The notes below the pieces were generated by a model. That model did not search any database and was not told where the DNA came from. It saw only the letters and a list, made by a program, of their open reading frames with translations. 64,000 nt of DNA from Clostridia bacterium. GTDB lineage: Bacteria > Bacillota > Clostridia > Oscillospirales > CAG-272. Positions within the stretch are counted from its first letter, which is position 1, and the number at the start of each line of letters is the position of its first letter. The stretch is taken from NCBI GenBank assembly GCA_017408585.1, contig JAFQUJ010000016.1, forward strand, positions 45,094-109,093, written 5' to 3'. Positions 1-64,000 of the stretch are shown piece by piece. The position numbers were made by a program, and so were the translations under genes.

Positions 1-745
1 GCACAACAAATTTGATATAGCTTTGCGGTATTAGAGCTATCCGTTCCACCGATGACAAGCATTATATCTGTTTTTTGGCTTAGGTGCTGTGCTTCCGTCT
101 GCCTTTTTTCGGTAACACTACATATTGTATCAAAAATTTTTGCGTTTGTACAGTATTTTTTGAGAATTTCTTGACATTTTTTCCATTCTGATAGCTTTTG
201 AGTAGTTTGAGCGACCATTATTACCTCTTTTTCAAGGTAATTTTCTGCTTTTAGGTGCTCCTCAAGCTCGGTAGCAGATGCGAAAATATAGCCATTACCC
301 TCAATATAGCTCTTAATTGAGAGAACCTCGGGGTGATCCTTTTGTCCAATTAGGAAGATTGTTGTGTCTTGCCTTGAGTTTTCTTGCACGATTTTATGTA
401 TTTTCTTAACATACGGGCAAGCACTATCGACAATCTTAAAATTACTACACTCGTCGGCATACGCCTCGAGCGTCTTTTCTGTTTCCTTTTCAATTCCGTG
501 TGTCCTTGTAACAAGAGTTACATGTGTTCCTCTCTTTGCGCTTTCAAAAAGAGCCTCCAGCTCGTCCTTTGAGATAACGCGAACTCCTCGCTCCTCAAGG
601 TATTCTATATATTGCTCGTTATGTATCAGCTTTCCCAGTGTGCAAACGATATCGCTAGGAGCTTTTTTTGAGATTAATTCCTCAAGGGCATCAGTTGCTC
701 GTCTAACTCCAAAGCAAAAGCCTGCATGCTCGCTAACTATTATCA
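1..745 (-). CDS. ispH: IspH/LytB, 4-hydroxy-3-methylbut-2-enyl diphosphate reductase (N-terminal ~248 aa; gene runs off the window start)
   Basis: Absent from the ORF track because no stop lies in the window. My minus-strand translation from the ATG at 745-743 gives MIIVSEHAGFCFGVRRATDALEEL...DSACPYVKKIHKIV...VIGGTDSSNTAKL. GFCFGV, ACP and SSNT are IspH hallmarks. The ATG overlaps the cmk-fusion stop. Confidence 0.8.
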
Positions 746-2041
746 TTTACTCTCCTCCCACTCTTCACCTAGGGTGCAGAGCTTATCGAAGGCATACTCG
801 GAGATTTTCTTGTATTTTTCCTTTCCGCTAAGCTCGGGGAAGGCAAATTCCTCGGGTGGAATGTAGTCACCGATAATGATGGTGTTGCGATGGAAAAGCT
901 TTAGCTTGTTCTTTTTGTTTTTGATGTAGATTGGAACAATTCCAACGCCTGCACGAGATGCAAGCATACCTATACCGTCCTTAACCTCTGTTTCTCTTGG
1001 GTTTTGGTAGGGGCGTCTTGTTCCCTGTGGGAAAATTCCAACACACTCTCCGTTTTTAAGAAGCGAGAGTGTTGTTTTTATTGCGGAAACATCGCCATTT
1101 TTTCTATCGACGGGAAATGCGCCCATCGCCTTTACAAACCAATTTACTACGGGGACTTTAAATATTTCCTTTTTTGCCATGTAGCGAATTTGGTTTTTCA
1201 TTGCGATAACCATTACAACAACATCCATTAGGCTTGTGTGATTTGCGTAAACGATAAAGGGCTTATCAAAGATCTCCTTATCTCGATTTACGACCTTCAC
1301 GCGATAAAGCAGGGAAAAAAGCTTTCCAAAAAGGAATTTTATGGCTCTATAAAATCGATTGGGCTTTTTTTTAGTTTTTTTTTGAGTCTTTTCCTCGATG
1401 ATTTCAAGAACTCTTTCTACTGTTTGCTCCTCGTTTAAATCTGAGTTGTCAAGGAATATTGCGTCCTCGGCAGGAATTGCGGGAGCGACAGCTCTTGTTG
1501 AGTCATCGGTATCTCTTTTAATGATATCGGCAAGCACGCCTTCGTATGTGCATTCCTCACCCTTAGCGATTAGCTCCTTATATCTGCGCTCTGCTCTTGC
1601 CTCGGCAGATGCGACCATAAAGATTTTAACCTCGGCATCGGGAATGATTACTGTGCCAATGTCACGACCATCCATTATTACGCTATTTTCCCTTGCGATT
1701 TTTCTTTGAGTTTCCAAAAGGAAGGCTCTAACCTCGGGGATAGCTGAAACAGCTGATGCGTACATTGAGATTTCGCCCGTACGAATTAACGAGCTTACAT
1801 CCTCGCCATTCAGGATAACGCATTGTGTGCCATCCTTGAACACGAGGTCAAGCTTTATATCGTTTAGCATTGGTATGATTTTTTCGCTATCGTTTTTAGC
1901 GACGCCCGCTCTACAAACATAAAGTCCTATTGAGCGATAAAGCGCCCCTGTATCGACATAAACTATTCCAAGTCTTTTTGCGACTGCCTTTGCGACGGTG
2001 CTTTTTCCTGCACCGCTTGGGCCATCAAGTGCTATTCTCAT
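743..2041 (-). CDS. cmk: fusion protein: cytidylate kinase (N-terminal) + 1-acyl-sn-glycerol-3-phosphate acyltransferase-like domain (C-terminal)
   Basis: 432 aa ORF. The N-terminus MRIALDGPSGAGKSTVAK carries a Cmk P-loop. A Lys-rich linker (KTQKKTKKKP) follows, then an acyltransferase H(x)4D block NHTSLMDVVV and FPQGTR. Confidence 0.8.
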   Translation of the reverse strand: MRIALDGPSGAGKSTVAKAVAKRLGIVYVDTGALYRSIGLYVCRAGVAKNDSEKIIPMLNDIKLDLVFKDGTQCVILNGEDVSSLIRTGEISMYASAVSAIPEVRAFLLETQRKIARENSVIMDGRDIGTVIIPDAEVKIFMVASAEARAERRYKELIAKGEECTYEGVLADIIKRDTDDSTRAVAPAIPAEDAIFLDNSDLNEEQTVERVLEIIEEKTQKKTKKKPNRFYRAIKFLFGKLFSLLYRVKVVNRDKEIFDKPFIVYANHTSLMDVVVMVIAMKNQIRYMAKKEIFKVPVVNWFVKAMGAFPVDRKNGDVSAIKTTLSLLKNGECVGIFPQGTRRPYQNPRETEVKDGIGMLASRAGVGIVPIYIKNKKNKLKLFHRNTIIIGDYIPPEEFAFPELSGKEKYKKISEYAFDKLCTLGEEWEESK

Positions 2042-2050
2042 AATTAACTC

Positions 2051-3298
2051 CTAATCTCCCCATGCGCTATGCGTGCCTGCAAGTACGCCTGTGGAAAATG
2101 CAATTTGTAAATTATATCCGCCCGTGTAGGCGTGAGTATCGATCATTTCACCGGCAAAGTAAAGACCGCTTATGCGCTTTGCCTGCATGGTTGATGGATT
2201 GATTTCGCCAACATCTATTCCACCCGAGGTAATAATAGCCTCTCTTATAGGTCTAAAGCCTTTGATTTCAAAGGTAAGCTCCTTTAAGAGTGCTACGAGC
2301 ACCTTTCGTTGCTCCTTTGTGATTTCGTTTACCTTTGTGTTGGGTGGGATACCACTACGCCTTACGATATACGGAATGATTTTCGACGGGAGCAGAGCGC
2401 CAAGGGAATTTTGAAAATCCTTGTTCTTCTGCTTTGAAAAATCGCCAAGAATTCTCTTATCGAGCTCTTGTATATCGAGCGCCGGCTTGAAATCTATTTT
2501 TATGGTATATTTACCTGTCCTCATATTTCTCATATGTGAGGACGCTGACAAAACGAGAGGTCCGGATAATCCAAAGTGTGTAAAGAGCATTTCTCCAAGC
2601 TCCGAAAAGACGCATTTTCCGTTGTCATTATCGATAGCGGAAAGAGTCACATTTTTAAGCGAGAGTCCCATCAGCTCGCTTACATTTTCGGTGGTTTCAA
2701 GTGGGACAAGCGAGGGGGTGAGCTCCGTCACCTTAAGTCCAAGCGCCCTTGCGAATTTAAATCCATCTCCGTCGCTTCCCGTGGTTGGGTATGAGATGCC
2801 ACCTGTGGCGCAAATCACAGCATCTAGCTGATATTCTGCGAGCGAGGTTTTAACTCCGTACACCTTGCCATCCTTGACAAGTATCTCGGTTACCCTTTCG
2901 TTTTTAATTGTGCATCCTAACCGTAGCATTTCGCCCTTTAAGGCATTGACAATATCCTGCGCCTTATCACTGACAGGGAAAACTCGTCTGCCACGCTCCG
3001 TTTTTAGTGGAACGCCGAGCCCCTCGAAAAACGCGATTGTATCCTGTGTATTGAATGCACTAAACGATGCGTATAGGAATTTTGGATTTGCGATAATGTT
3101 TTTTAAAAGCTCTGCATTATCACAATTATTTGTGACATTGCATCTGCCCTTGCCTGTTATTGCAAGCTTGCGTCCAACGCTTTGATTCCTTTCAAACACG
3201 ATTACGCTAGCGCCATTATAGGAAGCATATATTGCAGACATCATGCCCGCCGGTCCTGCACCGATTATGCCGATTTTTCTCTGTTCATATCCGTCCAT
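2051..3298 (-). CDS. HI0933/YhiN-family NAD(P)/FAD-dependent oxidoreductase
   Basis: GIIGAGPAGMMSA dinucleotide-binding motif and a family-typical C-terminus (YFAGEMIDTHAYTGGYNLQ). I place the start at the internal ATG at 3298, preceded by AAAGGAGAAG, rather than at the ORF-track start 3334. Confidence 0.8.
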   Translation of the reverse strand: MDGYEQRKIGIIGAGPAGMMSAIYASYNGASVIVFERNQSVGRKLAITGKGRCNVTNNCDNAELLKNIIANPKFLYASFSAFNTQDTIAFFEGLGVPLKTERGRRVFPVSDKAQDIVNALKGEMLRLGCTIKNERVTEILVKDGKVYGVKTSLAEYQLDAVICATGGISYPTTGSDGDGFKFARALGLKVTELTPSLVPLETTENVSELMGLSLKNVTLSAIDNDNGKCVFSELGEMLFTHFGLSGPLVLSASSHMRNMRTGKYTIKIDFKPALDIQELDKRILGDFSKQKNKDFQNSLGALLPSKIIPYIVRRSGIPPNTKVNEITKEQRKVLVALLKELTFEIKGFRPIREAIITSGGIDVGEINPSTMQAKRISGLYFAGEMIDTHAYTGGYNLQIAFSTGVLAGTHSAWGD

Positions 3299-3324
3299 AT
3301 GCTTCTCCTTTCCGCATCCTTTAT

Positions 3325-3353
3325 ATTTTATCATAAATTTATTATAATGTCAA
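3325..3353 (-). promoter_or_regulatory. sigma70-like promoter for the HI0933-family gene
   Basis: Minus strand reads TTGACA (3353-3348), a 17 nt spacer, then TAAAAT (3330-3325). Confidence 0.5.
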
Positions 3354-3360
3354 GAGTATA

Positions 3361-3396
3361 TTATTAAAAGGTCACTACCGAGCTTAGTAGTGACCC
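3361..3396 (-). terminator. rho-independent terminator of the ABC-F gene
   Basis: 9 bp stem GGTCACTAC/GTAGTGACC (3370-3378 / 3387-3395) followed by a T-run on the minus strand. Confidence 0.6.
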
Positions 3397-3405
3397 TTGA
3401 TTTAA

Positions 3406-5004
3406 TTAAAGCAATCCCTTTTCTCTTTTGTATTCGATAAATTGCTCATATGTTCCGCTATAATCGATTATTCCGTCCTCACGGAGCTCAATTATTCTGT
3501 TTGCTACTGTATTTACAGTTTCATAGTCATGAGATGCCAAGATTATATTGCCCTTAAAATCTCTTAGACCATTATTTACAGCGGTGATGCTTTCGAGGTC
3601 GAGATGGTTTGTCGGTTGGTCAAGAAGCAGGAAGTTTGAGCCAAAGAGCATCATTCTTGAGAACATACACCTTTGCTTTTCACCACCCGAGAGGACATTT
3701 ACCTCCTTGAAGATGCTATCACCCGAGAATAGCATTCTGCCGAGGAAGCCACGAAGATATGTTTCTGTTTGGTCCTTAGAGTATCTACGCATCCAATCAA
3801 GTATGCTATCATGGCAATTATCGAAATATGGTGAGTTGTCACGAGGGAAATAGGATCTTGAAATGCTAATGCCCCATTTAAAAGAGCCACCATCTGCCTC
3901 AGACTCCTCCATTAGCACCTTGAATAGCTCTGTTACAGCCATTTCATTGCCAAGAAGTGCTATCTTATCGCCCTTTGCAACTGTGAAGGAAACATTCCTA
4001 AATAGCGACACACCCTCGAGCGTTTTGCTCAAATCCTTGACTGTTAGAATATCCTTGCCCGCCTCTCTGTCCATATCGAAGCCGATAAACGGATATCTTC
4101 TGCTTGATGCGGGAAGCTCCTCAATTGTGAGCTTATCAAGTAGCTTTCTTCTCGAGGTTGCCTGTCTTGATTTTGATTTATTTGCGCTAAAACGAGCGAT
4201 AAAGGCTTGAAGCTCCTTAATCTTTTCCTCGTTTTTCCTGTTTTGTTGCTTTATCATTCTTTGAATTAGCTGACTGGACTCGTACCAAAACTCGTAGTTG
4301 CCGACATACATCTTGATTGCGGTATAGTCGATATCAACAATGCTTGTGCAGACATCGTTTAAAAAGTGACGGTCATGGGATACGACCAAAACCGTTCCAA
4401 AATAGTCGCTTAAAAAGTCCTCAAGCCACATAACCGCGTCTATATCAAGACCGTTTGTAGGCTCGTCGAGCAGAATTATATCGGGGTTGCCAAAAAGCGC
4501 CTGTGCCAAAAGAACCTTAACCTTTTCGCTTTCCTTTAGGCTTGACATTTGCTCGTACAAGATTTCCTCGCTAAGTCCAAGTCCTTGAATGAGCTTTGAA
4601 ACCTCACTTTCAGCCTCCCAGCCGTTCATTTCGGCAAATTCCGCCTCAAGCTCCGATGCTTTTATTCCATCCTCGTCGGTGAAGTCAGCCTTTGAATAGA
4701 GCTCCTCCTTTTCCTTCATTATGGTATAAAGGCGCTCATTTCCTTGAATTACCGTATCAAGCACTGTGAAGCTATCGTAGGCAAAGTGGTTTTGCTTTAA
4801 AACGGACATTCTAACATCACTTGGAATGCTTACATCACCCTTTGTTGGCTCTAATTCGCCACACAGGATGCGCAAAAATGTACTTTTGCCTGCGCCATTT
4901 GCTCCGATTACTCCATAGCAGTTGCCGGGAGTGAATTTGAGGTTTACATCCTTAAATAGAATTTGACCGCCAAAGTTAAAGGTCATGTTATTTACTGTTA
5001 TCAT
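3406..5004 (-). CDS. ABC-F family ATPase (YbiT/YkpA-like, two ABC domains, no TM domain)
   Basis: 532 aa. Two Walker A motifs (GANGAGKST and a second-domain equivalent) and two signature motifs (LSGGEK). The N-terminal region aligns by eye with E. coli YbiT as I recall it. Confidence 0.85.
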   Translation of the reverse strand: MITVNNMTFNFGGQILFKDVNLKFTPGNCYGVIGANGAGKSTFLRILCGELEPTKGDVSIPSDVRMSVLKQNHFAYDSFTVLDTVIQGNERLYTIMKEKEELYSKADFTDEDGIKASELEAEFAEMNGWEAESEVSKLIQGLGLSEEILYEQMSSLKESEKVKVLLAQALFGNPDIILLDEPTNGLDIDAVMWLEDFLSDYFGTVLVVSHDRHFLNDVCTSIVDIDYTAIKMYVGNYEFWYESSQLIQRMIKQQNRKNEEKIKELQAFIARFSANKSKSRQATSRRKLLDKLTIEELPASSRRYPFIGFDMDREAGKDILTVKDLSKTLEGVSLFRNVSFTVAKGDKIALLGNEMAVTELFKVLMEESEADGGSFKWGISISRSYFPRDNSPYFDNCHDSILDWMRRYSKDQTETYLRGFLGRMLFSGDSIFKEVNVLSGGEKQRCMFSRMMLFGSNFLLLDQPTNHLDLESITAVNNGLRDFKGNIILASHDYETVNTVANRIIELREDGIIDYSGTYEQFIEYKREKGLL

Positions 5005-5005
5005 T

Positions 5006-7648
5006 TTATTCTCCTAGGGTTAATATTTTTTCGACAACTCGCTCACAATTTCGCTTGTCGTGATATTTAAAAAATTCTCTTATCCTGTCAAGATAGAGTG
5101 TGTCAATTTGGCAATCGTTCTCGATGCACTTTATTATGGCATTGATTGTGTCATCAAGAGTGTATGCGACATTGCCAAAGCCATTTTTCTCGTAATCAAA
5201 GTAGCCCTCGTTATATGTGTGAGCTCCCGAGAAAAAGTGCTCTCTGTCAAATTGAGCATAGATGATTGGCTTTTCAAGATAAGCGAAATCGAACACCGCC
5301 GAGGAATAGTCGGTGATAATCAGGCTACTTCTCTTGTAATGGTCATTATAGCTTGTCTCGCAGTCAAGGCGCACATATGGGGGTGTGTCGATAAAATCGC
5401 ACATTCCTTGCATATTGGGGTGTGGTACAAGGACCATTTTATAGCCATATTTTTGTAACGCATCGGCAATTCGGCTATCGTTTATTATTGCGTTCCAAAA
5501 CCTTATATACTCGCTGTCTTGGAGCTTATCACTACTTTTCCACTTGCCTGTTGCTATATCAATATTATCGACAAGATATCTGCGCCATGTGGGCATTATT
5601 GTAATGATTTTCTCGCCTTGGCTATCAAGACGGTCAAAGCGTGGAAGCCCCGTGAGCCAAAGCTCTCTTTCGGTATAATGGTAGGGGGGAGTGTTTAAAA
5701 TCGAGTCATATTCGGGCACAGCCGAGGTCACAAAGCCTCGTATATTTTTGTTGTATTTATTTAGCCATGCGCTAAGGTCGTCCTTAATAACTCCGTGTTG
5801 AAGGAACACGAAGGGCTTTTGCGTCAAGATATCCTTATAGGGTGCTCCATAATAATCAAATGGGTTTGTCACAAAGTCCTCTGCCTGCGATGAGATTATC
5901 ACGCTTGATGCAAGGTGAAGAAGCTTGTATTTTAGAGATGCGCGATTTACCACTCTGCCTTGCCTTTTAAGGCGTGAAAAATCCTTGCCCCCTCTTATTG
6001 CGAAATAATATTTTGCGCCCTTGAATTTGATTTTATTTAGGTAGTCAAAGAGCGCCTCTCCGTTATCGTCAGCTGAGCTCAGGCGATCACTTATCAGCCA
6101 AATCGGCTTTTTACAAAACGCCTTATAAAAACGGGCGAGCTTTCTTGCGATTACCGCCTTGCGCTCGGCAAAGCCGTTTGATTTCCAAAGCTCCTTTTCA
6201 AACACATATCGGTGCTTTTTGAGCGCTTTTTTTGTTTTCGGCTCAAAAATCAAGGCGCTTTCGTCATGAGTAAGAATTGCGTTTTTAAGCTCGGCAAAGG
6301 AGCTTACATATCCCTTTTCAAGCGGGAAATGCTTGCCAAATTGAACATTATTTGAAATTATTTCTATATCTCTTGTGCAAAGCGCGAAATAGGCGGTCAC
6401 CTTATGCGTGAAATGGTCGCTTGGGATTTCGTATTCAAGGCAGACGCTTGACACTATTTCCTTGCCTAAAAGGCTTGTTTTGGCTTCATATGTGGTTTGG
6501 AGTGCCTGTATGCGTGTTCCACCCACATAAAGCGCACCCTGTGTAATTTTTGGCACATTTACAGGAGCAAGGATGCGTGCGTAAATTTTAATTTTATCGT
6601 TTTCCTGCTCGATTATTTCAAGCACATATGGTAGGCTTGAGATGGCAAGCGAGGTTCTTGGGAGAAATATATCGTCATCTTGAAAATCGAACGCCTCGTT
6701 ATGCTTTTTTGCGATTAGATAATATTTTACGCTCTCGCTCAGACTTGCCGAGTCAAGAATTGTATTATCATCTAGGAGCGAAATTATTTTATAAAGCTCG
6801 CTCTCAAAGGCTGCCACTCCCTCGTCGGTTAAGCATTCGGGCTTTTTTTGCGCCCTTATCTTCCACGCAAGGTCATACATTATCGCATTTTGAATGAATT
6901 GTGGTATTTTTTTATGCCCTTCAAGTGCGTACTCTATTATTGATTTAAAATAGCCATTAAGATGGTCTAGATACCACGAGCTTTTTTGTGGGGCGGTGGC
7001 GATAAGCGACGCCTCGCGCTTACGGTAGTTATAACGCGCCTCATTTACAATTCCGAGGCGTGGTGTGTCGATTAAAACTCGCAAAAGTGCCTCGGCGTCC
7101 TCTGAGGTTGCGAGGCTCTTAAAGGTGATTTGTCTTGCGATTTCGCTCTTTATCACGCTTGCTGTGATATGAATTTGGAACACGGGCTCTTTTTCTAAAT
7201 CTATCACTCTATTTTCGCCATTAAACTTATCGTTTAGAGGGTGTGCGCCCTCTCTTGCGCCAAAGAAAAATATAGGATAGGACACTACGCTTGTTTTCTC
7301 GTAATTTTTCTCAAAGAATGCGATTATATCGGTGTAGGTGTTTGGGCTTATAGTATCGTCGGGGTCGAGAAATGCAGTATATTTGCCCTCAACATGAGTT
7401 AGAGCCTCGTTTCTTGCGCTTGAAACTCCACCATTTTCCTTTTCGATATAGGTGATGCACTCGGGGTATTTGCCTTGATACTCTCTTATTATCTCGGCGC
7501 TATTATCACTTGAGCCATCGTTTACTATGATTAGCTGAATGCTCTCCTTGCCGATGGTTTGAGCAATAACGCTCTCTATCGCCTCGCCAATATACAAGGC
7601 GGAATTATATACGGGCATTATTACGGAAATTAGATATTTATGTTGCAT
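5006..7648 (-). CDS. bifunctional GT2 glycosyltransferase / CDP-glycerol glycerophosphotransferase (TagF/TagB-like)
   Basis: The N-terminus ISVIMPVYNSALYIGEAIESVIAQT...NDGSSD...DPDD is GT2-like. The C-terminal ~400 aa look TagF-like. Start chosen at MQHKYL (ATG 7648), which follows AAGGAGG. Confidence 0.8.
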   Translation of the reverse strand: MQHKYLISVIMPVYNSALYIGEAIESVIAQTIGKESIQLIIVNDGSSDNSAEIIREYQGKYPECITYIEKENGGVSSARNEALTHVEGKYTAFLDPDDTISPNTYTDIIAFFEKNYEKTSVVSYPIFFFGAREGAHPLNDKFNGENRVIDLEKEPVFQIHITASVIKSEIARQITFKSLATSEDAEALLRVLIDTPRLGIVNEARYNYRKREASLIATAPQKSSWYLDHLNGYFKSIIEYALEGHKKIPQFIQNAIMYDLAWKIRAQKKPECLTDEGVAAFESELYKIISLLDDNTILDSASLSESVKYYLIAKKHNEAFDFQDDDIFLPRTSLAISSLPYVLEIIEQENDKIKIYARILAPVNVPKITQGALYVGGTRIQALQTTYEAKTSLLGKEIVSSVCLEYEIPSDHFTHKVTAYFALCTRDIEIISNNVQFGKHFPLEKGYVSSFAELKNAILTHDESALIFEPKTKKALKKHRYVFEKELWKSNGFAERKAVIARKLARFYKAFCKKPIWLISDRLSSADDNGEALFDYLNKIKFKGAKYYFAIRGGKDFSRLKRQGRVVNRASLKYKLLHLASSVIISSQAEDFVTNPFDYYGAPYKDILTQKPFVFLQHGVIKDDLSAWLNKYNKNIRGFVTSAVPEYDSILNTPPYHYTERELWLTGLPRFDRLDSQGEKIITIMPTWRRYLVDNIDIATGKWKSSDKLQDSEYIRFWNAIINDSRIADALQKYGYKMVLVPHPNMQGMCDFIDTPPYVRLDCETSYNDHYKRSSLIITDYSSAVFDFAYLEKPIIYAQFDREHFFSGAHTYNEGYFDYEKNGFGNVAYTLDDTINAIIKCIENDCQIDTLYLDRIREFFKYHDKRNCERVVEKILTLGE

Positions 7649-7790
7649 ATAATCCTCCTTGATGTTTTTTAAGAAAAGTAAACAATAAAAATTTGAGAGG
7701 CTACTGTTCCTTTTCACTCTAAAATATTATTTTACCATATTTATTATTTATTGTCAAGTAAGAGAAAAAGCCGACAATGTCGGCTTTTGG

Positions 7791-8114
7791 TTATAGTAGG
7801 TATGTAATTATCAGCTCGACGACTAGGACTGTGCCACAAGCACTGGCAGCAACGGTGAGCAGGCTACGATTGAAATACGATAGCACAAGGGCTACTGCAA
7901 ATCCACAGATTGCCGAGGCAAGATATGAGGTTGAAGAAAAAATTCCGGGAATTGTCATAACGGACAAAACTGCGTATGGCACATAGTAAAGGAACGAGCG
8001 AATGAAGGTGTTCTTTATTTTCTTTCTTACGAGCACCATTGGAAGCATTCTTACAAGGTAGGTCACGCCCGCCATAACGAGTAGGTATAGTAAAAACTTA
8101 ACGGGCTCAACCAT
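7791..8114 (-). CDS. azlD: branched-chain amino acid transport protein AzlD
   Basis: 107 aa hydrophobic protein. Its start overlaps the end of the AzlC-like gene, the usual azlCD arrangement. Confidence 0.7.
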   Translation of the reverse strand: MVEPVKFLLYLLVMAGVTYLVRMLPMVLVRKKIKNTFIRSFLYYVPYAVLSVMTIPGIFSSTSYLASAICGFAVALVLSYFNRSLLTVAASACGTVLVVELIITYLL

Positions 8115-8838
8115 CTAGCTCTACCTCCTCTTCCTGTTCCGGTGGGAGTGGGAAAATGAGTGCGAAGAGCACGCTCGCCACTATTGTACATATGATTATT
8201 ACAAATCCACTTGAAATATTCTCCTTCAAAAATGGAACATATGAAAAGATACAGCTAAGGGCAATCGCAAAAAGCGAGCAAAGGAGCACGGGGCGTTCCT
8301 TTCTTGCGACAGGGGTAACGATTGCGACGAACATTGCGTAAATTGCAATTCCCAGAGCCGAGATTACAATTGCCGGCAAAATATTTCCTGCGACTGCGCC
8401 AAGGAGAGTGCCGAGTGTCCAGCCAACAAACGGGGTTAGGGTAATTCCATACATATAATTTCTGCCGACATCCATTCCCTTTGATGAGGAAACTGCGAAT
8501 ACCTCGTCTGTGTTGACAAAGGAAACGAGAAACTTATCGACAAGGCGCATGCTTTTGCCAAATTTTTGGGACAGGGACACGGACATGAGCGCATAGCGAA
8601 GATTGATTATTAGCTGAGTTGCGCCAAGCTCCAAGAGTGTACCACCACCAACTATAATGGGCACTCCCGCAAGCTGTCCTGCCGAGGTGACATTGAGCAT
8701 TGAGATAAGCACCGCTTGCCAAATATCAAGTCCTGAATTTACAGCGGTAATTCCAAACGCAAAGGCAACTGACAAGTATCCTAGGCAGATTGGAAATCCG
8801 TCCTTTATGCCTGCCATAAAGCTATTTTGCTCTCTCAT
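8107..8838 (-). CDS. azlC: AzlC family branched-chain amino acid permease component
   Basis: Polytopic membrane protein starting MREQNSFMAGIKDGFPICLGY (AzlC-like N-terminus). ATG at 8838 follows a G-rich RBS. Confidence 0.7.
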   Translation of the reverse strand: MREQNSFMAGIKDGFPICLGYLSVAFAFGITAVNSGLDIWQAVLISMLNVTSAGQLAGVPIIVGGGTLLELGATQLIINLRYALMSVSLSQKFGKSMRLVDKFLVSFVNTDEVFAVSSSKGMDVGRNYMYGITLTPFVGWTLGTLLGAVAGNILPAIVISALGIAIYAMFVAIVTPVARKERPVLLCSLFAIALSCIFSYVPFLKENISSGFVIIICTIVASVLFALIFPLPPEQEEEVELDG

Positions 8839-8910
8839 ATTATCCCCCCCTTTTTCGTTTTCGTTAGATATATTAGCACAAAGCAATCTTTAATTCAAGA
8901 TAAAAAAGAA

Positions 8911-8935
8911 AAAAACCGAGAAATTCTCGGTTTTT
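8911..8935. terminator. bidirectional hairpin terminator downstream of cysK
   Basis: AAAAACCGAGA-aat-TCTCGGTTTTT. Confidence 0.6.
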
Positions 8936-8944
8936 AGCCTTATT

Positions 8945-9871
8945 TTAAATAAAATCCGGAGTGCTAAGATATCTCTCTCCGCTATCGGTTAGGAGTGCGA
9001 CAATCGTTTTTCCCTCGTTTTCGGGGCGAGAGGCGAATTTAACCATAGCGCAAAGAGCTGCGCCTGCTGAGATGCCGACTAAAATTCCCTCGGTGGCAAC
9101 CAGCTCCTTAGCGTATTTATACGCCTCGCCATCATCTACTGTGATGATTTCGTCATAAATTTCTCGATTTAGGTTTTGGGGCACGAAATTAGCGCCTATT
9201 CCTTGGATTTTGTGCGACCCTGTGTAGCCCTTTGACAAAAGCGGAGATGCGCTCGGCTCTACTGCGATTATCTGTACGCTTGGGTTTTTGCTTTTCAAAA
9301 ATTCGCCCACTCCACTAAGTGTTCCACCTGTTCCCACGCAAGCAACAAATGCGTCTATTTTTCCGTCGGTATCAATCCAAATTTCAGGGCCTGTGGTTGT
9401 TTTATGAGCCTCGGGGTTGGCGGGATTATCAAATTGCGAGGGGATAAAGGAGTTTGGAATTTCCCCTAAGAGAGCGATTGCCTTATCTATTGCGCCCTTC
9501 ATTCCTAGTGCGCCCTCGGTCAAGACAAGCTCTGCGCCATAGGCTCTCATAAGATTTCGTCTTTCAAGTGACATTGAGTCGGGCATTACAATAATGCACC
9601 TATATCCCCTTGCTTTTGCAATCATAGCAAGGGCTATACCTGTATTACCCGAGGTTGGCTCAATTATAGTGCCACCTGTGGTTAATTTTCCGCTTTTTTC
9701 CGCCTCATTTATCATTGATAGAGCTACTCTATCCTTTGCCGAGCCTGCGGGATTAAACATCTCTAATTTGACAAGCAAGCGAGCGTTTATGCTGTTTGCC
9801 TTAACAAAGCTTGAAAGCTCGACAAGCGGTGTGTTACCTATAAGGTCTGTTATCGAATTATAGATTTTCAT
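8945..9871 (-). CDS. cysK: cysteine synthase A (O-acetylserine sulfhydrylase)
   Basis: 308 aa. IGNTPLVEL, the PLP-lysine context NPAGSAKDR, and GTGGT. Confidence 0.9.
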   Translation of the reverse strand: MKIYNSITDLIGNTPLVELSSFVKANSINARLLVKLEMFNPAGSAKDRVALSMINEAEKSGKLTTGGTIIEPTSGNTGIALAMIAKARGYRCIIVMPDSMSLERRNLMRAYGAELVLTEGALGMKGAIDKAIALLGEIPNSFIPSQFDNPANPEAHKTTTGPEIWIDTDGKIDAFVACVGTGGTLSGVGEFLKSKNPSVQIIAVEPSASPLLSKGYTGSHKIQGIGANFVPQNLNREIYDEIITVDDGEAYKYAKELVATEGILVGISAGAALCAMVKFASRPENEGKTIVALLTDSGERYLSTPDFI

Positions 9872-10862
9872 TATTCTTCTCCAAAATTGATTTTAAAACA
9901 GGATAAATTTTTTCCGCCATTCTCATAAATCCGAGGTCGGTCGGGTGACAGCCCTCTACTGTGCAAATTGAGCGATCTGTGTCGCCAAAATAGGTTTCTC
10001 CATCTATAAAATACACATTTTTATCACCTTTTGCAAGGGCGTTTTCGTAGGTGCGCTTTACGATTTCTCGACGGATTGTATTTTCCTCGACATCGCCATC
10101 AAAATCGGGCTTTGTCATCATAACGATTGGCAATGTCGGATTTGCCTCGCGTATGATTTTGAAAAACGGCTCGTGAGTTGCCTCAAGATACTCGGGCGTG
10201 GGGGCGTTATGGTCGTAATCCATTACAAAAATGCTCATATCAAGCTTTTTTATATAGTTTGCCATGGCTTCCTCGCCTCTTGCGTTACCCGACACACCGA
10301 GGTTGATATAATCGCTGTCAAGCCACCGTGTAACGAGGGCTGTGTAGCATTTTCCAACAGTTGAAGCGCATCCGCCCTCAGTAATTGACGAGCCATAAAA
10401 GACGATTGGCTTCGTATAGGTGTATGGATCTGCGCTCTCTATTGTCGCATCGTCCTCAATTTCGATATCAATATCAAGCACGGGCTCATTTCTTGGGAGC
10501 ATTAGTGTTATATTTGACATTTTATCGCTCTTTTTTACAATGCCCTCAAATTCAAGTATCCCATAATTGCTAGCATTTATAATAGCAATGCGTGTTTTTT
10601 CCTCGAAAACATCAATTCCGCAAGAGCCACTAAGAGGGATTGCCCAGTCGGGATTGTTGCTTTCCACCTTTACCTTGATTTTGATCTCTTTACTATCGGT
10701 TTTAAAGCGCACTCTGACACCTGCGCCTGAGAAAATACGCACCCCTGTGTATTCATTTACGGTTTTTGCGACATCGTCATCCATTCTAACAAGGCGATTA
10801 TTTTTGTTTATAAATGCTCCGTGAATGGTTATGGGAGTTTCCTTAAAATTATATAATTTCAT
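9858..10862 (-). CDS. SGNH/GDSL-type hydrolase with N-terminal beta-sandwich-like domain (paralog 1)
   Basis: Block I FYGSSITEGG, block III GVSGNARG and block V CHPTDLGF. Its stop overlaps the cysK start by 14 nt. Confidence 0.75.
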   Translation of the reverse strand: MKLYNFKETPITIHGAFINKNNRLVRMDDDVAKTVNEYTGVRIFSGAGVRVRFKTDSKEIKIKVKVESNNPDWAIPLSGSCGIDVFEEKTRIAIINASNYGILEFEGIVKKSDKMSNITLMLPRNEPVLDIDIEIEDDATIESADPYTYTKPIVFYGSSITEGGCASTVGKCYTALVTRWLDSDYINLGVSGNARGEEAMANYIKKLDMSIFVMDYDHNAPTPEYLEATHEPFFKIIREANPTLPIVMMTKPDFDGDVEENTIRREIVKRTYENALAKGDKNVYFIDGETYFGDTDRSICTVEGCHPTDLGFMRMAEKIYPVLKSILEKNNENL

Positions 10863-10873
10863 TTTGGGCCTCT

Positions 10874-11665
10874 TTAATAGATATCTTTTCTAATTCCGTT
10901 TGATATAAATTCATCGTTGCGAACAAGTCCTTGTCCAAATCCGGCAGGACGCATATATTTCCACGAAGCATCAATATCGGCGCTTATTTGTCCTATATCT
11001 GCTCTTAGGTTTTTTAGTATTTGTCCGTCGGGAGATACTATCATGGTGTTGCCACCACGCTCGGTTGTTCCCATTGAGAACGACGCTCTTGCGATATAGG
11101 CATTTGTACGAAATGCGAGAAGCTTATTTTGCGCCTCTATTATATCTGTGCGCTCTCCTCTTTGATATCCCGGTATCACTATGATATCGGGCTTTTGATT
11201 TGCGATATATTCAATTTGCTCATTAAAATAAACATCATAGCAGGTCATAAATGCAAATTTTATACCATCAAGTGTGCATATGCAATCGCCATTTCCGTGC
11301 TTGACGCCTAGCTTGAGCTCTGATGGGGGCAAATGTATTTTGTCATAGATGAAGGCTACCTCGCCATTTTTATCGAAAAGATATGTGCTGTTTTTGATGT
11401 CGCCATTTCTTCTTTCTATTACATTTACGCATACATATGCGCCCTTTTCTTTTGCTTGCCTCGAAGCCTCTTGAAGCATAATCTGCGCGCGAGGGAGAGC
11501 CAAAAGCTCGCTCTCAACATCGGAAATCCCGCCTGCGTTCGAGTATTCGGGAAGGACAATTAAATCCCCCTCTGCTTTCTCTAACTCATCAAGAAGGAAT
11601 TGCGCTATTTTTTCGTCGGGGCGCTCTCCTATATTATAAGGAGGCTGTATTACTGTAATTTTCAT
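10874..11665 (-). CDS. carbon-nitrogen hydrolase (nitrilase superfamily)
   Basis: 263 aa with a candidate E-K-C triad (VLPEY, DKIHLP, MTCYD). ATGA start/stop overlap with the upstream SGNH gene. Confidence 0.75.
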   Translation of the reverse strand: MKITVIQPPYNIGERPDEKIAQFLLDELEKAEGDLIVLPEYSNAGGISDVESELLALPRAQIMLQEASRQAKEKGAYVCVNVIERRNGDIKNSTYLFDKNGEVAFIYDKIHLPPSELKLGVKHGNGDCICTLDGIKFAFMTCYDVYFNEQIEYIANQKPDIIVIPGYQRGERTDIIEAQNKLLAFRTNAYIARASFSMGTTERGGNTMIVSPDGQILKNLRADIGQISADIDASWKYMRPAGFGQGLVRNDEFISNGIRKDIY

Positions 11666-12714
11666 TTTAACACCGCCTTTAGTATTGGTAAAAGTGCCTT
11701 TGCCATTGAGAAAAAGCCGAGATCGGTGGGGTGACAGTTATCGACCGTTCCGTTATCTTTACAGATCCTCATAAGTGATTTTCCATTGATAAAATAGACA
11801 TTCTTATCACCTTTTGCAAGGGCGTTTTTATAGGTTGTCCTTATGATTTTCAATCGCTTTTTCTCGTCGGGCGTCAAGGTGTATTTGGGCCTTGACATTA
11901 TAATTATAGGAAGCTCCTTATGGCGCTCACGAATAGCGTTGAACATTTTCTCGTGCGTTGCCATCAGGTGCTCGACGCTTGGAGAGTTATGGTCATAGTC
12001 ATAGACGAAGGCTGACATATCAAGCGAGCTTATATAGCTTGCCATTTCGTCCTCTGCCATTGCGTTGCCCGAAAAGCCTAGATTTATGTAATTGACGCTC
12101 AACTCTCGTGAAAGGATTGCTTGATAAGACGAGCCCGGGCGCGAGGCACAGCCACCCTGTGTTATAGACGAGCCATAAAAGACGATTGGCTTTTCGATTT
12201 TATATGGCGTTGAAGCGCTAAGCGTCGATGCGTCGCTAATACCCACATAAAGCTCGATTACATCGCTATATAGAGGAAAATTAATTACTATTTCGCGCTC
12301 TTTTTTCGTGCCTAGCTCGATTACGCCCTCATAGCCGTCTATTATGTCGAATGGAGGCACAAGGGTGTTGACATATTGTTCTTTCTCGTCCCTTACATAG
12401 AGGTCAAAGCCACACGAGCCTGCAAGGGCGAAGTGTGACATTTTTCCAATATTTGCCATTTGAGCGTGAATTGCGATATACGGGCTATTGGTTTTAAAGC
12501 ATACTCTTCCACCTGCTGTGTTTGAGTGTAGCCAATACACGCCATCGCTTACGCTTTTTGCGACACTCTCGGGCATTCTTCTGAATTTTCCGTTTTCGTG
12601 GAATATTCCGTAAATTTTAAATGGCTCTTGCCTTACATTATAGAATTTTATATCGCTTTTAGAAATTTTGGTTTCTATTTTGAAATTCTTGTCGATTTGA
12701 GAAATATCGCTCAT
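11662..12714 (-). CDS. SGNH/GDSL-type hydrolase with N-terminal beta-sandwich-like domain (paralog 2)
   Basis: FYGSSITQGG, GFSGNAMA, CHPTDLGF. Clearly paralogous to 9858..10862; for example both contain YENALAKGDKNVYFI/YKNALAKGDKNVYFI. Confidence 0.75.
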   Translation of the reverse strand: MSDISQIDKNFKIETKISKSDIKFYNVRQEPFKIYGIFHENGKFRRMPESVAKSVSDGVYWLHSNTAGGRVCFKTNSPYIAIHAQMANIGKMSHFALAGSCGFDLYVRDEKEQYVNTLVPPFDIIDGYEGVIELGTKKEREIVINFPLYSDVIELYVGISDASTLSASTPYKIEKPIVFYGSSITQGGCASRPGSSYQAILSRELSVNYINLGFSGNAMAEDEMASYISSLDMSAFVYDYDHNSPSVEHLMATHEKMFNAIRERHKELPIIIMSRPKYTLTPDEKKRLKIIRTTYKNALAKGDKNVYFINGKSLMRICKDNGTVDNCHPTDLGFFSMAKALLPILKAVLK

Positions 12715-12785
12715 AAAAGCACCTCTTTATTACTAATATAATTATTATATTACAATTTTCAATGCTTTTCAAGGGCTTGAAAACG

Positions 12786-12812
12786 AAAAACGCACCACAT
12801 GGTGCGTTTTTT
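12786..12812 (-). terminator. rho-independent terminator
   Basis: AAAAACGCACC-acat-GGTGCGTTTTT, directly downstream of the 12815 stop. Confidence 0.6.
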
Positions 12813-12814
12813 AA

Positions 12815-13531
12815 TTATTTTTGCTCTTCTTTATTATCGATGCTCTCTTTTTTATCAAGCTTTGGGCGCTTTGAAAAACCAAAAATCGAGTAAAATGCCG
12901 AGCACACCATACTAATTACAACATATATTGGATAATATTCAAAATAGTAATATGATGCTTTCTTAGAGCCATACACGCTTATAAAGTTCATGTAGTCAAC
13001 CAAAAGGTGCACTAGTGGAATTACAGCAAGAATTAATGCAGAAATAATTACATAAATTAGTGGAAGAATTACACTATACTCTCCGTTTACGGTAATCTCA
13101 ATATCGTCTGCCTTTTCTGGAGAAATGTGGAATTTATAGCCACCAAGTGTCCAAACATATGTAAATGCAGAGGTGATTGCGTACATAATAGAAAGCATAG
13201 GAATCATAAATGCTTCTACCACATATAAATAGAAAATTATCGGCCAAGAAATTATGTAGATTACTGTTTGAGGAGCGTGTCTTACATCCTTTCCCTCACT
13301 ATTAACAAGTCCATGAAGAGCCTTTAACGGATCTGTTATAATTTTGTGGAAATACGCCATGCAGAAATACACACCTGCACAAACAAGACTGCAAGCAATC
13401 ATGGGAAGCATAGCTATTGCTGTTAAAATTGACAGCGCCTTATTCATTGCCTTATACTTTTTAAGCTTGAATGCCTCTCTCATTAGCTTTCTCATACTGT
13501 CGATAAGATCGATGTTTAATAAATTATTCAT
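12815..13531 (-). CDS. hypothetical polytopic membrane protein
   Basis: 238 aa with several hydrophobic segments and a Lys/Glu-rich tail. I recognise no family motif. Confidence 0.5.
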   Translation of the reverse strand: MNNLLNIDLIDSMRKLMREAFKLKKYKAMNKALSILTAIAMLPMIACSLVCAGVYFCMAYFHKIITDPLKALHGLVNSEGKDVRHAPQTVIYIISWPIIFYLYVVEAFMIPMLSIMYAITSAFTYVWTLGGYKFHISPEKADDIEITVNGEYSVILPLIYVIISALILAVIPLVHLLVDYMNFISVYGSKKASYYYFEYYPIYVVISMVCSAFYSIFGFSKRPKLDKKESIDNKEEQK

Positions 13532-13682
13532 ATTTTCGCCTTTCTAATTATTTTTAGGTGAAATAATTATAGTACAAATATTTACTAATGTCAAGAGGTT
13601 TCAGTAAAAATGTTTACTATAATTTTAAGTAAATAAATTTACTTGTTATAATCAATATATAAAGGATTGGGAGGTGTTCATT

Positions 13683-13889
13683 ATGTATTCGTATGTAAAG
13701 CGAATTCGAGATCTAAGAGAGGATCATGACAAAACTCAAGAGGAAATTGCTGACATTTTGGGAACATCTCAAACTATGTACGCAAGATACGAAAGAGGCG
13801 CTAATGAGTTGCCTATTCGCCATCTTATCGCGCTATGCAAGTATTATAATGTTTCAGCCGATTATATTTTAGGGCTTAGCAACAAATAA
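13683..13889 (+). CDS. XRE-family helix-turn-helix transcriptional regulator
   Basis: MYSYVKRIRDLREDHDKTQEEIADILGTSQTMYARYERG is a Cro/CI-type HTH. ATG at 13683 follows GGGAGG. Confidence 0.8.
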   Translation: MYSYVKRIRDLREDHDKTQEEIADILGTSQTMYARYERGANELPIRHLIALCKYYNVSADYILGLSNK

Positions 13890-13933
13890 TGTCGTTTTAT
13901 CTGCACGAAATTTTATTTTTTTCAAAAAAGGGC

Positions 13934-13962
13934 TTGACAGGTCAAATTTTGTGTGATATAAT
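13934..13962 (+). promoter_or_regulatory. consensus sigma70 promoter for the tRNA pair
   Basis: TTGACA (13934-13939), 17 nt spacer, TGaTATAAT (extended -10, TATAAT at 13957-13962). Confidence 0.7.
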
Positions 13963-13977
13963 CATAACGCTTGATAA

Positions 13978-14066
13978 GCCGATGTGGCGGAATTGGTAGA
14001 CGCCACGGACTTAAAATCCGTTGGGAAGAAATTCCCGTACCGGTTCGAGTCCGGTTATCGGCACCA
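13978..14066 (+). tRNA. tRNA-Leu (anticodon UAA), long variable arm, encoded CCA
   Basis: GCCGATG...CATCGGCACCA acceptor, anticodon loop CTTAAAA, long variable arm, GGTTCGAGTCC T-arm. Confidence 0.9.
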
Positions 14067-14073
14067 TTAATAT

Positions 14074-14151
<78 letters not shown>

Positions 14152-14186
14152 TGTTATGCATCCAATTTGGATGCCAACCCAAAAAA

Positions 14187-14217
14187 CCCAGATGTCGTAA
14201 GGCTTCTGGGCTTTTTT
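14187..14217 (+). terminator. terminator after the tRNA pair
   Basis: CCCAGA...TCTGGG stem followed by CTTTTTT. Confidence 0.5.
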
Positions 14218-14410
14218 ATACCCATTTTTTACAGTGCAATTTTGGTAGATGCCAAACGCCAAAAACGCCGTGTGGATGGGATCTGAACTTAAATAAACGA
14301 CTTTTCAGGGGAGCTTTTGCGATTCTTTTGTTCGCAAAAATTCTTTTTTCATTGTTTTATTTGTAAACTATTTGTGTTCAAATAATAATTCGGGATAATT
14401 ACAAAATGCC

Positions 14411-14439
14411 TTGATTTATTCATAAAAAAGTGATATAAT
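14411..14439 (+). promoter_or_regulatory. sigma70-like promoter upstream of the structured leader/sRNA
   Basis: TTGATT (14411-14416), 17 nt spacer, TGaTATAAT (TATAAT at 14434-14439). Confidence 0.6.
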
Positions 14440-14445
14440 AATAAT

Positions 14446-14652
14446 GCTAAACCAACTTAATATGCTAAAAAGAGCTTTTTTGTTTCCAAGGGGGGTACTA
14501 TACCCTTTTTTCGGCTTTCTACATATGGATTTGATAAAAATGCAAATCCCGCTTGTAGAAAGCAGATTAGCTCTGTCGTATTCAAGTTGGTTTAGCGACT
14601 TGGGGTTTGCGTTTTTTGTGCGTTGGCTCTGGTCAGCGCACTTTTTGATTTT
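14446..14652 (+). ncRNA. unclassified structured RNA: either a cis-regulatory leader of the lipoprotein gene or an independent sRNA
   Basis: Perfect 13 bp long-range helix 14446-14458/14584-14596. Perfect 10 bp helix 14514-14523/14554-14563 enclosing a 7 bp hairpin 14527-14533/14543-14549. 6 bp helix 14471-14476/14569-14574. Terminator-like 10 bp hairpin 14618-14641 followed by TTTTTGATTTT. Confidence 0.5.
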
Positions 14653-14658
14653 GGGGGT

Positions 14659-15513
14659 ATGACTGTGAAAAAATCTATATGGATAGCGTTAATACTGATG
14701 CTTGTTTGCATATTCTCTTTTTTTGCTTGTGATCAGGGGGATACACCGCCTAACAATGATGGAAATAATGATAACAATAATTCTACAGAATGCCAACATA
14801 CTTTTGGGAATTGGAATACCGTAAAACAAGCCACCTGCAAAGAAGAAGGCTCGCTTATTCGTACTTGTAGTAAATGCTACAAAACAGAGGAGTCTACCAT
14901 TTCCAAGACCGATACACATATATGGGCTCAAGCAACATGTTCTTCACCAAAGAAGTGTCAATTGTGTGGCACAATAGAGGGGGAGCCTCTTGAACATGAT
15001 TGGGGAAATCCAACTTGTACGACACCAAGATCTTGTTTGGTTTGTTGGACTGTTGATGAAAAATCTGAAGCATTAGGACATACGTTTGTAAATGGCGAAT
15101 GTCAGATTTGCGGGGATCAATCCGAAGATTATTTAGCAGATTATGACAAATATTTAATGGCGGCACATCTTTACCAAGCTGTAATAGATTCTGCAAAATT
15201 CCCGTCAAGTGTTCGCATTGAAAGAGCATATTATATAAATGATTTGGGAAAAGGATTTCCTGCCGTTAGATTAGAATGTGCGGCGGCAAATTCTATGGGT
15301 GGTTATGGTATTCTTTACGGAGTGGTAATACAGTATCCTTCGCAAGGTTATGAAGACAATCCTTATGCAGATCATGTTTATGTATACGAAGATTTATATT
15401 GTTTTGAATGCAGCATATATGATAGTTGCCCAGTGCTTAATTATAATGGATATGAGAAGCTCGATATAGAACGTATTATAACGGTTCATAATGAAGATAT
15501 CAACTTTGATTAA
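14659..15513 (+). CDS. putative lipoprotein with three Cys-rich (H-x-F/W...ATC...C-x2-C) repeats
   Basis: MTVKKSIWIALILMLVCIFSFFAC is a signal peptide with a lipobox Cys. ATG at 14659 follows GGGGGT. The rest is repeated Cys modules and a C-terminal globular part. Confidence 0.7.
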   Translation: MTVKKSIWIALILMLVCIFSFFACDQGDTPPNNDGNNDNNNSTECQHTFGNWNTVKQATCKEEGSLIRTCSKCYKTEESTISKTDTHIWAQATCSSPKKCQLCGTIEGEPLEHDWGNPTCTTPRSCLVCWTVDEKSEALGHTFVNGECQICGDQSEDYLADYDKYLMAAHLYQAVIDSAKFPSSVRIERAYYINDLGKGFPAVRLECAAANSMGGYGILYGVVIQYPSQGYEDNPYADHVYVYEDLYCFECSIYDSCPVLNYNGYEKLDIERIITVHNEDINFD

Positions 15514-15653
15514 ATTTAAAATAATCGATTTAAAGCAACGGTGGTTTGCATCTATTAAGGATGCACATGAAACGGACACCAAAATTCAAAAGCCCTTGAT
15601 TTTATTGACTTTTTGAGGGTGGCATCTATTAAGGCGGTACAACACAAGATAAA

Positions 15654-15685
15654 CAAAAAACGAACCGCTTTGGTTCGTTTTTTGT
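15654..15685 (+). terminator. rho-independent terminator
   Basis: AAAAAACGAACC-gcttt-GGTTCGTTTTTT. Confidence 0.65.
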
Positions 15686-15689
15686 TTAT

Positions 15690-15866
15690 CAGCTAAATTT
15701 GCACGAGTGCAAGATAAATTGAGTATATCTCAGCTAAATTCCTAACGGAGCTAGATTGGCTTTGCCAGCCATGGTGAGCAAATTTAATTTAGCTGTGTAA
15801 CAATTTCGCTAATGCGAAGATTTATCGTAGCATTAATTTCGCTATCACGGAGTGATAATTTAGCTA
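15690..15866. repeat. cluster of AGCTAAATT direct/inverted repeats and short palindromes (candidate structured RNA or protein-binding array)
   Basis: AGCTAAATT at 15691 and 15732, with the variant AGATAAATT at 15712. Inverted copies AATTTAGCT at 15786-15794 and 15857-15865. Small hairpins lie between them (TTGCA-cgag-TGCAA, TTCGC-taat-GCGAA, TATCAC-gga-GTGATA, GGCT-ttgcc-AGCC). Confidence 0.5.
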
Positions 15867-15932
15867 TTTACTTAAACTTTGTTGTGTAATATAATTAGGT
15901 TCAAATTACAAACAATATGCTCAACCAAACGC

Positions 15933-15958
15933 AAAGGACACCATTCGGTGTCCTTTTT
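15933..15958 (+). terminator. orphan rho-independent terminator (no CDS upstream of it)
   Basis: AAAGGACACC-attc-GGTGTCCTTT followed by TT. Confidence 0.6.
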
Positions 15959-16069
15959 ACTTTGGTTATGAGAGTGAATTGTATTCACGACTTTCTTGGT
16001 TATTATAGTATTGATTTTGACAAGCTTTTATGATAAAATATATATAAGAAGACTTAGCGAGGTGATTTT

Positions 16070-18085
16070 ATGAAAAAAAGCTTAAAAGTTGGAATTGTCG
16101 CAATGATTATTTCTCTTATTGTGACTCTGGGGCTATGGGCGTTTGGTCTATTTGTTCTTGGCGACATAATTGGCGATCAGTTGGGCGGTGTTATATTTGC
16201 GATTTTGTTCTTTGCTGTTCTCTTTTTAATGATTGTTGATTTAATTATTGGTAGCATAATAGATAGAAAATATGCGAACAAAAGCGTTGGGACAATACAT
16301 CAGCTTATTCGTGAGCGACAGGAGCGCATAAACGAGGATCTTGAAAAATCAACAAGAAAAATCCACGCCATAGCGACGCTATGCAAGGTATTTATTTTCG
16401 TTTTGACGCTTTTGTGTCATGCTCTTGCCTTATTTATTGGCGCTATGGGTCCGGAGCCTAGCATTCTTATGGCGTTTATAATTCCTGTGAATTTGAGCAT
16501 ATATGCAAAAATTGCGGTTTCATATTTTAGCTTTGAGCTTCCCGACACATATGTAACTGACGACGAATTTCCTCTTATATATGGGCTTGCTAACAAGGCT
16601 ATGAAGGAGCTTGGACTCAAGGGACGCCTTTACATCTTTCCAACAAATGATTTTGACGCATCAATTGCACAAATTAACGGTGGGTACATAATTAACCTTG
16701 GCACAAGCCTTGCAAGAGCCTCCTACGAGGACGAGCTTTATAGCATATTTTTGCACGAATTCGCACACATGTCGCAATCTACTCCAAAATCTGTTGGCTA
16801 TCACTTTATTAATCTTATCGAGGGTGAAAACGAGGGCTTTGGATTTTTCAATGTGATTTGGAGCATCTTCTTTGTCGGCTTTATGAAGCTATTCTATTTC
16901 GAGCATAATTTTTATAGAGCTCTTGCCTCTGTTCAAATTGAAGCCATGGCTGACTCTATTGTTTTAAGCAAGGGTGATGCGATAGCATATGCTAACGCCT
17001 TAGCAAAGGCATCAATACACAATAGGTTTGACAGAGTTTTCTCCGAGTTCTCCTCCGGCATTTTAAACGAGGGTGATACTATTCGTGAGGATATCGCGAC
17101 GCTATTTTATAACCAATATGCCGACACCTTTGTAAAGGTCAAGGACAAGTGGCTTGTCGAGCTTGAGGTGGAGCTTCAGCCAAGGAATGCCTCTCACCCA
17201 ATTTACAGGCTTAGACGAGATGCTCTTGGCGTTAGTGCTGACGAGGTAAATCCGAGCTTGCCCGATATCTCCTATGCTCTTGCTCTCGAGGCTGACAGGC
17301 TTTTAAGGTGGGCTGACAGCTTAACCCTTGAGCACTTCAAGAATGACTACGAGCAGATACACAAAATACATTATCTTGACCCTCTCAACATTGTAAACGC
17401 TTGGGAGGCAAACGAGCGAGCTTGCACAATTGAAGAAAGCGTCGAGATAATTCACGCACTAAGAATGCTTAACAGAAAAAGCGATGCAGAGGAGCTTTGT
17501 GACAGAATAATTGCTGAAGCGCCAAATCCAAACGCTTGCGCTCACGCTACATTTTACAAGGCGTACAGGCTTTTATCGAGAGGCGACAACTCCGGAATCG
17601 ACATTCTTTATGGACTTTGTGACACAAATCAAAACTATGCAGAGGAAGCTCTTAACCTAATTGGTGAATACTGCTGTGCAAAGGGCTTGCAGGAGCGTCT
17701 TGACGAATATCGCACAAGAGCGGTTGAAATTATTCAGCGAACGGTTGACGAGCAAGAGTTTTCGACGCTTAGCTACAAGGACAATTTAATTCATGACGAT
17801 ATGCCACAAGAGCTTATTGACAGCCATATAAGCTACATTCTTGGCGTCGGTGAAAATCGTATAAAAGAAATACATCTTGTAAAAAAGGTGACTAGCAAGG
17901 GAGATTCGACAAGTATATTCCTAGTAGATTTTCTGCCGAATACTGATTACGAGGCGGTAAATCGAATTATGAACAAGATATTCATTCATTTAGATGCATG
18001 CGAGGAGCAATATTCTCTGTTCCTTTTAGATGCGCATTACAGAAGCGTTTTACAAAAGCTAAACACCTGTGTTTACAAGGCTTAG
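16070..18085 (+). CDS. membrane-anchored putative zinc metalloprotease (HExxH) with helical-repeat C-terminal domain
   Basis: 671 aa. N-terminal TM segments, an FLHEFAHM (HExxH) motif, and an alpha-helical, TPR-like C-terminal half. Exact family not recognised. Confidence 0.5.
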   Translation: MKKSLKVGIVAMIISLIVTLGLWAFGLFVLGDIIGDQLGGVIFAILFFAVLFLMIVDLIIGSIIDRKYANKSVGTIHQLIRERQERINEDLEKSTRKIHAIATLCKVFIFVLTLLCHALALFIGAMGPEPSILMAFIIPVNLSIYAKIAVSYFSFELPDTYVTDDEFPLIYGLANKAMKELGLKGRLYIFPTNDFDASIAQINGGYIINLGTSLARASYEDELYSIFLHEFAHMSQSTPKSVGYHFINLIEGENEGFGFFNVIWSIFFVGFMKLFYFEHNFYRALASVQIEAMADSIVLSKGDAIAYANALAKASIHNRFDRVFSEFSSGILNEGDTIREDIATLFYNQYADTFVKVKDKWLVELEVELQPRNASHPIYRLRRDALGVSADEVNPSLPDISYALALEADRLLRWADSLTLEHFKNDYEQIHKIHYLDPLNIVNAWEANERACTIEESVEIIHALRMLNRKSDAEELCDRIIAEAPNPNACAHATFYKAYRLLSRGDNSGIDILYGLCDTNQNYAEEALNLIGEYCCAKGLQERLDEYRTRAVEIIQRTVDEQEFSTLSYKDNLIHDDMPQELIDSHISYILGVGENRIKEIHLVKKVTSKGDSTSIFLVDFLPNTDYEAVNRIMNKIFIHLDACEEQYSLFLLDAHYRSVLQKLNTCVYKA

Positions 18086-18097
18086 CGAGGTGATTTT

Positions 18098-18418
18098 ATG
18101 AAGGTTATTACAGGTCGCAGACCGATTTTTGCCACTAGCTCGATAGTTGCTTCGGGGCTAGCGATTTTGGGCATTATTATTGGCTTTCTTTTGATGACTG
18201 TTTTCTCTGTCGATGGCAATTGGGGCTACATTATTTTAGGAGTTTTGGTTATAGCCGGTGGCATCATAGCCGGGGCTGTTGGAATTGTTCTCTCTATTAT
18301 TGCGCTTATGCGCAAGGAGTCAAAGCGTGTTGCAATAACAGCTATGATTTTATGTATTCCGTTTGTTATTCTTGGAATAGCGTTGCTTATATCTAATTTG
18401 ATGCGAGGCGGGCTATGA
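18098..18418 (+). CDS. small hypothetical membrane protein (3 TM)
   Basis: 106 aa, Gly/Ile-rich TM helices, RBS GAGGTG. Confidence 0.5.
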   Translation: MKVITGRRPIFATSSIVASGLAILGIIIGFLLMTVFSVDGNWGYIILGVLVIAGGIIAGAVGIVLSIIALMRKESKRVAITAMILCIPFVILGIALLISNLMRGGL

Positions 18419-18807
18419 AAATTTTAAGAATTTTGAAGCTGGCACTTTTGTCGCCTTGCATTATTTTACAGATAATTCCCTACGGAATTGTCATAAGCGT
18501 TGCCAATGTCGCAAGCTACCATTCTTATTTTGATCTCTCAGCTTGGGAGAGTGGAGTGATTGGCCCATTTTATTGCGCAATTTTATCAATCGCCGTTTTT
18601 GGCATGAGCATAGGCTCGTTCTTCTTCAAGCACGCAAGCAAGGGGTACATTTTTGCTATTGAGATTTTGTGCTGGCTATGCGCAATATTCTCTCTTTTTC
18701 CAATATTTGTTGACTCCTATACCTTTATCGGTGCGTTGATTTCCGCCCTTTTGGTTTCTGTTGCAGAGATAAGCCATTTAGAGTACAAGTCATTATCGAA
18801 AAAATAG
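18415..18807 (+). CDS. small hypothetical membrane protein (4 TM)
   Basis: 130 aa. ATGA overlap with the upstream gene. Confidence 0.5.
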   Translation: MKILRILKLALLSPCIILQIIPYGIVISVANVASYHSYFDLSAWESGVIGPFYCAILSIAVFGMSIGSFFFKHASKGYIFAIEILCWLCAIFSLFPIFVDSYTFIGALISALLVSVAEISHLEYKSLSKK

Positions 18808-18811
18808 TCTT

Positions 18812-18838
18812 AAAAGCTCCCTTCCGGGAGCTTTTTTT
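18812..18838 (+). terminator. rho-independent terminator
   Basis: AAAAGCTCCC-ttcc-GGGAGCTTTTTTT. Confidence 0.65.
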
Positions 18839-18908
18839 GTTAAAGGTATTGCTTTATTTTAACAATTATGTTAAACTATTTTTATATAAAAATATTAGGA
18901 GATCTTTT

Positions 18909-21900
18909 ATGCAAAACAAGTTTAGAAAGGTAAGTAAATATATTTTAGCGCTCGACGAGAGCGCAAGGTATTTAAACCAATGCTCAATTGATAATGTTGA
19001 AATTTACAGCTGTGATTACAAATCGGGTCAACAGCTTCCCTCTCTTGAGCTGTTTAAGCCATTTGGAAAGGATGAATTTTGGGGCGAGGGCTGGGACACT
19101 CACGCTTGGTTCCATTTTAAGATAAATGTGCCGGAGCACATGAAGGCTGATGACCTTGCTCTTCAGCTACTTATTAAGACTGATTATTGCGATGGCTGGG
19201 ACCCAAACAATCCTCAATTTTTAATCTACATTGATGGTGTTCTCCGTCAAGGAATGGATATCAACCATCAATATATTGAGCTTGACAAGGACGCTCCAAA
19301 CGATATTTATCTTTACGCCTACACAGGTGCAAGGGTTGAAAGGTCCAGACTATTTCTTACTCTAAGAAATGTTAGACGCGAGGTTGAAGCGCTTTGGTAT
19401 GACCTTCGTGTGCCCTTCGAGGTGCTTGAGCTTCTCGACGACAAAACACATGAATACGCATCAATTCTCCATTATCTTTACGAGGCTGTATCTATGCTTG
19501 ATATGTATGATATCGGCTCGGCTGAGTTTATGGAATCGGTCAAGCGTGCGCGTCAATATATGGCCAACGAGTTTTACGGTAGCTACTGCAAGACTCAGCC
19601 TGAAACTGTAATTTGTATCGGTCACACGCACATTGACTGCGCATGGGTTTGGACTCTTAAGCAGACTCGTGAAAAGGTTCAAAGATCCTTCTGCACTGTG
19701 CTTGACCTTATGAAAAAGTATCCCGAATACAAGTTTATGTCCTCACAGGCGCATCTTTACAGAGATTTGAAGGAGGAAGCGCCCGAGAAGTTCGAGGAGA
19801 TTAAGAAAAGAATCGCCGAGGGCCGTTGGGAGTGCGAGGGCGCTATGTGGGTTGAGGCTGACTGTAACCTCTCCTCCGGTGAGAGCCTTGTAAGGCAGGT
19901 GCTTTATGGTAAGCGCTTCTTTAAGAATGAGTTTGGCGTTGAGAGTCGCGTGCTTTGGTTACCCGATGTATTTGGCTACTCTGCTGCGCTCCCTCAAATT
20001 CTTAAAAAGAGTGGCGTTGATTGGTTTGTTACCTCTAAAATCAGCTGGAACGACACTAATACTATGCCCTATGACACATTTGCTTGGCATGGCATTGACG
20101 GCACAGCGATAAATACACATTTCTTGACTGCCCAAAACTACAAGGGTGGTTGGCAAAGAGGCTGTGACTATAATGGTTGCACCTATCCCAACATGATAAA
20201 GGGCGCAAGATACAGATATCAGCAAAAGCTTCTTACAAGCGAGGCAATTGACACCTTTGGCTTTGGTGATGGTGGTGGCGGACCTACTATTGAGTATCTT
20301 GAATATTACAGGCGTCAGGAAAAGGGTATTCCCGGTATTCCTAACGCAAAAATGGAGTTTGCAGGCGACTTCTTAAGGCGTCTTGAGGGTGCAATTGAGG
20401 GAAATAAAAATCTTCCTAAGTGGAAGGGTGAGCTTTATCTTGAATTCCACCGTGGCACATACACCTCTGTTGCAAAGAACAAGAGAAACAATCGTAAGAG
20501 CGAGTTTATGTATCTCGATGCTGAGATGCTTGGAACGCTTGGAAAGGAGCTTCTTGGCAAGGAATTTGGCAAGAGCGAGCTTCATCGTGGTTGGGAAATG
20601 ATTTTGTCAAATCAATTCCACGATATTATTCCCGGCTCGTCAATTGACGAGGTTTACGACCAAAGCGACAAGGATTACGCATGGCTTCAAGCTATTGCCG
20701 ATGAGCAAATCAACTCTGTACGAGAGGAAATTGCATCTAAGGTTGACGCTCGCGAGGGCTATGTTGTATTCAATCCTCACTCATTCGAGGGCGATGGTGT
20801 GGTTAAAATTGATGGCAAGAGCGCTCTTGTTTCGGGCATTGCTCCTAAGGGCTATTCGTGCGTTAAGAGCTACAAGGCTACAAATTCCATTATCGTTACA
20901 TTTGGTTGCGTTGAAACCAATGTATTGAAGGTTAAATTTGACCAAAGCTGGAATATTATCTCAATTTACGACAAGCTAAACGAGCGCGAGCTACTCAAGG
21001 CAGGCGGGCTTGGAAATGCGCTACGAGCTTATGAGGACTACCCTGACAGCTATGATTGTTGGGAGTGGCAGGCGTACGAAACAGACAAATACAAGGTTAT
21101 AAGCGAGGTTAGCTCCGTTGACATTATTGACGATGGTGCAAGGCTTGGAATTAAGATTGTGCGTCCGTTTATGAAATCTACCATCACTCAAACGATTTGG
21201 TTCTATGATGACCTTCTACAAATCGATTTTGATAACGATATTGATTGGCATCAAAATAGCATTATGCTAAAAACTGCGTTTGATGTTGATATTCACACAG
21301 ACAAGGCAACCTATGACATTCAGTTTGGAAGCATTGAGCGTCCTACTCACATGAACACAAGCTGGGATGCAGCGAAATTCGAGGTTTGCGCACACAAGTG
21401 GGCAGATATCTCCGAGGGTGGCTATGGTGTCAGCCTTATTAACGATTGCAAATATGGTCACGACATTCACGATAGCGTAATTATTCTATCTCTTATCAAG
21501 TGTGGTATTCACCCATCTAAGAGAAGCGACCATGGCAGACACATCTTTACATATTCTCTTTGTCCTCACGCAAATGCGTTTGCCGGCTGTGACACAATTA
21601 AGAAATCGTATTACATTAACTATCCTATGGTTGCGCTTAAAGCAACCGGTAATGGAAGCGTGCCTAGCTCCTACTCTCTTATCAAGCTTAGCGCTGATAA
21701 TGTAATTTGTGAAACCATAAAAGAGGCAGAGGATACCCTAGATACCGTAATTCGTCTTTACGAGTGTCGCAACATTCGCTCAAGGGTTCAAGTAGAGATT
21801 GGCTTCGAGGCATCAAAATGCTATGCCTGTGACCTTCTTGAAAACGAGCTTTACGAGCTTGAGGTTGTAGATGGCAAGGTTAGCCTTGACATTAAGGGCT

Positions 21901-21932
21901 TTGAAATCGTTACTCTTAAATTTAAAAAATAA
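18909..21932 (+). CDS. GH38 alpha-mannosidase
   Basis: About 1007 aa. IGHTHIDCAWVWT, WLPDVFGYS, EFHRGTYTS and QFHDIIPGSSI are typical GH38 blocks. ATG at 18909 follows AGGAGA. Confidence 0.85.
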   Translation: MQNKFRKVSKYILALDESARYLNQCSIDNVEIYSCDYKSGQQLPSLELFKPFGKDEFWGEGWDTHAWFHFKINVPEHMKADDLALQLLIKTDYCDGWDPNNPQFLIYIDGVLRQGMDINHQYIELDKDAPNDIYLYAYTGARVERSRLFLTLRNVRREVEALWYDLRVPFEVLELLDDKTHEYASILHYLYEAVSMLDMYDIGSAEFMESVKRARQYMANEFYGSYCKTQPETVICIGHTHIDCAWVWTLKQTREKVQRSFCTVLDLMKKYPEYKFMSSQAHLYRDLKEEAPEKFEEIKKRIAEGRWECEGAMWVEADCNLSSGESLVRQVLYGKRFFKNEFGVESRVLWLPDVFGYSAALPQILKKSGVDWFVTSKISWNDTNTMPYDTFAWHGIDGTAINTHFLTAQNYKGGWQRGCDYNGCTYPNMIKGARYRYQQKLLTSEAIDTFGFGDGGGGPTIEYLEYYRRQEKGIPGIPNAKMEFAGDFLRRLEGAIEGNKNLPKWKGELYLEFHRGTYTSVAKNKRNNRKSEFMYLDAEMLGTLGKELLGKEFGKSELHRGWEMILSNQFHDIIPGSSIDEVYDQSDKDYAWLQAIADEQINSVREEIASKVDAREGYVVFNPHSFEGDGVVKIDGKSALVSGIAPKGYSCVKSYKATNSIIVTFGCVETNVLKVKFDQSWNIISIYDKLNERELLKAGGLGNALRAYEDYPDSYDCWEWQAYETDKYKVISEVSSVDIIDDGARLGIKIVRPFMKSTITQTIWFYDDLLQIDFDNDIDWHQNSIMLKTAFDVDIHTDKATYDIQFGSIERPTHMNTSWDAAKFEVCAHKWADISEGGYGVSLINDCKYGHDIHDSVIILSLIKCGIHPSKRSDHGRHIFTYSLCPHANAFAGCDTIKKSYYINYPMVALKATGNGSVPSSYSLIKLSADNVICETIKEAEDTLDTVIRLYECRNIRSRVQVEIGFEASKCYACDLLENELYELEVVDGKVSLDIKGFEIVTLKFKK

Positions 21933-22052
21933 GCTATACGCGCAAATGGTTAAAATTTAGTTAAAGTTTTGTAAAAGCTATTGACAAGTCATTCTTATAG
22001 TGATACAATATCATACAGTTCAAATTTAAACTGTTCAAGGAGAAACTATAAC

Positions 22053-22484
22053 ATGATGACGCCATATGAGCATCTAAGAGTTGTTCAAGTAGCTTACAAC
22101 AAGGCAACTGAGACTGTTTGCAAAAAATACAAGCTTAAGCACACAGAGTTTGACATTCTTATATATTTAAGCCAATTTCCTGACAAGGCTACTGCTACCG
22201 ATATTGTAAAAAAGATGGATTTATCGAAATCTCTTGTTTCAATTTCGCTCAGACGCCTAGAGGAGCTTGGATATGTAGAGGGAGAATTTCTTGGCACTAA
22301 CCATCGTACAATTTATTTGCACTTAACCGATCGTGCAAGTGAGGTTATTGACGATGGAAATAACGCAAGAGCGAAATTTATCACCTCTATGCTTGATGGG
22401 CTTGACGAGGACGAGGTTAAAATTCTTGTTGAGCTTCTTACAAAAATCAAGAAAAATATGATGTCATACATAAAAACTATATAA
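22053..22484 (+). CDS. MarR-family transcriptional regulator
   Basis: 143 aa with a winged-helix region (TEFDILIYL...ATDIVKKMDLSKSLVSISLRRLEELGYV). ATG at 22053 follows AAGGAGA. Confidence 0.75.
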   Translation: MMTPYEHLRVVQVAYNKATETVCKKYKLKHTEFDILIYLSQFPDKATATDIVKKMDLSKSLVSISLRRLEELGYVEGEFLGTNHRTIYLHLTDRASEVIDDGNNARAKFITSMLDGLDEDEVKILVELLTKIKKNMMSYIKTI

Positions 22485-22499
22485 CTGCTCGAGGTAACT

Positions 22500-23321
22500 A
22501 TGGATACTAATACTCAAACACATGATCAGCCAAAAAAGGCTCACTTGCCGAGAAATAAAAAGCTTTTTTGGATGTTCTACATTCTTTCAATTATCACTCT
22601 TGTCCTAGGTATAGCTCTGCTTCCACTTTGGGCCGGCACGGGCGTAATTTGGGAGAGCCTTGGAAACGATTTCTTTAGCATGATTTTGTTCTGCATCATT
22701 CTCGTTTATATTTTAGGATTTTTGATAAAGCAAATCATAAAGGAAAAAAAGGTTGCAGTTAAAATTCTTACAGTATTCGAGGCAGGCTTCTTCTTCGCTA
22801 TTGCGATTGGCTGTATTATGGAGCAATTCGACCTTGTAAGCGTTGTTGGTCCATGCACTATTGCAGGTGCGGCGCTTTGGTCAAGAGGCTTTGTTTACAT
22901 TGTTAAGGCTTATCTTTGCAAGCATGATGAGAGCGACAAATATCCCCTTTGGATGCTTGTTGTTTCGGTTGGACTTGTAACGCTCGGCTCTATTATGATG
23001 ACTCAGGAGATATTCTCTGTTGGTCATATTGTTTGGGCTGTGTCTGTTATTTTGATTTTCATTGCAATTATGTTCTTCTTCCTTGGAATTATAAGCAAGC
23101 CAAAGATTGACAAGGCTATGAAGCAATATAAGCGCGAGCAAAGAAGGCTTAAAAAGCAAGAAAAGATAACAGCAAGACAGGAAAAAAGAACCTTGAAGGC
23201 GGAGGCCAGGGTTAAGCGCATTGAGGAAGAAGAAAATTCTACTCCTGCTCTTCCCGTTCCCACGACAACAGAGTCAGCACCCGAGGCTAGCTCTGATACT
23301 AGCGCTGATAGTAACAATTAA
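22500..23321 (+). CDS. hypothetical membrane protein with Lys/Arg/Glu-rich C-terminal tail
   Basis: 273 aa, about 6 TM segments, charged low-complexity tail. Probably co-transcribed with the MarR gene. Confidence 0.5.
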   Translation: MDTNTQTHDQPKKAHLPRNKKLFWMFYILSIITLVLGIALLPLWAGTGVIWESLGNDFFSMILFCIILVYILGFLIKQIIKEKKVAVKILTVFEAGFFFAIAIGCIMEQFDLVSVVGPCTIAGAALWSRGFVYIVKAYLCKHDESDKYPLWMLVVSVGLVTLGSIMMTQEIFSVGHIVWAVSVILIFIAIMFFFLGIISKPKIDKAMKQYKREQRRLKKQEKITARQEKRTLKAEARVKRIEEEENSTPALPVPTTTESAPEASSDTSADSNN

Positions 23322-23325
23322 AGCA

Positions 23326-23353
23326 CAAAATCCCGACACATGTCGGGATTTTT
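23326..23353. terminator. bidirectional terminator
   Basis: AAAATCCCGACA-cat-GTCGGGATTTTTT, between convergent genes. Confidence 0.65.
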
Positions 23354-23368
23354 TGTTTTAATTGGGCT

Positions 23369-24325
23369 TTATTTTTTGTAGCAAAGGCACGCGCCATAAC
23401 AGGCGAAGGTGTTAAATTTATAGCAGTCCTTGCATGTGGGGCTGACGGGGGTATGGACTCGCACAGAGTCGAGCCACATAAAGAAATAGTTCTTCAAGTC
23501 CGCTATGCTTTCAAAGTCTGTTATGCTTACCTTTAAATCGTCGTAGCAACCAAAGCAACGAGTTGCGCTAAGGTCGGAATAGATGTCAATAATCGGTGAG
23601 CAAACCGAGGCTCTGCCCATAAGTAGCGCCTTCTCTGTTGGCGATAGGGCTGGGAGAGTGTCGATAAATGATAGCTCTGCCTCGGTGTAAACGCACTCGG
23701 GAATAATATTACAATCGGGACATGGGGCAATTCCGTTTTCCTTTAAAATTTTGTAAAAATTCAGAAGGGTGGGCTTCATTCTATTGAAGTAGGCTATTGC
23801 GCCCTCGCTTTTATCTTGGGGGATTGAAACGCTAAATCGAGCCCTTTTAAAGTTATATTTTTTTGCAATTTCGACAAACTCGTCAAAGCTTTGATTTTCC
23901 TTATAAATGTTTATACCGAGGGTGATTTGGTTTTTCATTTGCCTTTCGATTAAAAGAGCGATATTTTGGTCGATTTTTTCAAGCGTTGGCTTTCCTATAT
24001 CCTCGCTTGAATTTAGGTTGATAAGGATTGAGAGCTTACGGCTTGTAAGGCTATCTATGTGCTTATCAATCAGAGCGCCATTTGTGAAAAGATTTATACG
24101 GAAAAATCGTGGGTCTTGCGACAAAATGTCAAGGACTGTGTCGATATTTTTATAAATTAGTGGCTCTCCACCAATTAATCCCACCTCGCCATCCGGGGCG
24201 ATAAAATCAAGGACTCGGTTTAGGTCGTCCATGCTAAAATCAGCGCTTTGCGATTCGGTGAAATCGTGGGCGAAGCAATATGGGCATCTAAGATTACATT
24301 TACCTAAAAGAACTATATTTGCCAT
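23369..24325 (-). CDS. radical SAM protein with Cys-rich SPASM-like C-terminal domain
   Basis: N-terminal CNLRCPYCF (CxxxCxxC). C-terminal Cys clusters CPDCNIIPEC, CSPI...RCFGC and CKDCYKFNTFACYGACLC. Confidence 0.7.
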   Translation of the reverse strand: MANIVLLGKCNLRCPYCFAHDFTESQSADFSMDDLNRVLDFIAPDGEVGLIGGEPLIYKNIDTVLDILSQDPRFFRINLFTNGALIDKHIDSLTSRKLSILINLNSSEDIGKPTLEKIDQNIALLIERQMKNQITLGINIYKENQSFDEFVEIAKKYNFKRARFSVSIPQDKSEGAIAYFNRMKPTLLNFYKILKENGIAPCPDCNIIPECVYTEAELSFIDTLPALSPTEKALLMGRASVCSPIIDIYSDLSATRCFGCYDDLKVSITDFESIADLKNYFFMWLDSVRVHTPVSPTCKDCYKFNTFACYGACLCYKK

Positions 24326-24443
24326 TTGTTTTCTCCTTTAAATGATAAGTATATTTTAGCATATATAAAAATCGGTTTCAAGTGACTATTGATTTTTCAA
24401 GGAAAATATGTTAAAATATTTATATACTTTATGGAGGTGCGCT

Positions 24444-25322
24444 ATGAAATACGCAATTGAAAATGAATTTTTAAGGGCTGAAATCTCCGAGCTTGGTGCG
24501 GAGCTTGTTTCGCTTAAGCTAAAGGAAGACGGATGTGAATATATTTGGCAGGGTGATGAAAGGTATTGGACCGGTCATTCGCCTATTATGTTTCCTATTT
24601 GTGGAAGATTAATTGATGGTAAATATACATACAGGGGCAACACCTATGAGCTTGGCTGTCATGGCTTTGCAAGGCATAGCGCTTTTGCGCTCACGGGGGC
24701 AAAGGCTGATGAGATTACATTGAGCCTTAAATCAAGCGAGGAAACTAAAAGGGTGTATCCTTTTGACTTTGTGCTTAGCATTACCTTTTCTCTTGTTGGC
24801 AAGGCTCTAAATGTAAAATACAAGGTTGTAAATACAGATAACAAGGAGCTAATTTTCACAATTGGCGCGCACCCCGCATTCAATGTTCCACTTTCTAGCG
24901 GTGAGAGCTTTGAGGACTATTATGTAGAGTTTGACAGGAGCTGTGATGCAACTGTGCTTTCAATGTCGGAGCGTTGCTTCTGTGATGGAAATGACAAATT
25001 ATACTCACAGGGTGGCACTAAACGCATTCCACTTGACCATTCTCTGTTTAACATTGATGCGATTTTCCTTTATAATACCGCAAAGAAGGCTACTCTTGCC
25101 TCCAACAAATCAAAGAAAAGTGTAACACTTACATTTGACCAATTTAAATATCTTGGTCTATGGCACAAGCCAAAGAGCGATGCGCCATACATTTGCATTG
25201 AGCCTTGGTGTGGTTGTCCTGACTTCGAGGGAGAGATTGGAGATCTTACTAGCAAGCCAGAGATGATTCGTCTTCCTGTTGGATATTCTTATGCTAATAA
25301 GTATAAAATTGAAATAAAATAA
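24444..25322 (+). CDS. aldose 1-epimerase (galactose mutarotase-like) family protein
   Basis: 292 aa. LacX/YihR-like blocks (FPICGRL, GFARH, GAHPAFN, EPWCG). ATG at 24444 follows GGAGGTG. Confidence 0.7.
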   Translation: MKYAIENEFLRAEISELGAELVSLKLKEDGCEYIWQGDERYWTGHSPIMFPICGRLIDGKYTYRGNTYELGCHGFARHSAFALTGAKADEITLSLKSSEETKRVYPFDFVLSITFSLVGKALNVKYKVVNTDNKELIFTIGAHPAFNVPLSSGESFEDYYVEFDRSCDATVLSMSERCFCDGNDKLYSQGGTKRIPLDHSLFNIDAIFLYNTAKKATLASNKSKKSVTLTFDQFKYLGLWHKPKSDAPYICIEPWCGCPDFEGEIGDLTSKPEMIRLPVGYSYANKYKIEIK

Positions 25323-25410
25323 TTATACAACATCTACACCCATCCACCATCTATGGTGGTCCTTCCCCTCCGTTCAAAGAGGAGACTTTAATGTGTGTCA
25401 AAGACAAAAG

Positions 25411-25441
25411 AAAAACACCTTGAAAAATCAAGGTGTTTTTT
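25411..25441. terminator. bidirectional terminator (copy 1 of a thrice-repeated terminator sequence)
   Basis: AAAAACACCTTGA-aaaa-TCAAGGTGTTTTT. Near-identical copies at 27501-27529 and 29585-29616. Confidence 0.7.
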
Positions 25442-25451
25442 GTGTTTTTAA

Positions 25452-27344
25452 TTATTCCTCGTCATTTGTAGGAACGAGTGCATCAAGAGTTGTTGGAGCA
25501 AGAACCTTTTCAGCCTGCTCATAGGTTACTGTATAGAGGCTTGCGTCCTCGTAGTCAAGAGTTGATACCTTGCATGAGGTTGTTGTGTCCTGAATGAACT
25601 GAACCTCTTCGCCTTCAACATAAGCATACGCTGTGATTACAAGCTCCAGCTGTGTAAGCTCTGTTGTGGTAAAGCCACTAATTGAGAACTTGAAGTTATT
25701 ATACTCTACGCTCTCTTGCTCTATCATGATAGCGCCCTTCTTGCCTTCTGCCAAATTAACGCTTCCGTCTGCTTTCAAGAAGCGATTGCTTGCTAGGTGG
25801 GTTGGGTTTAGCATCAAGATACCGAAGGTGATATCCTTTTCGTTATGGAGATTATATAGGTCAAAGTTGTCCTTATTTACTGTCCAACCGCCTGCAATTG
25901 AGCCTGAGCCATCAATTGAGTATCCACCTGTGGTGCTGAAGATTGGATCAAGGTCTATTTTTTCGTTTGCTTGGTTACAGTTTTCTACTTGACAGAAGAT
26001 TTCGTGCAAGCCTGCGCTTGTAAAGCCCTCTGTGTAGGTTATTATATGCTTTACATTATGATCGTCTGCTACCTTTGCGATAAAGCCCTTACACTGAACG
26101 CCCTCTGCCTCGTTGTAGTTCTTGCAGTAGTTATCCTTTGTGCAATCGTAGTTTTCAAACTCGTGCTCGAGCATTGAGTTTGGTGTTTCAATGGCGCTTA
26201 GCTCCTTACCGCAGAAGCAGTTTGTTGTTACCTTTTCAAGTGAGTAACAGGTTGCTGGGACAAGATCTGCGAGTCTTGGATCTTCGAGGTGCTTTGCAAG
26301 ATCAGCTTCAGACGCACAGAATACGGCTGTTCTTGTGTTTGAATAGCTTTCAAAATCCGAGCTTGACTTATCGTTTGCGTTTGCAAAAATAATTTTTTGT
26401 GTGCTTCCCCAATATCCTGTGGAAATTGTAGTCATGTCGCCCAAAAATACGATTGTATTTTTAGGTCCGTTCTGGAAGAAATACTGATTTGGCATAGCTG
26501 TGAGTTTATCGCCAAATACTAATACATCGTTTAGATTCTTACATTCTCTACATACGCTATTGTTTGAAATGCTCGTAAGGTTTGCAGGGAAATAGTAAAT
26601 TTCCGGTTTTTCCGGAACATTCTCATATGTAAAGGTTTCGTTTACAAAATACATATTAACGCAATCATCAAAGCTTGCATTTCTTGATCCGCCGCCACCA
26701 CTTGACCATGTTTCAAGCGACTCCGAAAGGTGTACCGCACCTAAGTTCGTACATCCTGAAAAGTGAGCAACATCGTATAGCGAGGTAAAGCAGTCGGGCA
26801 TTGAGAATGCTTTAAGATTTTTACAGCCATAGAACATATATGACGGGAAGACTCTCATCGTATTGTTTTCACTAAACTTAAGTGTACACTCCTCAAGTCC
26901 TGTTGCATTTTGGAAAATGGCATTTGAAAGACTTGATATAGTATCTGGGAAGGTTATCCACTTCAATGTTGTACCGTTGCTTCCTGCATACTTTGCAACA
27001 TGAGTGATTCCGGTAGGGATATCGAAGCCCTTTATGTCTGCATAAGTATAAAGATTGCCAGCCTCCTCGGTTTTGCCAAGCTTGCTGTTGATATAGTCAA
27101 AATCCATATAAGACTCAAAAGTAGTATTATAGTTTCCTGAGCCTACGGTCGAGGTATCCTTAAACACATAGCTTACAGGACACTTAAAGCCGTCATAGAA
27201 TTCAACAATTTCGCTATCAATACATTGATATTTGGTTCTTACAGGTGCGTCGGTGTAGGTTGTAACCTCTGCACTAACAGAGATTGCAAGCACAGCGCAA
27301 AGTGCAATTACCATTACAAGAGTTAAAAGCAATTTCTTTTTCAT
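25452..27344 (-). CDS. secreted BspA-type leucine-rich-repeat protein, paralog 1 (signal peptide + LRR + Cys-rich module + conserved C-terminal domain)
   Basis: 630 aa. Signal peptide MKKKLLLTLVMVIALCAVLAISVSAE. LRR_5-like repeats (FQNATGLEECTL, FYGCKNLKAF, FSGCTNLGAV). The C-terminal ~190 aa are nearly identical to paralog 2. Confidence 0.75.
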   Translation of the reverse strand: MKKKLLLTLVMVIALCAVLAISVSAEVTTYTDAPVRTKYQCIDSEIVEFYDGFKCPVSYVFKDTSTVGSGNYNTTFESYMDFDYINSKLGKTEEAGNLYTYADIKGFDIPTGITHVAKYAGSNGTTLKWITFPDTISSLSNAIFQNATGLEECTLKFSENNTMRVFPSYMFYGCKNLKAFSMPDCFTSLYDVAHFSGCTNLGAVHLSESLETWSSGGGGSRNASFDDCVNMYFVNETFTYENVPEKPEIYYFPANLTSISNNSVCRECKNLNDVLVFGDKLTAMPNQYFFQNGPKNTIVFLGDMTTISTGYWGSTQKIIFANANDKSSSDFESYSNTRTAVFCASEADLAKHLEDPRLADLVPATCYSLEKVTTNCFCGKELSAIETPNSMLEHEFENYDCTKDNYCKNYNEAEGVQCKGFIAKVADDHNVKHIITYTEGFTSAGLHEIFCQVENCNQANEKIDLDPIFSTTGGYSIDGSGSIAGGWTVNKDNFDLYNLHNEKDITFGILMLNPTHLASNRFLKADGSVNLAEGKKGAIMIEQESVEYNNFKFSISGFTTTELTQLELVITAYAYVEGEEVQFIQDTTTSCKVSTLDYEDASLYTVTYEQAEKVLAPTTLDALVPTNDEE

Positions 27345-27358
27345 ATTTTTCTCCTTGT

Positions 27359-27380
27359 GGGGTCGAGTGGCTCGACACCC
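27359..27380 (-). promoter_or_regulatory. 5'UTR stem-loop abutting the Shine-Dalgarno of LRR gene 1
   Basis: mRNA sense: GGGUGUCGAG-ccac-UCGACCCC, then acAAGGAGAaaaauAUG. Conserved at 29447-29468. An analogous hairpin sits at 63741-63757. Confidence 0.45.
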
Positions 27381-27405
27381 ATTATATAAATATTATTGTA
27401 GCTAT

Positions 27406-27435
27406 ATTATATATCATCAAGCATTAATATGTCAA
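27406..27435 (-). promoter_or_regulatory. sigma70-like promoter of LRR gene 1
   Basis: Minus strand: TTGACA (27435-27430), 18 nt spacer, TATAAT (27411-27406). Confidence 0.6.
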
Positions 27436-27437
27436 GT

Positions 27438-27494
27438 CATTTTGCACAAAAATAAAGCCCCCCCCCCCGATTTTTGTGCAAAATGCACAAAATT
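27438..27494 (-). promoter_or_regulatory. upstream control module: 16 bp perfect inverted repeat around a G11 tract, plus a second TGTGCA/TGCACA palindrome
   Basis: + strand: CATTTTGCACAAAAAT (27438-27453), aaag, C11 (27458-27468), g, ATTTTTGTGCAAAATG (27470-27485), then CACAAAATT. TTTGTGCA-aaa-TGCACAAA forms a second palindrome. Confidence 0.6.
27458..27468. repeat. homopolymeric tract, C11 on + strand (G11 in gene orientation)
   Basis: Counted directly: 3 C at 27458-27460 plus 8 C at 27461-27468. Confidence 0.95.
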
Positions 27495-27498
27495 AAAC

Positions 27499-27530
27499 AA
27501 AAAAACACCTTGTAATCAAGGTGTTTTTTG
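27499..27530 (-). terminator. terminator of LRR gene 2 (copy 2 of the repeated terminator)
   Basis: ACACCTTG-taat-CAAGGTGT flanked by A and T runs. Confidence 0.7.
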
Positions 27531-27539
27531 TGTTTTTAA

Positions 27540-29432
27540 TTATTCCTCGTCATTTGTAGGAACGAGTGCGTCAAGAGTTGTTGGAGCAAGAACCTTTTCT
27601 GCTTGCTCGTAGGATACTGTGTAGAGGCTTGCGTCCTCGTAGTCAAGAGTTGATACCTTGCATGAGGTTGTTGTGTCTTGAATGAACTGAACCTCTTGTC
27701 CTTCAACATACGCATACGCTGTAATTACAAGCTCCAGCTGTGTAAGCTCTGTTGTAGTAAAGCCACTAATTGAGAACTTGAAGTTATTATACTCTACGCT
27801 CTCTTGCTCTATCATAATAGCGCCCTTCTTGCCTTCTGCCAAATTAACGCTTCCGTCTGCCTTCAAGAAGCGATTGCTTGCTAGGTGGGTTGGGTTTACC
27901 ATCAAAATACCGAAGGTAATATCCTTTTCGTTATGGAGATTATATAGGTCAAAGTTATCCTTATTTACTGTCCAACCGCCTGCAATTGAGCCTGAGCCAT
28001 CAATTGAGTAGCCACCTGTGGTGCTAAAGATTGGATCAAGGTCTATTGATGCGTCAAGCTGTGTGCAGTTTTCGTTTTGGCAGAATATCTTATGCAAGCC
28101 CATGCTTGTAAAGCCACTCACATAGGTCACTGTATTCTTTTCGATATGACTAAGTGCCTCGGCCTCGAGTGAAGCTCCACAATGTGCGTAATTCTTGCAC
28201 TCATTTCCCTTGGTGCAATCAAAATTTTCCTCATACTCGTGATCAAGCATTGTGTTTGGTGTTTCGCCCTCGCTAATCACAGTATTGCAGAAGCAACGGG
28301 TTACGCCCTTTTCGTTTGAGTAGCATGTAGCAGGCTCAATAGTTGAATGTTTAGGGCTTGCCATGTGCTTTGAAAGGTCGCTTTCGGAAGCGCAGAATAC
28401 GGCTGTTCTTGAATTGGTGTAACTTGCAAAATCCGCACTTGATTTGTCGTTAGCGTTTGCAAAAATTATTTTTGAAGTTTTCCAGTTGGTTGTATTTATC
28501 TCGGTCATATCTCCAAGGAATACAACCGTGCTTGTAACATTCTTGAAAAGATAGCTACCGCTTGCGGAGGTGATCTGTGTTCCGAACACCAAAACGCTGT
28601 TCAAGGAAGTGGCACTTTCAAAGGTGTTTGTGTGAATGGTGTGAAGACTTTCGGGGAAGTAGTAAATATCGGGTTTTGCAGGGGCTGTATCACTTGTAGT
28701 AAATGGTTCGCTTACAAAATATACCTTGCTGAGGTTTTGAAAGACTGCGTATCTGTTCGAGCCTGTCTTTTCAAGTATTTGAATGTTTTTCGATAGATAA
28801 ACGGGACCCAAGCTCGAGCAATCTTTAAAGAAGTTACCCTCACCTGTTATCGTGGTAATGCAGTCGGGAATGCTAAGCGCCTTTAATTTTGAGCAACCAG
28901 CGAACATCCAACCGGAAAGGGTTGTAAATTCGGTATCGGCTTCCGTATGCTCAAAAACAACCTCTTCAAGAACTGCTGAGTTTTGAAAACCGGTACTACC
29001 AATGGATGTAACGGTGTGGGGGAATGTGATTTTCTTAACCGAGCTCAAGGAGTGGGCAAATTGATCTCCAAGGGTAGTAATTCCCTCCGGAATATCAAGC
29101 TCAACAATGTTGTCAATTGTGTAATTCTTTCCCTTTTCCGTAAGGAATGAAAAGTCAAGCACTTTCTTAAGTCCAGCATTTCCGTAGGAGCCCTTATCAA
29201 CGGTTGCTTGGTCCTTGAAAATATAATGGCTTGGGCAAACAAATCCGTCATCAAACACAACATAGTCGTCAGTTGAGTTGACAAAGGTTGATTTTGCGGG
29301 CGCGTCGGGGTAGGTTGTAACCTCTAAAGCCTCGCCATCAACCGTTGTAATCGTTTTTGCACTTACGCAAAGAGCGAAAATCGAGCAAAGTACAATTACC
29401 ATTACAAGAGTTAAAAGTAATTTCTTTTTCAT
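27540..29432 (-). CDS. secreted BspA-type leucine-rich-repeat protein, paralog 2
   Basis: Start placed at MKKKLLLTLVMVIVLCSIFALCVSAK (ATG 29432, after AAGGAGA), giving 630 aa like paralog 1. The ORF-track upstream extension to 29507 would cover the conserved promoter/UTR. Confidence 0.75.
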   Translation of the reverse strand: MKKKLLLTLVMVIVLCSIFALCVSAKTITTVDGEALEVTTYPDAPAKSTFVNSTDDYVVFDDGFVCPSHYIFKDQATVDKGSYGNAGLKKVLDFSFLTEKGKNYTIDNIVELDIPEGITTLGDQFAHSLSSVKKITFPHTVTSIGSTGFQNSAVLEEVVFEHTEADTEFTTLSGWMFAGCSKLKALSIPDCITTITGEGNFFKDCSSLGPVYLSKNIQILEKTGSNRYAVFQNLSKVYFVSEPFTTSDTAPAKPDIYYFPESLHTIHTNTFESATSLNSVLVFGTQITSASGSYLFKNVTSTVVFLGDMTEINTTNWKTSKIIFANANDKSSADFASYTNSRTAVFCASESDLSKHMASPKHSTIEPATCYSNEKGVTRCFCNTVISEGETPNTMLDHEYEENFDCTKGNECKNYAHCGASLEAEALSHIEKNTVTYVSGFTSMGLHKIFCQNENCTQLDASIDLDPIFSTTGGYSIDGSGSIAGGWTVNKDNFDLYNLHNEKDITFGILMVNPTHLASNRFLKADGSVNLAEGKKGAIMIEQESVEYNNFKFSISGFTTTELTQLELVITAYAYVEGQEVQFIQDTTTSCKVSTLDYEDASLYTVSYEQAEKVLAPTTLDALVPTNDEE

Positions 29433-29492
29433 ATTTTTCTCCTTGTGGGGTCGAGTGGCTCGACGCCCATTATAAAATATTACTGTAGTTAT

Positions 29493-29521
29493 ATTATATA
29501 TTACCAAGCATTATATGTCAA
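29493..29521 (-). promoter_or_regulatory. sigma70-like promoter of LRR gene 2
   Basis: Minus strand: TTGACA (29521-29516), 17 nt spacer, TATAAT (29498-29493). Confidence 0.6.
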
Positions 29522-29544
29522 GTCATTTTGCACAAAAAATAAAG

Positions 29545-29554
29545 CCCCCCCCCC
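29545..29554. repeat. homopolymeric tract, C10 on + strand (G10 in gene orientation)
   Basis: Counted directly. Flanked by CATTTTGCACAAAAAAT and ATTTTTGTACAAAATGCACAAAATT. Confidence 0.95.
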
Positions 29555-29584
29555 GATTTTTGTACAAAATGCACAAAATTAAAC

Positions 29585-29616
29585 AAAAAGCACCTTGAAA
29601 AATCAAGGTGCTTTTG
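29585..29616 (-). terminator. terminator of the 119 aa gene (copy 3 of the repeated terminator)
   Basis: AGCACCTTGA-aaaa-TCAAGGTGCT followed by TTT. Confidence 0.65.
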
Positions 29617-29630
29617 TTATTAAGCTACAA

Positions 29631-29990
29631 TTACCATTCCTCACGCCAAGGCTTTGTGATATCCTCTTTAATTTCCGGATATCCGGCGTCCATTGCGATA
29701 TCCTCGATTATATAGCAAAGCTCCTCGCCCAGCTCGCTTTCAAGCATACAATAATCGGCATTTCTATTGATTTTATTGATAGCGAAAATGAGCTTTTTCA
29801 TTTGCTTTAAAATCTTCTCCTCGTTACCATTTTTGATTTTATTTACCGCCTTCATATATTTGATAACGAGCTTTCTTAACATCATTACATGACGAGAGCA
29901 AAATCCGCAATCATCGTCGGCATTTCTTGCCTCGATTAGTGGATCTACTATTTCATTGTCTATTCTTTTCTTATACTGCTTTATATCCAT
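29631..29990 (-). CDS. hypothetical cytoplasmic protein
   Basis: 119 aa, helical and charged. No motif recognised. Confidence 0.45.
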   Translation of the reverse strand: MDIKQYKKRIDNEIVDPLIEARNADDDCGFCSRHVMMLRKLVIKYMKAVNKIKNGNEEKILKQMKKLIFAINKINRNADYCMLESELGEELCYIIEDIAMDAGYPEIKEDITKPWREEW

Positions 29991-30001
29991 TTTTTCTCCT
30001 G

Positions 30002-31828
30002 TTATTTGCCTGCCAAAAGTGATAGGGTGATTGCCAAAATCAGCACTCCGACATCGGCAATTACAGCGCCGAGCATTGGAACAAGTCCAAGCGCGGTAAG
30101 AGCCAGCATTGACGCCTTAATAGCAAGTGAAATTATTATATTCAAGACTGCTATTCGCTTAGTACGCTTAGCAATTTTAATTACGCGAGCGACCTTTTCT
30201 ATATCGTCATCCATAATTACCACATCGCTACATTCAATCGCGCTATCAGAGCCAAGCGCTCCCATAGCGATACCGACATCAGCTCTTGCGAGCGAGGGTG
30301 TGTCGTTTATTCCATCGCCACAGTATGCGACCATTCCCTTTGAATTTGAAATAAGAAGCTCTAATACTTCCAGCTTTTGCTCCGGGTCAAGTGAATGATA
30401 ATATTCCTGTGCGCCTGTTGAGCGTGCAATTGCCTTAACCTTGGATTCCTTATCTCCGCTGATTATTATTTTATTTAATATTCCGAGCTTTGTTAGCTTT
30501 TCAAACGCGATTTTGGCGTTTGCTTTAACCTCATCACCCAAGCTAATTGAGCCTATATATCTGCCATTTAGTGATACTAAAATATTTCCATGGGCGTCCT
30601 CGGGTGCTCCTACAAATGCACGATTTCCCGCCTTGATGTGTCCGAATTTCGAGTCACATTCTATTCCAAAGCCGACGCTTTCGCTATGGTTTTTGCCCTC
30701 ATCATCTATTACGATATTGAGCTTTGATGCTTCGGAAAGTATAGCTAGCGCAATTGGATGAGTTGACTTTTGCTCTGCAATACAGACATATTTTAGAAGC
30801 TCTGTTTTATCAACTCCGGAAATCGGTTCGATTTTAGTTACATGAAGGGTGCTTTTTGTCAGCGTGCCTGTTTTATCAAAAGCGATTGATTTGATTTTAC
30901 ACAGCTTATCAATAACTGATGAGCCCTTGACCAAAGCTCCCTTTTTTGATGCATATGCAATTCCACAAAAATATGAGAGTGGCACAGAAATTACTATTGC
31001 ACAGGGGCAAGAAACAGCGAGCATTGAGAACGCCTTATATGCCCATGACATAAAGCTATAATTATCAAACAAGGGTGGAATTATAGCTACTAAAAGTGCC
31101 AAAATTATTACGATTGGGGTATAGAATTTTGAAAAAACGCTTATGAACTTTTCGCTTTTTGTCTTTCTTTCAAGTGCGTTTTCGGCAATATCTACAATTC
31201 TTTGTGCAGCGCTTGCGCCAAGGGGTCTTTTTACCCTTATCTTGAGGGGTGTGTTGCAGTTTAGGTATCCTGCGAGCACCTCGCTACCCTCTCTTACCTC
31301 GATTGGAAGGCTTTCTCCTGTGATAACAGAGGTATCTACGCTTCCCACGCTATTTACCACATCACCATCAAGTGGAATACGCTCTCCCGAGAAGACCTCG
31401 ATTATAGTGCCGACCTCGACGCTTGATGCGTTTACTATTGTACCCTCGACAAGCCTTGCCTTATCGGGACGAATGCTCGCGAGTGTTTCAAGTGAGCGAC
31501 GAGAGCTATCGGTTGCGACATCCTCGAAAATTTCGCCTGTTGTGTATAATGCCAATACCAGCACCGCCTCGAAGAACTCGCCTATTATCATAGCGCCGAG
31601 CGAGGCGACGGTCATTAAAAGCTTTTCGTCAATTTTGCCCTTCTTGAAAAGTGCTTTCAGTGCGTGGAAAATGATTGAATGCGAAATTATTCCGTATGCT
31701 ACTATATTACAAATGAGTGACATGAGCGACTCATCAAAATGAGCTAGCACGGTTGCCTCTATGAGCAATAAAATTGACAGAAGGATTTTGATTAGTCCTA
31801 TTTTATGCTCTGCAAAAATTTTTTTCAT
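30002..31828 (-). CDS. heavy-metal translocating P1B-type ATPase (Cd/Zn/Co-type), lacking an N-terminal HMA domain
   Basis: 608 aa. TM CPC motif (SCPCAIVISVP), phosphorylation site DKTGTLT, and GDGINDTP. No GMxCxxC domain. Confidence 0.85.
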   Translation of the reverse strand: MKKIFAEHKIGLIKILLSILLLIEATVLAHFDESLMSLICNIVAYGIISHSIIFHALKALFKKGKIDEKLLMTVASLGAMIIGEFFEAVLVLALYTTGEIFEDVATDSSRRSLETLASIRPDKARLVEGTIVNASSVEVGTIIEVFSGERIPLDGDVVNSVGSVDTSVITGESLPIEVREGSEVLAGYLNCNTPLKIRVKRPLGASAAQRIVDIAENALERKTKSEKFISVFSKFYTPIVIILALLVAIIPPLFDNYSFMSWAYKAFSMLAVSCPCAIVISVPLSYFCGIAYASKKGALVKGSSVIDKLCKIKSIAFDKTGTLTKSTLHVTKIEPISGVDKTELLKYVCIAEQKSTHPIALAILSEASKLNIVIDDEGKNHSESVGFGIECDSKFGHIKAGNRAFVGAPEDAHGNILVSLNGRYIGSISLGDEVKANAKIAFEKLTKLGILNKIIISGDKESKVKAIARSTGAQEYYHSLDPEQKLEVLELLISNSKGMVAYCGDGINDTPSLARADVGIAMGALGSDSAIECSDVVIMDDDIEKVARVIKIAKRTKRIAVLNIIISLAIKASMLALTALGLVPMLGAVIADVGVLILAITLSLLAGK

Positions 31829-31829
31829 T

Positions 31830-32153
31830 TTACTCTACTATGTGCTCCATTCCGCAGTCGATGATTGTTCTAACATGCTCATCTGCGAGTGAGTATATCA
31901 TTGTTTTGCCTTGTCTTTTTGACTTTACAAGTCCGCTTGTTTTAAGAACTCTTAGCTGATGAGATACAGCTGATTGAGTTATGTCGAGAAATGCTGAAAT
32001 TTCGCCTACATTCATTTCGCTTTGAGTGAGTGCGCAAAGAATTCTTACTCTTGTGCCGTCACCGAACACCTTATAGAGATCGGCGAGAGCATCGAAGAGC
32101 TCATTATTTCTCAAAATGGCGTCCTTGATTTTGATTACATTTTCGTTTTGCAT
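31830..32153 (-). CDS. ArsR/SmtB-family metalloregulator
   Basis: 107 aa. HTH LCALTQSEMNVGEISAFLDITQSAVSHQLRVLK. Adjacent to and upstream of the ATPase gene. Confidence 0.85.
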   Translation of the reverse strand: MQNENVIKIKDAILRNNELFDALADLYKVFGDGTRVRILCALTQSEMNVGEISAFLDITQSAVSHQLRVLKTSGLVKSKRQGKTMIYSLADEHVRTIIDCGMEHIVE

Positions 32154-32167
32154 TTTTATGCTCCTTT

Positions 32168-32187
32168 ATATGAATAATTGTTCATAT
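32168..32187. promoter_or_regulatory. candidate ArsR/SmtB operator (imperfect 20 bp palindrome)
   Basis: ATATGAATAATTGTTCATAT has 2 mismatches to perfect dyad symmetry and a TGAA..TTCA core like 12-2-12 operators. It lies just upstream of the arsR-like start. Confidence 0.45.
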
Positions 32188-32308
32188 ATTCATTATATAC
32201 TTGATTTTTTTATTTGTCAATAGATTTTTAAAAAAGTATTGAGATTTTTTTACTATTATGATAAAATTAATTTAATGTACTAAATAATATATTTTAGGAG
32301 ATTTTAAT

Positions 32309-34444
32309 ATGCTTAAAAGATCAAAATGGATTTCGTATCCTGTTAATATGGGCTTTGAATGTCCTGTTATTTTCAAAAGCTTCAAGACTGAAAAGGAAAT
32401 CAAGAGGGCCACTCTTACAATAAGCGCGCGTGGTTGCTATTATGCTACTCTTAACGGGGAAAGAATCGGCAATTTTATTTTTGCGCCGGGTGCTACATCT
32501 CTTAAACGAGTTCAGGTGCAAAGCTACGATGTGACCAATATGCTTGGTTTTGACAATACAATCGAGGTAACTCTTTCAAAGGGTTGGTTTCAGGGTAGAA
32601 TTGACTGGAGAGGCTCTAATGACTATCCAAACGATTACGAGGCGGTTATTGCGGAGCTTTCTGTTACATATAAGGACGGCTCTTGCGAGTCTATTGTAAC
32701 TGACGAGAGCTGGAGTGCTAGACGAAGCGCTGTTCGTTTTAGCGATTTTTATGATGGTGAGCATTATGATGCTACATTTATTGACGAAAGCATAGTTGGC
32801 GTCAAGGTGCAAAATTATGACAATGGTATTTTAGTTCCTCAACAGGGTGAATTTGTTGTTGAGCACGAAAGAATTCGTCCCATTAACATTTTCAAGACAC
32901 CTAAGGGCGAGCTTGTTATTGACTTTGGTCAAAATCTTACGGGATATTTTGAGATTTTTGTCAACGCCAAGAGTGGTGAGCGTGTTTCCTTCTCCTTTGC
33001 GGAGGTACTTGATGTCGAGGGCAATTTCTACACAGAAAACTATCGCTCGGCAAAGGCGGAATTCCTTTACACCTGTTGCGATGGTGAGCAATCGTACAAG
33101 CCAAAACTTGCGTTTTGGGGCTATCGCTACATAAGAGTAAACGAGTTTCCTTGCGAGGTAACGCTTGATAGCGTTGTAGCAATCGTTGTTCATTCCGATA
33201 TTAAGAGAACGGGATATCTTGAATCGTCAAGTCCGCTTCTTAACAAGCTGTTCAAAAATATTATTTGGGGTCAAAAGGGCAACTTCCTTGACATTCCAAC
33301 CGACTGTCCTCAAAGAGATGAGCGAGAGGGGTGGACCGGTGATGCGCAGGTATTTTGCAGAACCGCATCATACAACTATGATGTTGAAAAATTCTTTGAG
33401 AAGTGGCTGACTGATCTTAAAATCGACCAAGGTGATGATGGCGGTGTACCAAGCATCGTTCCTCAATATTGGGGCGACGGCTGGAGTGGCTGTGGCTGGG
33501 GTGATGCAAGCACGATTTGCCCTTGGCAAATATATTTAACCTATGGTAACAAGGATATTCTCAGAAAGCAATACAGCTCTATGTGCAAGTGGCTTAAATA
33601 TATTGCATTAAAATCAAAGAACAGATACCTTTGGACAGGCTGTGAGCATTTTGCAGACTGGCTGGGTCTTGATGCGCCCGCGGGTAGCTACAAGGGCTCA
33701 TCAAATGATGATTTTCTTGCATCGGCATATTATCTGTACTCTACATCATTGGTAATAAAGGCGGGCAAGGTGCTTGGAAGAAGCGTGCAAAAATATGAGG
33801 CGCTTTATGAGAGAATTCTTAAGGCAATAAGGAAAAAATTCAAAAAATACAAAACACAGACAGAGTGTGTTATCGCGCTTCACTTTGGGATTGCTCCCGA
33901 TAAGGAAAAAACCGCTAAGCAACTCGCTGATATGATTATCGCAAAAGGCACAAGGCTTCAAACAGGCTTCCTAGGCACTCCGTATTTGCTACACGCTCTA
34001 TCGGATAACGGATATAGTGAGCTTGCGTATGACCTTCTTCTTCAAGAGGCGTTCCCATCGTGGCTCTACTCTGTTAAGCAGGGTGCGACAACAATTTGGG
34101 AACACTGGGACGGAGTAAACGAAAAGGGTGAGTTTTGGTCTAAGGATATGAACTCGTTCAACCATTACGCTTATGGTGCTGTGGCTGACTGGGTTTATGG
34201 TGTATCGTGTGGCATCAAGACGGTTGACGAATTTCCCGGCTTTGAGAGAATTGTTATTGCTCCTATTCCTACTGACAAGCTAGATTTTATGAGCGCGCAA
34301 ATTCAAACAAGGCGTGGTCTTGTATCGTCTAAGTGGTTCCACGAGGGTGGCACGATAAGATACGAAATAACAACTCCATCAAGGACTACAATTATCATTG
34401 ATGGAAAAGAATATAATGTAGAAAAAGGAAGCTATATTTTTTAA
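32309..34444 (+). CDS. GH78 alpha-L-rhamnosidase
   Basis: 711 aa. DIPTDCPQRDEREGWTGDAQVF and the WEHWDG block are typical of GH78 catalytic (alpha/alpha)6 domains. Confidence 0.8.
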   Translation: MLKRSKWISYPVNMGFECPVIFKSFKTEKEIKRATLTISARGCYYATLNGERIGNFIFAPGATSLKRVQVQSYDVTNMLGFDNTIEVTLSKGWFQGRIDWRGSNDYPNDYEAVIAELSVTYKDGSCESIVTDESWSARRSAVRFSDFYDGEHYDATFIDESIVGVKVQNYDNGILVPQQGEFVVEHERIRPINIFKTPKGELVIDFGQNLTGYFEIFVNAKSGERVSFSFAEVLDVEGNFYTENYRSAKAEFLYTCCDGEQSYKPKLAFWGYRYIRVNEFPCEVTLDSVVAIVVHSDIKRTGYLESSSPLLNKLFKNIIWGQKGNFLDIPTDCPQRDEREGWTGDAQVFCRTASYNYDVEKFFEKWLTDLKIDQGDDGGVPSIVPQYWGDGWSGCGWGDASTICPWQIYLTYGNKDILRKQYSSMCKWLKYIALKSKNRYLWTGCEHFADWLGLDAPAGSYKGSSNDDFLASAYYLYSTSLVIKAGKVLGRSVQKYEALYERILKAIRKKFKKYKTQTECVIALHFGIAPDKEKTAKQLADMIIAKGTRLQTGFLGTPYLLHALSDNGYSELAYDLLLQEAFPSWLYSVKQGATTIWEHWDGVNEKGEFWSKDMNSFNHYAYGAVADWVYGVSCGIKTVDEFPGFERIVIAPIPTDKLDFMSAQIQTRRGLVSSKWFHEGGTIRYEITTPSRTTIIIDGKEYNVEKGSYIF

Positions 34445-35502
34445 TGAAAAGAGCTTTAATTGCGATAAGCGGTGGCGTTGACTCCTCTGCTTGCGCGTAT
34501 TTAATGAAAAACGCAGGATATGAGTGCGTTGGCGTTACGATGAAGCTACATTCAAGTAGCGACTCAATAAATGATGGCTGTGTTACAACACAGGATATAG
34601 AGGACGCCAAAAGGGTGTGCGAAACGCTCGAAATTCCCTACCATGTGGTTGATTTTTCGGGCGATTTTGAGAGGCTTGTGATTGAGAGCTTTGTCCGTGC
34701 ATACGAGCTTGGCGCAACTCCAAATCCTTGCATTGAATGTAACTATCACCTTAAATTTAACAAGCTCTTTGAGCATGGTCGTTCCCTTGGCTATGACTAT
34801 ATTGCCACAGGACACTATGCGAGAATTGAGTATGACGAAAAATATGGGCGCAAGGTGTTAAAGGTGGGGCTTGATGCCTCAAAGGACCAGAGCTATGTTT
34901 TATATCGTCTTTCAAAAGAGCAAATTGAGCATACGCTCTTCCCTCTTGGCTCGCTTTCAAAGAGCGAGGTAAGGGAGATTGCGAGGCTTGCATCGCTTGA
35001 TACGAGCACAAAAAAGGAAAGTCAGGACATTTGCTTTATTCCTGACGGAGATTATGCCACATTTATCGAAAAATACACTAAAAAACGATACACCCCCGGC
35101 AATTTTGTCACGCTTGACGGTAAAATTCTAGGTCAGCACAGGGGTATTATTAGATACACGATAGGTCAAGGAAAGGGGCTCGGCTTAGCTCTGCCTCATC
35201 GTATGTATGTGTGTGAAAAGCGCCTTGACACAAACGAGGTTGTTATAGGCGATAACGAGGATTTGTTCTCGCGTGAGCTTTGGGCTGATAGCGTTTGTCT
35301 TAGTGCGATTGACACAATTGATGCACCGATTAGAGTGCAGGCTAAGGTTAGGTACAAGCATATAGCGCAAAATGCTACTGCAACCCTTGAAAATGGACTT
35401 TTACACATTGTGTTTGACGAGCCTCAAAGGGCGATTTGCAAGGGACAGGCTGTCGTTATTTATGATGGTGAGGTTGTCCTTGGTGGTGGCTCGATAATCT
35501 AA
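34444..35502 (+). CDS. mnmA: tRNA 2-thiouridine(34) synthase MnmA
   Basis: MKRALIAISGGVDSS PP-loop, CIECN, ATGHYAR, KDQSY. Confidence 0.9.
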   Translation: MKRALIAISGGVDSSACAYLMKNAGYECVGVTMKLHSSSDSINDGCVTTQDIEDAKRVCETLEIPYHVVDFSGDFERLVIESFVRAYELGATPNPCIECNYHLKFNKLFEHGRSLGYDYIATGHYARIEYDEKYGRKVLKVGLDASKDQSYVLYRLSKEQIEHTLFPLGSLSKSEVREIARLASLDTSTKKESQDICFIPDGDYATFIEKYTKKRYTPGNFVTLDGKILGQHRGIIRYTIGQGKGLGLALPHRMYVCEKRLDTNEVVIGDNEDLFSRELWADSVCLSAIDTIDAPIRVQAKVRYKHIAQNATATLENGLLHIVFDEPQRAICKGQAVVIYDGEVVLGGGSII

Positions 35503-35531
35503 CAAAAAAAGCCGACCTGTGTCGGCTTTGA

Positions 35532-35816
35532 TTATGCTCTTGCTATACAGCTACCACAGGGTGTGTAGCCTCTTTCAATTATAAATTCGATGTCGGTTGT
35601 GGTTTCTTTTGAGCTCTCGTCCATGTTTATGGCGTAGGTACAAAATTGAGTGTGATATTTTTTAGTGCTTGTGTTCAAGACAAACTCGTATCCGTCTGGC
35701 TCGCTTGAGCTTTCAAGTGGTATTTCGGTTTTGTTTTCAAGCTCTGTGCTATTATCACATGAAGCAAAGGTGAAAACGCATACAAGTGCGAGCAAAAGTG
35801 CTACAATTCTTCTCAT
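35532..35816 (-). CDS. small putative lipoprotein with C-terminal Cys/His cluster
   Basis: MRRIVALLLALVCVFTFASC (lipobox). C-terminal KYHTQFC...GYTPCGSC. Confidence 0.55.
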   Translation of the reverse strand: MRRIVALLLALVCVFTFASCDNSTELENKTEIPLESSSEPDGYEFVLNTSTKKYHTQFCTYAINMDESSKETTTDIEFIIERGYTPCGSCIARA

Positions 35817-35876
35817 AAATCCCCCTTAATCGACAAATTTAACTATATTTTACCACATAACAAAAGGAATTTCAAT

Positions 35877-36083
35877 ATGGAAAAGCAAAAGCTTGAAAGA
35901 ATTAATTTTTTGGCAAGGAAGGCACGCGAGGAAGGTCTTACCGACGAGGAAAAGGCTGAGCAAGCTCTGTTAAGGGCGGAGTATGTGGCTGGATTTCGCG
36001 CTTCTCTTCGTGGAACGCTTGACAACACATACATTCAAAATCCTGACGGAACTAAGGTGAAGGTTGAAAAGAAAAAACCTTAA
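35877..36083 (+). CDS. DUF896/YnzC-like small protein
   Basis: 68 aa. KLERINFLARKAREEGLTDEEKAEQALLRAEY is the typical DUF896 (UPF0291) N-terminus as I recall it. Confidence 0.65.
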   Translation: MEKQKLERINFLARKAREEGLTDEEKAEQALLRAEYVAGFRASLRGTLDNTYIQNPDGTKVKVEKKKP

Positions 36084-36110
36084 TTTTATCTTAAAAATTG
36101 ATTTTTAGCG

Positions 36111-36140
36111 CAAAAAAAGCTCCGATTTTCGGAGCTTTTT
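36111..36140. terminator. bidirectional terminator
   Basis: AAAAAAGCTCCGA-tttt-CGGAGCTTTTTT, between convergent genes. Confidence 0.65.
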
Positions 36141-36147
36141 TGTTGCT

Positions 36148-36810
36148 TTATTCGTCCTCGGGGACACCCTTTAGAGCCTCGAGCTGAGCCTTTATCATCA
36201 TGTCCTTGACCTTCATAAGACGGGTACGATTTCCTCTTTCATTTTCCTCCAGCTTCATGGCGATTACCTTGATTGCCCTTTCGTATTGAGGAATCATTAT
36301 ATATTCAAGAGCGTTTACTCTGCGCCTTGTTTTTTCGATTTCGTCGCATAGAAGAAGGGAGGTTTTTTCAAGCTCTGCCAGCCTTACCATGTCGCCTAGC
36401 ATTGAGCTTAGCTTGGATAAAGCGTCGTCGAGCTCTCCTGTGGTGAAGGCATAGCCATAGTTTGCGCCGTTTTCGCTTGACGCATCAAAATGAAATTCGG
36501 GAACGGTGACGCTCATTATATTTCTATAACTGATTTTCAGCTCGCCCTCAGTCCTTGGAAGCATTAGCGCCTCCTGCATCATTTTCTTATCAGTTAGAGC
36601 GCTTGCACTTTCAAAGCCTGTATTATAGGCACGAAATGCCTCGGCAACCTTGCGTCTTAGCTCCTTTGCCTGTTTTACTACCTCGAGGAATTGTCGCATC
36701 AGCTCATCACGCTTATCCTTTAAAAGCTTATGCCCTCTGCGTGCAACGCTTAGGCGTGATTTTAGCTTTTTTAGCTCCATTCTGGTGGGGTTTACCTTAA
36801 TCTCCGCCAT
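36148..36810 (-). CDS. ntpD: V-type ATPase subunit D
   Basis: 220 aa. The N-terminus VNPTRMELKKLKSRLSVARRGHKLLKDKRDEL is canonical for subunit D. Confidence 0.9.
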   Translation of the reverse strand: MAEIKVNPTRMELKKLKSRLSVARRGHKLLKDKRDELMRQFLEVVKQAKELRRKVAEAFRAYNTGFESASALTDKKMMQEALMLPRTEGELKISYRNIMSVTVPEFHFDASSENGANYGYAFTTGELDDALSKLSSMLGDMVRLAELEKTSLLLCDEIEKTRRRVNALEYIMIPQYERAIKVIAMKLEENERGNRTRLMKVKDMMIKAQLEALKGVPEDE

Positions 36811-36830
36811 AGGCTACTCCTTTCTAGTAG

Positions 36831-38204
36831 TTAACTTTCGCTCCAATACTTATCAAGAATTTTGGGCTTTATTCTCTTCATTTCGCTTCTTGGCAATATT
36901 TTAAGAAGCTCCCAGCCGATGTCAAGCGTTTGCTCGATTGTGCGGTTTTCGTAAAAGCCTTGATTTATATATTTTGCCTCAAATTCGTCGGCAAATCTTG
37001 CGTATAGTCTATCGAGTGGCGTTAGAGCGTCCTCGCCTAAAACGACCATTAGCTCCTTTGCCTCCTTGCCTCTTGCGTATGATGAGAACAACTGATTCAT
37101 AACGCCTGAGTGGTCCTCACGAGTCTTGCCCTCTCCTATTCCCTTATCCTTTAGACGAGAGAGTGATGGCAAAACATCAACAGGTGGCATATAGCCCTTT
37201 CTGTACATTTCGCGAGAGAGGATAATCTGTCCCTCGGTGATATAGCCTGTAAGGTCGGGGATCGGGTGAGTTTTATCGTCCTCGGGCATGGTTAGAATTG
37301 GAATCATTGTAACGCTACCCTCACTACCTGTCTTTCTTCCCGCTCTTTCGTACATTGTTGCAAGGTCGGTATAGAGATATCCGGGATAGCCTCGTCTGCC
37401 CGGCACTTCCTTTCTTGCGGCGGACACCTCACGAAGTGCCTCGGCGTAGTTTGTAATATCAGTCATGATTACAAGCACATGCATATTGCACTCAAATGCG
37501 AGATATTCTGCACAGGTGAGCGCCATACGGGGCGTTGTAATTCTTTCAATTGCAGGGTCTGATGCTAGATTTACGAACAGAACGGTTCTATCAATTGCAC
37601 CGGTCTTTTTGAAGTCGGAGATAAAGAAATCCGCCTCCTCGTAGGTAATACCTATTGCGGCAAATACCACCGCAAAGTTATCGTCACTACCCTTTACTCT
37701 TGCCTGTCTTGCGATTTGCGCGCCAAGGTTTGCGTGTGGCAAGCCTGAGCCTGAGAATATTGGGAGCTTTTGTCCACGAACGAGGGTGTTAAGTCCGTCG
37801 ATTGTAGAAACGCCTGTTTGAATAAATTCGTCGGGATAAATTCTTGCGGCGGGGTTCATTGGGTTGCCGTTGATATTTAGGCTCTTTTCGGGAAGAAGCC
37901 TTGCTCCGCCATCGATTACCTCGCCCATACCGTTAAATACTCTGCCGAGCATATCTCTTGATACGCCAAGCTCTACTCCATGGCCTAGGAAGCGAACCTT
38001 ACTGTTTGCCAGGTTAATTCCCGCGGAGCTTTCAAAGAGCTGAACAAGTACATTCGAGCCATTAACCTCGAGGACTCTGCAACGACGAATGCTACCGTCG
38101 GGGAGCTCAATTTCGCCGAGCTCGTCATACTTTACGCCCTCGACCTTCTTTACAAGCATAAGTGGACCTGCAACCTCTTCAATAGTTCTGTATTCCTTTA
38201 CCAT
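36831..38204 (-). CDS. ntpB: V-type ATPase subunit B
   Basis: 457 aa, typical B-subunit sequence ([12 protein letters not shown]..., SGSGLPHN-like). Confidence 0.9.
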
Positions 38205-39973
38205 TGTGCGCCCTCCTTATTTATCAGCTTGCCAATTTGCTCTACTATTTCGTTTGTAATCTCGGCATATATTTCCTCATACTTATCGGCAGGAGCGCTC
38301 TTTGCTCTTGCAATTTTTTCTCTTACGCTAAGAGAGGATATTTTTTCGATATCTGCGCCTGCCTCAATAGCCTTTTTTGCCTCTTCTCTAAACTTGAAAA
38401 TCAAGGCAAGAAATGCGTTTTGCTGTTTTAGTGGCGTGTATGCGTCATCGGGGTCGAAGGCATCCTGTTGGAGATAATCCTCTCTTATGGAGCGAGCAAC
38501 CTCGAGGGTTAATCTATCCTCAGCACCGAGAGCGTCCATACCAACGAGCTTTACGATTTCGTCGAGCTCATTTTCTGCTTGTAAAACTCTGCTCGCCTCA
38601 ACAACATACTCCTTCCAGCTTGGGCTGACATTGTTTATATACCAATCCTCTAATCTATCCTTGTAGAGTGAATATGAGCTGAGCCAGTTGATAGCCGGGA
38701 AGTGACGCCTGTATGCAAGCGACGAGTCAAGTCCCCAGAACACCTTTACAATACGAAGGGTTGCCTGTGAAACGGGCTCAGAGATATCTCCACCCTGTGG
38801 GGACACTGCGCCGATTGCGCTAAGAGCACCAAGACGGCCATCAGAGCCTATGCAAACAACCTTTCCTGCTCTTTCATAGAATTGAGCAAGACGAGAGGTA
38901 AGGTAGGCGGGATAGCCCTCCTCACCGGGCATTTCCTCAAGGCGTCCTGACATTTCACGAAGAGCCTCTGCCCAACGAGATGTTGAGTCGGCAATTACGG
39001 CTACGCTATATCCCATGTCACGATAGTATTCGGCTATTGTAATTCCTGTATAGATAGATGCCTCACGCGCAGCAACGGGCATATCCGAGGTGTTGGCGAT
39101 AAGAACGGTACGCTTCATAAGCGACTCGCCTGTTCTTGGGTCTGTAATCTCGGGGAATTCGTTTAGAACATCAGTCATTTCGTTTCCACGCTCGCCACAG
39201 CCGATATAAATAACTATGTCAACATCGCTCCATTTTGCGAGCTGATGCTGTACTACTGTTTTACCACTACCAAATGGTCCGGGAACGCACGCAGTTCCAC
39301 CCTTTGCGATTGGGAAAAGGGAGTCTATGTTTCTTTGTCCTGTTATCATTGGCTCAAGTGGTGGAAGCTTTGTCGCATATGGTCTTGCAACACGAACGGG
39401 CCATTTTTGCATAAGGGTTATTTTATGCGTTTTTCCATTATCGAGAGCGACCTCTCCGATTGGCTCATCAACTGTGTATTCGCCATCTGCGATTTTGGTG
39501 ATTTTTCCGCTCATTTTAGGCGGGAGCATTATTTTATGCTTGATTACCTCGTTTTCATCGACAACGCCCAAAATATCGCCACCTGTGACGATATCTCCTA
39601 CCTTGACGCTTGAAGTAAAGCCCCATTTTTTCTCTCTGTCAAGGGCGGGAATGTCTGCTCCCTTTAGAATATTAGCTCCCCACAGCTCCTTCATTTTGAT
39701 AAGGGGGCGCTGTATTCCGTCATATATGCTTGTTATAAGTCCAGGGCCTAGCTCAACGGACAAGGGTGCGTCAGTTGACACTACCTTGTCGGCTCTTCCT
39801 ATTCCTGCTGTTTCCTCATATACCTGAATTGATGCTCTATCGCCGTGCATTTCGATGATTTCGCCAATTAGCTTATCGTTTCCTACACGGACAACATCGA
39901 ACATATTTGCCTCACGCATACCATCAGCTATAACTAGAGGTCCTGAAACCTTAACGATTTTTCCTTCTGTCAT
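38198..39973 (-). CDS. ntpA: V-type ATPase catalytic subunit A
   Basis: 591 aa. Walker [10 protein letters not shown] and the non-homologous insert typical of A subunits. Confidence 0.9.
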
Positions 39974-39988
39974 ACCTTGTTATACCTC

Positions 39989-40306
39989 TTAATCCTTATA
40001 CAATATATCTGCGCCAATTGCTCTCACAACCGCGTCCTTTAATATTTCCTCTCCATAATCCGTGCCACTATCGTCGGGAATGGGGACTATTGACGGAACG
40101 GGTGAGGATGAGTATTTTTCTATTGTTTCCTTGATTTGCGCACAAAGTGATTGGGTGATAAATATTACCGCATAGCCGTTATGCGCCATTTTATCGATAC
40201 ATTCCGACGCCGTCTCTGCATTATCTGCCTCGAAAACGCCAAAGCCGAGCGCCATAAAGCCGAGCACACTACTGCGAGGTCCTACTGCTCCGATTTTATA
40301 TGTCAT
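39989..40306 (-). CDS. V-type ATPase subunit F
   Basis: 105 aa, in the operon position between C and A. KIGAVGPRSSVLGFMALG is F-like. Confidence 0.8.
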   Translation of the reverse strand: MTYKIGAVGPRSSVLGFMALGFGVFEADNAETASECIDKMAHNGYAVIFITQSLCAQIKETIEKYSSSPVPSIVPIPDDSGTDYGEEILKDAVVRAIGADILYKD

Positions 40307-41283
40307 ATGCGCACCCTCTCTCTTATTTTATCCTCGTCAAGCCCCATTGCGAGTCCTGCGATTATTATTCTTGCATTTTTTGCCTCGTAGAGCGTATTTA
40401 CAAGATAAGAGCACACAACCTCGACACCAAACGGAACATATTTTACCTCGTCGATAAGTGACATATATTTCATATCTAGCGCTCTTTCAAGCCTTGAAAA
40501 GCTATATTCGTTGCCAAGGGAGCGAATGGTATCTCTCAGCTCGCTTCCCTCGAGTGCGTCAATAAGGGAATATTCCTCGTCGCTTAGCACTCTTTCAAGT
40601 CTTTCGTAGGCAATTTCGCCACCATCAATAAACGCCATATTAAAAGTGCTTATTTTATCGGCGATTTCGGATTTTAAAATTCTTTGTAGAGTTGATATAT
40701 TTATGCTATCTATTCTTAATTTTATGAGCGCTTGTGCTAAATCACAGCCACAGAGTCTTGAATTTTCAAGCATATCGGCAAAGCACGCCTTATCGATTAT
40801 CAAATCGATCACTCTTGCGTCCCCTGTTCTTGAATACGCCTCGTACGCCTCATCTACTGCTCTTACCATATTGCTTGGCAAAACGCCTTCAAGGCGTCGA
40901 GCCTCGAGTGCCTCCTTTAGAGCCTTAGCATCTACTGTGCCAATTTCGTATAGCATTCCATCAACACTCATTTTACGAATAGAGCCTTTAATTAACACCT
41001 TTAAGTTACAGGCATCATATTCGTACAGTAAAAAGTCAAAATATTTCGGCTCGGGAGCGCCCTCTTTTACTAGCTCAAAGGCTTCCCTTACTCTTTTATC
41101 AAAATGATTTTCGAGCGCCTCTCTTTCGCTTTCGCCATCAAGGGTGACACCCGATATAGCGCACAAATCCAAAAGCGATTTCGCGTCAAGATAGCTCTTC
41201 ACTCTTGCGTAATATGTGGTTTGCCCCTCTCGCGCCTTTATTCTAGCGGAGATATACATATATTCCGTATCCTTGAGTGCCAT
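40303..41283 (-). CDS. ntpC: V-type ATPase subunit C (d-type)
   Basis: 326 aa. Operon position and helical-repeat character. Confidence 0.8.
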   Translation of the reverse strand: MALKDTEYMYISARIKAREGQTTYYARVKSYLDAKSLLDLCAISGVTLDGESEREALENHFDKRVREAFELVKEGAPEPKYFDFLLYEYDACNLKVLIKGSIRKMSVDGMLYEIGTVDAKALKEALEARRLEGVLPSNMVRAVDEAYEAYSRTGDARVIDLIIDKACFADMLENSRLCGCDLAQALIKLRIDSINISTLQRILKSEIADKISTFNMAFIDGGEIAYERLERVLSDEEYSLIDALEGSELRDTIRSLGNEYSFSRLERALDMKYMSLIDEVKYVPFGVEVVCSYLVNTLYEAKNARIIIAGLAMGLDEDKIRERVRI

Positions 41284-41310
41284 TCCTTTTTCCTTTCTTG
41301 CACATAAGTA

Positions 41311-41961
41311 TTAGAATAGTGCTTGAATTATTTTACCCTCGCATCTTGCCCTTGCTTCATTTACAAGCGCAGTAAGCGAGCAATTTATTTCTATATCGTT
41401 GCATTTAAGAATAAAGCCACCGTCAATATCGGCTGTTTGCTTAGACAAAACGAGCTTTATTGATTTATCAATTTTCTCCTTGACAGTGGTGAAGATTTTC
41501 CTTGCGTTACCATTTTCGGTGTCGCGAGAATTGAAAATCACCTCGTACTCAATGTCAAGCTCCGCCTCCTCCTCGCCATACAGCTCAAGGATATGCTCCT
41601 TTGAGGATTTCCTTTCGCCTATTGCATATGCAAGGGCGTTAGAAACAAGCTCTATATATTGATTTTTCGGCATTGAGAGGAGCTTTTCAAGCGACATTTT
41701 AAACGCTTTATCTATAAGAGCGGTTTTTGCCTCTAAAATGATATTTCTCGCCTCAAGCGAGCTAGAGGATTCGGCACGCATAAGAATTTCCTCTGAGACC
41801 CTTTCGGCTCTTGAAATATACACGAGCTCCATTCTCATAATTTCATCTACTGCCTCTGCCTTTAATCTTTCGATTTCGCTTGTGGTTTCGTCCTCACATT
41901 GCTTTGCCTTTTCTTGTGCATCGGATATGATTTTTTGAATTATTTTATCAAGTCCGTTCAT
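41311..41961 (-). CDS. ntpE: V-type ATPase subunit E
   Basis: 216 aa, with an N-terminal long charged helix and a C-terminal globular domain. Confidence 0.8.
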   Translation of the reverse strand: MNGLDKIIQKIISDAQEKAKQCEDETTSEIERLKAEAVDEIMRMELVYISRAERVSEEILMRAESSSSLEARNIILEAKTALIDKAFKMSLEKLLSMPKNQYIELVSNALAYAIGERKSSKEHILELYGEEEAELDIEYEVIFNSRDTENGNARKIFTTVKEKIDKSIKLVLSKQTADIDGGFILKCNDIEINCSLTALVNEARARCEGKIIQALF

Positions 41962-41974
41962 AAAGACTCCTTAA

Positions 41975-42469
41975 TTATGCGATTGCTGATACATCTACCA
42001 AGAAGATGGGAAGAAGTGAGATAAGAAGTGCGAAGATTGCGTAGGTTTCAACAAGAGCGGCTGACATGATTGCCTTTACTAACTCATTTGGGCGCTTTGC
42101 GATTAGGTTTACGCCAGCTGCTGCTACCTTGCCTTGAATTATAGCTGAAACAAGACCTACGATTGCGATTGGAAGTGATACCATTAGATAGAATGCGCCT
42201 TGACCTGTGGTAAGGGAAACTGCGCCACCGAGGAAGCCTGCCTTCCATAGAATTAGGAATGCGGTTACAAGTCCGTAAATGCCCTGTGTGCCGGGGAGTG
42301 CCTGTAAAAGCATTGCTTGACCGAATTTAGATGGGTCCTCTGCGAGCATTCCGCTTGCCGCCTTACCAACAATTCCAACGCCCTTTGCGCTTCCTATGCC
42401 TGATAGGATTGCTGCAAGAGCAACGCCGATTAGGGCGATGTTTGTTCCTGAAAAAATTTGCTGTAACAT
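41975..42469 (-). CDS. ntpK: V-type ATPase proteolipid subunit K (4 TM, duplicated hairpin)
   Basis: 164 aa. LPGTQGIYG, IQGKVAAAG and the ion-binding Glu in LVETYAI. Confidence 0.9.
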   Translation of the reverse strand: MLQQIFSGTNIALIGVALAAILSGIGSAKGVGIVGKAASGMLAEDPSKFGQAMLLQALPGTQGIYGLVTAFLILWKAGFLGGAVSLTTGQGAFYLMVSLPIAIVGLVSAIIQGKVAAAGVNLIAKRPNELVKAIMSAALVETYAIFALLISLLPIFLVDVSAIA

Positions 42470-42491
42470 AAAATTATCTCCTTTTTAATTA

Positions 42492-44459
42492 TCATATATC
42501 TTTTTTAGATTTAAATAGAACATATTTGCTTTTTGGTGCTACCAGCTCAAAGGGTGTTCCACCCTCCTCGTAGAATTTACCAAAAAATTCGATATACTGC
42601 AAGCGACTTGCGTGAACGAATGTGCCAAGAAGGTTGATTACCATATTTAGTGTGTGTCCTATGAGTAGAACTATTATTAAAAGTAGGTAGCCAACAATAT
42701 TTTCTCCACCGAGGCTTGCAATTATATTTACAACCTTTGCAATTACTGCCGAGGCAAGTCCCAGCGCAAGAATACGAGTGTAGGACAAAAGATCGGAGGC
42801 GTAGCTTGTTATGCTATACAGGCTACCCACGCCCTTGACGATTTTCATAAGAATATTCTTTTGTGCCCTACCCTGTGTGAGAATAAGCATGAGAACTCCT
42901 GTAAGAGCTGTTATTAGTCCCACCTTGGTATTAAGGAGTGCCAAAGCAATTCCGACAAATACGACAATCCAGCTTCCAACATCGAAGATGGCTGAGAAAA
43001 TTTGCCTTTGCTTTATCAAAATTACCATTTTGACAATCATTCCCGTTATCATATGAATTGCGCCAACCGCAACGGATAGAACGAGGAAGGTCATTGGATC
43101 TTGAATTGGGTCAAACCAAATTGCGACATTGGCGTCGATGCCGAGCACGGTGCTCGGAAAATCTCCTAAATATCCGCCGAGGATTGCTCCCCACACGGCG
43201 CATGAAATTCCGCATATTGCGAACATTTGGAAGAATTTCTTCATTGTTCCTCTTGGGTAGAGGAGCTTAATTGCCAAGAAGCAACCGAGAGCGAGTATAA
43301 TTCCATAGCCTACATCGGCGAACATAAGTCCAAATATAATCGTGTAGAATATACTCATTATAAATGTTGGGTCAAAGGTTTTGTATTTTGGTAGTGAATA
43401 TAGTGAAATTACAGGCTCAAAGGCTGATGCGAATGCGTTATTTTTGATAAGCACCGGTACATCGTCCTCGGGCGATGGGTCTTCAAGCTCGTATGCTGAG
43501 TCGAATTTTTTAAGAAGCCCCTGTACCCTTTCGCATGATGCGACAGGAGTCCAGCCGTTGATTATGCACACGCTACCTGCTATTGCTAGCTTTTTTCGTG
43601 CCTCAAGCTCGACAATTCTTGTCATTATTATATCGTGAGTTATCTCGAGCTGAGCCTCAAAGCCTACAAACGAGGCGATTTGTGCCTTTATTTTTTCTAT
43701 ATTTTCAAGATTTTCATTTGCCCTCTCCTCAAGTGCCAAAATAGCATCATCTATTGTGCCATCTATGCTCGGGAGATTGCTAGGTGAAAAGCCCTTAGAT
43801 AATAGAATTCTAAGTGCGTTTTCCGTATCGGATTTATGAGAAATCACGCTGACATATTGGGCGTGCTTATCCGCACCTACTCTTATCACCTCAGCAAGAG
43901 CGCTTTTTTCAAGCTCACGATTGATTTGAGCTATATTAGCCTTTTTGCCCAGTGTGCCAAGGGTAAGGTCGGTATAGGCTGTTCCTCTTACATTAAGCGG
44001 TACGCCATAGCCCTTCCACGCAAGAAGTCCGTGATATTCATCTCCTATTGCGATTTGCTCCGCTTTTTTATCGGAGAGCATTTTTGATAATCGAAGTATT
44101 TTATCAAGCTTTGAGAGCGCTACCTCGTATCTACCGGAATCGACAAACTCATCAAAATCAATCTCGCTTGGCGGTGAGAAGGGCTTTTTCTTTACCTTTA
44201 GGGTTATGTGCTCTCTGTACGCCTTCGTATCATAAGAGGCAAGAAGCTTCATTGCCTCTTTTATTTTTTGAAGAGTGCGATTGTATTCTGTGATTTGGGC
44301 ATCTAGCTCTGTCGGTCTTTCAAGGGTGACGCCATCAAGTCCATCACTCTCGGTCTGTCTTATATCGACGCACGAAAGCCACATAAGCCTTCGCACAAGA
44401 GCCTCCGCCTTACTCGCTTGACAAATTACCGTGAATTTCTTCATTTCGGTTACTGCCAT
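42492..44459 (-). CDS. ntpI: V-type ATPase subunit I (a-type stator/channel subunit)
   Basis: 655 aa. Soluble N-terminal half plus a polytopic C-terminal half with the conserved Arg region (SYTRILALGLA). Confidence 0.9.
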   Translation of the reverse strand: MAVTEMKKFTVICQASKAEALVRRLMWLSCVDIRQTESDGLDGVTLERPTELDAQITEYNRTLQKIKEAMKLLASYDTKAYREHITLKVKKKPFSPPSEIDFDEFVDSGRYEVALSKLDKILRLSKMLSDKKAEQIAIGDEYHGLLAWKGYGVPLNVRGTAYTDLTLGTLGKKANIAQINRELEKSALAEVIRVGADKHAQYVSVISHKSDTENALRILLSKGFSPSNLPSIDGTIDDAILALEERANENLENIEKIKAQIASFVGFEAQLEITHDIIMTRIVELEARKKLAIAGSVCIINGWTPVASCERVQGLLKKFDSAYELEDPSPEDDVPVLIKNNAFASAFEPVISLYSLPKYKTFDPTFIMSIFYTIIFGLMFADVGYGIILALGCFLAIKLLYPRGTMKKFFQMFAICGISCAVWGAILGGYLGDFPSTVLGIDANVAIWFDPIQDPMTFLVLSVAVGAIHMITGMIVKMVILIKQRQIFSAIFDVGSWIVVFVGIALALLNTKVGLITALTGVLMLILTQGRAQKNILMKIVKGVGSLYSITSYASDLLSYTRILALGLASAVIAKVVNIIASLGGENIVGYLLLIIVLLIGHTLNMVINLLGTFVHASRLQYIEFFGKFYEEGGTPFELVAPKSKYVLFKSKKDI

Positions 44460-44770
44460 AGCGATTTTATCTCCTCAATGATTATATTAACTGCCTCGTC
44501 CATGCCCTGCTCAGCGTGGGTGATAAGCTCCTGTGCCTCACCACGAGCGACACGGAGTCGATTTTCCGCAAGCTCGTTTGCTTGCCTTGTTGCGACCTCT
44601 ATTCTATCGTTATAAATTCTTTTGAAGCGCTCCTCGGCATCTAGCTTGGATTTTTCTATTTCTCTTACAGTTTGCTCGATGCGATATTTAGCCTCGGTCT
44701 TGGCGTTTATAATAAGCTGAGCGCCATTATCCTCTGCCTTCTTTATCTCTCTTAAAGCGTCGTTTGTCAC
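44450..44770 (-). CDS. V-type ATPase peripheral-stalk subunit (G/H-like; NtpF-equivalent)
   Basis: First gene of the operon. A single long charged helix. Probable GTG start at 44770, 6 nt after AAAGGAGG; the ORF-track ATG at 44797 lies upstream of that RBS. Confidence 0.7.
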   Translation of the reverse strand: MTNDALREIKKAEDNGAQLIINAKTEAKYRIEQTVREIEKSKLDAEERFKRIYNDRIEVATRQANELAENRLRVARGEAQELITHAEQGMDEAVNIIIEEIKSLWQ

Positions 44771-44996
44771 ACACAACACCTCCTTTATAATGCGCATTTT
44801 ATTAGCATTACATAAATTTTAGCATATTTAATGATTAATTTCAACATTTTTCCATAAATTACCTTTATACAATTATTAGTTTTTGTGGAAAAGCAAAATT
44901 TTTCGCTGTTTTCAAAAAATTTTTATATCTTGCTTGAATTAGCTTGCCCAATATGATAAAATAAATGTGTATCGCCATTTGAAGGGAGGATTTTTT

Positions 44997-47171
44997 ATGT
45001 ATCTTATTATTGCTGAGAAGCCGTCGCTTGCCAGAAATATTCTTGCGGGCATAGAAAGGGTTCAAAATGATGAAATGAAAAAGCATAATGGATATTACGA
45101 GGGTGGAAATTACATTGTCACCTGGGTTTTTGGTCATTTATTCTCCTTGGCGGATATTGAGGATTATTCTCCCTCCGAAAATACAAAATGGTCAATGGAC
45201 AACCTTCCTTGCTTTCCTAAGGAATTCAAGTTCAACTTAAGGCGTGGCGCTGACAAGAAGGTTGATGCAGGTGTCAAAAAGCAGTTTGACATTATCAAGT
45301 GGCTTTGCAACCGTCAAGATGTAACCGCAATTGTAAATGCAGGTGACGCTGATCGCGAGGGTGAAATTATTGTTCGTCTTTGCGTTTCTCATGCGTTAAA
45401 GGACACATCAAAGAGCTTTGTTCGTCTTTGGCTACCTGATCAAACGCCTCAAACCATATCTCAGGCGCTTTCTGAAATGAAGGACGAGAGTGAATATGAC
45501 TCTCTTGCGAGCGAGGGCTTGGCAAGAACATATATTGACTGGCTCTATGGAGTTAATTTAACCAGATTTGCAACTCTTAAAACAGGAAAGCTTTTACGAG
45601 TTGGTCGTGTTATTGTTCCTATTGTTAAGGCGATTTACGACAGAGATAGCGAAATAAAGCATTTTGTTCCTGAAAAATATTATGTTATGCATTCACACGA
45701 AAAGACAAATGATGAATTTGTCGATTTGACTGCTAAAAGAAAATTTAAAAAGGAAGAATATGAGCAGATTGTAGCGGAGTGTGCAAAATACAATGCTGAG
45801 AGGGCTATTGTTACCTCGGTAAAGAAAAAGCGCTCTACTTTAAATCCGCCCAAGCTATTCTCATTATCTAAGCTTCAAAGCTATCTTGGCAAGAAGTTTA
45901 AGCTGTCCATGGACGACACGCTGACAACCGTTCAAAAGCTATATGAGGACGGATATGTTACTTATCCTCGTACAAACTCTGAGTATCTTGCGACAGCTGA
46001 GCAGGGAAAGGTTAAGACTATTCTTCAAAATGTAGCAAAGCTAGGCTACCCTGTGTCGTTTAAATTCTCAAAAAGCATTTTTGATGACTCTAAAATCGAA
46101 TCTCACTCCGCGCTTACTCCGACATATAAAATTCCCGATCCCAGCAAGCTAAGCGATCGTGAAAAAATCGTTTACACTGCTATTTTGAGAAGATTTGTGG
46201 CGGTATTCTGCGCACAGGATTGTATTATTGAAAAGAGCGAGATAAAAATAAAGGTTGGCTCACTTGAGGAGTTTACTCTTTCGGGAACTGTTATAATCGA
46301 GCCGGGCTGGACAAAATTTGACGATTACACTCAAAAGGATAAAATTCTTCCAAGGCTTGAAAAGGGCGACGAGGTTGTTATTAGCTTCAAGCCAACCGAG
46401 AAGGAAACCACTCCGCCTAAGCACTACACTATTGAAACGCTCAACAACTATCTTAAAAATCCATTTAAAGAGGATAAGGCGAGCGCTGACGAGAATGACG
46501 ACGAGGATTATCTCGCTATTTTCGAGGGTCTTGAGCTTGGAACTGAGGCGACAAGAACGGGCATTATCGAAAATGCGTGCAAGAGTGCTTATATTTCTCT
46601 TAAAAAGGACTCATATTATATTTTGCCAGATGGTGAGTATCTTATTGAATCACTATCTCAGCTTGGAATTATAATGGACAAATACAAGACCTCTGAGCTG
46701 GGACAGGCGCTTAAAAAGGTATTTCGTGGTGAGATGACAATTGAGGAGAGCGTAGCTCTTGCCGAGGCAGAGATTGCAAAGGTATTTAACCTCTCTCGCG
46801 ACCTTACAATATCAATTGAAGAGGACACCAACATTGGCTTTTTTGGTGATGTTGTGGGACTTTGTCCTTTGTGCGACGGAAATGTTGTTCGCACTAAATT
46901 CGGCTATGGCTGTTCCAACTTCCGTGAGAATGGCTGTAAATTCTCCATATCTAAAACGATTTGCTCTCGCACGATTTCGGTAGCGAATGTTAAAATGCTT
47001 TTAGCGACGGGCAAAACGAGTAAAATCCAAGGCTTTGTATCTAAAAACGGCAAGAAATTTGATGCTGTTTTAAGGCTTGACGCAGATGGCAAGGTGGTAT
47101 TTGATTTTCCAAATCCAACACCACAATCACAGCCACAGGATGCGCCAAATGGTACAAGGGCGAAAAAATGA
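44997..47171 (+). CDS. topB: DNA topoisomerase III with C-terminal zinc-ribbon repeats
   Basis: MYLIIAEKPSLARNI Toprim start. Active-site region YEDGYVTYPRTNSEYL. C-terminal CPLCDG...C..FRENGCKF. ATG at 44997 follows AGGGAGGA. Confidence 0.85.
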   Translation: MYLIIAEKPSLARNILAGIERVQNDEMKKHNGYYEGGNYIVTWVFGHLFSLADIEDYSPSENTKWSMDNLPCFPKEFKFNLRRGADKKVDAGVKKQFDIIKWLCNRQDVTAIVNAGDADREGEIIVRLCVSHALKDTSKSFVRLWLPDQTPQTISQALSEMKDESEYDSLASEGLARTYIDWLYGVNLTRFATLKTGKLLRVGRVIVPIVKAIYDRDSEIKHFVPEKYYVMHSHEKTNDEFVDLTAKRKFKKEEYEQIVAECAKYNAERAIVTSVKKKRSTLNPPKLFSLSKLQSYLGKKFKLSMDDTLTTVQKLYEDGYVTYPRTNSEYLATAEQGKVKTILQNVAKLGYPVSFKFSKSIFDDSKIESHSALTPTYKIPDPSKLSDREKIVYTAILRRFVAVFCAQDCIIEKSEIKIKVGSLEEFTLSGTVIIEPGWTKFDDYTQKDKILPRLEKGDEVVISFKPTEKETTPPKHYTIETLNNYLKNPFKEDKASADENDDEDYLAIFEGLELGTEATRTGIIENACKSAYISLKKDSYYILPDGEYLIESLSQLGIIMDKYKTSELGQALKKVFRGEMTIEESVALAEAEIAKVFNLSRDLTISIEEDTNIGFFGDVVGLCPLCDGNVVRTKFGYGCSNFRENGCKFSISKTICSRTISVANVKMLLATGKTSKIQGFVSKNGKKFDAVLRLDADGKVVFDFPNPTPQSQPQDAPNGTRAKK

Positions 47172-47221
47172 TTTATGAGGGGCAGGGCTCTTAGCGCATC
47201 TGGGAGTGCTTGACTTAACAA

Positions 47222-47662
47222 ATGAATATAGTTATACGAGAGGCGAATTCTATCGACATAGAAAATATCGCCTATATTGAAGAGGAGTGCTTCTCTACTC
47301 CTTGGTCTGCGAAATCTCTTTTTGAGTCATTTTCGCACACACCATGGCACTTTTTTGTTGCAGAGTGTGACGGAAGGGTTGTTGGCTATGGTGGTGTATA
47401 TTTGATTCTTGACGAGGGGCAGATTTCAAATATTGCGGTTCTTCCTGCGTTTCGGGGGAAGCAAATCGGCTTTAAAATTTTAGACAGAATAATCACTCTC
47501 TGCAAAAACGAGGGCTGTGCAAAAATAACCCTGGAGCTTAGAAAATCAAACACTATCGCGCGCTCACTTTATGAAAAATGTGGGTTTGTTGCGGTTGGTG
47601 AGCGACCCAACTTTTATTCAAGCCCCTGCGAGAGTGCAATTTTAATGGACAAGAGCCTTTAG
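47222..47662 (+). CDS. rimI: ribosomal-protein-alanine N-acetyltransferase
   Basis: 146 aa GNAT protein (IAVLPAFRGKQIGFKIL), located immediately upstream of tsaD. Confidence 0.8.
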   Translation: MNIVIREANSIDIENIAYIEEECFSTPWSAKSLFESFSHTPWHFFVAECDGRVVGYGGVYLILDEGQISNIAVLPAFRGKQIGFKILDRIITLCKNEGCAKITLELRKSNTIARSLYEKCGFVAVGERPNFYSSPCESAILMDKSL

Positions 47663-47676
47663 GCTATGAGGAAATT

Positions 47677-48675
47677 ATGTATATTTTAGCTTTTGAATCG
47701 TCCTGTGACGAAACTGCGTGTGCCGTGTGCGAAATGAGTGACGAGGGACGCATAGTAAAATCGAATATTATCGCATCTCAGGTTGATACTCACGCGCTTT
47801 ACGGTGGTGTTGTGCCTGAAATTGCCAGCAGAGCGCATATTGAGGTTATTTCCAAAATCACCTACGAGGCGCTTGACACAGCGGGCGTTACGCTTGACCA
47901 AATTGACGCTATTGCGGTAACGAATGGCCCCGGGCTTATAGGCGCTTTACTCGTTGCTGTTAATTTTGCGAAATCTCTTGCGTTTGCAAACAACATTCCG
48001 CTTGTTCCCGTGGACCATATTAAAGGTCATATTGCAGGAAATTATATCACTCACCAAGAGCTCAAGCCACCATTTCTTGCGCTTGTTGTTTCGGGTGGCC
48101 ACACATCTTTTTTTGATGTAAAATCATACACAGAGCTTGACGAAATCGGTTCTACGCTTGACGATGCGGCAGGTGAATGCTTTGACAAGATTGGCAGAGT
48201 TATGGGACTTCCATACCCCGGTGGCTATGCTATGGATATGCTGGCAAGGAAGGGTGACAAGAATGCAATCAAGTTCCCTTCTCCATCAATCAATGACACC
48301 TTGAATTTATCATTTAGCGGTCTTAAAACAGCAGTTATCAACTACATAAACACCGCAAGACAGCGTGGCGAGGAGCTTTGCGAGGCTGATATTGCGTCAT
48401 CTTTTACCAAAACGGTGGTTGAGGCTATCAGCTCAAAGATTGGGCTTGCGCTTGCAAAAACAGGCTATGACAAGGTTGTTATTGCAGGTGGCGTTAGCGC
48501 CAACTCTCATCTGAGAGAGAGAATTTTAGAGGAATGTAAGAAATTTGGCGCTGAATTTTATGCGCCCGACCTTAAGCTATGTGGCGACAATGCAGTTATG
48601 ATTGGCGCACAGGGCTATTATGAATTTTTAGCAGGGGCGCGTGCCGACGAGTCCTTAAATGCTTATCCCAGCTGA
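47677..48675 (+). CDS. tsaD: tRNA N6-adenosine threonylcarbamoyltransferase
   Basis: ILAFESSCDETACAV, VSGGHT, GGVSANS. Confidence 0.9.
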   Translation: MYILAFESSCDETACAVCEMSDEGRIVKSNIIASQVDTHALYGGVVPEIASRAHIEVISKITYEALDTAGVTLDQIDAIAVTNGPGLIGALLVAVNFAKSLAFANNIPLVPVDHIKGHIAGNYITHQELKPPFLALVVSGGHTSFFDVKSYTELDEIGSTLDDAAGECFDKIGRVMGLPYPGGYAMDMLARKGDKNAIKFPSPSINDTLNLSFSGLKTAVINYINTARQRGEELCEADIASSFTKTVVEAISSKIGLALAKTGYDKVVIAGGVSANSHLRERILEECKKFGAEFYAPDLKLCGDNAVMIGAQGYYEFLAGARADESLNAYPS

Positions 48676-48704
48676 TTAATTTGATTTTAGACGGAGGAAG
48701 GAAT

Positions 48705-49631
48705 ATGAAAATCCAAATAAAATATTCGGGGAAAATCTTAAATTTGCCCGCCTCTGTGGCTGATTTTGCTCCCGACGCTTCTCGTGAGGAGCTTGTTGTA
48801 ATAATAGGTCTTTTCTCGTGTGTTGAATATCACGATGCCTTTGAAAAATACATTGAGCTGTTTTCGGAAAAGCTTGGAATTGGTGTTGAGAGAATCAAGA
48901 AGGCGCTTCTCTTTTGGGCTGAAAAGGGTGTAATTTCAATTGATGGAATGATAGACGAGGTGTCTATTTCCAGTGCCTCGCAGACTGTACCGACTTATAC
49001 CGGCGCTCAAATTGCGAAATTTGTCGAGAAAAACGAGGACATTCGTTCTCTTTTCCTTGCTTGTCAAGCGATTATGGGAAAGGAATTCAATGCCCATGAC
49101 CATAACAACATAATCTATTTAAAGGACTATTATAGATTTACAAATGAATATATAATGCTATTCCTTGCCTGCTGTGTCGAGATTGGCAAAACGAATTGGG
49201 CTTACATTAGAAAGCTTGCAGGCTCGCTTTATGACGAGGGCATTGATACATACACAGAGCTTGAGGCGCATTTTGAGAACAGGCGCAACAAGGAATCGCT
49301 TGAATACAAGATAAGAGAGCTTTTTGGAATTGGAAAGCGTGAGCTATCCAAGAATGAAAAGGAAAAAATCGAGAGATGGCTTTCTCTCGAGCTTGAAATT
49401 GAGCTTATTAGGCTCGCTTACGGAATAACGGTTGACAAGACCGGCAAGCCATCGCTTGCATATTGTGCAAAAATTATTGAAAATTGGTTATCGTGTGGTG
49501 TAAGAAGTGCATCAGAAGCCGAGAAATTTGAGGCTGAAAAGGTAGGGCGCGCCAGTGGCTCTTCCTTTGATACAAACGATTTTTTTGAGGCTGCGCTTCG
49601 TCGCTCGTATAACAAGAAGGGAGAGAGCTAA
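48705..49631 (+). CDS. DnaD-domain replication initiation/restart protein (DnaB-like in the Bacillus sense)
   Basis: 308 aa. Sits upstream of and is coupled to a DnaI-like loader. Has a DnaD-like repeat region (YIMLFLACCVEIGKTNWAYIRKLAGSL...). ATG at 48705 follows GGAGGAAGG. Confidence 0.6.
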   Translation: MKIQIKYSGKILNLPASVADFAPDASREELVVIIGLFSCVEYHDAFEKYIELFSEKLGIGVERIKKALLFWAEKGVISIDGMIDEVSISSASQTVPTYTGAQIAKFVEKNEDIRSLFLACQAIMGKEFNAHDHNNIIYLKDYYRFTNEYIMLFLACCVEIGKTNWAYIRKLAGSLYDEGIDTYTELEAHFENRRNKESLEYKIRELFGIGKRELSKNEKEKIERWLSLELEIELIRLAYGITVDKTGKPSLAYCAKIIENWLSCGVRSASEAEKFEAEKVGRASGSSFDTNDFFEAALRRSYNKKGES

Positions 49632-50599
49632 TGGCATATAATAAGCATGTTGTTCTGGCTGTACAACGAGATTTTGAGGCTAAGCGCAGAGCTAGCGAGG
49701 CAAAGCGAGCTATGCGTCTTGAAGAGGTTTATGCTCTTTGCCCTAAGATAAGAGAGATTGATGAGGAGCTTCGCAAGGTTTCCTTTGAGATTGTTGGCGC
49801 TATTTCTCTTGGAAAAGAGGAATGCGCTTTGAAAATTGAGCAAATCAAGGAAAGAAATCTTGCTTTACAAAAAAAGCGTGCTGAGCTTCTTGTGTCGCTT
49901 GGCCTTGATGCGAGCTATACAGAGCTTGAATATGAGTGCGAGCTATGCAAGGACACGGGCTATGTTAGCGGTTTTCTTTGCAAATGCTACAAGGAGGCGC
50001 TATCTCTTAAGGGCTACGCTCATTCCGGACTTGCTAAGCTACTTGAAAAGCAGAGCTTTGAGAGCTTTTCGTTCGATTATTACAAGGGTGAGGACAGAAG
50101 AGTAATTGAGCAAAATTTTGAGGAGCTTTTATCATTCGCGAAGAATTTCGAGACTGACAAGCGCTCGTTCTTGCTTTATGGTCCAACAGGGCTTGGAAAA
50201 ACGCATTTATCATCGGCTGTGGCAAGATATTTGCTTGACAATGGCTATGATGTTGTTTATGAGAGCGCTCAAAATGTTTTCGCTGATTTTGAAAGGGATC
50301 GCTTTAGAGATCGCTTTGATGACGAGGTTGAGCTTGTAAGCGACAAGTATTTGGATTGTGATCTTTTGATTCTTGACGATTTGGGAACGGAGATGGTGAC
50401 GCAGTTCTCTGTTTCGTGCCTGTACAATATTATTAATACAAGGCTCAATCGTGGCTTGCCTATTATTGCAAGCACAAATCTACGCTCTGACGAAATTCGC
50501 AAAATTTATCATGACAGAATAACCAGCAGGCTCTTCGGCGAGTTTACAATTCAGCAATTTTCCGGTCAAGATATAAGGCGTCAAAAAATTATTAGATAA
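49631..50599 (+). CDS. dnaI: DnaI/DnaC-like helicase loader ATPase
   Basis: N-terminal Zn-like CELCKDTGY...CKCY. Walker A GPTGLGKTHL. Walker B LLILDDLG. Confidence 0.7.
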   Translation: MAYNKHVVLAVQRDFEAKRRASEAKRAMRLEEVYALCPKIREIDEELRKVSFEIVGAISLGKEECALKIEQIKERNLALQKKRAELLVSLGLDASYTELEYECELCKDTGYVSGFLCKCYKEALSLKGYAHSGLAKLLEKQSFESFSFDYYKGEDRRVIEQNFEELLSFAKNFETDKRSFLLYGPTGLGKTHLSSAVARYLLDNGYDVVYESAQNVFADFERDRFRDRFDDEVELVSDKYLDCDLLILDDLGTEMVTQFSVSCLYNIINTRLNRGLPIIASTNLRSDEIRKIYHDRITSRLFGEFTIQQFSGQDIRRQKIIR

Positions 50600-50614
50600 A
50601 ATTTCGAAAAACTA

Positions 50615-50643
50615 TTGACAAAGGTTAAATGCTATGTTATAAT
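50615..50643 (+). promoter_or_regulatory. consensus sigma70 promoter of rplJL
   Basis: TTGACA (50615-50620), 17 nt spacer, TATAAT (50638-50643). Confidence 0.7.
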
Positions 50644-50649
50644 CTTGTC

Positions 50650-50800
50650 GTTAATCCAAAGACAGCAGGTCACGGTAATTGCATTTATGCTCCCTGCCGA
50701 GGAAGAATTTAAATATGAATTTAAAATCTTTTTTCGGTGTGCATTTTTGCGATTTCGGGAAAAGATTTTTCTTTTTGCTGTAAAGGAAATAATACAGGAG
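50650..50800 (+). promoter_or_regulatory. ribosomal protein L10 leader (autoregulatory 5'UTR)
   Basis: About 160 nt of structured UTR between a consensus promoter and rplJ, the position and size expected for the Firmicute L10 leader. I did not verify the covariance-model structure. Confidence 0.5.
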
Positions 50801-50808
50801 GTTGTTTT

Positions 50809-51318
50809 ATGCCAAGTAATTCAGTTCTTGAACAAAAGAAGGCCGTTGTTGCTGAGCTCGTTGACAAAATCAGAAGAGCTACATCCGGTGTTCTAGTTCA
50901 ATACCAAGGTATCACAGTTGAAAACGATACCAAAATGCGTGCTGCTTTCCGTAAGGCTGGCGTTGACTACATGGTTATTAAGAATACTCTTATCGGCCGT
51001 GCTTGTGACGAGGTTGGTTATGGTGCTATGAAGGAAAAGCTTAACGGTATGACCGCTATTGCTATTAGCTACGATGACCCTATCGCTCCCGCCAAGATTG
51101 CTAAGGAATACGCAGACAAGGTTGAAACCTTTGAAATCAAGGGTGGATTCATCGATAATGGCGTTGTTGATGTTGACGCTGTTATGGCTCTTGCTGAAAT
51201 TCCTTCAAAGGAAATTCTTCTCGCAAGATTTTTGGGAAGCATTACAGGTCCTATCTCAGGATTTGCTCGTGCTATCCAAGCAGTTATCGACCAAAAGGGC
51301 GAGGCTGCTGCTGAATAA
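50809..51318 (+). CDS. rplJ: 50S ribosomal protein L10
   Basis: 169 aa. ATG at 50809 follows ACAGGAGG. KKAVVAELVDKIRRATSGVLVQYQGITVENDTKMR is typical L10. Confidence 0.9.
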   Translation: MPSNSVLEQKKAVVAELVDKIRRATSGVLVQYQGITVENDTKMRAAFRKAGVDYMVIKNTLIGRACDEVGYGAMKEKLNGMTAIAISYDDPIAPAKIAKEYADKVETFEIKGGFIDNGVVDVDAVMALAEIPSKEILLARFLGSITGPISGFARAIQAVIDQKGEAAAE

Positions 51319-51394
51319 GGTCTGTGTAACCTGTGCTTAGCACAAATCACAAACAAATTTAATTAAATTTATCTATTTATGGAGGATTATTAAA

Positions 51395-51778
51395 ATGGCT
51401 AACGAAAAAGTTACTCAAATTCTTGAAGAAATCAAATCTCTTACTCTCCTCGAGCTTGCTGACCTTGTAAAGGCAGTTGAAGAGGAATTCGGCGTATCTG
51501 CTGCTCCTGTTGCAGTTGCCGGTGCTGCTGTTGCTGCTGCTCCTGTTGAAGAAAAGACTGAGTTCGATGTTGTTCTCGTTGACGCTGGCGCAAGCAAGCT
51601 CAATGTTATCAAGGTTGTTCGTGAGATCACAGGTCTTGGTCTTAAGGAAGCTAAGGAGCTTGTTGACGGTCTTGCTGCTAACGGTCCTAAGGTTGTTAAG
51701 GAAGCAGTTTCTAAGGAAACAGCTGAGGGCTATGTTAAGCAACTCACAGAGGCTGGCGCTAAGGCTGAGCTTAAGTAA
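51395..51778 (+). CDS. rplL: 50S ribosomal protein L7/L12
   Basis: 127 aa. Ala-rich hinge, then [24 protein letters not shown]. Confidence 0.95.
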
Positions 51779-51799
51779 TTTGGCTTAATAAAACTATCC

Positions 51800-51830
51800 T
51801 AAAAAAGCTCCGACATATGTCGGAGCTTTT
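51800..51830. terminator. bidirectional terminator
   Basis: AAAAAAGCTCCGACA-tat-GTCGGAGCTTTTT. Confidence 0.7.
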
Positions 51831-51833
51831 TAT

Positions 51834-52688
51834 TTATTCTATTGTGATTAAAATTATCTCGGGGCGATTATTTACTCTTAGTGGGCAAAGGCTATTGCCT
51901 ATTCCTCGGCTGATTACCATGTTTGTTTTGCCCTCGGTGTGCAAGCCCTCGCTATATTTGGGGAAAAAGCCTTGATTTGGTGCGATAAGTCCACCGACAA
52001 AGGGGATTTGCGCCTGTCCTCCATGTGCGTGTCCTGTCAAGGCGAGGTCAATTTCTGCGTCAACATATGACATAAATGTTTCGGGGCGATGGCAAAGAAC
52101 GATTGTATAGCCCTCGATATTCTCTACAAGTGGTAAAAGCTTGCCCGACACAACTGCGCTTGCCATTTCGGTGCTATCCTTTTGTAGAACGAACATTGGG
52201 TCCTCTATTCCTATTATGGTAAATATCTCACCGTTTTGCTCATGGGTCGTTTTTTGGTCACAAAGAATGGTAACTCCAAGCTCGGCAAGGGCGGTTTTTA
52301 GTTGCTCGTACTCTTCTTTTATTCTGCTTTCGTGGTTGCCCGGCACATAGTAGCACGGGGCAATCCGGGCTAGCTCTCGAACGAAGTCAATCGAACGCTT
52401 TACCTTGGTGTGGCGTGAGTCAATAAGGTCGCCTGTGATGGCGATTATATCGGGGGCGCTTTCTCTTACAAGTGCGATTAGCTCCTCATTATCATTTTGG
52501 AATTTTGCGTTATGAAAATCCGATATGTGTGCGATTTTAAGCCCTGATGTGTTCGATTTTATGGAAATTCTGGTGAGCACGGGGGCTTTATTCGACCAAA
52601 TTATCCACACAATAAGCGCTAGTAGCAACACTGTCAAGCAAGATAGTATTACTGTCGCTGTAACATGGTTTTTTAAAAAATCAAGCAT
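51834..52688 (-). CDS. membrane-anchored metallophosphoesterase (calcineurin-like, YkuE-type)
   Basis: N-terminal TM segment. Motifs ISDFH, GDLID, GNHE and GHAHGGQ. Confidence 0.8.
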   Translation of the reverse strand: MLDFLKNHVTATVILSCLTVLLLALIVWIIWSNKAPVLTRISIKSNTSGLKIAHISDFHNAKFQNDNEELIALVRESAPDIIAITGDLIDSRHTKVKRSIDFVRELARIAPCYYVPGNHESRIKEEYEQLKTALAELGVTILCDQKTTHEQNGEIFTIIGIEDPMFVLQKDSTEMASAVVSGKLLPLVENIEGYTIVLCHRPETFMSYVDAEIDLALTGHAHGGQAQIPFVGGLIAPNQGFFPKYSEGLHTEGKTNMVISRGIGNSLCPLRVNNRPEIILITIE

Positions 52689-52822
52689 TTTTTGCTCCTT
52701 GTGGGTATTCTTCTTTTTTTCTTTGTACTTTTTCTTTAAGAGAAGAAAAAGCTACCAAAAAGAAACTATATGAAAAATCCATCTTTAATTTATTTTACCA
52801 CACATTACCCAAATTTACAAGT

Positions 52823-52887
52823 AAGGAGCAGGAAATTCCTGCTCCTTATTCTTTTTTACTATTCAGACACAGAACCGTCTTCTGTCT
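52823..52887 (-). repeat. island repeat, type A copy 3 (core GACGGTTCTGTGTCT + GAAtAGTAAAAAAGAATAAGG + hairpin)
   Basis: Shares the core and AGTAAAAAAGAATAAGG with copies at 54611 and 56561. The hairpin here is AAGGAGCAGG-aattt-CCTGCTCCTT. Confidence 0.8.
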
Positions 52888-53320
52888 GCTTCCTTTGCTT
52901 AATACATAAAGCTACAGATGATAATATCAATATCACTCCTAACACAGACACAAAAAACAAAAATATCAACGCACTTCCGAAGTTTATTGTTTGTAATCCA
53001 TATAGTCTTATGGCAAAATTTGAAAAATAAAAATCCAAAACGAATGTAATAATCGGAGTCAATACAAATTGAACGCATGCGATTAAAAACAAATTAAATT
53101 TTCTCGACATAGAAAAGCACCAAAAAATTATCAAAAGCATAAATCCAGATGCAAGTATAATTGCTAAAATAACAAAGAAAGCACCCAACTTCATTCCATT
53201 CAATTCAACGCCTATTACCGCAATCATTAAGCATATGAAAAAAGCTACCGACTCTGCAAAAGAAATAACAATCGCAAAGGCTATATTTTTTAGTGCATCT
53301 AATATCTTATTATTTATCAT
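52859..53320 (-). CDS. small polytopic membrane protein, candidate immunity protein
   Basis: 153 aa, about 4 TM. Its ATG overlaps (ATGA) the stop of the Ntox44-like frame upstream. Confidence 0.55.
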   Translation of the reverse strand: MINNKILDALKNIAFAIVISFAESVAFFICLMIAVIGVELNGMKLGAFFVILAIILASGFMLLIIFWCFSMSRKFNLFLIACVQFVLTPIITFVLDFYFSNFAIRLYGLQTINFGSALIFLFFVSVLGVILILSSVALCIKQRKQTEDGSVSE

Positions 53321-53608
53321 TTGATACCTCCGTTTCGTATTTCATACAAAACAATTCCCAAAGCTATGCATCTAGAATCTCGTGGCTCATCAAAGAAAGT
53401 AGTCCAATAGCTCCATTTGCTAGTTCTAGATCGTATTTGTATTGCTCCACCCGCTAAAAATAATGTATGTGCAGGAAATAATTCGCGTCCCACATATCCA
53501 TAATGAATATTTCCCGGATCATCAAATCTTAAAGGAACACCATGAAGCCCAGCAAGGACAAAACTGTAATTATCACTAAAAATACAAAAAAATATAACAT
53601 TTTTTCAT
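53317..53608 (-). pseudogene. frameshifted small secreted toxin gene, polymorphic-toxin type 44 (Ntox44)-like
   Basis: RBS AAGGAG plus ATG (53608) gives MKKCYIFLYF-stop. After a T7 run (A7 at 53586-53592 on the + strand) the +1 frame reads FCIFSDNYSFVLAGLHGVPLRFDDPGNIHYGYVGRELFPAHTLFLAGGAIQ...DEPRDSRCIALGIVLYEIRNGGIK. The span is 292 nt, i.e. 3n+1. Confidence 0.6.
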
Positions 53609-53649
53609 TTTCACTCCTTAATAAAGTTTATATCCTGCTTTTGCAGCTC

Positions 53650-53685
53650 TGTCAAGACAAGCTTACTTTGGAGACACAGAACCAC
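53650..53685 (-). repeat. island repeat, type B copy 2 (core + CCAAAGTAAGCTTGTCTTGACA)
   Basis: Minus strand: GGTTCTGTGTCTCCAAAGTAAGCTTGTCTTGACA. The TTGACA, a 17 nt spacer and TATAAA form a promoter-like element facing the Ntox44-like gene. Confidence 0.8.
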
Positions 53686-54400
53686 ATCCTATATCCTTTA
53701 AAATTTTTAAAAATTTATTTCTTAATTTTTTATATTGAAAAATATACAAACCATCTTTTTGTGTGCCCATAAAAGCAACTTTTTTTGAAGTTATTATACC
53801 GACTGGAAAATGGTAATATTTGTATCCTTGTGCAACATTTTCATTTACATAATTCACAAATGAGGAAGAAACTTGATCAGCAATAATAATATTAATAGTC
53901 TTAATTACTGCATAAATTCTTTCGCTTTCATAATAATTTTTCAAAACATCAAAAATCATTTGTTTTATTTTATAACTCGAAAACTCCTCTTCCTCGCCAA
54001 ACTTCATTATTGTTACACATTCAGCCTCAAAAGGAAATCTTTTACTTTTGATGTAAAATTCAATACGATGATTTGCTTGAATAGACAAATATCCGTTAGA
54101 CAACAAGTTACTTCTTATTTTTTCATAAAAATTCTCATAACTATCAAACAAATGTTCTATTTTTTGAGCATGTGTTTTAGGGCGCTTTAAATCCATTTTG
54201 AAAATAGAAATAAACATGACCATTATGGATATTATAGCACTTAAAAGCAAACATATAGTTATTGTTTGATATATTTCATCAGTCAGTTTAGAAAACACAT
54301 ATTTCCCAAAAAGCGCAAATACAAACAACGAGCACAATAATGTCCATGTGGAAATTATTAAGAACTTTACGACTATATTTTTGTTATCTCTCAAAAGCAT
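53663..54400 (-). CDS. hypothetical membrane protein (2 N-terminal TM + cytoplasmic domain), candidate immunity protein
   Basis: 245 aa. Its start is overlapped by the end of an upstream start-less ORF fragment. Confidence 0.5.
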   Translation of the reverse strand: MLLRDNKNIVVKFLIISTWTLLCSLFVFALFGKYVFSKLTDEIYQTITICLLLSAIISIMVMFISIFKMDLKRPKTHAQKIEHLFDSYENFYEKIRSNLLSNGYLSIQANHRIEFYIKSKRFPFEAECVTIMKFGEEEEFSSYKIKQMIFDVLKNYYESERIYAVIKTINIIIADQVSSSFVNYVNENVAQGYKYYHFPVGIITSKKVAFMGTQKDGLYIFQYKKLRNKFLKILKDIGCGSVSPK

Positions 54401-54560
54401 TCCCCTTTCTATGAAAAATCTGAATAGTTTCTTTTTGGTTAGAATTGCTTATTACATCAATCGAAGAAACCGCCATCATTTGTACCGATATTTGACCTAT
54501 ATTTGCAGTTGCATGTTCTCCTAAAAGTGATTGTATGAGTGTTTGAGGAACCTCGCTACA
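54384..54560 (-). pseudogene. start-less ORF fragment, candidate orphan toxin C-terminal remnant
   Basis: Open frame bounded by an upstream TAA: CSEVPQTLIQSLLGEHATANIGQISVQMMAVSSIDVISNSNQKETIQIFHRKGNAFER. It overlaps the next gene's ATG by 17 nt. No family recognised. Confidence 0.35.
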
Positions 54561-54610
54561 TTAAAATAAACGCTACGATTCTTGTTCAGTGTATATATTT
54601 AGTTTTGAAT

Positions 54611-54683
54611 AGGGGGGAGTTTCCTACCCCTTATTCTTTTTTACTGTTCAGACACAGAACCGTCCCATGTCTCCTCCATGTCA
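54611..54683 (-). repeat. island repeat, type A copy 2
   Basis: Minus strand: TGACATGGAGGAGACATGGGACGGTTCTGTGTCTGAACAGTAAAAAAGAATAAGGGGTAGGAAACTCCCCCCT. Confidence 0.8.
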
Positions 54684-55172
54684 CTTTTCTTCAATACACT
54701 CAATTTTTTCTTTTAATTTTAAATAATCTCTATATAAAATTTTAAATTTAATTTGTTTCGAATTGTCCAATTTGATTTCAAACAATCCGCCTAATTGTTG
54801 TTTATAAAAATATATAAAAGGAATGTTATACCATTTGCATACATAATACCTTGCAAAAATCACCTGAGAATATTCATATTCTTTTTGAAAAATTACAAAT
54901 GTTTTTTCTTTTAAGATTAATATGTTTTTATTATTTGAATTTGCAATAAAACAAAGCAACATTGAAATTCCCATTATCAAAATACATAGAATATACAAAA
55001 TCACAATTATCTTATATATTAAAGGATTTTGATTATGAAATAAAGAAATGATAAGAAGCAGTGTGTTTATATAAAAAATCAAACTTGGTAAAATGGTGCA
55101 CATAACTATGCCTTCAAACAAATTTATTTTTATTTTTCTCATTATGTTTACCCTTCTAAAATGCGTTTTCAA
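54681..55172 (-). CDS. hypothetical membrane protein, candidate immunity protein
   Basis: 163 aa, 2-3 TM. Follows the glycine-zipper-like fragment. Confidence 0.5.
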   Translation of the reverse strand: MKTHFRRVNIMRKIKINLFEGIVMCTILPSLIFYINTLLLIISLFHNQNPLIYKIIVILYILCILIMGISMLLCFIANSNNKNILILKEKTFVIFQKEYEYSQVIFARYYVCKWYNIPFIYFYKQQLGGLFEIKLDNSKQIKFKILYRDYLKLKEKIECIEEK

Positions 55173-55180
55173 AAAATTTG

Positions 55181-55333
55181 TTAGGAATAAAACTTATCGT
55201 GAAATATAGCCGAGTCAATTGCGTATTGTGCCAAGCCCATTCCTGCTCCCACAGCAATAGAACCAACTAAACCAATGCCCGTATAAGGCAATGCTGTTGA
55301 AGCAACTGCAAACAACCCATCAATTCCCGCCTG
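55181..55333 (-). pseudogene. start-less fragment encoding a Gly-zipper-like hydrophobic C-terminal peptide (candidate membrane-active toxin remnant)
   Basis: My translation: QAGIDGLFAVASTALPYTGIGLVGSIAVGAGMGLAQYAIDSAIFHDKFYS-stop. No ATG or RBS. It begins next to the stop of the upstream gene. Confidence 0.4.
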
Positions 55334-55343
55334 TCTGTTCTGT

Positions 55344-55739
55344 CTAAAATTTTCCTCTACCTATGGCATCGTCATAGACCAATCTTAAAAGAGTAAGCAC
55401 AGAAAATACTATAAAAGCATAGTGCCAAAAAGTAAACCTTAAGAATACAAATTCATTTATTAATAAAATACAAATCGTTAGACACCCTAACAAAATATGA
55501 ATGTATGACAAATAAGCAATGCATCTGTATTTTCTATCATAATATTCCTTGAAAATTGGTATCCAAAAAAAGCGTTCAACAGCCGACCAGTTTGTTTTGT
55601 AATGCTTTTTCGCTCTTTTCCAACTTTTTCCATGTCCATATTTTCTTGGATAAGCAATTGCGACAAAAACGCCTCTTGCATGCCAATCCGTTATCGCAAA
55701 TGATAATATAACAAGAGAAATCACACCTAAAATATACAT
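55344..55739 (-). CDS. hypothetical membrane protein, candidate immunity protein
   Basis: 131 aa, 3-4 TM. Its ATG sits immediately after the TAA of a 29-codon fragment. Confidence 0.5.
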   Translation of the reverse strand: MYILGVISLVILSFAITDWHARGVFVAIAYPRKYGHGKSWKRAKKHYKTNWSAVERFFWIPIFKEYYDRKYRCIAYLSYIHILLGCLTICILLINEFVFLRFTFWHYAFIVFSVLTLLRLVYDDAIGRGKF

Positions 55740-55829
55740 TTAATCCCCCCCGTATTTAACAACAGATTTTACTGCTTTAGTCCAAATAGAATTAGAGCCC
55801 GCCTCTATCCACTCTAACGCTTGTCCGTT
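55740..55829 (-). pseudogene. 29-codon start-less fragment (candidate toxin C-terminal tip)
   Basis: NGQALEWIEAGSNSIWTKAVKSVVKYGGD-stop, abutting the next ATG (GATTAAATG). Confidence 0.3.
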
Positions 55830-55849
55830 TTAAATTCAAGTGAAACAAC

Positions 55850-55920
55850 GAATCTTCTCCATGTCAAGACAAGCTTACTTTGGAGACACAGAACCGTCCC
55901 TTGTCACCTGTCCTGTCTTC
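55850..55920 (-). repeat. island repeat, type B copy 1
   Basis: Minus strand: GGGACGGTTCTGTGTCTCCAAAGTAAGCTTGTCTTGACATGGAGAAGATTC. Confidence 0.8.
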
Positions 55921-56244
55921 TCAAAATTTAAATATATGTACATTCTCACCTTTTTTTATCACTTTTTCGTACTCTTTTGGCGATATAATATGAGCTGAAT
56001 TATTCTTAAATAAAATGTAGTTTGTAATAATAGACTCAATAGTTTCTTCTATATCAAACTTATCAACATCATGATAATGAATATCATCAATATAAACATC
56101 AAAAAAACCAAAGTTAAAAACTATTTTAATAAAGTGATTCATTGAATTATCAATAATCAAATCATTTTCATTTAACACAATCTTATAACTCAGCAATTTT
56201 TTTGAAATTACCTCATAAAGTTGTTTTAACGATTCACATCTCAT
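55921..56244 (-). CDS. small cytoplasmic protein, candidate immunity protein of the RHS-derived fragment
   Basis: 107 aa, acidic, no TM. RBS GGAGGTG, 16 nt after the stop of the upstream fragment. Confidence 0.5.
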   Translation of the reverse strand: MRCESLKQLYEVISKKLLSYKIVLNENDLIIDNSMNHFIKIVFNFGFFDVYIDDIHYHDVDKFDIEETIESIITNYILFKNNSAHIISPKEYEKVIKKGENVHIFKF

Positions 56245-56260
56245 AACATCACCTCCATAA

Positions 56261-56576
56261 TTAGAAGAAATAACCTAAACCAGACGAAATAAATCCATTA
56301 ACAATACCAGGAGTGAAGAATCTATGTAGAGCCCTTAGGGAATTAGATTTACCAAAATGATAATGTAATCCATTTAGTTCTTTTCCACTCAGAGTAAGCG
56401 GCAACTGCAACTCCATTATCGCTCATTACTATAATTATATCACCTTGAAGATTCTTTGTAAAGTAATAATACTCAAATTGTTCTTCCGTTGGCAGATTTG
56501 GATTTTCTTTGCTTCCGTCACGATATGCCATTCCAATGGGAGCGCCTGATTCGTCATAGAAATAAGGGGTAGTTTC
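56261..56576 (-). pseudogene. RHS/YD-repeat protein 3' fragment with an internal frameshift (orphan toxin C-terminus)
   Basis: Open frame from a TAG at the repeat-A hairpin: ETTPYFYDESGAPIGMAYRDGS...EYYYFTKNLQGDIIIVMSDNGVAVAAYSEW, which is the YD-repeat pattern. It stops at 56349. The +1 frame after an A4 run continues KELNGLHYHFGKSNSLRALHRFFTPGIVNGFISSGLGYFF-stop at 56261. Confidence 0.6.
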
Positions 56577-56627
56577 CTACCCCTTATTCTTTTTTTACTG
56601 TTCAGACACAGAACCGTCTTCTGTCTG
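56561..56627 (-). repeat. island repeat, type A copy 1
   Basis: Minus strand: CAGACAGAAGACGGTTCTGTGTCTGAACAGTAAAAAAAGAATAAGGGGTAGGAAACTACCCCTTATT, with an 11 bp perfect hairpin (56561-56571 / 56578-56588). Confidence 0.8.
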
Positions 56628-56643
56628 TTTACTCTGTGTGTTC

Positions 56644-57096
56644 TTAAAACCGTGCGCCGTCGGGAGTTGGATATGTGTTTATCCAACCACAAAGATCAGT
56701 TATACCAAGTTCATTACACAAAGCCTCATACTCTTCTATTGTTAAAGAATCATATACATCTTTCGTTTCCGTATTGATTATACAGTATTTTGCCTTTTCG
56801 ATGTCCATTTTTAATATTTCTTCCTGTCTTGCATCACTGGCTAACTCAAAACGCCTTGCACACACATATTTATCATTATAAGCAAAACAAACAACATAAT
56901 TATCTATTACTTTGGAATAAGCATTACCTTTTTCATTCTTGATTCCTATTCCAATGGAATTACTGTTTGCTCTAACAATATAATAGTCATTTGGCAACTC
57001 GTATTCCCAATCAGACAGTCCTGGACTAACACAAGAAAAAAGCGAAAAGCATATTATTGCTATAATTATCAAACACAGTATATTTGTTTTTTTCAT
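56644..57096 (-). CDS. putative lipoprotein (DUF3997-like by recollection)
   Basis: MKKTNILCLIIIAIICFSLFSC has a lipobox. Start taken at the second ATG (57096), after GGTGA. Confidence 0.55.
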   Translation of the reverse strand: MKKTNILCLIIIAIICFSLFSCVSPGLSDWEYELPNDYYIVRANSNSIGIGIKNEKGNAYSKVIDNYVVCFAYNDKYVCARRFELASDARQEEILKMDIEKAKYCIINTETKDVYDSLTIEEYEALCNELGITDLCGWINTYPTPDGARF

Positions 57097-57243
57097 GGCA
57101 ATTTCACCCATAATTCTACATACAATTTCCCATATTACAAAATATCCAAACGATACAATGGATAATTTTGGTATTCTTTAATTTATTTTATCACATATTA
57201 TGTCAATTTACAAGTAATTAGAAAATTTTCGTTTAAGTACAAT

Positions 57244-57277
57244 AAAAAAGCAAGAATTGTGACAATTCTTGCTTTTT
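57244..57277 (-). terminator. terminator of tyrS
   Basis: AAAAAGCAAGAATTG-tgac-AATTCTTGCTTTTT. Confidence 0.7.
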
Positions 57278-57287
57278 GTCTTTTATT

Positions 57288-58511
57288 TTAGAGTGTTACC
57301 TTTTTATATGCCTTTTTGCCACGGCGCAAAACGAGTCCGTCGCCGATTTGCTCCTTGGTGTAGGTTGCCTTTGCGCTTGTTACCTTTTCACCGTTTACTG
57401 TTACTCCGCCTTGCTCAACTGCGCGTCTTGCCTCGCTTCTTGAAGGAACGAGCTCTGCTCTTACGAGCATTGCGAGAATGTCAACGCATCCGTCTCTGAA
57501 ATCCTCGTCGAGAAGTGCTACGCTAGGCATATTTTCGCTATCGCCCGCTGAGAAGATTGCTCTTGCGCTTGCCTGTGCCTTTTCAGCCTCCTCCTCGCCA
57601 TGAACGAGCTTTGTTAGCTCATATGCGAGAATTTCCTTTGCACGATTGAGCTGTGAGCCCTCCCACTTATCCATTGCGTCGATTTCTTCAAGTGGTAGGA
57701 AGGTGAGCATTCTTATACATTTAAGAACATCGGCATCTCCCACATTTCTCCAATATTGATAGAAGTCAAAGGGTGATGTTTTATTTGGGTCAAGCCATAC
57801 TGCGCCCGATTGGGTTTTACCCATTTTCTTGCCCTCGGAGTTGAGGAGCAATGTGATTGTCATTGCGTGCGCGTCCTTACCGAGCTTTCGTCTTATAAGC
57901 TCTGTACCACCGAGCATATTACTCCATTGGTCATCGCCACCAAACTGCATATTACAGCCATAGGTTCTAAATAGCTCCAAGAAGTCATAGCTTTGCATAA
58001 TCATGTAGTTGAATTCAAGGAAGGAGAGTCCTCTTTCCATTCTTTGCTTATAGCACTCAGCTGTGAGCATTCTATTTACGCTAAAGCAAGCGCCAACCTC
58101 GCGAAGAAGCTCTACATAATTTAGGTTAAGTAGCCAATCGGCGTTATTAACCATCATTGCCTTGCCCTCTCCAAACTCGATGAAGCGTGACATTTGCTTT
58201 TTAAAGCACTCGCAGTTATGGTCGATTGTTTCCTTAGTCATCATTGAACGCATATCCGTTCTGCCTGATGGGTCGCCTATATATGCAGTTCCGCCACCGA
58301 TAAGTGCGATTGGCTTATTGCCTGCCATTTGAAGTCTTTTCATTAAGCAAAGCGCCATGAAGTGTCCAACATGAAGGCTATCTGCAGTTGGGTCAAAGCC
58401 GATATAGAATACAGCCTTGCCATTATTTACCATTTCTCTGATTTCTTCCTCGTTTGTAACCTGAGCGATAAGCCCACGAGCAACGAGCTCTTCATAAATT
58501 TGCATTTTCAA
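57288..58511 (-). CDS. tyrS: tyrosine--tRNA ligase
   Basis: 407 aa. HVGH (HIGH motif), KMGKT (KMSKS motif) and a C-terminal S4 domain. Confidence 0.95.
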
Positions 58512-58531
58512 TTCCTCTTTTAATGATTTTT

Positions 58532-58565
58532 TATGTTCTATGATATTTTAACAAATATATATTAT
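58532..58565 (-). promoter_or_regulatory. sigma70-like promoter directly upstream of tyrS
   Basis: Minus strand in the 67 bp gap reads TTGACA, aaataatatatatttgt (17 nt), TAAAAT. This leaves only ~35 nt of 5'UTR. Coordinates are approximate. Confidence 0.5.
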
Positions 58566-58578
58566 TTTGTCAAGTGTT

Positions 58579-59016
58579 TTATTTTAGGGCGAGCATTTTA
58601 TTTCTAAATTCAATATCGTGAGTTATCTCCTTGCCAAACCATTTGGGAATTTCAAGTGAGATTGCGTCCGCTTCGCTTTCGAATTCGATTTCGCACACGA
58701 CAAGCCCGTCATGCTTGCCCTTATATATATCAAGCTCGATTATGTGGCTTTTATACGGAATACAGTATCTCGTTTTTTCTATTATTCTGCCCTCGCTACG
58801 ATTTACGCCATCAAGGTATTCTTCTTTTGTGATTTCCCACTCGTTTTCCTCTCTTATCATAGCGCCCTCGCCCTTTTCGGTACGATAGTAGCGATTGCCT
58901 CTTTTACGCACGCGTATCTCGGGATTTATGCTGATATAGGCTTGGGTGATTTCGTCAAATTCCAGCCCTTCAAGGCTTGGAATTTCGCCAACTAAAAACT
59001 TTCTTTCTATTTCCAT
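58579..59016 (-). CDS. CYTH-domain protein (triphosphate tunnel metalloenzyme)
   Basis: 145 aa. N-terminal MEIERKFLV (ExExK signature). Confidence 0.8.
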   Translation of the reverse strand: MEIERKFLVGEIPSLEGLEFDEITQAYISINPEIRVRKRGNRYYRTEKGEGAMIREENEWEITKEEYLDGVNRSEGRIIEKTRYCIPYKSHIIELDIYKGKHDGLVVCEIEFESEADAISLEIPKWFGKEITHDIEFRNKMLALK

Positions 59017-59126
59017 TTTGCATCTCCTTTTTGGCTTTCTTATATATTATCATATTTTTAGGCTTTTTTGTTGATTTTTAAAAAAATGTGTAGTAAAATT
59101 TAATTATCAAGCACAAAGGAGCATTT

Positions 59127-60116
59127 ATGATTACTTTAAATTCGATTTTTTCATCTAATATGATTTTGCAGGCAAACCGCCCTGTCAGATTTTTTGGCGA
59201 GGGCAAGGGAGAGGTGGCAATTACCCTTGACGGAGTGCGAAAAACAGCCACATCACGCGACAAATGGCTAATTGAGTTCGACGCCTTCGGGTATGGTGGG
59301 CCTTACGATATTACGGTGGAGCTTGACGGGGTATTCAGCGTTTTGCGTAATGTATATTTTGGCGATGTAATTTTACTTGGTGGTCAGTCGAATATGCAGT
59401 TTAAGCTTTGGCAGTCAAGCGAGCCTAAGGAAAATTACAGGGGCAACAAGAATGTGCGTCTGTTTACTGTTGACAGAATGGAAATGAGCGAGGAGCACTT
59501 TTCAAGTCGTGATGGTTGGGTTGAGCTTACTCTCGAGAATGCGCCTCATTTTAGTGCTATCGGCTATTATGTGGCACAGGGCTTGGCTACTGACGACAGA
59601 AAAATCGGTCTTATTGCCTGCTATCAGGGTGCTTCGGTTATCCAAAGCTGGATGCCAAGAGAGGTTGCGCTCGTGCCTGAGTTTGAGATTGAAAATCGCT
59701 TTGCAGACCACGAATGGTATCCCGTTTGGAACGATGATGCAGTGCTTTGGGAGCATATGGTTAAGAGGATTTTGCCATTTTCCCTATCGAGCGTTTTATG
59801 GTATCAGGGTGAGAGTAACGCAAGCAAGAGCGAGGCTGACATTTATCTTGACATGCTAAAAGCTATGATTTCATCTTGGAGAGAGGGTTTTGAGCACGAG
59901 GAGCTAAGGTTTATTGTTATTCAGCTAGCTGACCATCTTGACCGTGCAGGCTATGCGTGGTGGAAAATTCAAGAGGAGCAATTGAGGGCGCAAAACGAAA
60001 TTCCGTTTGTAAGAAGCGTCATTTGTCGTGATGTGTGCGATAACATTGACATTCATCCCAAGGAAAAGGATATTCTAGGCGACAGGATTTGCGAGGCGTT
60101 AAGAAATTTTAAGTAA
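59127..60116 (+). CDS. sialate O-acetylesterase-like carbohydrate esterase (SASA/DUF303)
   Basis: 329 aa. GGQSNM nucleophile block and WYQGESN block. Confidence 0.75.
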   Translation: MITLNSIFSSNMILQANRPVRFFGEGKGEVAITLDGVRKTATSRDKWLIEFDAFGYGGPYDITVELDGVFSVLRNVYFGDVILLGGQSNMQFKLWQSSEPKENYRGNKNVRLFTVDRMEMSEEHFSSRDGWVELTLENAPHFSAIGYYVAQGLATDDRKIGLIACYQGASVIQSWMPREVALVPEFEIENRFADHEWYPVWNDDAVLWEHMVKRILPFSLSSVLWYQGESNASKSEADIYLDMLKAMISSWREGFEHEELRFIVIQLADHLDRAGYAWWKIQEEQLRAQNEIPFVRSVICRDVCDNIDIHPKEKDILGDRICEALRNFK

Positions 60117-60220
60117 TTATAAAAAATATATTAAAAAGTATAAAAAGGTATTGCAAAATTGGGATTTTTTTGCTATACTATAATCGATTAAAAATTTTTT
60201 TAAGAAAGAGGTATTTCAAA

Positions 60221-62023
60221 ATGAAATTTGAAAACAAGGCTCTTACCGACAGCAAGCTAATACTTGACTGGATCGAGGAAATGGCTAATTTAACACAGCC
60301 TGACAAAATTGTTTGGATTGATGGCTCTGAGGAGCAAACTCAAGCTCTTCGTGAGGAGGCTCTTGCCAGTGGCGAGCTTATTAAGCTCAATCAAGAGGTT
60401 CTTCCTAACTGCTATCTTCACAGAACAGCTGTAAACGATGTTGCTCGTGTAGAGGGTAGAACATTTATTTGTACAAGAACTAAGGAGGATGCCGGCAATA
60501 TCAACAACTGGATGGATCCTGTTGAGTGCTATGAGAAGCTCGGCAAGCTTTACAAGGGCTCAATGAAGGGTCGCACTATGTATGTTATCCCTTATGCTAT
60601 GGGTCAGGTTGGTTCTGATTTTGCAAAGTATGGTATTGAGCTTACAGACTCAATTTATGTTGTACTTAATATGCTCATTATGACAAGAGCCGGCGCAAAT
60701 GTTGCTGAGGCTATGGGCGATGGCGAGGGCTTTATTAAGGGTCTTCACGCTCGTGCTGACATTGACGAGGAAAATCGTTATATCTGCCACTTCCCAGAGG
60801 ATAACACCATTTGGTCTATCAACTCCGGTTATGGTGGAAATGTTCTTCTTGGAAAGAAGTGCTTCGCTCTTCGTATTGCTTCTTACCTTGGTAGAAAAGA
60901 GGGTTGGATGGCTGAGCATATGCTTATTCTCGGCGTTCAATATCCTAATGGTGAAACAAAGTACATTAGCGCTGCGTTCCCATCTGCTTGCGGTAAGACT
61001 AACCTTGCTATGCTTATTCCACCGGAATATTATTCAAAGAAGGGCTACAAGGTTTGGTGCGTAGGTGACGATATTGCTTGGCTAAGAGTTGGCAAGGACG
61101 GCAGACTATGGGCTATCAACCCCGAAAACGGATTCTTCGGTGTTGCTCCCGGTACAAACGAAAAGTCCAATCCTAATGCTCTCCACACAACTATGAGAGA
61201 TACAATCTTCACAAATGTTGGTCTTAACACTGATACAATGACAGTTTGGTGGGAGGGTCTTGACGATAACGCTCCTGAGCATTGCATCAACTGGAAGGGC
61301 GAGGTTTGGGACAGAACCAAGTACAACAAGGCTGACAAGGTTAACACAAGCGCTGCTCATCCTAACTCAAGATTTACTGCTATGGCTAAGAACTGCCCTT
61401 GCATTTCATCTGAGTTTGACAATCCGGCAGGCGTTCCAATTTCTGCTATCGTATTCGGTGGTCGTCGCGCAAAGACTGCTCCACTTGTATATCAATCATT
61501 CAACTGGCAACACGGTGCGTTTGTAGGCTCTATTATGGCATCTGAGACTACTGCAGCTGCTGCAGGCGCTGTTGGTGTTGTTCGTCGTGACCCAATGGCT
61601 ATGCGTCCATTCGTTGGCTACAACATGGGTGACTACTTCCAGCATTGGCTTGATATGGGACACAAGATTCCTAACGCTCCAAAGATTTTCCATGTTAACT
61701 GGTTTAGAACAGATGACGAGGGTCACTTCATTTGGCCGGGATTTGGTGATAATATGAGAGTTCTTGACTGGATTCTCGCTCGTTGCGAGGATAAGGTTGA
61801 TGCTCGCGAGACTGCTATCGGTTATATTCCTTATGCTGAGGATATCAACATTGAGGGTCTTGACATTGATGTTGCTACAATCGAGGGTCTTCTCAGCGTT
61901 GACAAGGCTTCGTGGCTTGAGGATGTTGAAAACATCAAGGCGTTCTACGCTCAGGTTGGCGACAGAGTTCCTCAAACTATGTATGATGAGCTCTCTGCTC
62001 TCGAGGCTAGACTTTCAAAGTAA
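60221..62023 (+). CDS. pck: phosphoenolpyruvate carboxykinase (GTP)
   Basis: 600 aa. FPSACGKTN kinase-1a P-loop, GDDIAW, NWFR. ATG at 60221 follows AAGAGG. Confidence 0.9.
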   Translation: MKFENKALTDSKLILDWIEEMANLTQPDKIVWIDGSEEQTQALREEALASGELIKLNQEVLPNCYLHRTAVNDVARVEGRTFICTRTKEDAGNINNWMDPVECYEKLGKLYKGSMKGRTMYVIPYAMGQVGSDFAKYGIELTDSIYVVLNMLIMTRAGANVAEAMGDGEGFIKGLHARADIDEENRYICHFPEDNTIWSINSGYGGNVLLGKKCFALRIASYLGRKEGWMAEHMLILGVQYPNGETKYISAAFPSACGKTNLAMLIPPEYYSKKGYKVWCVGDDIAWLRVGKDGRLWAINPENGFFGVAPGTNEKSNPNALHTTMRDTIFTNVGLNTDTMTVWWEGLDDNAPEHCINWKGEVWDRTKYNKADKVNTSAAHPNSRFTAMAKNCPCISSEFDNPAGVPISAIVFGGRRAKTAPLVYQSFNWQHGAFVGSIMASETTAAAAGAVGVVRRDPMAMRPFVGYNMGDYFQHWLDMGHKIPNAPKIFHVNWFRTDDEGHFIWPGFGDNMRVLDWILARCEDKVDARETAIGYIPYAEDINIEGLDIDVATIEGLLSVDKASWLEDVENIKAFYAQVGDRVPQTMYDELSALEARLSK

Positions 62024-62036
62024 TTTGAATTAATTT

Positions 62037-62066
62037 AAAATCACCGCTTGAAAAAGCGGTGATTTT
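62037..62066 (+). terminator. terminator of pck
   Basis: AAAATCACCGCTT-gaaa-AAGCGGTGATTTT. Confidence 0.7.
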
Positions 62067-62080
62067 CATCTATAAGTTAA

Positions 62081-62110
62081 AATGGGACAAGAAATCTCGT
62101 CCCATTTTGT
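62081..62110 (-). terminator. terminator of LRR gene 3
   Basis: AAAATGGGACaagaaatctcGTCCCATTTT. Confidence 0.6.
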
Positions 62111-62117
62111 TATTAAA

Positions 62118-63728
62118 TTATACTATTTCAAGCGTACCATTGATTGTTTTAAGGGTTGTTATTCCTTTTTTCTTTGCTACATTATAAAGCGTAACAACCT
62201 CAAGGTTAACTCCGCCTACCGACTTTTCTTGATAGTAGGTTGAATCCTTTTCCGCTTGAACGAAGGTATAGCCCTCGTCATTCTTTACATAAAGCGCCAT
62301 TGCAAGATTTAGGCTTTGAGCATTTTCAGAGCTGAAGTTTTCAATTGCTATATTTACGATTGCATATTGAGTATCAACCTCAATTTGAATTCCCTTTCCG
62401 TCAACTACGCCTGCTTCTGTAAAGATGGTTTCGCCGATTGAGTCAGTATTAATAATTATAAGTCCAATTGATACAATTGCGTCAGGAGCGAATTCTTGAT
62501 ATTTTCCAAGCTCGATTTTATTGATTTTAAAGCCTGCGCTAAGACCGCCTGTGCCATCCTCTCTTGTGGAATATCCAATTGCTTCAAATAGCGCCGGGGT
62601 TTTGTACTCGCCCTCTTTATCAATAAGCTCTGTTCCAAGTATGCATCCTGCCTCGTTATTACAGGTTATCTTCTTTGTGCCCTGTGCGGTAAAGCCATCA
62701 GGGAATGTCCATTCTACTGTTACAGAGTGTGTCTTGCCTTCCTCTGATACTCCGCATTTTGAACAGGTAGCTCCTGTTGTACACATATGGTCATCCTCTG
62801 CGATTTCGTGTTTACCGTAAAATTCGCAGAAGGTCATAATGGTTGCCTCCCACAAAGCATTATTTGCATTCTTGTTGTTTCCACCCTGCCATATGGTTGT
62901 ATAAGAATTAATTTGATCTTCAGTGTAAACGCCTTCGGTTTTAGGAACTAGCCAAACCACGCTAAATGCCGAGGTGTTTTTGTTCCAGGTCAAGCGTGGG
63001 TCGCTTGCGTCTTCTGGGGTTATTCCCTCGTGTATATACACAACACTCTTTATATTTGAGTTGGAATTCAAGTTTTGTAAAGCAGTATTTCTAATCGTTC
63101 CTGTTGCACCCTCGTGGAATACGACCTTTTCCATGCTTGAGCAGAAGAAGTTACCTGTAAGAAGGTTGTTTTTTCCGTAGAAGTGAACCTCTTTAAGAGA
63201 TGTGCATCCACTAAGGAAGCCACCCTTAGATTGAGGCTCATATGCTCTTGCAAAGAAGCTTAGCTTTTCAAGCGCGCTCCAGCCTGCTAAGTTTCCTTGG
63301 CTACCTGCACCATCTCCGAGAACAGGTATATGGAATTCAAGCTCGGTTATTTGTGTATGCAGGCTTGTTGTCTTTGTGTCCTTGTCGGAAAGAGCATACA
63401 CGGATAGCGTTCCATTCCAGCCTGTTGAAAGTCTAACATAGCTATATTCCGCAAACTTATACACGGTGCCGTTTGAGTGTGTGAGCTCAATTGCGGGAAT
63501 TACAATTTTGGTAACGGAGGTATCGTGAAGGTAGATATACTTAAGCCTACAGTTTCCTCCTGTTTCCCATGGATTTTGAATTTCAAGCTCGTATGCGATG
63601 TCGGCGCTATCTGCCTCTACTTGCTCACCGTTGTGATTTACATATACAGCCTCAGCTGATACTGAAATTGCGAGCATACAAGCAATAGCGACTACTAATA
63701 ATGTCAACATTAAAAGTCTTTTTTTCAT
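62118..63728 (-). CDS. secreted BspA-type leucine-rich-repeat protein, paralog 3 (diverged)
   Basis: 536 aa. Signal peptide MKKRLLMLTLLVVAIACMLAISVSAE. LRR-like blocks (GCTSLKEVHF...), a Cys module (CTTGATCSKCG) and a C-terminal domain distantly similar to paralogs 1 and 2. Confidence 0.7.
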   Translation of the reverse strand: MKKRLLMLTLLVVAIACMLAISVSAEAVYVNHNGEQVEADSADIAYELEIQNPWETGGNCRLKYIYLHDTSVTKIVIPAIELTHSNGTVYKFAEYSYVRLSTGWNGTLSVYALSDKDTKTTSLHTQITELEFHIPVLGDGAGSQGNLAGWSALEKLSFFARAYEPQSKGGFLSGCTSLKEVHFYGKNNLLTGNFFCSSMEKVVFHEGATGTIRNTALQNLNSNSNIKSVVYIHEGITPEDASDPRLTWNKNTSAFSVVWLVPKTEGVYTEDQINSYTTIWQGGNNKNANNALWEATIMTFCEFYGKHEIAEDDHMCTTGATCSKCGVSEEGKTHSVTVEWTFPDGFTAQGTKKITCNNEAGCILGTELIDKEGEYKTPALFEAIGYSTREDGTGGLSAGFKINKIELGKYQEFAPDAIVSIGLIIINTDSIGETIFTEAGVVDGKGIQIEVDTQYAIVNIAIENFSSENAQSLNLAMALYVKNDEGYTFVQAEKDSTYYQEKSVGGVNLEVVTLYNVAKKKGITTLKTINGTLEIV

Positions 63729-63915
63729 AATTCTTCTCCTTGCAGGTAGCCCCTGCGGGCATAAAATTTTTCACATCAAATTATACCATAAAAGCAAACA
63801 CGCAAGTGTTTGTTAGCATCAAGGATGCGTTTTTCAAGCATATTGCGAAGAAAAACCTTTTAGCCGTCAATAAAATTACTGCAACAAGCTTGCCTTGTTG
63901 GTATAAAGTAATTTT

Positions 63916-63945
63916 ATTATACCATATATCGCATTTATTTGTCAA
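63916..63945 (-). promoter_or_regulatory. sigma70-like distal promoter of LRR gene 3
   Basis: Minus strand: TTGACA (63945-63940), 18 nt spacer, TGgTATAAT (TATAAT at 63921-63916). A second TGgTATAAT at 63788-63780 could be a proximal promoter. Confidence 0.5.
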
Positions 63946-63964
63946 TATGCACAATAAACAAATA

Positions 63965-63974
63965 CCCCCCCCCC
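63965..63974. repeat. homopolymeric tract, C10 on + strand (G10 in gene orientation)
   Basis: Counted directly. Flanked by ATATGCACAATAAACAAATA and GTTTTTTGTATATTTTGCACAAAAAT. The window ends at 64000. Confidence 0.95.
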
Positions 63975-64000
63975 GTTTTTTGTATATTTTGCACAAAAAT

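Follow-up and report, generated by a model that had tools for sequence, protein, structure and literature searches.

Our analysis of a 64,000 nt stretch of DNA (the window) indicates that a heterogeneous array of orphan-immunity (polyimmunity) cassettes has probably been inserted into the interval that separates tyrS from the metallophosphoesterase gene. The host is an uncultured ruminant-gut Clostridia bacterium. The whole insert, including both copies of a 43 nt direct repeat, spans ~4.4 kb (52,782-57,217), and every substantial ORF in it lies on the minus strand, as do all features given window coordinates below. The GC content is 31.0% within the island (52,825-57,174) and 42.0% in the rest of the window, in agreement with the original prediction of an AT-rich island with minus-strand genes only. 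The five predicted units, each of an ORF fragment followed by a small gene, were all located where expected. That inventory lacked the first gene of the array, a 155 aa lipoprotein (56,644-57,111; DUF3997, Pfam E 2.5e-7), and overlooked both the boundary repeats between cassettes and the flanking direct repeat. The right copy of the latter (52,782-52,824) serves as the metallophosphoesterase promoter, and the left copy (57,175-57,217) is a duplicate of it (TTGTAA-17-TAAAAT with an upstream TG). Two copies of this promoter around the array would fit a Campbell-type integration, in which one copy would drive the array and the other would keep the downstream phosphoesterase gene expressed. The repeat is present as a single copy in the sister species L027 and L029, which have an empty site. 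Because the site is empty in two of the three sister species (L027; L029/L030) and holds an unrelated lipoprotein gene in the third, the array was inserted at its present position, and the proposed assignment to arrays that lie downstream of an rhs gene fails here.

The stub of unit 1 was verified by sequence alignment as the 3' end of an rhs gene with an internal deletion, in which a YD-repeat piece is joined to the tail of a toxin domain. The last YD repeats (56,352-56,576; TPYFYDESG ... YYYFTKNLQGDII) align to residues 1150-1195 of the Rhs protein P0136 (E 3e-5) and to residues 30-59 of P0130 (E 4e-5); direct Pfam and NCBIfam searches of this remnant returned no match. The long relatives carry Pfam RHS_repeat, and solved Rhs structures match P0130 at their core ends. 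The second half (56,264-56,422; LNGLHYHFGKSNSLR...) matches residues 310-341 of P0130 (E 8e-12) and corresponds to the C-terminal end of a toxin domain that is Rhs-delivered and has no annotation; a +1 frameshift together with an internal deletion links it to the YD remnant. The label of RHS/YD fragment thus suits the first part of the stub and not the whole of it. The 107 aa gene that follows (55,921-56,244), described earlier as acidic, is only mildly so (pI 5.7). Homologues of it lie directly 3' of the same toxin domain in four contigs from other organisms (L032, L014, L033, and L034), with 50% identity in L032, where the toxin C-terminal domain is complete, and 86% identity in L014. Its family has a dN/dS of 0.17-0.46. 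The 107 aa protein is the conserved downstream partner of the unit 1 toxin in other organisms, and putatively its immunity protein; it is the one small-gene family in the array for which conserved adjacency to a toxin was established.

Unit 5 contains an Ntox44 toxin remnant (53,320-53,608; Pfam PF15607, E 4.5e-11) that lacks profile positions 1-39 and a delivery domain. The GNxxxG and DxxxD motifs given for Ntox44 (PMC3482391) are kept, and the N-terminal part is absent. The reading frame is broken by a single base at a T7 run (53,592-53,586), and deleting one T restores a 96-codon ORF with an ATG start and an AAGGAG ribosome-binding site. The predicted frameshifted Ntox44-like gene with an ATGA overlap onto a 153 aa multi-pass membrane protein (52,859-53,320) was therefore borne out. 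For the fragments of units 2-4, no toxin homology was detected, so that the expectation that the fragments derive from toxins held for two of the five. The 29-codon tip of unit 2 (55,743-55,829) gave no homology in a Pfam search or in a comparison with Rhs proteins; it lies in a conserved ~150 nt stretch found ahead of various genes in other arrays, and is joined as predicted, through TAAATG, to a 131 aa membrane protein with three hydrophobic segments (55,344-55,739), a cassette shared with the strain allele L009. The Gly-rich fragment of unit 3 (55,184-55,360) has no Pfam match and is weakly similar (E about 0.06-0.1) to linker sequence in P0136 and P0129, so it could descend from the Gly-rich linker of an Rhs toxin. 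The membrane-protein ORF after it (54,681-55,172) is present at the proposed 163 aa, and its start is more likely the ATG at 55,142 (153 aa), as gene callers have it. Unit 4 has the predicted layout, a 58-codon start-less fragment (54,387-54,560; no homology in an NCBIfam search or among Rhs proteins) that overlaps the ATG of a 245 aa gene (53,663-54,400) with two N-terminal hydrophobic segments.

The small genes do not belong to housekeeping families, and in Pfam and NCBIfam they match no curated immunity family, only DUF3997, DUF5071, DUF2812, and DUF6980. The predicted absence of an intact delivery gene was supported, with no rhs or LXG gene found among the 20 window ORFs of at least 296 aa screened by Pfam or in the precomputed Pfam annotation around the island. 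We considered that the cassettes might form a silent store of toxin ends that would be moved into an rhs gene expressed from another locus and so change the deployed toxin. The rhs core-end fragments (56,576-56,352 in the window and 12,150-12,290 in L009) could serve as homology arms for this, but no cassette holds a complete toxin domain, the remnants being about 25-96 codons long and one of them frameshifted, which makes such a store very improbable.

The cassettes are separated by junction elements that consist of GACAG-type short repeats, a quasi-palindromic core of roughly 19-27 nt, GGGACGGTTCTGTGTCT(CC/GA), and one of two tails: R1, an A-run with a terminator-like hairpin, or R2, CCAAAGTAAGCTTGTCTTGACA, after which some copies have promoter-like sequence. 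Junctions A (56,561-56,630; core 56,620-56,602; 12 bp hairpin 56,588-56,561), C (54,607-54,682; core 54,666-54,648; imperfect hairpin 54,635-54,607), and the terminal E (52,820-52,887; core 52,881-52,863; 10 bp hairpin 52,850-52,820) are of the R1 type, with GACAG repeats and an A-run in A and folding z-scores of -6.6 for A and -7.0 for E. Junctions B (55,862-55,919; GACAG repeats, core 55,900-55,882, tail CCAAAGTAAGCTTGTCTTGACA) and D (53,650-53,695; variant core 53,688-53,670) are of the R2 type and have identical tails. The 15-mer core occurs four times in the window, each time inside the island, compared with 0.05 expected from shuffles (0 of 100 shuffles reached 4), and in all loci fetched the cores are confined to arrays. 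An independent metagenome contig, L013, carries the same core and R1 tail with unrelated cassettes. We observed that the conserved junction cores are the organising feature of the array. Some neighbouring cassettes have no core between them; two such joints, between the 131 aa gene and the Gly-rich fragment in the window and between the 221 aa and 155 aa genes in L017, must have arisen by ordinary deletion.

Strains of the species differ by whole cassettes, swapped at the cores. As predicted, syntenic strains vary strongly at this locus: we found three full-length cassette sets (the window and strain alleles) plus partial contigs, with identical or near-identical flanking genes (TyrS identical in L009; phosphoesterase genes 98% identical in L017 and L018). 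Wherever a core separates cassettes, the breakpoints between strain versions fall inside it. The 131 aa cassette is present in L009 and missing from L017, where the joint lies inside the core; the tail behind the 186 aa cassette is R2 in L009 but R1 in L017; and the 153/155 aa cassette, which closes the array of the window, stands third from the end in L017. At the head of the array, the promoter, the 5' UTR, and the first 27 codons of the 155 aa gene also belong to an alternative 239 aa gene that heads the array in other strains, and the alleles part at 57,029, immediately past TTTTCTTGTGT. The L009 allele also has an RHS-like remnant (12,150-12,290) that matches the ends of the P0130 and P0136 Rhs proteins. 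The toxin stubs are shortened to differing extents by strain, the Ntox44 remnant being down to about 25 codons in L017, and the shared cassette ORFs are intact across alleles, which upholds the claim of dead toxin parts beside intact small genes.

These comparisons bear on whether the island is simply decaying, as the dead region downstream of an rhs gene or as horizontally acquired junk whose small ORFs have lost their function. The toxin parts are plainly dead, most genes have no family match, and within the species neither the 131 aa gene nor the 153 aa gene is under purifying selection by this measure (dN at least equal to dS, with few changes). However, all six main ORFs of the window-type array are intact and the same gene layout recurs in several metagenome assemblies, the cassette ORFs survive although their stubs shrink variably, the 107 aa family is constrained, a promoter copy is retained at the array head, the gene joints are tight (TAAATG, ATGA), and the sister species show that the site never had an rhs gene. 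We consider simple decay improbable.

Two routes of cassette exchange at the cores are about equally plausible, namely general homologous recombination over the 20-170 nt repeats and the action of a recombinase, either site-specific or recognising hairpins, whose gene lies elsewhere. A tentative possibility is integron-like capture, in which the cores would be dedicated sites analogous to attC, cassettes would move singly through an enzyme encoded elsewhere (a tyrosine recombinase, a serine recombinase, or a single-strand enzyme of the HUH type), and the array would resemble a recombinase-less CALIN. Consistent with this, the core is quasi-palindromic around an asymmetric centre (GGAGACAGGGG-ACGGTT-CTGTGTCTCC), the joints of cassette gain and loss are inside it, and L013 contains both core orientations; in that contig a forward core, a hairpin, and a reverse core fold into one imperfect palindrome of ~95 nt. 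Several ORFs end 0-20 nt from a core or run into it (...DGSVSPK*), as in integron cassettes; the 245 aa gene (GSVSPK*) and the 153 aa gene of unit 5 (DGSVSE*) both end within one. The TTTTC(T/G)TGTGT before the first-gene breakpoint also resembles the right half of the core. On the other hand, no recombinase was found in the window or in 10 kb flanks, the core lacks the integron R-box GTTRRRY, the cores of the window and the strain alleles all point forward, left and right arms show no co-variation, and the 22-170 nt of plain homology in the tails suffices for RecA-dependent exchange. The allele sample comprises only three or four, and the repeat is nearly absent elsewhere, with a single true match in a scan of metagenomes and no match in the collections of genomes, viruses, plasmids, or phages. 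Alternatively, the repeats could be passive, R1 being a shared 3' UTR and terminator and R2 a 5' leader, passed on as modules were duplicated or copied from one ancestral rhs locus, with all strain differences arising from general homologous recombination after DNA uptake and random deletions. The R1 hairpins score as terminator-like in a scan of the plus strand only, the gene-strand order of A-tract, hairpin, and T-rich tail would suit a bidirectional terminator, promoter-like hexamers were spotted by eye in the R2 tails, and the coreless deletion junctions and the lack of a recombinase in the searched region also agree with it. This origin is likewise a tentative possibility; against it, the cassettes derive from unrelated toxin families, the core is palindromic, better conserved than its surroundings, and inverted in L013, and the 107 aa module lacks the core in other organisms, implying that the core was added to independent acquisitions and not inherited.

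The polyimmunity array proposed here shares features with several known systems. CALINs are clusters of attC sites without an integrase. Like integron arrays and CALINs, the island has a promoter at one end, co-oriented, compact, and mostly promoterless cassettes, a conserved imperfect-palindrome site that closes each cassette, cassette-level gain and loss, and some ORFs that stop within the site; unlike them, it has no IntI, its core lacks RYYYAAC/GTTRRRY boxes, and the window sites are half-palindromes. Orphan rhs-CT/immunity modules of the Koskiniemi type are tandem repeats of an rhs core-end fragment, a toxin C-terminal domain, and an immunity gene. The island repeats this order, but it has no upstream parent rhs gene, two sister species are empty here, its toxin domains are stubs, and a non-coding core repeat, not rhs homology alone, marks the limits of its cassettes. 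The recombinase-associated acquired interbacterial defence clusters (rAID-1) of Bacteroidales are co-directional orphan immunity arrays with low GC relative to the host and intergenic repeats reminiscent of integrons (Ross et al., bioRxiv 10.1101/471110). The island is likewise a co-directional array with GC below that of its host, repetitive intergenic sequence, strain variation, and diverse toxin sources. However, it has no adjacent recombinase, its host is a Clostridia bacterium and its toxins are Rhs-type instead of T6SS effectors, its repeat sequence is unrelated, and it keeps toxin stubs; its protective role is putative. Heterogeneous polyimmunity loci have already been reported in Firmicutes (Zhang et al. 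2012, PMC3482391), and the tandem, same-orientation, unrelated small genes, the intraspecies differences, and the usual lack of an intact toxin gene are common to those loci and the island. The island genes fall outside the published Imm families, the defined junction core and the cassette-precise breakpoints are not in that description, and XerC/D, which often adjoins those loci, does not adjoin this one.

We suggest that each cassette would be the 3' leftover of a polymorphic toxin locus of the Rhs type, with a toxin stub ahead of an intact, presumed immunity gene. Deletion and frameshift would have whittled down the toxin part, leaving anything between an rhs core end and a handful of C-terminal codons. 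The earlier reading of the island as an immunity-gene reservoir is supported by the toxin homology of two of the five fragments, by small genes that are not housekeeping, and by strain-variable content. The cassette genes may serve to neutralise toxins delivered by competing strains.

The interval between tyrS and the metallophosphoesterase gene differs clearly in composition from its surroundings: the GC content drops from 0.42-0.47 in the flanks to 0.25-0.37 at ~52.8-57.2 kb, and the island (52,825-57,174) has 31.0% GC vs 42.0% in the remaining window. The low-GC region is genuine and not a chance pattern, which bears out the AT-richness claimed in the original prediction, and the ORF listing places every substantial ORF of the island on the minus strand, as had been stated. 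Five units, each a toxin-like fragment followed by a small gene, are located where they had been described, including the TAAATG before the 131 aa gene of unit 2 and the ATGA overlap ahead of the 153 aa gene of unit 5. Missing from the list of units, however, was a 155 aa DUF3997 lipoprotein (57,111-56,644, minus strand; Pfam E 2.5e-7), whose gene is the first of the island. The 163 aa ORF of unit 3 was placed correctly, but its start is likelier to be the ATG at 55,142, which gives 153 aa and matches the gene callers, and the 107 aa protein of unit 1, described as acidic, is only mildly so (pI 5.7). Elsewhere in the window, two neighbouring minus-strand genes (25,452-27,344 and 27,540-29,507; 630 and 655 aa) each carry BspA-type leucine-rich repeats and therefore resemble tandem surface-protein paralogues, two tRNA genes at 13,978-14,148 are followed by 296 aa and 671 aa ORFs without any Pfam match (13,978-18,085), and an ordinary ribosomal protein L10 leader (Rfam RF00557, 52 bits) is found at 50,638-50,781, 5' of rplJ-rplL. 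The whole-window Rfam scan reported no T-box leader 5' of tyrS.

Descent from toxins, proposed for the fragments of all units, could be traced in two of the five (units 1 and 5), where a toxin C-terminal domain is recognisable as in Rhs-type orphan toxin-CT/immunity modules. For units 2-4 (29-codon tip, Gly-rich peptide, 58-codon fragment), neither Pfam and NCBIfam nor a comparison with Rhs proteins gave a significant match, the Gly-rich peptide showing only weak similarity to Rhs linkers (E about 0.06-0.1). In unit 5, a 95-codon open stretch (53,604-53,320) matches Ntox44 at profile positions 40-103 of 104 (Pfam E 4.5e-11) and retains the GNxxxG and DxxxD motifs given for this family (PMC3482391), while the N-terminal part and a delivery domain are missing. 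Deleting one T in the T7 run at 53,592-53,586 yields an intact 96-codon ORF with AAGGAG before its ATG, so the gene had correctly been called frameshifted. A homologue search with the stub returned only the same 58 aa ORF from a Clostridia MAG and did not lead to the nearest full-length Ntox44 toxin.

The fragment of unit 1, previously described as RHS, does contain a YD-repeat piece but is composite, its second piece being the tail of a toxin domain. The first piece (TPYFYDESG ... YYYFTKNLQGDII ... AAYSEW; 56,576-56,352) aligns with the final YD repeats of Rhs proteins, matching residues 1150-1195 of P0136 (E 3e-5) and residues 30-59 of P0130 (E 4e-5), and P0130 is also similar to the core ends of solved Rhs structures. 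Thus an rhs core 3' end with YD repeats, a feature of Rhs-type orphan modules, is present here; Pfam or NCBIfam models alone did not detect it. The RHS-like remnant in L009, an allele of the array from another strain, aligns to the Rhs core end as well (E 1e-8). The second piece (SGKELNGLHYHFGKSNSLRALHRFFTPGIVNGF...) belongs to a toxin domain of the P0005/P0130 type that has no annotation, and forms its C-terminal tail (E 8e-12). Complete copies of the domain occur in P0005, P0129 and P0130; in the relatives, it follows a Gly-rich linker and ends RHS_repeat-positive proteins as long as 1,503 aa. From these piecewise alignments, unit 1 corresponds to an rhs 3' end from which the end of the core, the linker and the larger part of the toxin domain have been lost. 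We rejected the second half (RYYDP...) as the rhs core end because homologues place the C-terminal tail of the toxin domain there.

The small genes differ in how strongly they can be linked to immunity. In four contigs of other organisms, homologues of the 107 aa protein sit 16-17 nt 3' of this toxin domain, which provides the conserved toxin-immunity pairing of Rhs-type orphan modules: in L032, a complete toxin domain is paired with a homologue of 50% identity (E 2e-34), in L014 the homologue is 86% identical, and L033 and L034 show the same pairing. The dN/dS of this family is 0.17-0.46. With this good support from gene context, the 107 aa protein is a putative immunity protein. The 153 aa membrane protein is likewise a candidate, since in two versions of the array its gene is translationally coupled to the Ntox44 stub, and for the remaining small genes it is only their position that suggests such a role. 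Pfam and NCBIfam found no Imm or SUKH-type family among the small genes, only DUF3997, DUF5071, DUF2812 and DUF6980, whereas known immunity families would be expected of a heterogeneous polyimmunity locus or AID cluster; PADLOC gave no defence-system or family match. A Foldseek search of the PDB with a single-sequence AlphaFold model of the 107 aa protein, of pLDDT 67.6, gave nothing significant (best E 0.23). In the 131 aa gene, all five substitutions between the window (55,344-55,739) and L009 (12,921-13,316) are nonsynonymous (pN 0.019, pS 0), and the dN/dS of the 153/155 aa gene is about 1.2, the counts for both genes being too few to tell relaxed from diversifying selection. In L033 (961-3012), where the same toxin is truncated (77 aa) and its immunity partner has 110 aa, the gene immediately 5' of the pair encodes an IS110-family transposase.

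None of the 20 window ORFs of at least 296 aa that were screened has an RHS, LXG, integrase, recombinase or transposase domain; 18 are housekeeping or carbohydrate-active, two (671 and 296 aa) have no Pfam match, and the two largest (903 and 1,031 aa) are neither RHS nor LXG. Such domains are also missing from the Pfam annotation precomputed for the 10 kb flanks. The absence of an intact delivery gene from the window therefore stands for the screened ORFs, but the likeness to arrays downstream of a parent rhs gene does not hold: where Rhs-type orphan modules have a full-length parent toxin gene upstream, the gene directly upstream here is tyrS, and the site is empty in sister species. In L027 (phosphoesterase 78% identical) and L029/L030 (70% identical), the tyrS-phosphoesterase gap measures 198 and 98 nt, respectively, and contains a single promoter, ACTTGTAAAT...TGTGATAAAATAAATTAAG, and no array. 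In the window, this promoter occurs twice, at 57,217-57,175 and 52,824-52,782, and the two copies, 86% identical, exactly bracket the island. Such a duplication would be the expected product of Campbell-type integration, and the array was probably inserted as an island at this site, with one promoter copy positioned so that it could drive the array and the other the phosphoesterase gene. In another sister species, L025 (phosphoesterase 68% identical), an unrelated 411 aa Ser-rich lipoprotein gene (8670-9905) with its own promoter and terminator occupies the same gap, which thus seems to be a recurrent insertion site. A short contig, L005 (ERZ28653841 scaffold_253590), is identical to window positions 53,864-52,777, but the identity stops precisely where the 43 nt promoter repeat ends, and the 114 nt beyond (1090-1203) are absent from the rest of the window and all fetched loci. 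The scaffold is chimeric, or else it shows the right end of the array in a second genomic context.

The boundaries of the blocks are marked by a junction element that the original prediction did not mention. It has a conserved core, (G)GGACGGTTCTGTGTCT(CC/GA), with GACAG-type short repeats in varying number before it and either of two tails after it. Junctions of type R1 (56,630-56,561, 54,682-54,607 and 52,887-52,820, minus strand) have GAACAGTAAAAAAGAATAAGG and then a hairpin, and those of type R2 (55,919-55,862 and 53,695-53,650, minus strand) continue with CCAAAGTAAGCTTGTCTTGACA. The 15-mer core has four copies in the window, all in the island, vs 0.05 expected, and among all fetched loci the core is present only inside such arrays. 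Two of the three R1 junctions fold far better than shuffled sequence (z-scores -6.6 and -7.0), and the R1 hairpins are terminator-like by scoring; the alignment of R1 tails contains two hairpin types only, so the co-variation amounts to a single compensatory event and is weak evidence. The core is itself quasi-palindromic (GGAGACA ... TGTCTCC) with an asymmetric centre. A hairpin role of the core based on co-variation of its arms was rejected, as the arms come from different cassettes and do not co-vary. Several ORFs read into the core and stop at a TAA/TAG just 3' of it (...GSVSPK and ...DGSVSE before the stop), and others stop 0-20 nt ahead of it. Rfam gave nothing in the island at the gathering score and no family for the junction element, the sub-threshold hits being generic hairpins. 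Searched with a degenerate 21-mer junction pattern, the genome collection of species representatives gave one chance hit (a Hellea MAG), the viral collection no match and the metagenome collection one true hit, L013; BLAST of the junction repeat against plasmid and phage collections found no match. L013, an independent metagenome contig, has the same core with unrelated cassettes, one of which is DUF6980, and its cores lie in both orientations; where a forward core is followed by a hairpin and then by a core in reverse, the three fold into one imperfect palindrome of ~95 nt. The palindromic shape of the core, its inverted copies in L013, the ORFs cut back to it and its presence on cassettes that are core-less in other organisms suggest that the cores may be dedicated recombination sites.

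Comparison of related strains revealed a variable locus, with three full-length cassette sets and partial contigs inside flanks that are identical or 98% identical. The window version was found again in several ruminant-gut metagenome assemblies; L009 (GCA_045588205.1) has a TyrS identical to that of the window and a different array, and two further strain alleles, L017 and L018, have phosphoesterase genes 98% identical and arrays different from the window. The cassette order (in aa) is 155/107/131/163/245/153 in the window, 239/129/131/173/186/141/205/124/152 in L009 and 239/129/228/186/221/155/124/152 in L017 and L018. Such tandem, co-oriented and strain-variable small genes are a mark of heterogeneous polyimmunity loci or AID clusters, and the array agrees in co-orientation and strain variability with published polyimmunity loci, of which examples in Firmicutes are on record (PMC3482391). 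Homology between the versions begins and ends at the cores. The 131 aa cassette is missing from L017, where the joint combines the left flank of L009 core 1 with the right flank of core 2, a cassette gain or loss with crossover in the repeat as in integrons and CALINs. After the 186 aa cassette comes an R2 tail in L009 but an R1 tail in L017, which indicates that the tails move with the downstream cassette, and the 153/155 aa cassette closes the array in the window but has two cassettes after it in L017. Cassettes are probably exchanged through recombination at the conserved core. The first-gene versions (155 and 239 aa lipoproteins) have a common promoter, 5' UTR and 27 signal-peptide codons and part directly after TTTTC(T/G)TGTGT (window 57,029; L009 11,477; n = 2 versions), a sequence similar to the right half of the core; this divergence point may be an attI-like primary site. 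Other changes did not involve the core: the Ntox44 stub of L017 retains only about 25 codons, which have become fused to the gene before, and the window junction after the 131 aa gene lacks its core. The toxin stubs are thus eroded by ordinary deletion and the downstream genes remain intact, in agreement with the earlier view of dead toxin parts next to intact genes, as the stubs are shortened across strains while the small genes persist. These deletion junctions without a core, together with the long homologous tails and the failure to find a recombinase, favour the alternative that the cores may be merely short stretches of homology.

The array shares features with several known systems. Membership of integrons fails, since the window ORFs screened include no IntI integrase and a direct reading of all junctions gave no attC boxes (R''/L''-L'/R', RYYYAAC ... 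GTTRRRY), the invariant core GGTTCTGTGTCT being without GTTRRRY. The low GC and repetitive intergenic sequences of rAID-1 are both present (31% vs 42%; a core at each R1/R2 junction), but its defining feature, a XerD-like tyrosine recombinase at the 5' end of the array, is absent from the 10 kb flanks and the screened window ORFs. The well-studied orphan immunity arrays, those of Bacteroidales, need a neighbouring XerD-like recombinase, whereas the present locus has cassettes from Rhs loci, a different junction repeat and no recombinase beside the array. The locus is best read as a heterogeneous polyimmunity (orphan immunity) array of 3' ends of Rhs-type toxin loci; this supports the original prediction and adds structure to it, with function and mechanism being what we infer from the sequence. 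A bolder and rather doubtful proposal is that gut Clostridia possess their own integron-like gene-capture system, with a ~27 bp recombination site, GGAGACAGGGGACGGTTCTGTGTCTCC, on which a recombinase encoded elsewhere would act. Foreign Rhs toxin loci would then be harvested for their immunity ends, which would be cut back to the ORF and stacked behind a chromosomal promoter, and the core could be used as a probe for immunity cassettes in metagenomes, as attC is for integron cassettes.

Orphan immunity arrays are thought to influence strain persistence in dense gut communities. As a polyimmunity array, the locus would bring the logic of the Bacteroidales arrays (low GC, co-oriented, strain-variable, with repeated junctions) to an uncultured ruminant-gut Clostridia lineage. 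It supplies a concrete, testable candidate recombination site and two candidate toxin/immunity pairs, the P0130-type domain with the 107 aa protein and Ntox44 with the 153 aa membrane protein, and it appears to catch toxin genes mid-erosion, with the putative immunity genes retained.

What the first reader, a model, noticed from the sequence alone, without database searches (positions are those of the whole stretch)
63729..64000. Third, diverged copy of the G-tract module (G10) upstream of the distant LRR paralog, with a long structured 5' region and two extended -10 promoters
About 34 kb from the tandem pair, the diverged paralog (62118..63728) has C10 at 63965-63974. It is flanked by TGCACAA (63949-63955) on the gene-proximal side and by TTTTGTATATTTTGCACAAAAA (63978-63999) on the distal side. 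The proximal half-site again abuts a TTGACA (63945-63940), followed by 18 nt and TGgTATAAT. The tract-plus-repeat arrangement is retained even though the coding sequence and the rest of the upstream region have diverged, which argues for selection on the module. Between this promoter and the ATG lie ~190 nt containing an 11 bp stem (ATAAAATTACT/AGTAATTTTAT around 63880-63935) with a nested 7 bp stem. This region also holds a second TGgTATAAT (63788-63780) and a hairpin adjacent to the SD. The module is cut by the window end, so its distal part is not visible.
Basis: seen in the sequence. Interest (0 to 1): 0.7.

Follow-up and report, generated by a model that had tools for sequence, protein, structure and literature searches.

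The report
Poly-G phase-variable promoter cassette, third copy
This is a complete third copy of a conserved promoter cassette that uncultured gut Clostridia place in front of secreted surface-protein genes; its slippage-prone run of ten G's sets the spacing between two conserved sequence boxes, and the odd long leader behind it is a strain-variable 136-bp tandem duplication.

Summary
G10 lies at 63965-63974 (- strand), flanked by TTGTGCA boxes, followed by a 12/12 consensus extended -10 promoter and a second TGGTATAAT 136 nt downstream.

A scan of 185,579 species genomes found the same cassette 19 more times. All copies are in uncultured Clostridia MAGs, about 100 nt upstream of secreted paralogs only 23-31% identical to each other.

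Cassette: TTTTTGTGCA-N3-TGCACAAAAA-WC-G(8-11)-ATTTGTTTA-TTGTGCA-TA-TTGACA-18-TRTGnTATAAT, a short leader, a GC hairpin, then SD.

The box-to-box distance is 41 bp in 20 of 24 haplotypes, and G-run length offsets flank length (rho -0.83). Assemblies with identical flanks carry G8, G9 or G10. The window has G10 (spacing 42), whereas a 99.98% identical contig has G9 (41).

The "long structured 5' region with two -10s" is a 136-bp tandem repeat with 0, 1 or 2 extra units among close strains. It is not a conserved RNA element and has no Rfam match.

The window end cuts nothing essential: only a terminator and a fucosidase gene lie beyond.

The likeliest mechanism is slipped-strand phase variation through operator spacing, as in nadA, Bordetella fim and Treponema tpr. 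No effect on expression, and no regulator, has been shown. This is a new member of a known kind.

The parts
63980..63999 (-). Distal box: TTTT-TTGTGCA-AAA-TATACAA. It is the degenerate form (2 mismatches in the right half) of the family palindrome TTGTGCA-N3-TGCACAA.
   Evidence: Across the family the palindrome is perfect in 16 loci. Alignment.
63975..63979 (-). AAAAC, the conserved A-tract plus C that precedes the G run (family consensus ACAAAAAWC).
63965..63974 (-). G10 homopolymer, the hypermutable spacer. By inference it lies at about -65 to -56 relative to the predicted P1 start.
   Evidence: Length varies between 8, 9 and 10 among assemblies with identical flanks. The 99.98% identical contig L039 has G9.
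63955..63964 (-). TATTTGTTTA, the conserved T-rich flank. Its length (8-10 nt across the family) offsets G-run length.
63946..63954 (-). Proximal box TTGTGCA (63954-63948) plus TA, abutting the -35. It lies 42 bp from the distal box here, against a family mode of 41.
   Evidence: D3: direct repeat 42 apart.
63916..63945 (-). Promoter P1: TTGACA (63945-63940), an 18-nt spacer, TATG-G-TATAAT (-10 at 63921-63916). The predicted start is about 63909.
   Evidence: 12/12 with TG. Same geometry in 27 haplotypes. Start site not mapped.
63791..63926 (-). One 136-bp unit of a variable-number tandem repeat. It begins with TATGGTATAAT; the same 11 nt recur at 63790-63780.
   Evidence: D2. TRF on L039: period 136, 2.1 copies, 97% match. 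Alleles with 0, 1 and 2 extra units.
63869..63918 (-). Stem-loop inside the unit: 12-bp perfect arms plus a nested 7-bp stem. The 5' arm overlaps the P1 -10 and predicted start.
   Evidence: -15.4 kcal/mol, z -4.45.
63790..63812 (-). Terminator-like hairpin CAAACAC-UUGC-GUGUUUG followed by CUUUUAU, just upstream of the second -10.
   Evidence: -7.3 kcal/mol, z -2.25. Function untested.
63780..63790 (-). P2: a duplicated TATGGTATAAT (extended -10 with TRTG motif) without a -35. From its end to the ATG is 51 nt, which is the canonical leader length of the family.
   Evidence: No -35 match by direct reading.
63736..63756 (-). GC hairpin GCAGG-GGCUA-CCUGC (63756-63742) immediately 5' of the SD AAGGAG (63741-63736). 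This is a family-wide leader feature.
   Evidence: 18 of 23 distinct leaders fold with z < -1.5, using different stem sequences. Also.
62118..63728 (-). Gene C: a 536-aa secreted protein with signal peptide MKKRLLMLTLLVVAIACMLAISVSA, a diverged BspA-like LRR N-terminal half, a Cys/His-rich linker and a C-terminal beta-rich domain.
27406..27495 (-). Copy A of the cassette: G11 at 27458-27468, boxes at 27484-27490 and 27443-27449, TTGACA at 27435-27430, TATAAT at 27411-27406. It lies upstream of LRR_5 gene 25452-27344.
29493..29581 (-). Copy B of the cassette: G10 at 29545-29554, boxes at 29570-29576 and 29529-29535, TTGACA at 29521-29516, TATAAT at 29498-29493. It lies upstream of LRR_5 gene 27540-29432.

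Best explanation
Window 63916-63999 (- strand) is a complete copy of a promoter cassette that one clade of uncultured gut Clostridia places in front of many secreted surface-protein paralogs.

The cassette is a near-consensus sigma-A promoter (TTGACA, 18 nt, TRTGnTATAAT). A TTGTGCA box abuts its -35. About four helical turns upstream lies a palindrome, TTGTGCA-N3-TGCACAA. The G run sits between the two boxes.

Because a G8-G11 run slips during replication, the box-to-box distance toggles around the preferred 41 bp. By inference, this changes how a still unidentified DNA-binding protein on the boxes, and/or RNA polymerase, cooperates across the spacer, so transcription of each paralog switches heritably and reversibly. 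[quoted passage not shown]

The window's copy is at 42 bp, one step off the mode, and its distal palindrome is degenerate.

The long leader is a separate, later event. A 136-bp segment that starts with the -10 element was inserted or duplicated in this lineage. It now varies in copy number (0, 1, 2 or more extra units). It leaves P1 joined to the cassette and a -35-less extended -10 (P2) at the canonical distance from the start codon.

Shown: the anatomy, the conservation, the spacing constraint, and the length and copy-number polymorphism.
Inferred: protein binding, the effect on expression, which spacing is ON, and which promoter is used.
For: - Specificity: the pattern scan of 185,579 species genomes gave 22 hits. 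Of these, 21 are in Clostridia/Oscillospiraceae MAGs (up to 7 per MAG) and 19 are full cassettes about 100 nt upstream of genes starting MKK(K/R)LL...SVSA.
- In the window all three G>=8 runs are cassettes in front of the only three family genes.
- The cassette is far more conserved than the proteins, which share 23-31% identity.
- Spacing: the distal-to-proximal box distance is 41 bp in 23 of 30 copies and 20 of 24 distinct haplotypes. G length against 3' flank length gives rho -0.83 (p 5e-7, permutation p < 5e-5). True indel compensation is seen in L018, L020 and window copy A versus B.
- The proximal box to -10 distance is also held at 33 nt, as 9+6+18 or 10+6+17.
- Hypervariability: with identical flanks the run is G8, G9, G10 and G10 (L042, L009, L040, L041), and G10 versus G9 (window, L039; 1 mismatch in 5809 bp). 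Five assemblies of another lineage all give G9, so the calls are reproducible.
- One lineage has a locked, interrupted run GGGGTCGGG of 9 nt. Bordetella parapertussis fim genes have comparable interrupted tracts, C6TC3 and C9TC8 (PMC1891110).
- Tandem repeat.
- Mechanistic precedents: nadA, with operators flanking the repeat and one overlapping the promoter (PMC2791445); Treponema tpr poly-G with a CRP homolog (PMC7864442); the Bordetella fim C-stretch plus fim box.
Against: - No expression data, mapped start site or binding protein exists for any copy.
- Every sequence is a metagenome assembly consensus, so switching within one population is not shown.
- Homopolymer lengths can be miscalled.
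- The window and L039 may be two assemblies of the same sample.
- Part of the G-length/flank offset is explained by simple substitution of the last G (G10-A versus G9-T/C/A-A), which keeps the total length without any selection on indels.
- The distal box, the A-tract and G>=7 were required by the search pattern, so their conservation among the pattern hits is partly by construction. The proximal box, the -35, the spacings and the gene family were not required.
- The core promoter is already consensus, so an activator is not obviously needed.
- Whether 41 bp means ON or OFF cannot be decided.
Confidence: 0.68

Rival explanations
1. RNA-polymerase-only model. No dedicated regulator exists. The A-tract, G run and T-rich stretch upstream of the -35 act as an UP-element or curved-DNA region, and G-run length alters alpha-CTD contacts or curvature phasing.
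For: The G run is flanked by ACAAAAA and ATTTGTTTA at about -45 to -75, where UP elements act. In nadA, residual repressor-independent differences between repeat variants were attributed to RNA polymerase contacts. No regulator gene is consistently adjacent.
Against: A 17-bp palindrome that is perfect in 16 loci, plus a third copy of the same heptamer abutting the -35, is the signature of a dimeric DNA-binding protein rather than an UP element. In the window the palindrome occurs only in the three cassettes.
Confidence: 0.15
2. The G run is a passive conserved spacer. The observed length differences are neutral drift or assembly and sequencing error, and there is no functional switching.
For: All data are consensus assemblies. 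The window and L039 may derive from one sample. One lineage manages with an interrupted run.
Against: A pure G8-G11 run is kept in about 30 copies across several species, although any sequence of that length would do as a spacer. In two of the three haplotypes sampled more than once it is the only variable position. Calls are reproducible within lineages: five assemblies give G9 and two give G10. Runs of this length are intrinsically slippage-prone (established knowledge).
Confidence: 0.12
3. The ~190-nt leader is a functional cis-regulatory RNA, such as a riboswitch, an attenuator or a binding site for a regulator.
For: It folds better than shuffles (z -2.6) and carries two terminator-like hairpins.
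Against: No Rfam match has E below 1. The segment is absent from orthologs with 91-96% identical proteins (L026, L009, L040-42, L053). It varies between 1 and 2 or more extra units in near-identical strains. Other family leaders measure 35-62 nt from the end of the -10 to the ATG. The main stem overlaps the -10 and start site of P1.
Confidence: 0.05
4. The 127-nt insert is a small mobile element (MITE-like) that inserted at the -10 with an 11-bp target-site duplication.
For: It is flanked by an 11-nt perfect direct repeat and is absent from sister lineages.
Against: No second copy exists in the 64-kb window or in 55 related loci. There are no terminal inverted repeats. It occurs as head-to-tail arrays. 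It contains an inverted copy of TGGTATAA and a copy of TATTGAC from the promoter itself, which suggests a local rearrangement followed by duplication.
Confidence: 0.08

Closest known systems
Neisseria meningitidis nadA promoter (NadR operators flanking a TAAA repeat tract; PMC2791445)
   Same: In both, a simple-sequence repeat lies upstream of the -35, between a distal operator and an operator overlapping the promoter. Repeat number changes operator spacing and hence expression of a surface adhesin.
   Different: Here the repeat is a mononucleotide G run rather than a tetranucleotide. The host is a Gram-positive-type Clostridium. The cassette is shared by many paralogs. The binding protein is unknown and no IHF-type site is evident. 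Nothing has been tested experimentally.
Bordetella fim2/fim3/fimX/fimN promoters (C-stretch plus conserved 'fim box'; PMC1891110)
   Same: In both, a homopolymeric C/G tract sits in a conserved promoter element shared by a family of surface-protein paralogs. Tract length differs among strains and tunes transcription. Interrupted 'locked' tracts occur in a related lineage (C6TC3 there, GGGGTCGGG here).
   Different: The Bordetella tract lies between the activator (BvgA) site and the -10, and there is no -35 (own knowledge). Here the tract is upstream of a consensus -35, between two copies of a palindromic box.
Treponema pallidum tpr subfamily II / tprL / tp0126 poly-G promoters (PMC7864442)
   Same: In both, poly-G runs of 7-12 nt occur in the promoters of a paralogous family of putative surface proteins with signal peptides. 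Length varies within and between isolates. A CRP-like factor acts together with tract length.
   Different: In Treponema the tract lies a few nucleotides upstream of the start site, or between the -35 and -10. Here it lies at about -56 to -65, so it cannot change the -35/-10 spacing.
Mycoplasma hyorhinis vlp genes (own knowledge)
   Same: In both, a highly conserved 5' block (promoter with a homopolymer, leader and signal peptide) is joined to very divergent mature proteins. Each paralog switches independently.
   Different: The vlp poly-A tract lies between the -35 and -10, and vlp products are lipoproteins with repetitive C-termini.

Membership tests
Simple-sequence-repeat (contingency) promoter locus | Homopolymer long enough to slip (>= 8 nt) | tested here: met
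   G10 at 63965-63974. The family range is G8-G11, plus one partial module with G13.
Simple-sequence-repeat (contingency) promoter locus | Tract lies inside the promoter or regulatory region of the gene | tested here: met
   The run ends 19 nt upstream of a 12/12 consensus promoter whose position is conserved in 27 haplotypes. The start site is predicted, not mapped.
Simple-sequence-repeat (contingency) promoter locus | Tract length is polymorphic among otherwise identical sequences | tested here: met
   G8, G9, G10 and G10 with identical flanks. G10 versus G9 between the window and a 99.98% identical contig. Caveat: these are assembly consensus sequences.
Simple-sequence-repeat (contingency) promoter locus | High-frequency reversible switching within a clonal population | not testable with these tools
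   No reads or cultures are available.
Simple-sequence-repeat (contingency) promoter locus | Expression level depends on tract length | not testable with these tools
   Needs reporter fusions, or transcript data matched to tract length.
nadA-type spacing switch (operators flanking the repeat) | Related operator-like sequences on both sides of the repeat, one at or overlapping the promoter | tested here: met
   A distal palindrome TTGTGCA-N3-TGCACAA and a proximal TTGTGCA abutting the -35, in all full copies.
nadA-type spacing switch (operators flanking the repeat) | Constraint on inter-operator spacing | tested here: met
   41 bp in 20 of 24 haplotypes, rho -0.83, permutation p < 5e-5.
nadA-type spacing switch (operators flanking the repeat) | A regulator binds the operators | not testable with these tools
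   No regulator gene is consistently linked. No literature match for the box.
BspA-type leucine-rich repeat protein (Pfam LRR_5, PF13306) | Significant match to the LRR_5 model | tested here: not met
   Protein C and four homologs have no LRR_5 hit even at E <= 10. Copies A and B do match, at 2.8e-15 and 1.6e-14.
BspA-type leucine-rich repeat protein (Pfam LRR_5, PF13306) | Profile-level or fold-level similarity to a solved LRR protein | tested here: met
   The C-family profile matches 4h09_A 'hypothetical leucine rich repeat protein' with E 1.9e-5 over positions 61-228. The model shows a regular short-strand solenoid pattern at residues 43-260 with pLDDT above 90. The whole-chain Foldseek search was uninformative.
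Known cis-regulatory RNA (Rfam) | Match to a covariance model at or near the gathering score | tested here: not met
   The best hit has E 1.6, at 18 bits against a 186-bit threshold.
Invertible promoter (inverton) | Inverted repeats bracket the promoter, and both orientations are seen | tested here: not met
   The inverted boxes bracket only the G run (24-nt interval), not the -35/-10. All 30 copies face the gene.
MITE / insertion element (for the 127-nt insert) | Multiple dispersed copies and terminal inverted repeats | tested here: not met
   The insert is unique in the window and in 55 loci. It occurs in tandem arrays only. The whole source genome was not searchable.

The most novel reading that the evidence does not exclude
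The cassette could be the cis element of a coordinated surface-variation system not yet described in gut Clostridia. In this reading, one dedicated regulator reads the 41-bp phasing of all cassettes in a genome (seven or more per MAG), so poly-G slippage at each paralog sets which subset escapes or receives control. In this ortholog group a second, independent contingency layer would have arisen: copy-number variation of a 136-bp unit carrying a -10 and a terminator-like hairpin, which uncouples the gene from the cassette.
Probability: 0.12. Interest if true: 0.7.

Novelty: new member of a known kind. Interest (0 to 1): 0.5.

Why it matters
Phase variation in gut commensals is known mainly from Bacteroidales invertons. 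For the abundant, mostly uncultured Clostridia there is little evidence of contingency loci. My literature searches found no description of this cassette.

A conserved, easily searchable cassette would have three uses:
- It marks a whole family of variable surface proteins (BspA-like LRR adhesin candidates) in herbivore-gut Clostridia.
- It allows ON/OFF states to be read directly from metagenomic reads.
- It gives a defined 23-bp palindrome as bait to find the regulator.

It is also a practical warning for assemblies. Both the G-run length and the 136-bp repeat number at this locus differ between assemblies that are otherwise identical.

Tried and rejected
- The Rfam scan of 63600-64000 at E <= 10 gave only chance-level hits.
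- The viral contig scan for the module found nothing.
- The first metagenome scan, with a pattern specific to copy C, found nothing. The second, general pattern gave only two contigs.
- An exact look-up of protein C gave only a 2.2-kb Logan contig that breaks inside the 136-bp unit.
- A search for further copies of the 127-nt insert in the window and all loci found none, so a MITE is unlikely.
- A search for the palindrome elsewhere in the window and loci, hoping to spot an autoregulated regulator gene, found none outside the cassettes.
- A literature search for the TTGTGCA box returned nothing relevant. By my own recollection, Rex, CRP/FNR and TnrA sites have different half-site spacing, so none was assigned.
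- A G-quadruplex was rejected because there is a single G run and no neighbouring runs.
- An inverton was rejected (see the membership test).
- A 21-codon ORF inside the unit (ATG at 63838) was rejected. It lacks a well-spaced SD, and its reading frame changes in the two-unit allele.
- The whole-chain Foldseek search of the protein model was uninformative for the LRR question. The sequence-profile hit to 4h09 was used instead.

Full report
**1. Observation**

On the - strand the end of the window reads as follows:
- ATTTT-TTGTGCA-AAA-TATACAA-AAAAC-G10-TATTTGTTTA-TTGTGCA-TA-TTGACA
- then 18 nt and TATGGTATAAT
- then 125 nt and a second TATGGTATAAT
- then 51 nt to the ATG at 63728.

The stated coordinates are right, with two small corrections. 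The proximal box is at 63948-63954, not 63949-63955. The long stem is a perfect 12-mer.

The promoter scan scores P1 at 12 of 12 with an upstream TG.

The window contains only three runs of eight or more G. They give 10 overlapping matches against 0.33 expected, and no shuffle reaches that number. All three runs are on the - strand and flanked by TTGTGCA. They lie upstream of the only three ORFs in the window that share the signal peptide MKK(K/R)LL...AISVSA and a common C-terminal domain.

**2. The module is a conserved cassette of one clade of genomes**

I scanned one genome from each of 185,579 species for TTGTGCA-N(5-9)-ACAAAAANC-G7+. The scan gave 22 hits:
- One is a chance match inside an Aeromonas coding region.
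- The other 21 are in uncultured Clostridia, Oscillospiraceae or Eubacteriales MAGs, with up to seven copies in one MAG.
- Nineteen of these have the full architecture, including parts that were not in the search pattern: the proximal TTGTGCA, TTGACA, a 17-18-nt spacer and TRTGnTAnAAT.
- Each full copy lies 90-115 nt upstream of a gene that starts with the same signal peptide.

The proteins behind these cassettes are only 23-31% identical to the window's three, mainly over a C-terminal domain of about 220 aa. The cassettes themselves are nearly superimposable.

The window's own genome is not among the species representatives. The nearest one is MAG JAZNJK01, whose locus L009 is the ortholog of copy C, with 92% DNA identity over the gene.

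**3. An unbiased check by protein homology**

Protein C belongs to about 50 clusters of unnamed Clostridia proteins with no precomputed Pfam domain, apart from the three weakest hits, which carry LRR_5.

Contigs encoding orthologs at 62% identity or more all carry the cassette. Homologs at 50%, 47% and 32% identity from other genomes have ordinary promoters, with no G run and no boxes.

So the cassette is a property of a genome clade and is spread over divergent paralogs. It is not an heirloom of the whole protein family.

**4. Spacing constraint**

In 30 copies the distance from the start of the distal TTGTGCA to the start of the proximal TTGTGCA is 41 bp in 23, 42 bp in 4 and 40 bp in 3.

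Collapsed to 24 distinct flank haplotypes:
- G-run length and 3' flank length are anticorrelated (rho -0.83, p 5e-7).
- Their sum is 19 in 20 of 24 haplotypes (permutation p < 5e-5).

Some of this is simply substitution of the last G. However, L018, L020 and the window's own pair A/B (G11 plus 8 nt against G10 plus 9 nt) show real indel compensation.

The distance from the proximal box to the -10 is also fixed at 33 nt, as 9+6+18 or 10+6+17.

The window's copy C is at 42 bp. Its distal right half-site is TATACAA instead of TGCACAA. Several C orthologs share that degeneracy whether or not they carry the insert.

**5. Hypervariability**

- Four assemblies with identical flanks carry G8, G9, G10 and G10 (L042, L009, L040, L041).
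- L039 differs from the window by one substitution in 5809 bp. It carries G9 where the window has G10.
- Five assemblies of another lineage all give G9, so the calls are not random noise.
- One lineage has the interrupted run GGGGTCGGG, 9 nt long. This freezes the spacing at 41.

Caveats: all of these are consensus assemblies. The window (an NCBI MAG contig of 241,217 bp) and L039 (an ENA contig of 241,728 bp) may come from the same sample.

**6. The long leader**

- The orthologs L026, L009, L040-42 and L053/54 have a single -10 and lack the 125-nt insert.
- The window, L033 and L052 have two copies of TATGGTATAAT, 136 nt apart.
- L031, L032 and L039 have three.
- L051 has an N-gap inside the array.
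- TRF reports period 136, 2.1 copies and 97% match in L039.

The window's single unit is a chimera of L039's two units. It has the 5' variant of unit 1 and the 3' variants of unit 2. That fits either unequal crossing-over or assembly collapse. The Logan contig for this protein also breaks inside the unit.

Subtracting 136 from the window's G-run-to-ATG distance of 236 nt gives 100, which is the family norm. P2 therefore sits at the canonical distance from the ATG, 51 nt, while P1 keeps the canonical geometry to the cassette.

P2 has no -35 by direct reading. It does keep the TRTG extended -10 motif.

The unit has no Rfam match and no second copy anywhere in the held sequence. It contains an inverted copy of TGGTATAA and a copy of TATTGAC, which suggests a local rearrangement of promoter DNA.

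The 5' arm of its 12-bp stem covers the -10 and predicted start of P1, so the stem cannot form in a P1 transcript of the one-unit allele.

A weak terminator-like hairpin lies at 63812-63795 (-7.3 kcal/mol), followed by a short U-run to 63790. It could attenuate P1 transcripts, but this is untested.

**7. The hairpin next to the SD is real and family-wide**

In 18 of 23 distinct leaders a 4-9-bp GC-rich stem ends 1-6 nt before the SD, folding with z < -1.5. The stem sequences differ. Its role is unknown. It might stabilise the mRNA or modulate translation.

**8. Beyond the window end**

In L039, L026 and L031-33 the bases upstream of the cassette are 'gac', then the terminator hairpin aaaagcgctctgcaaacacagggcgctttt, then the stop codon of an alpha-L-fucosidase gene (PF01120). 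Nothing belonging to the module is missing from the window.

**9. The protein**

Protein C has no LRR_5 hit. A profile of its family matches the solved LRR protein 4h09_A with E 1.9e-5. The AlphaFold model (pLDDT 82.9) shows:
- a regular short-strand solenoid at residues 43-260;
- a poorly modelled Cys/His-rich linker, with residues 305-333 and 358-369 below pLDDT 50;
- a beta-rich C-terminal half.

'Diverged LRR paralog' is therefore acceptable.

**10. Mechanism and comparison**

The architecture is a distal palindromic operator, a slippage-prone repeat, and a second box at the -35. This matches the logic of meningococcal nadA, where NadR operators flank the repeat and spacing sets the level of repression (PMC2791445).

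The sharing of one cassette by a paralog family, and the existence of locked interrupted tracts, match the Bordetella fim genes (PMC1891110). A poly-G run in front of paralogous surface-protein genes matches Treponema tpr (PMC7864442).

The core promoter is already consensus. I therefore lean slightly towards a repressor that binds cooperatively at 41-bp phasing. The direction of the switch remains undecided.

I found no paper describing this cassette.

**Verdict**

The leader is re-explained as a variable-number tandem repeat. The locus is a new member of a known kind of switch, of moderate interest.

Noticed in passing
window 25452-27344 and 27540-29432 (- strand): The tandem paralogs A and B are 59% identical overall, but their last ~190 residues differ at only three positions. 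Their upstream terminators and cassettes are also near-identical. This suggests recent gene conversion or partial duplication of both the 3' and 5' ends.
   Followed up: partly
L027-L030 (orthologs of C at 62% identity), about 105-113 nt upstream of the start codon: The G run is interrupted (GGGGTCGGG, 9 nt) and an extra TTTGTGCA half-box lies upstream of the palindrome. This looks like a locked version of the switch at the modal 41-bp spacing.
   Followed up: partly
window 63899-63907 (+ strand): Inside the 136-bp unit the + strand reads TGGTATAAA. This is an extended -10-like element pointing back towards the cassette, so it could drive antisense transcription into P1.
   Followed up: no
L009 / L040-L042 leader (between the -10 and the SD hairpin): The sister lineage has its own leader expansion, an 18-nt near-duplication (ATATATGATGTGAAATTT / ATATATGATGCAAAATTT). 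The leader of this ortholog group seems prone to duplications.
   Followed up: no
protein C residues ~300-370 (window ~62620-62830): The family alignment has invariant or nearly invariant Cys and His in the linker (C300, H306, C315, H333, C355, C361), and parts of the linker are modelled with low confidence. This may be a metal-binding or disulfide-rich module shared with A and B.
   Followed up: no
L043 (ENA k141_760011) around the P0011 gene: A distant C homolog without the cassette sits between an LRR_5 protein and a 4059-aa protein carrying Peptidase_S8, Flg_new and LRR_5. These surface-protein genes therefore cluster in other genomes too.
   Followed up: no
window 52001-58000: G+C drops to 0.31-0.37 here, against about 0.42 elsewhere, with negative GC skew. 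This may be a foreign or otherwise atypical segment.
   Followed up: no
L002 (uncultured Butyricicoccus MAG) 2269-2297 and L022 (Oscillospiraceae SIG672): These are partial modules. L002 has the distal box plus G13, but no proximal box and a different downstream gene. L022 has G7 followed directly by a -35. They may be relics or variants of the cassette.
   Followed up: no
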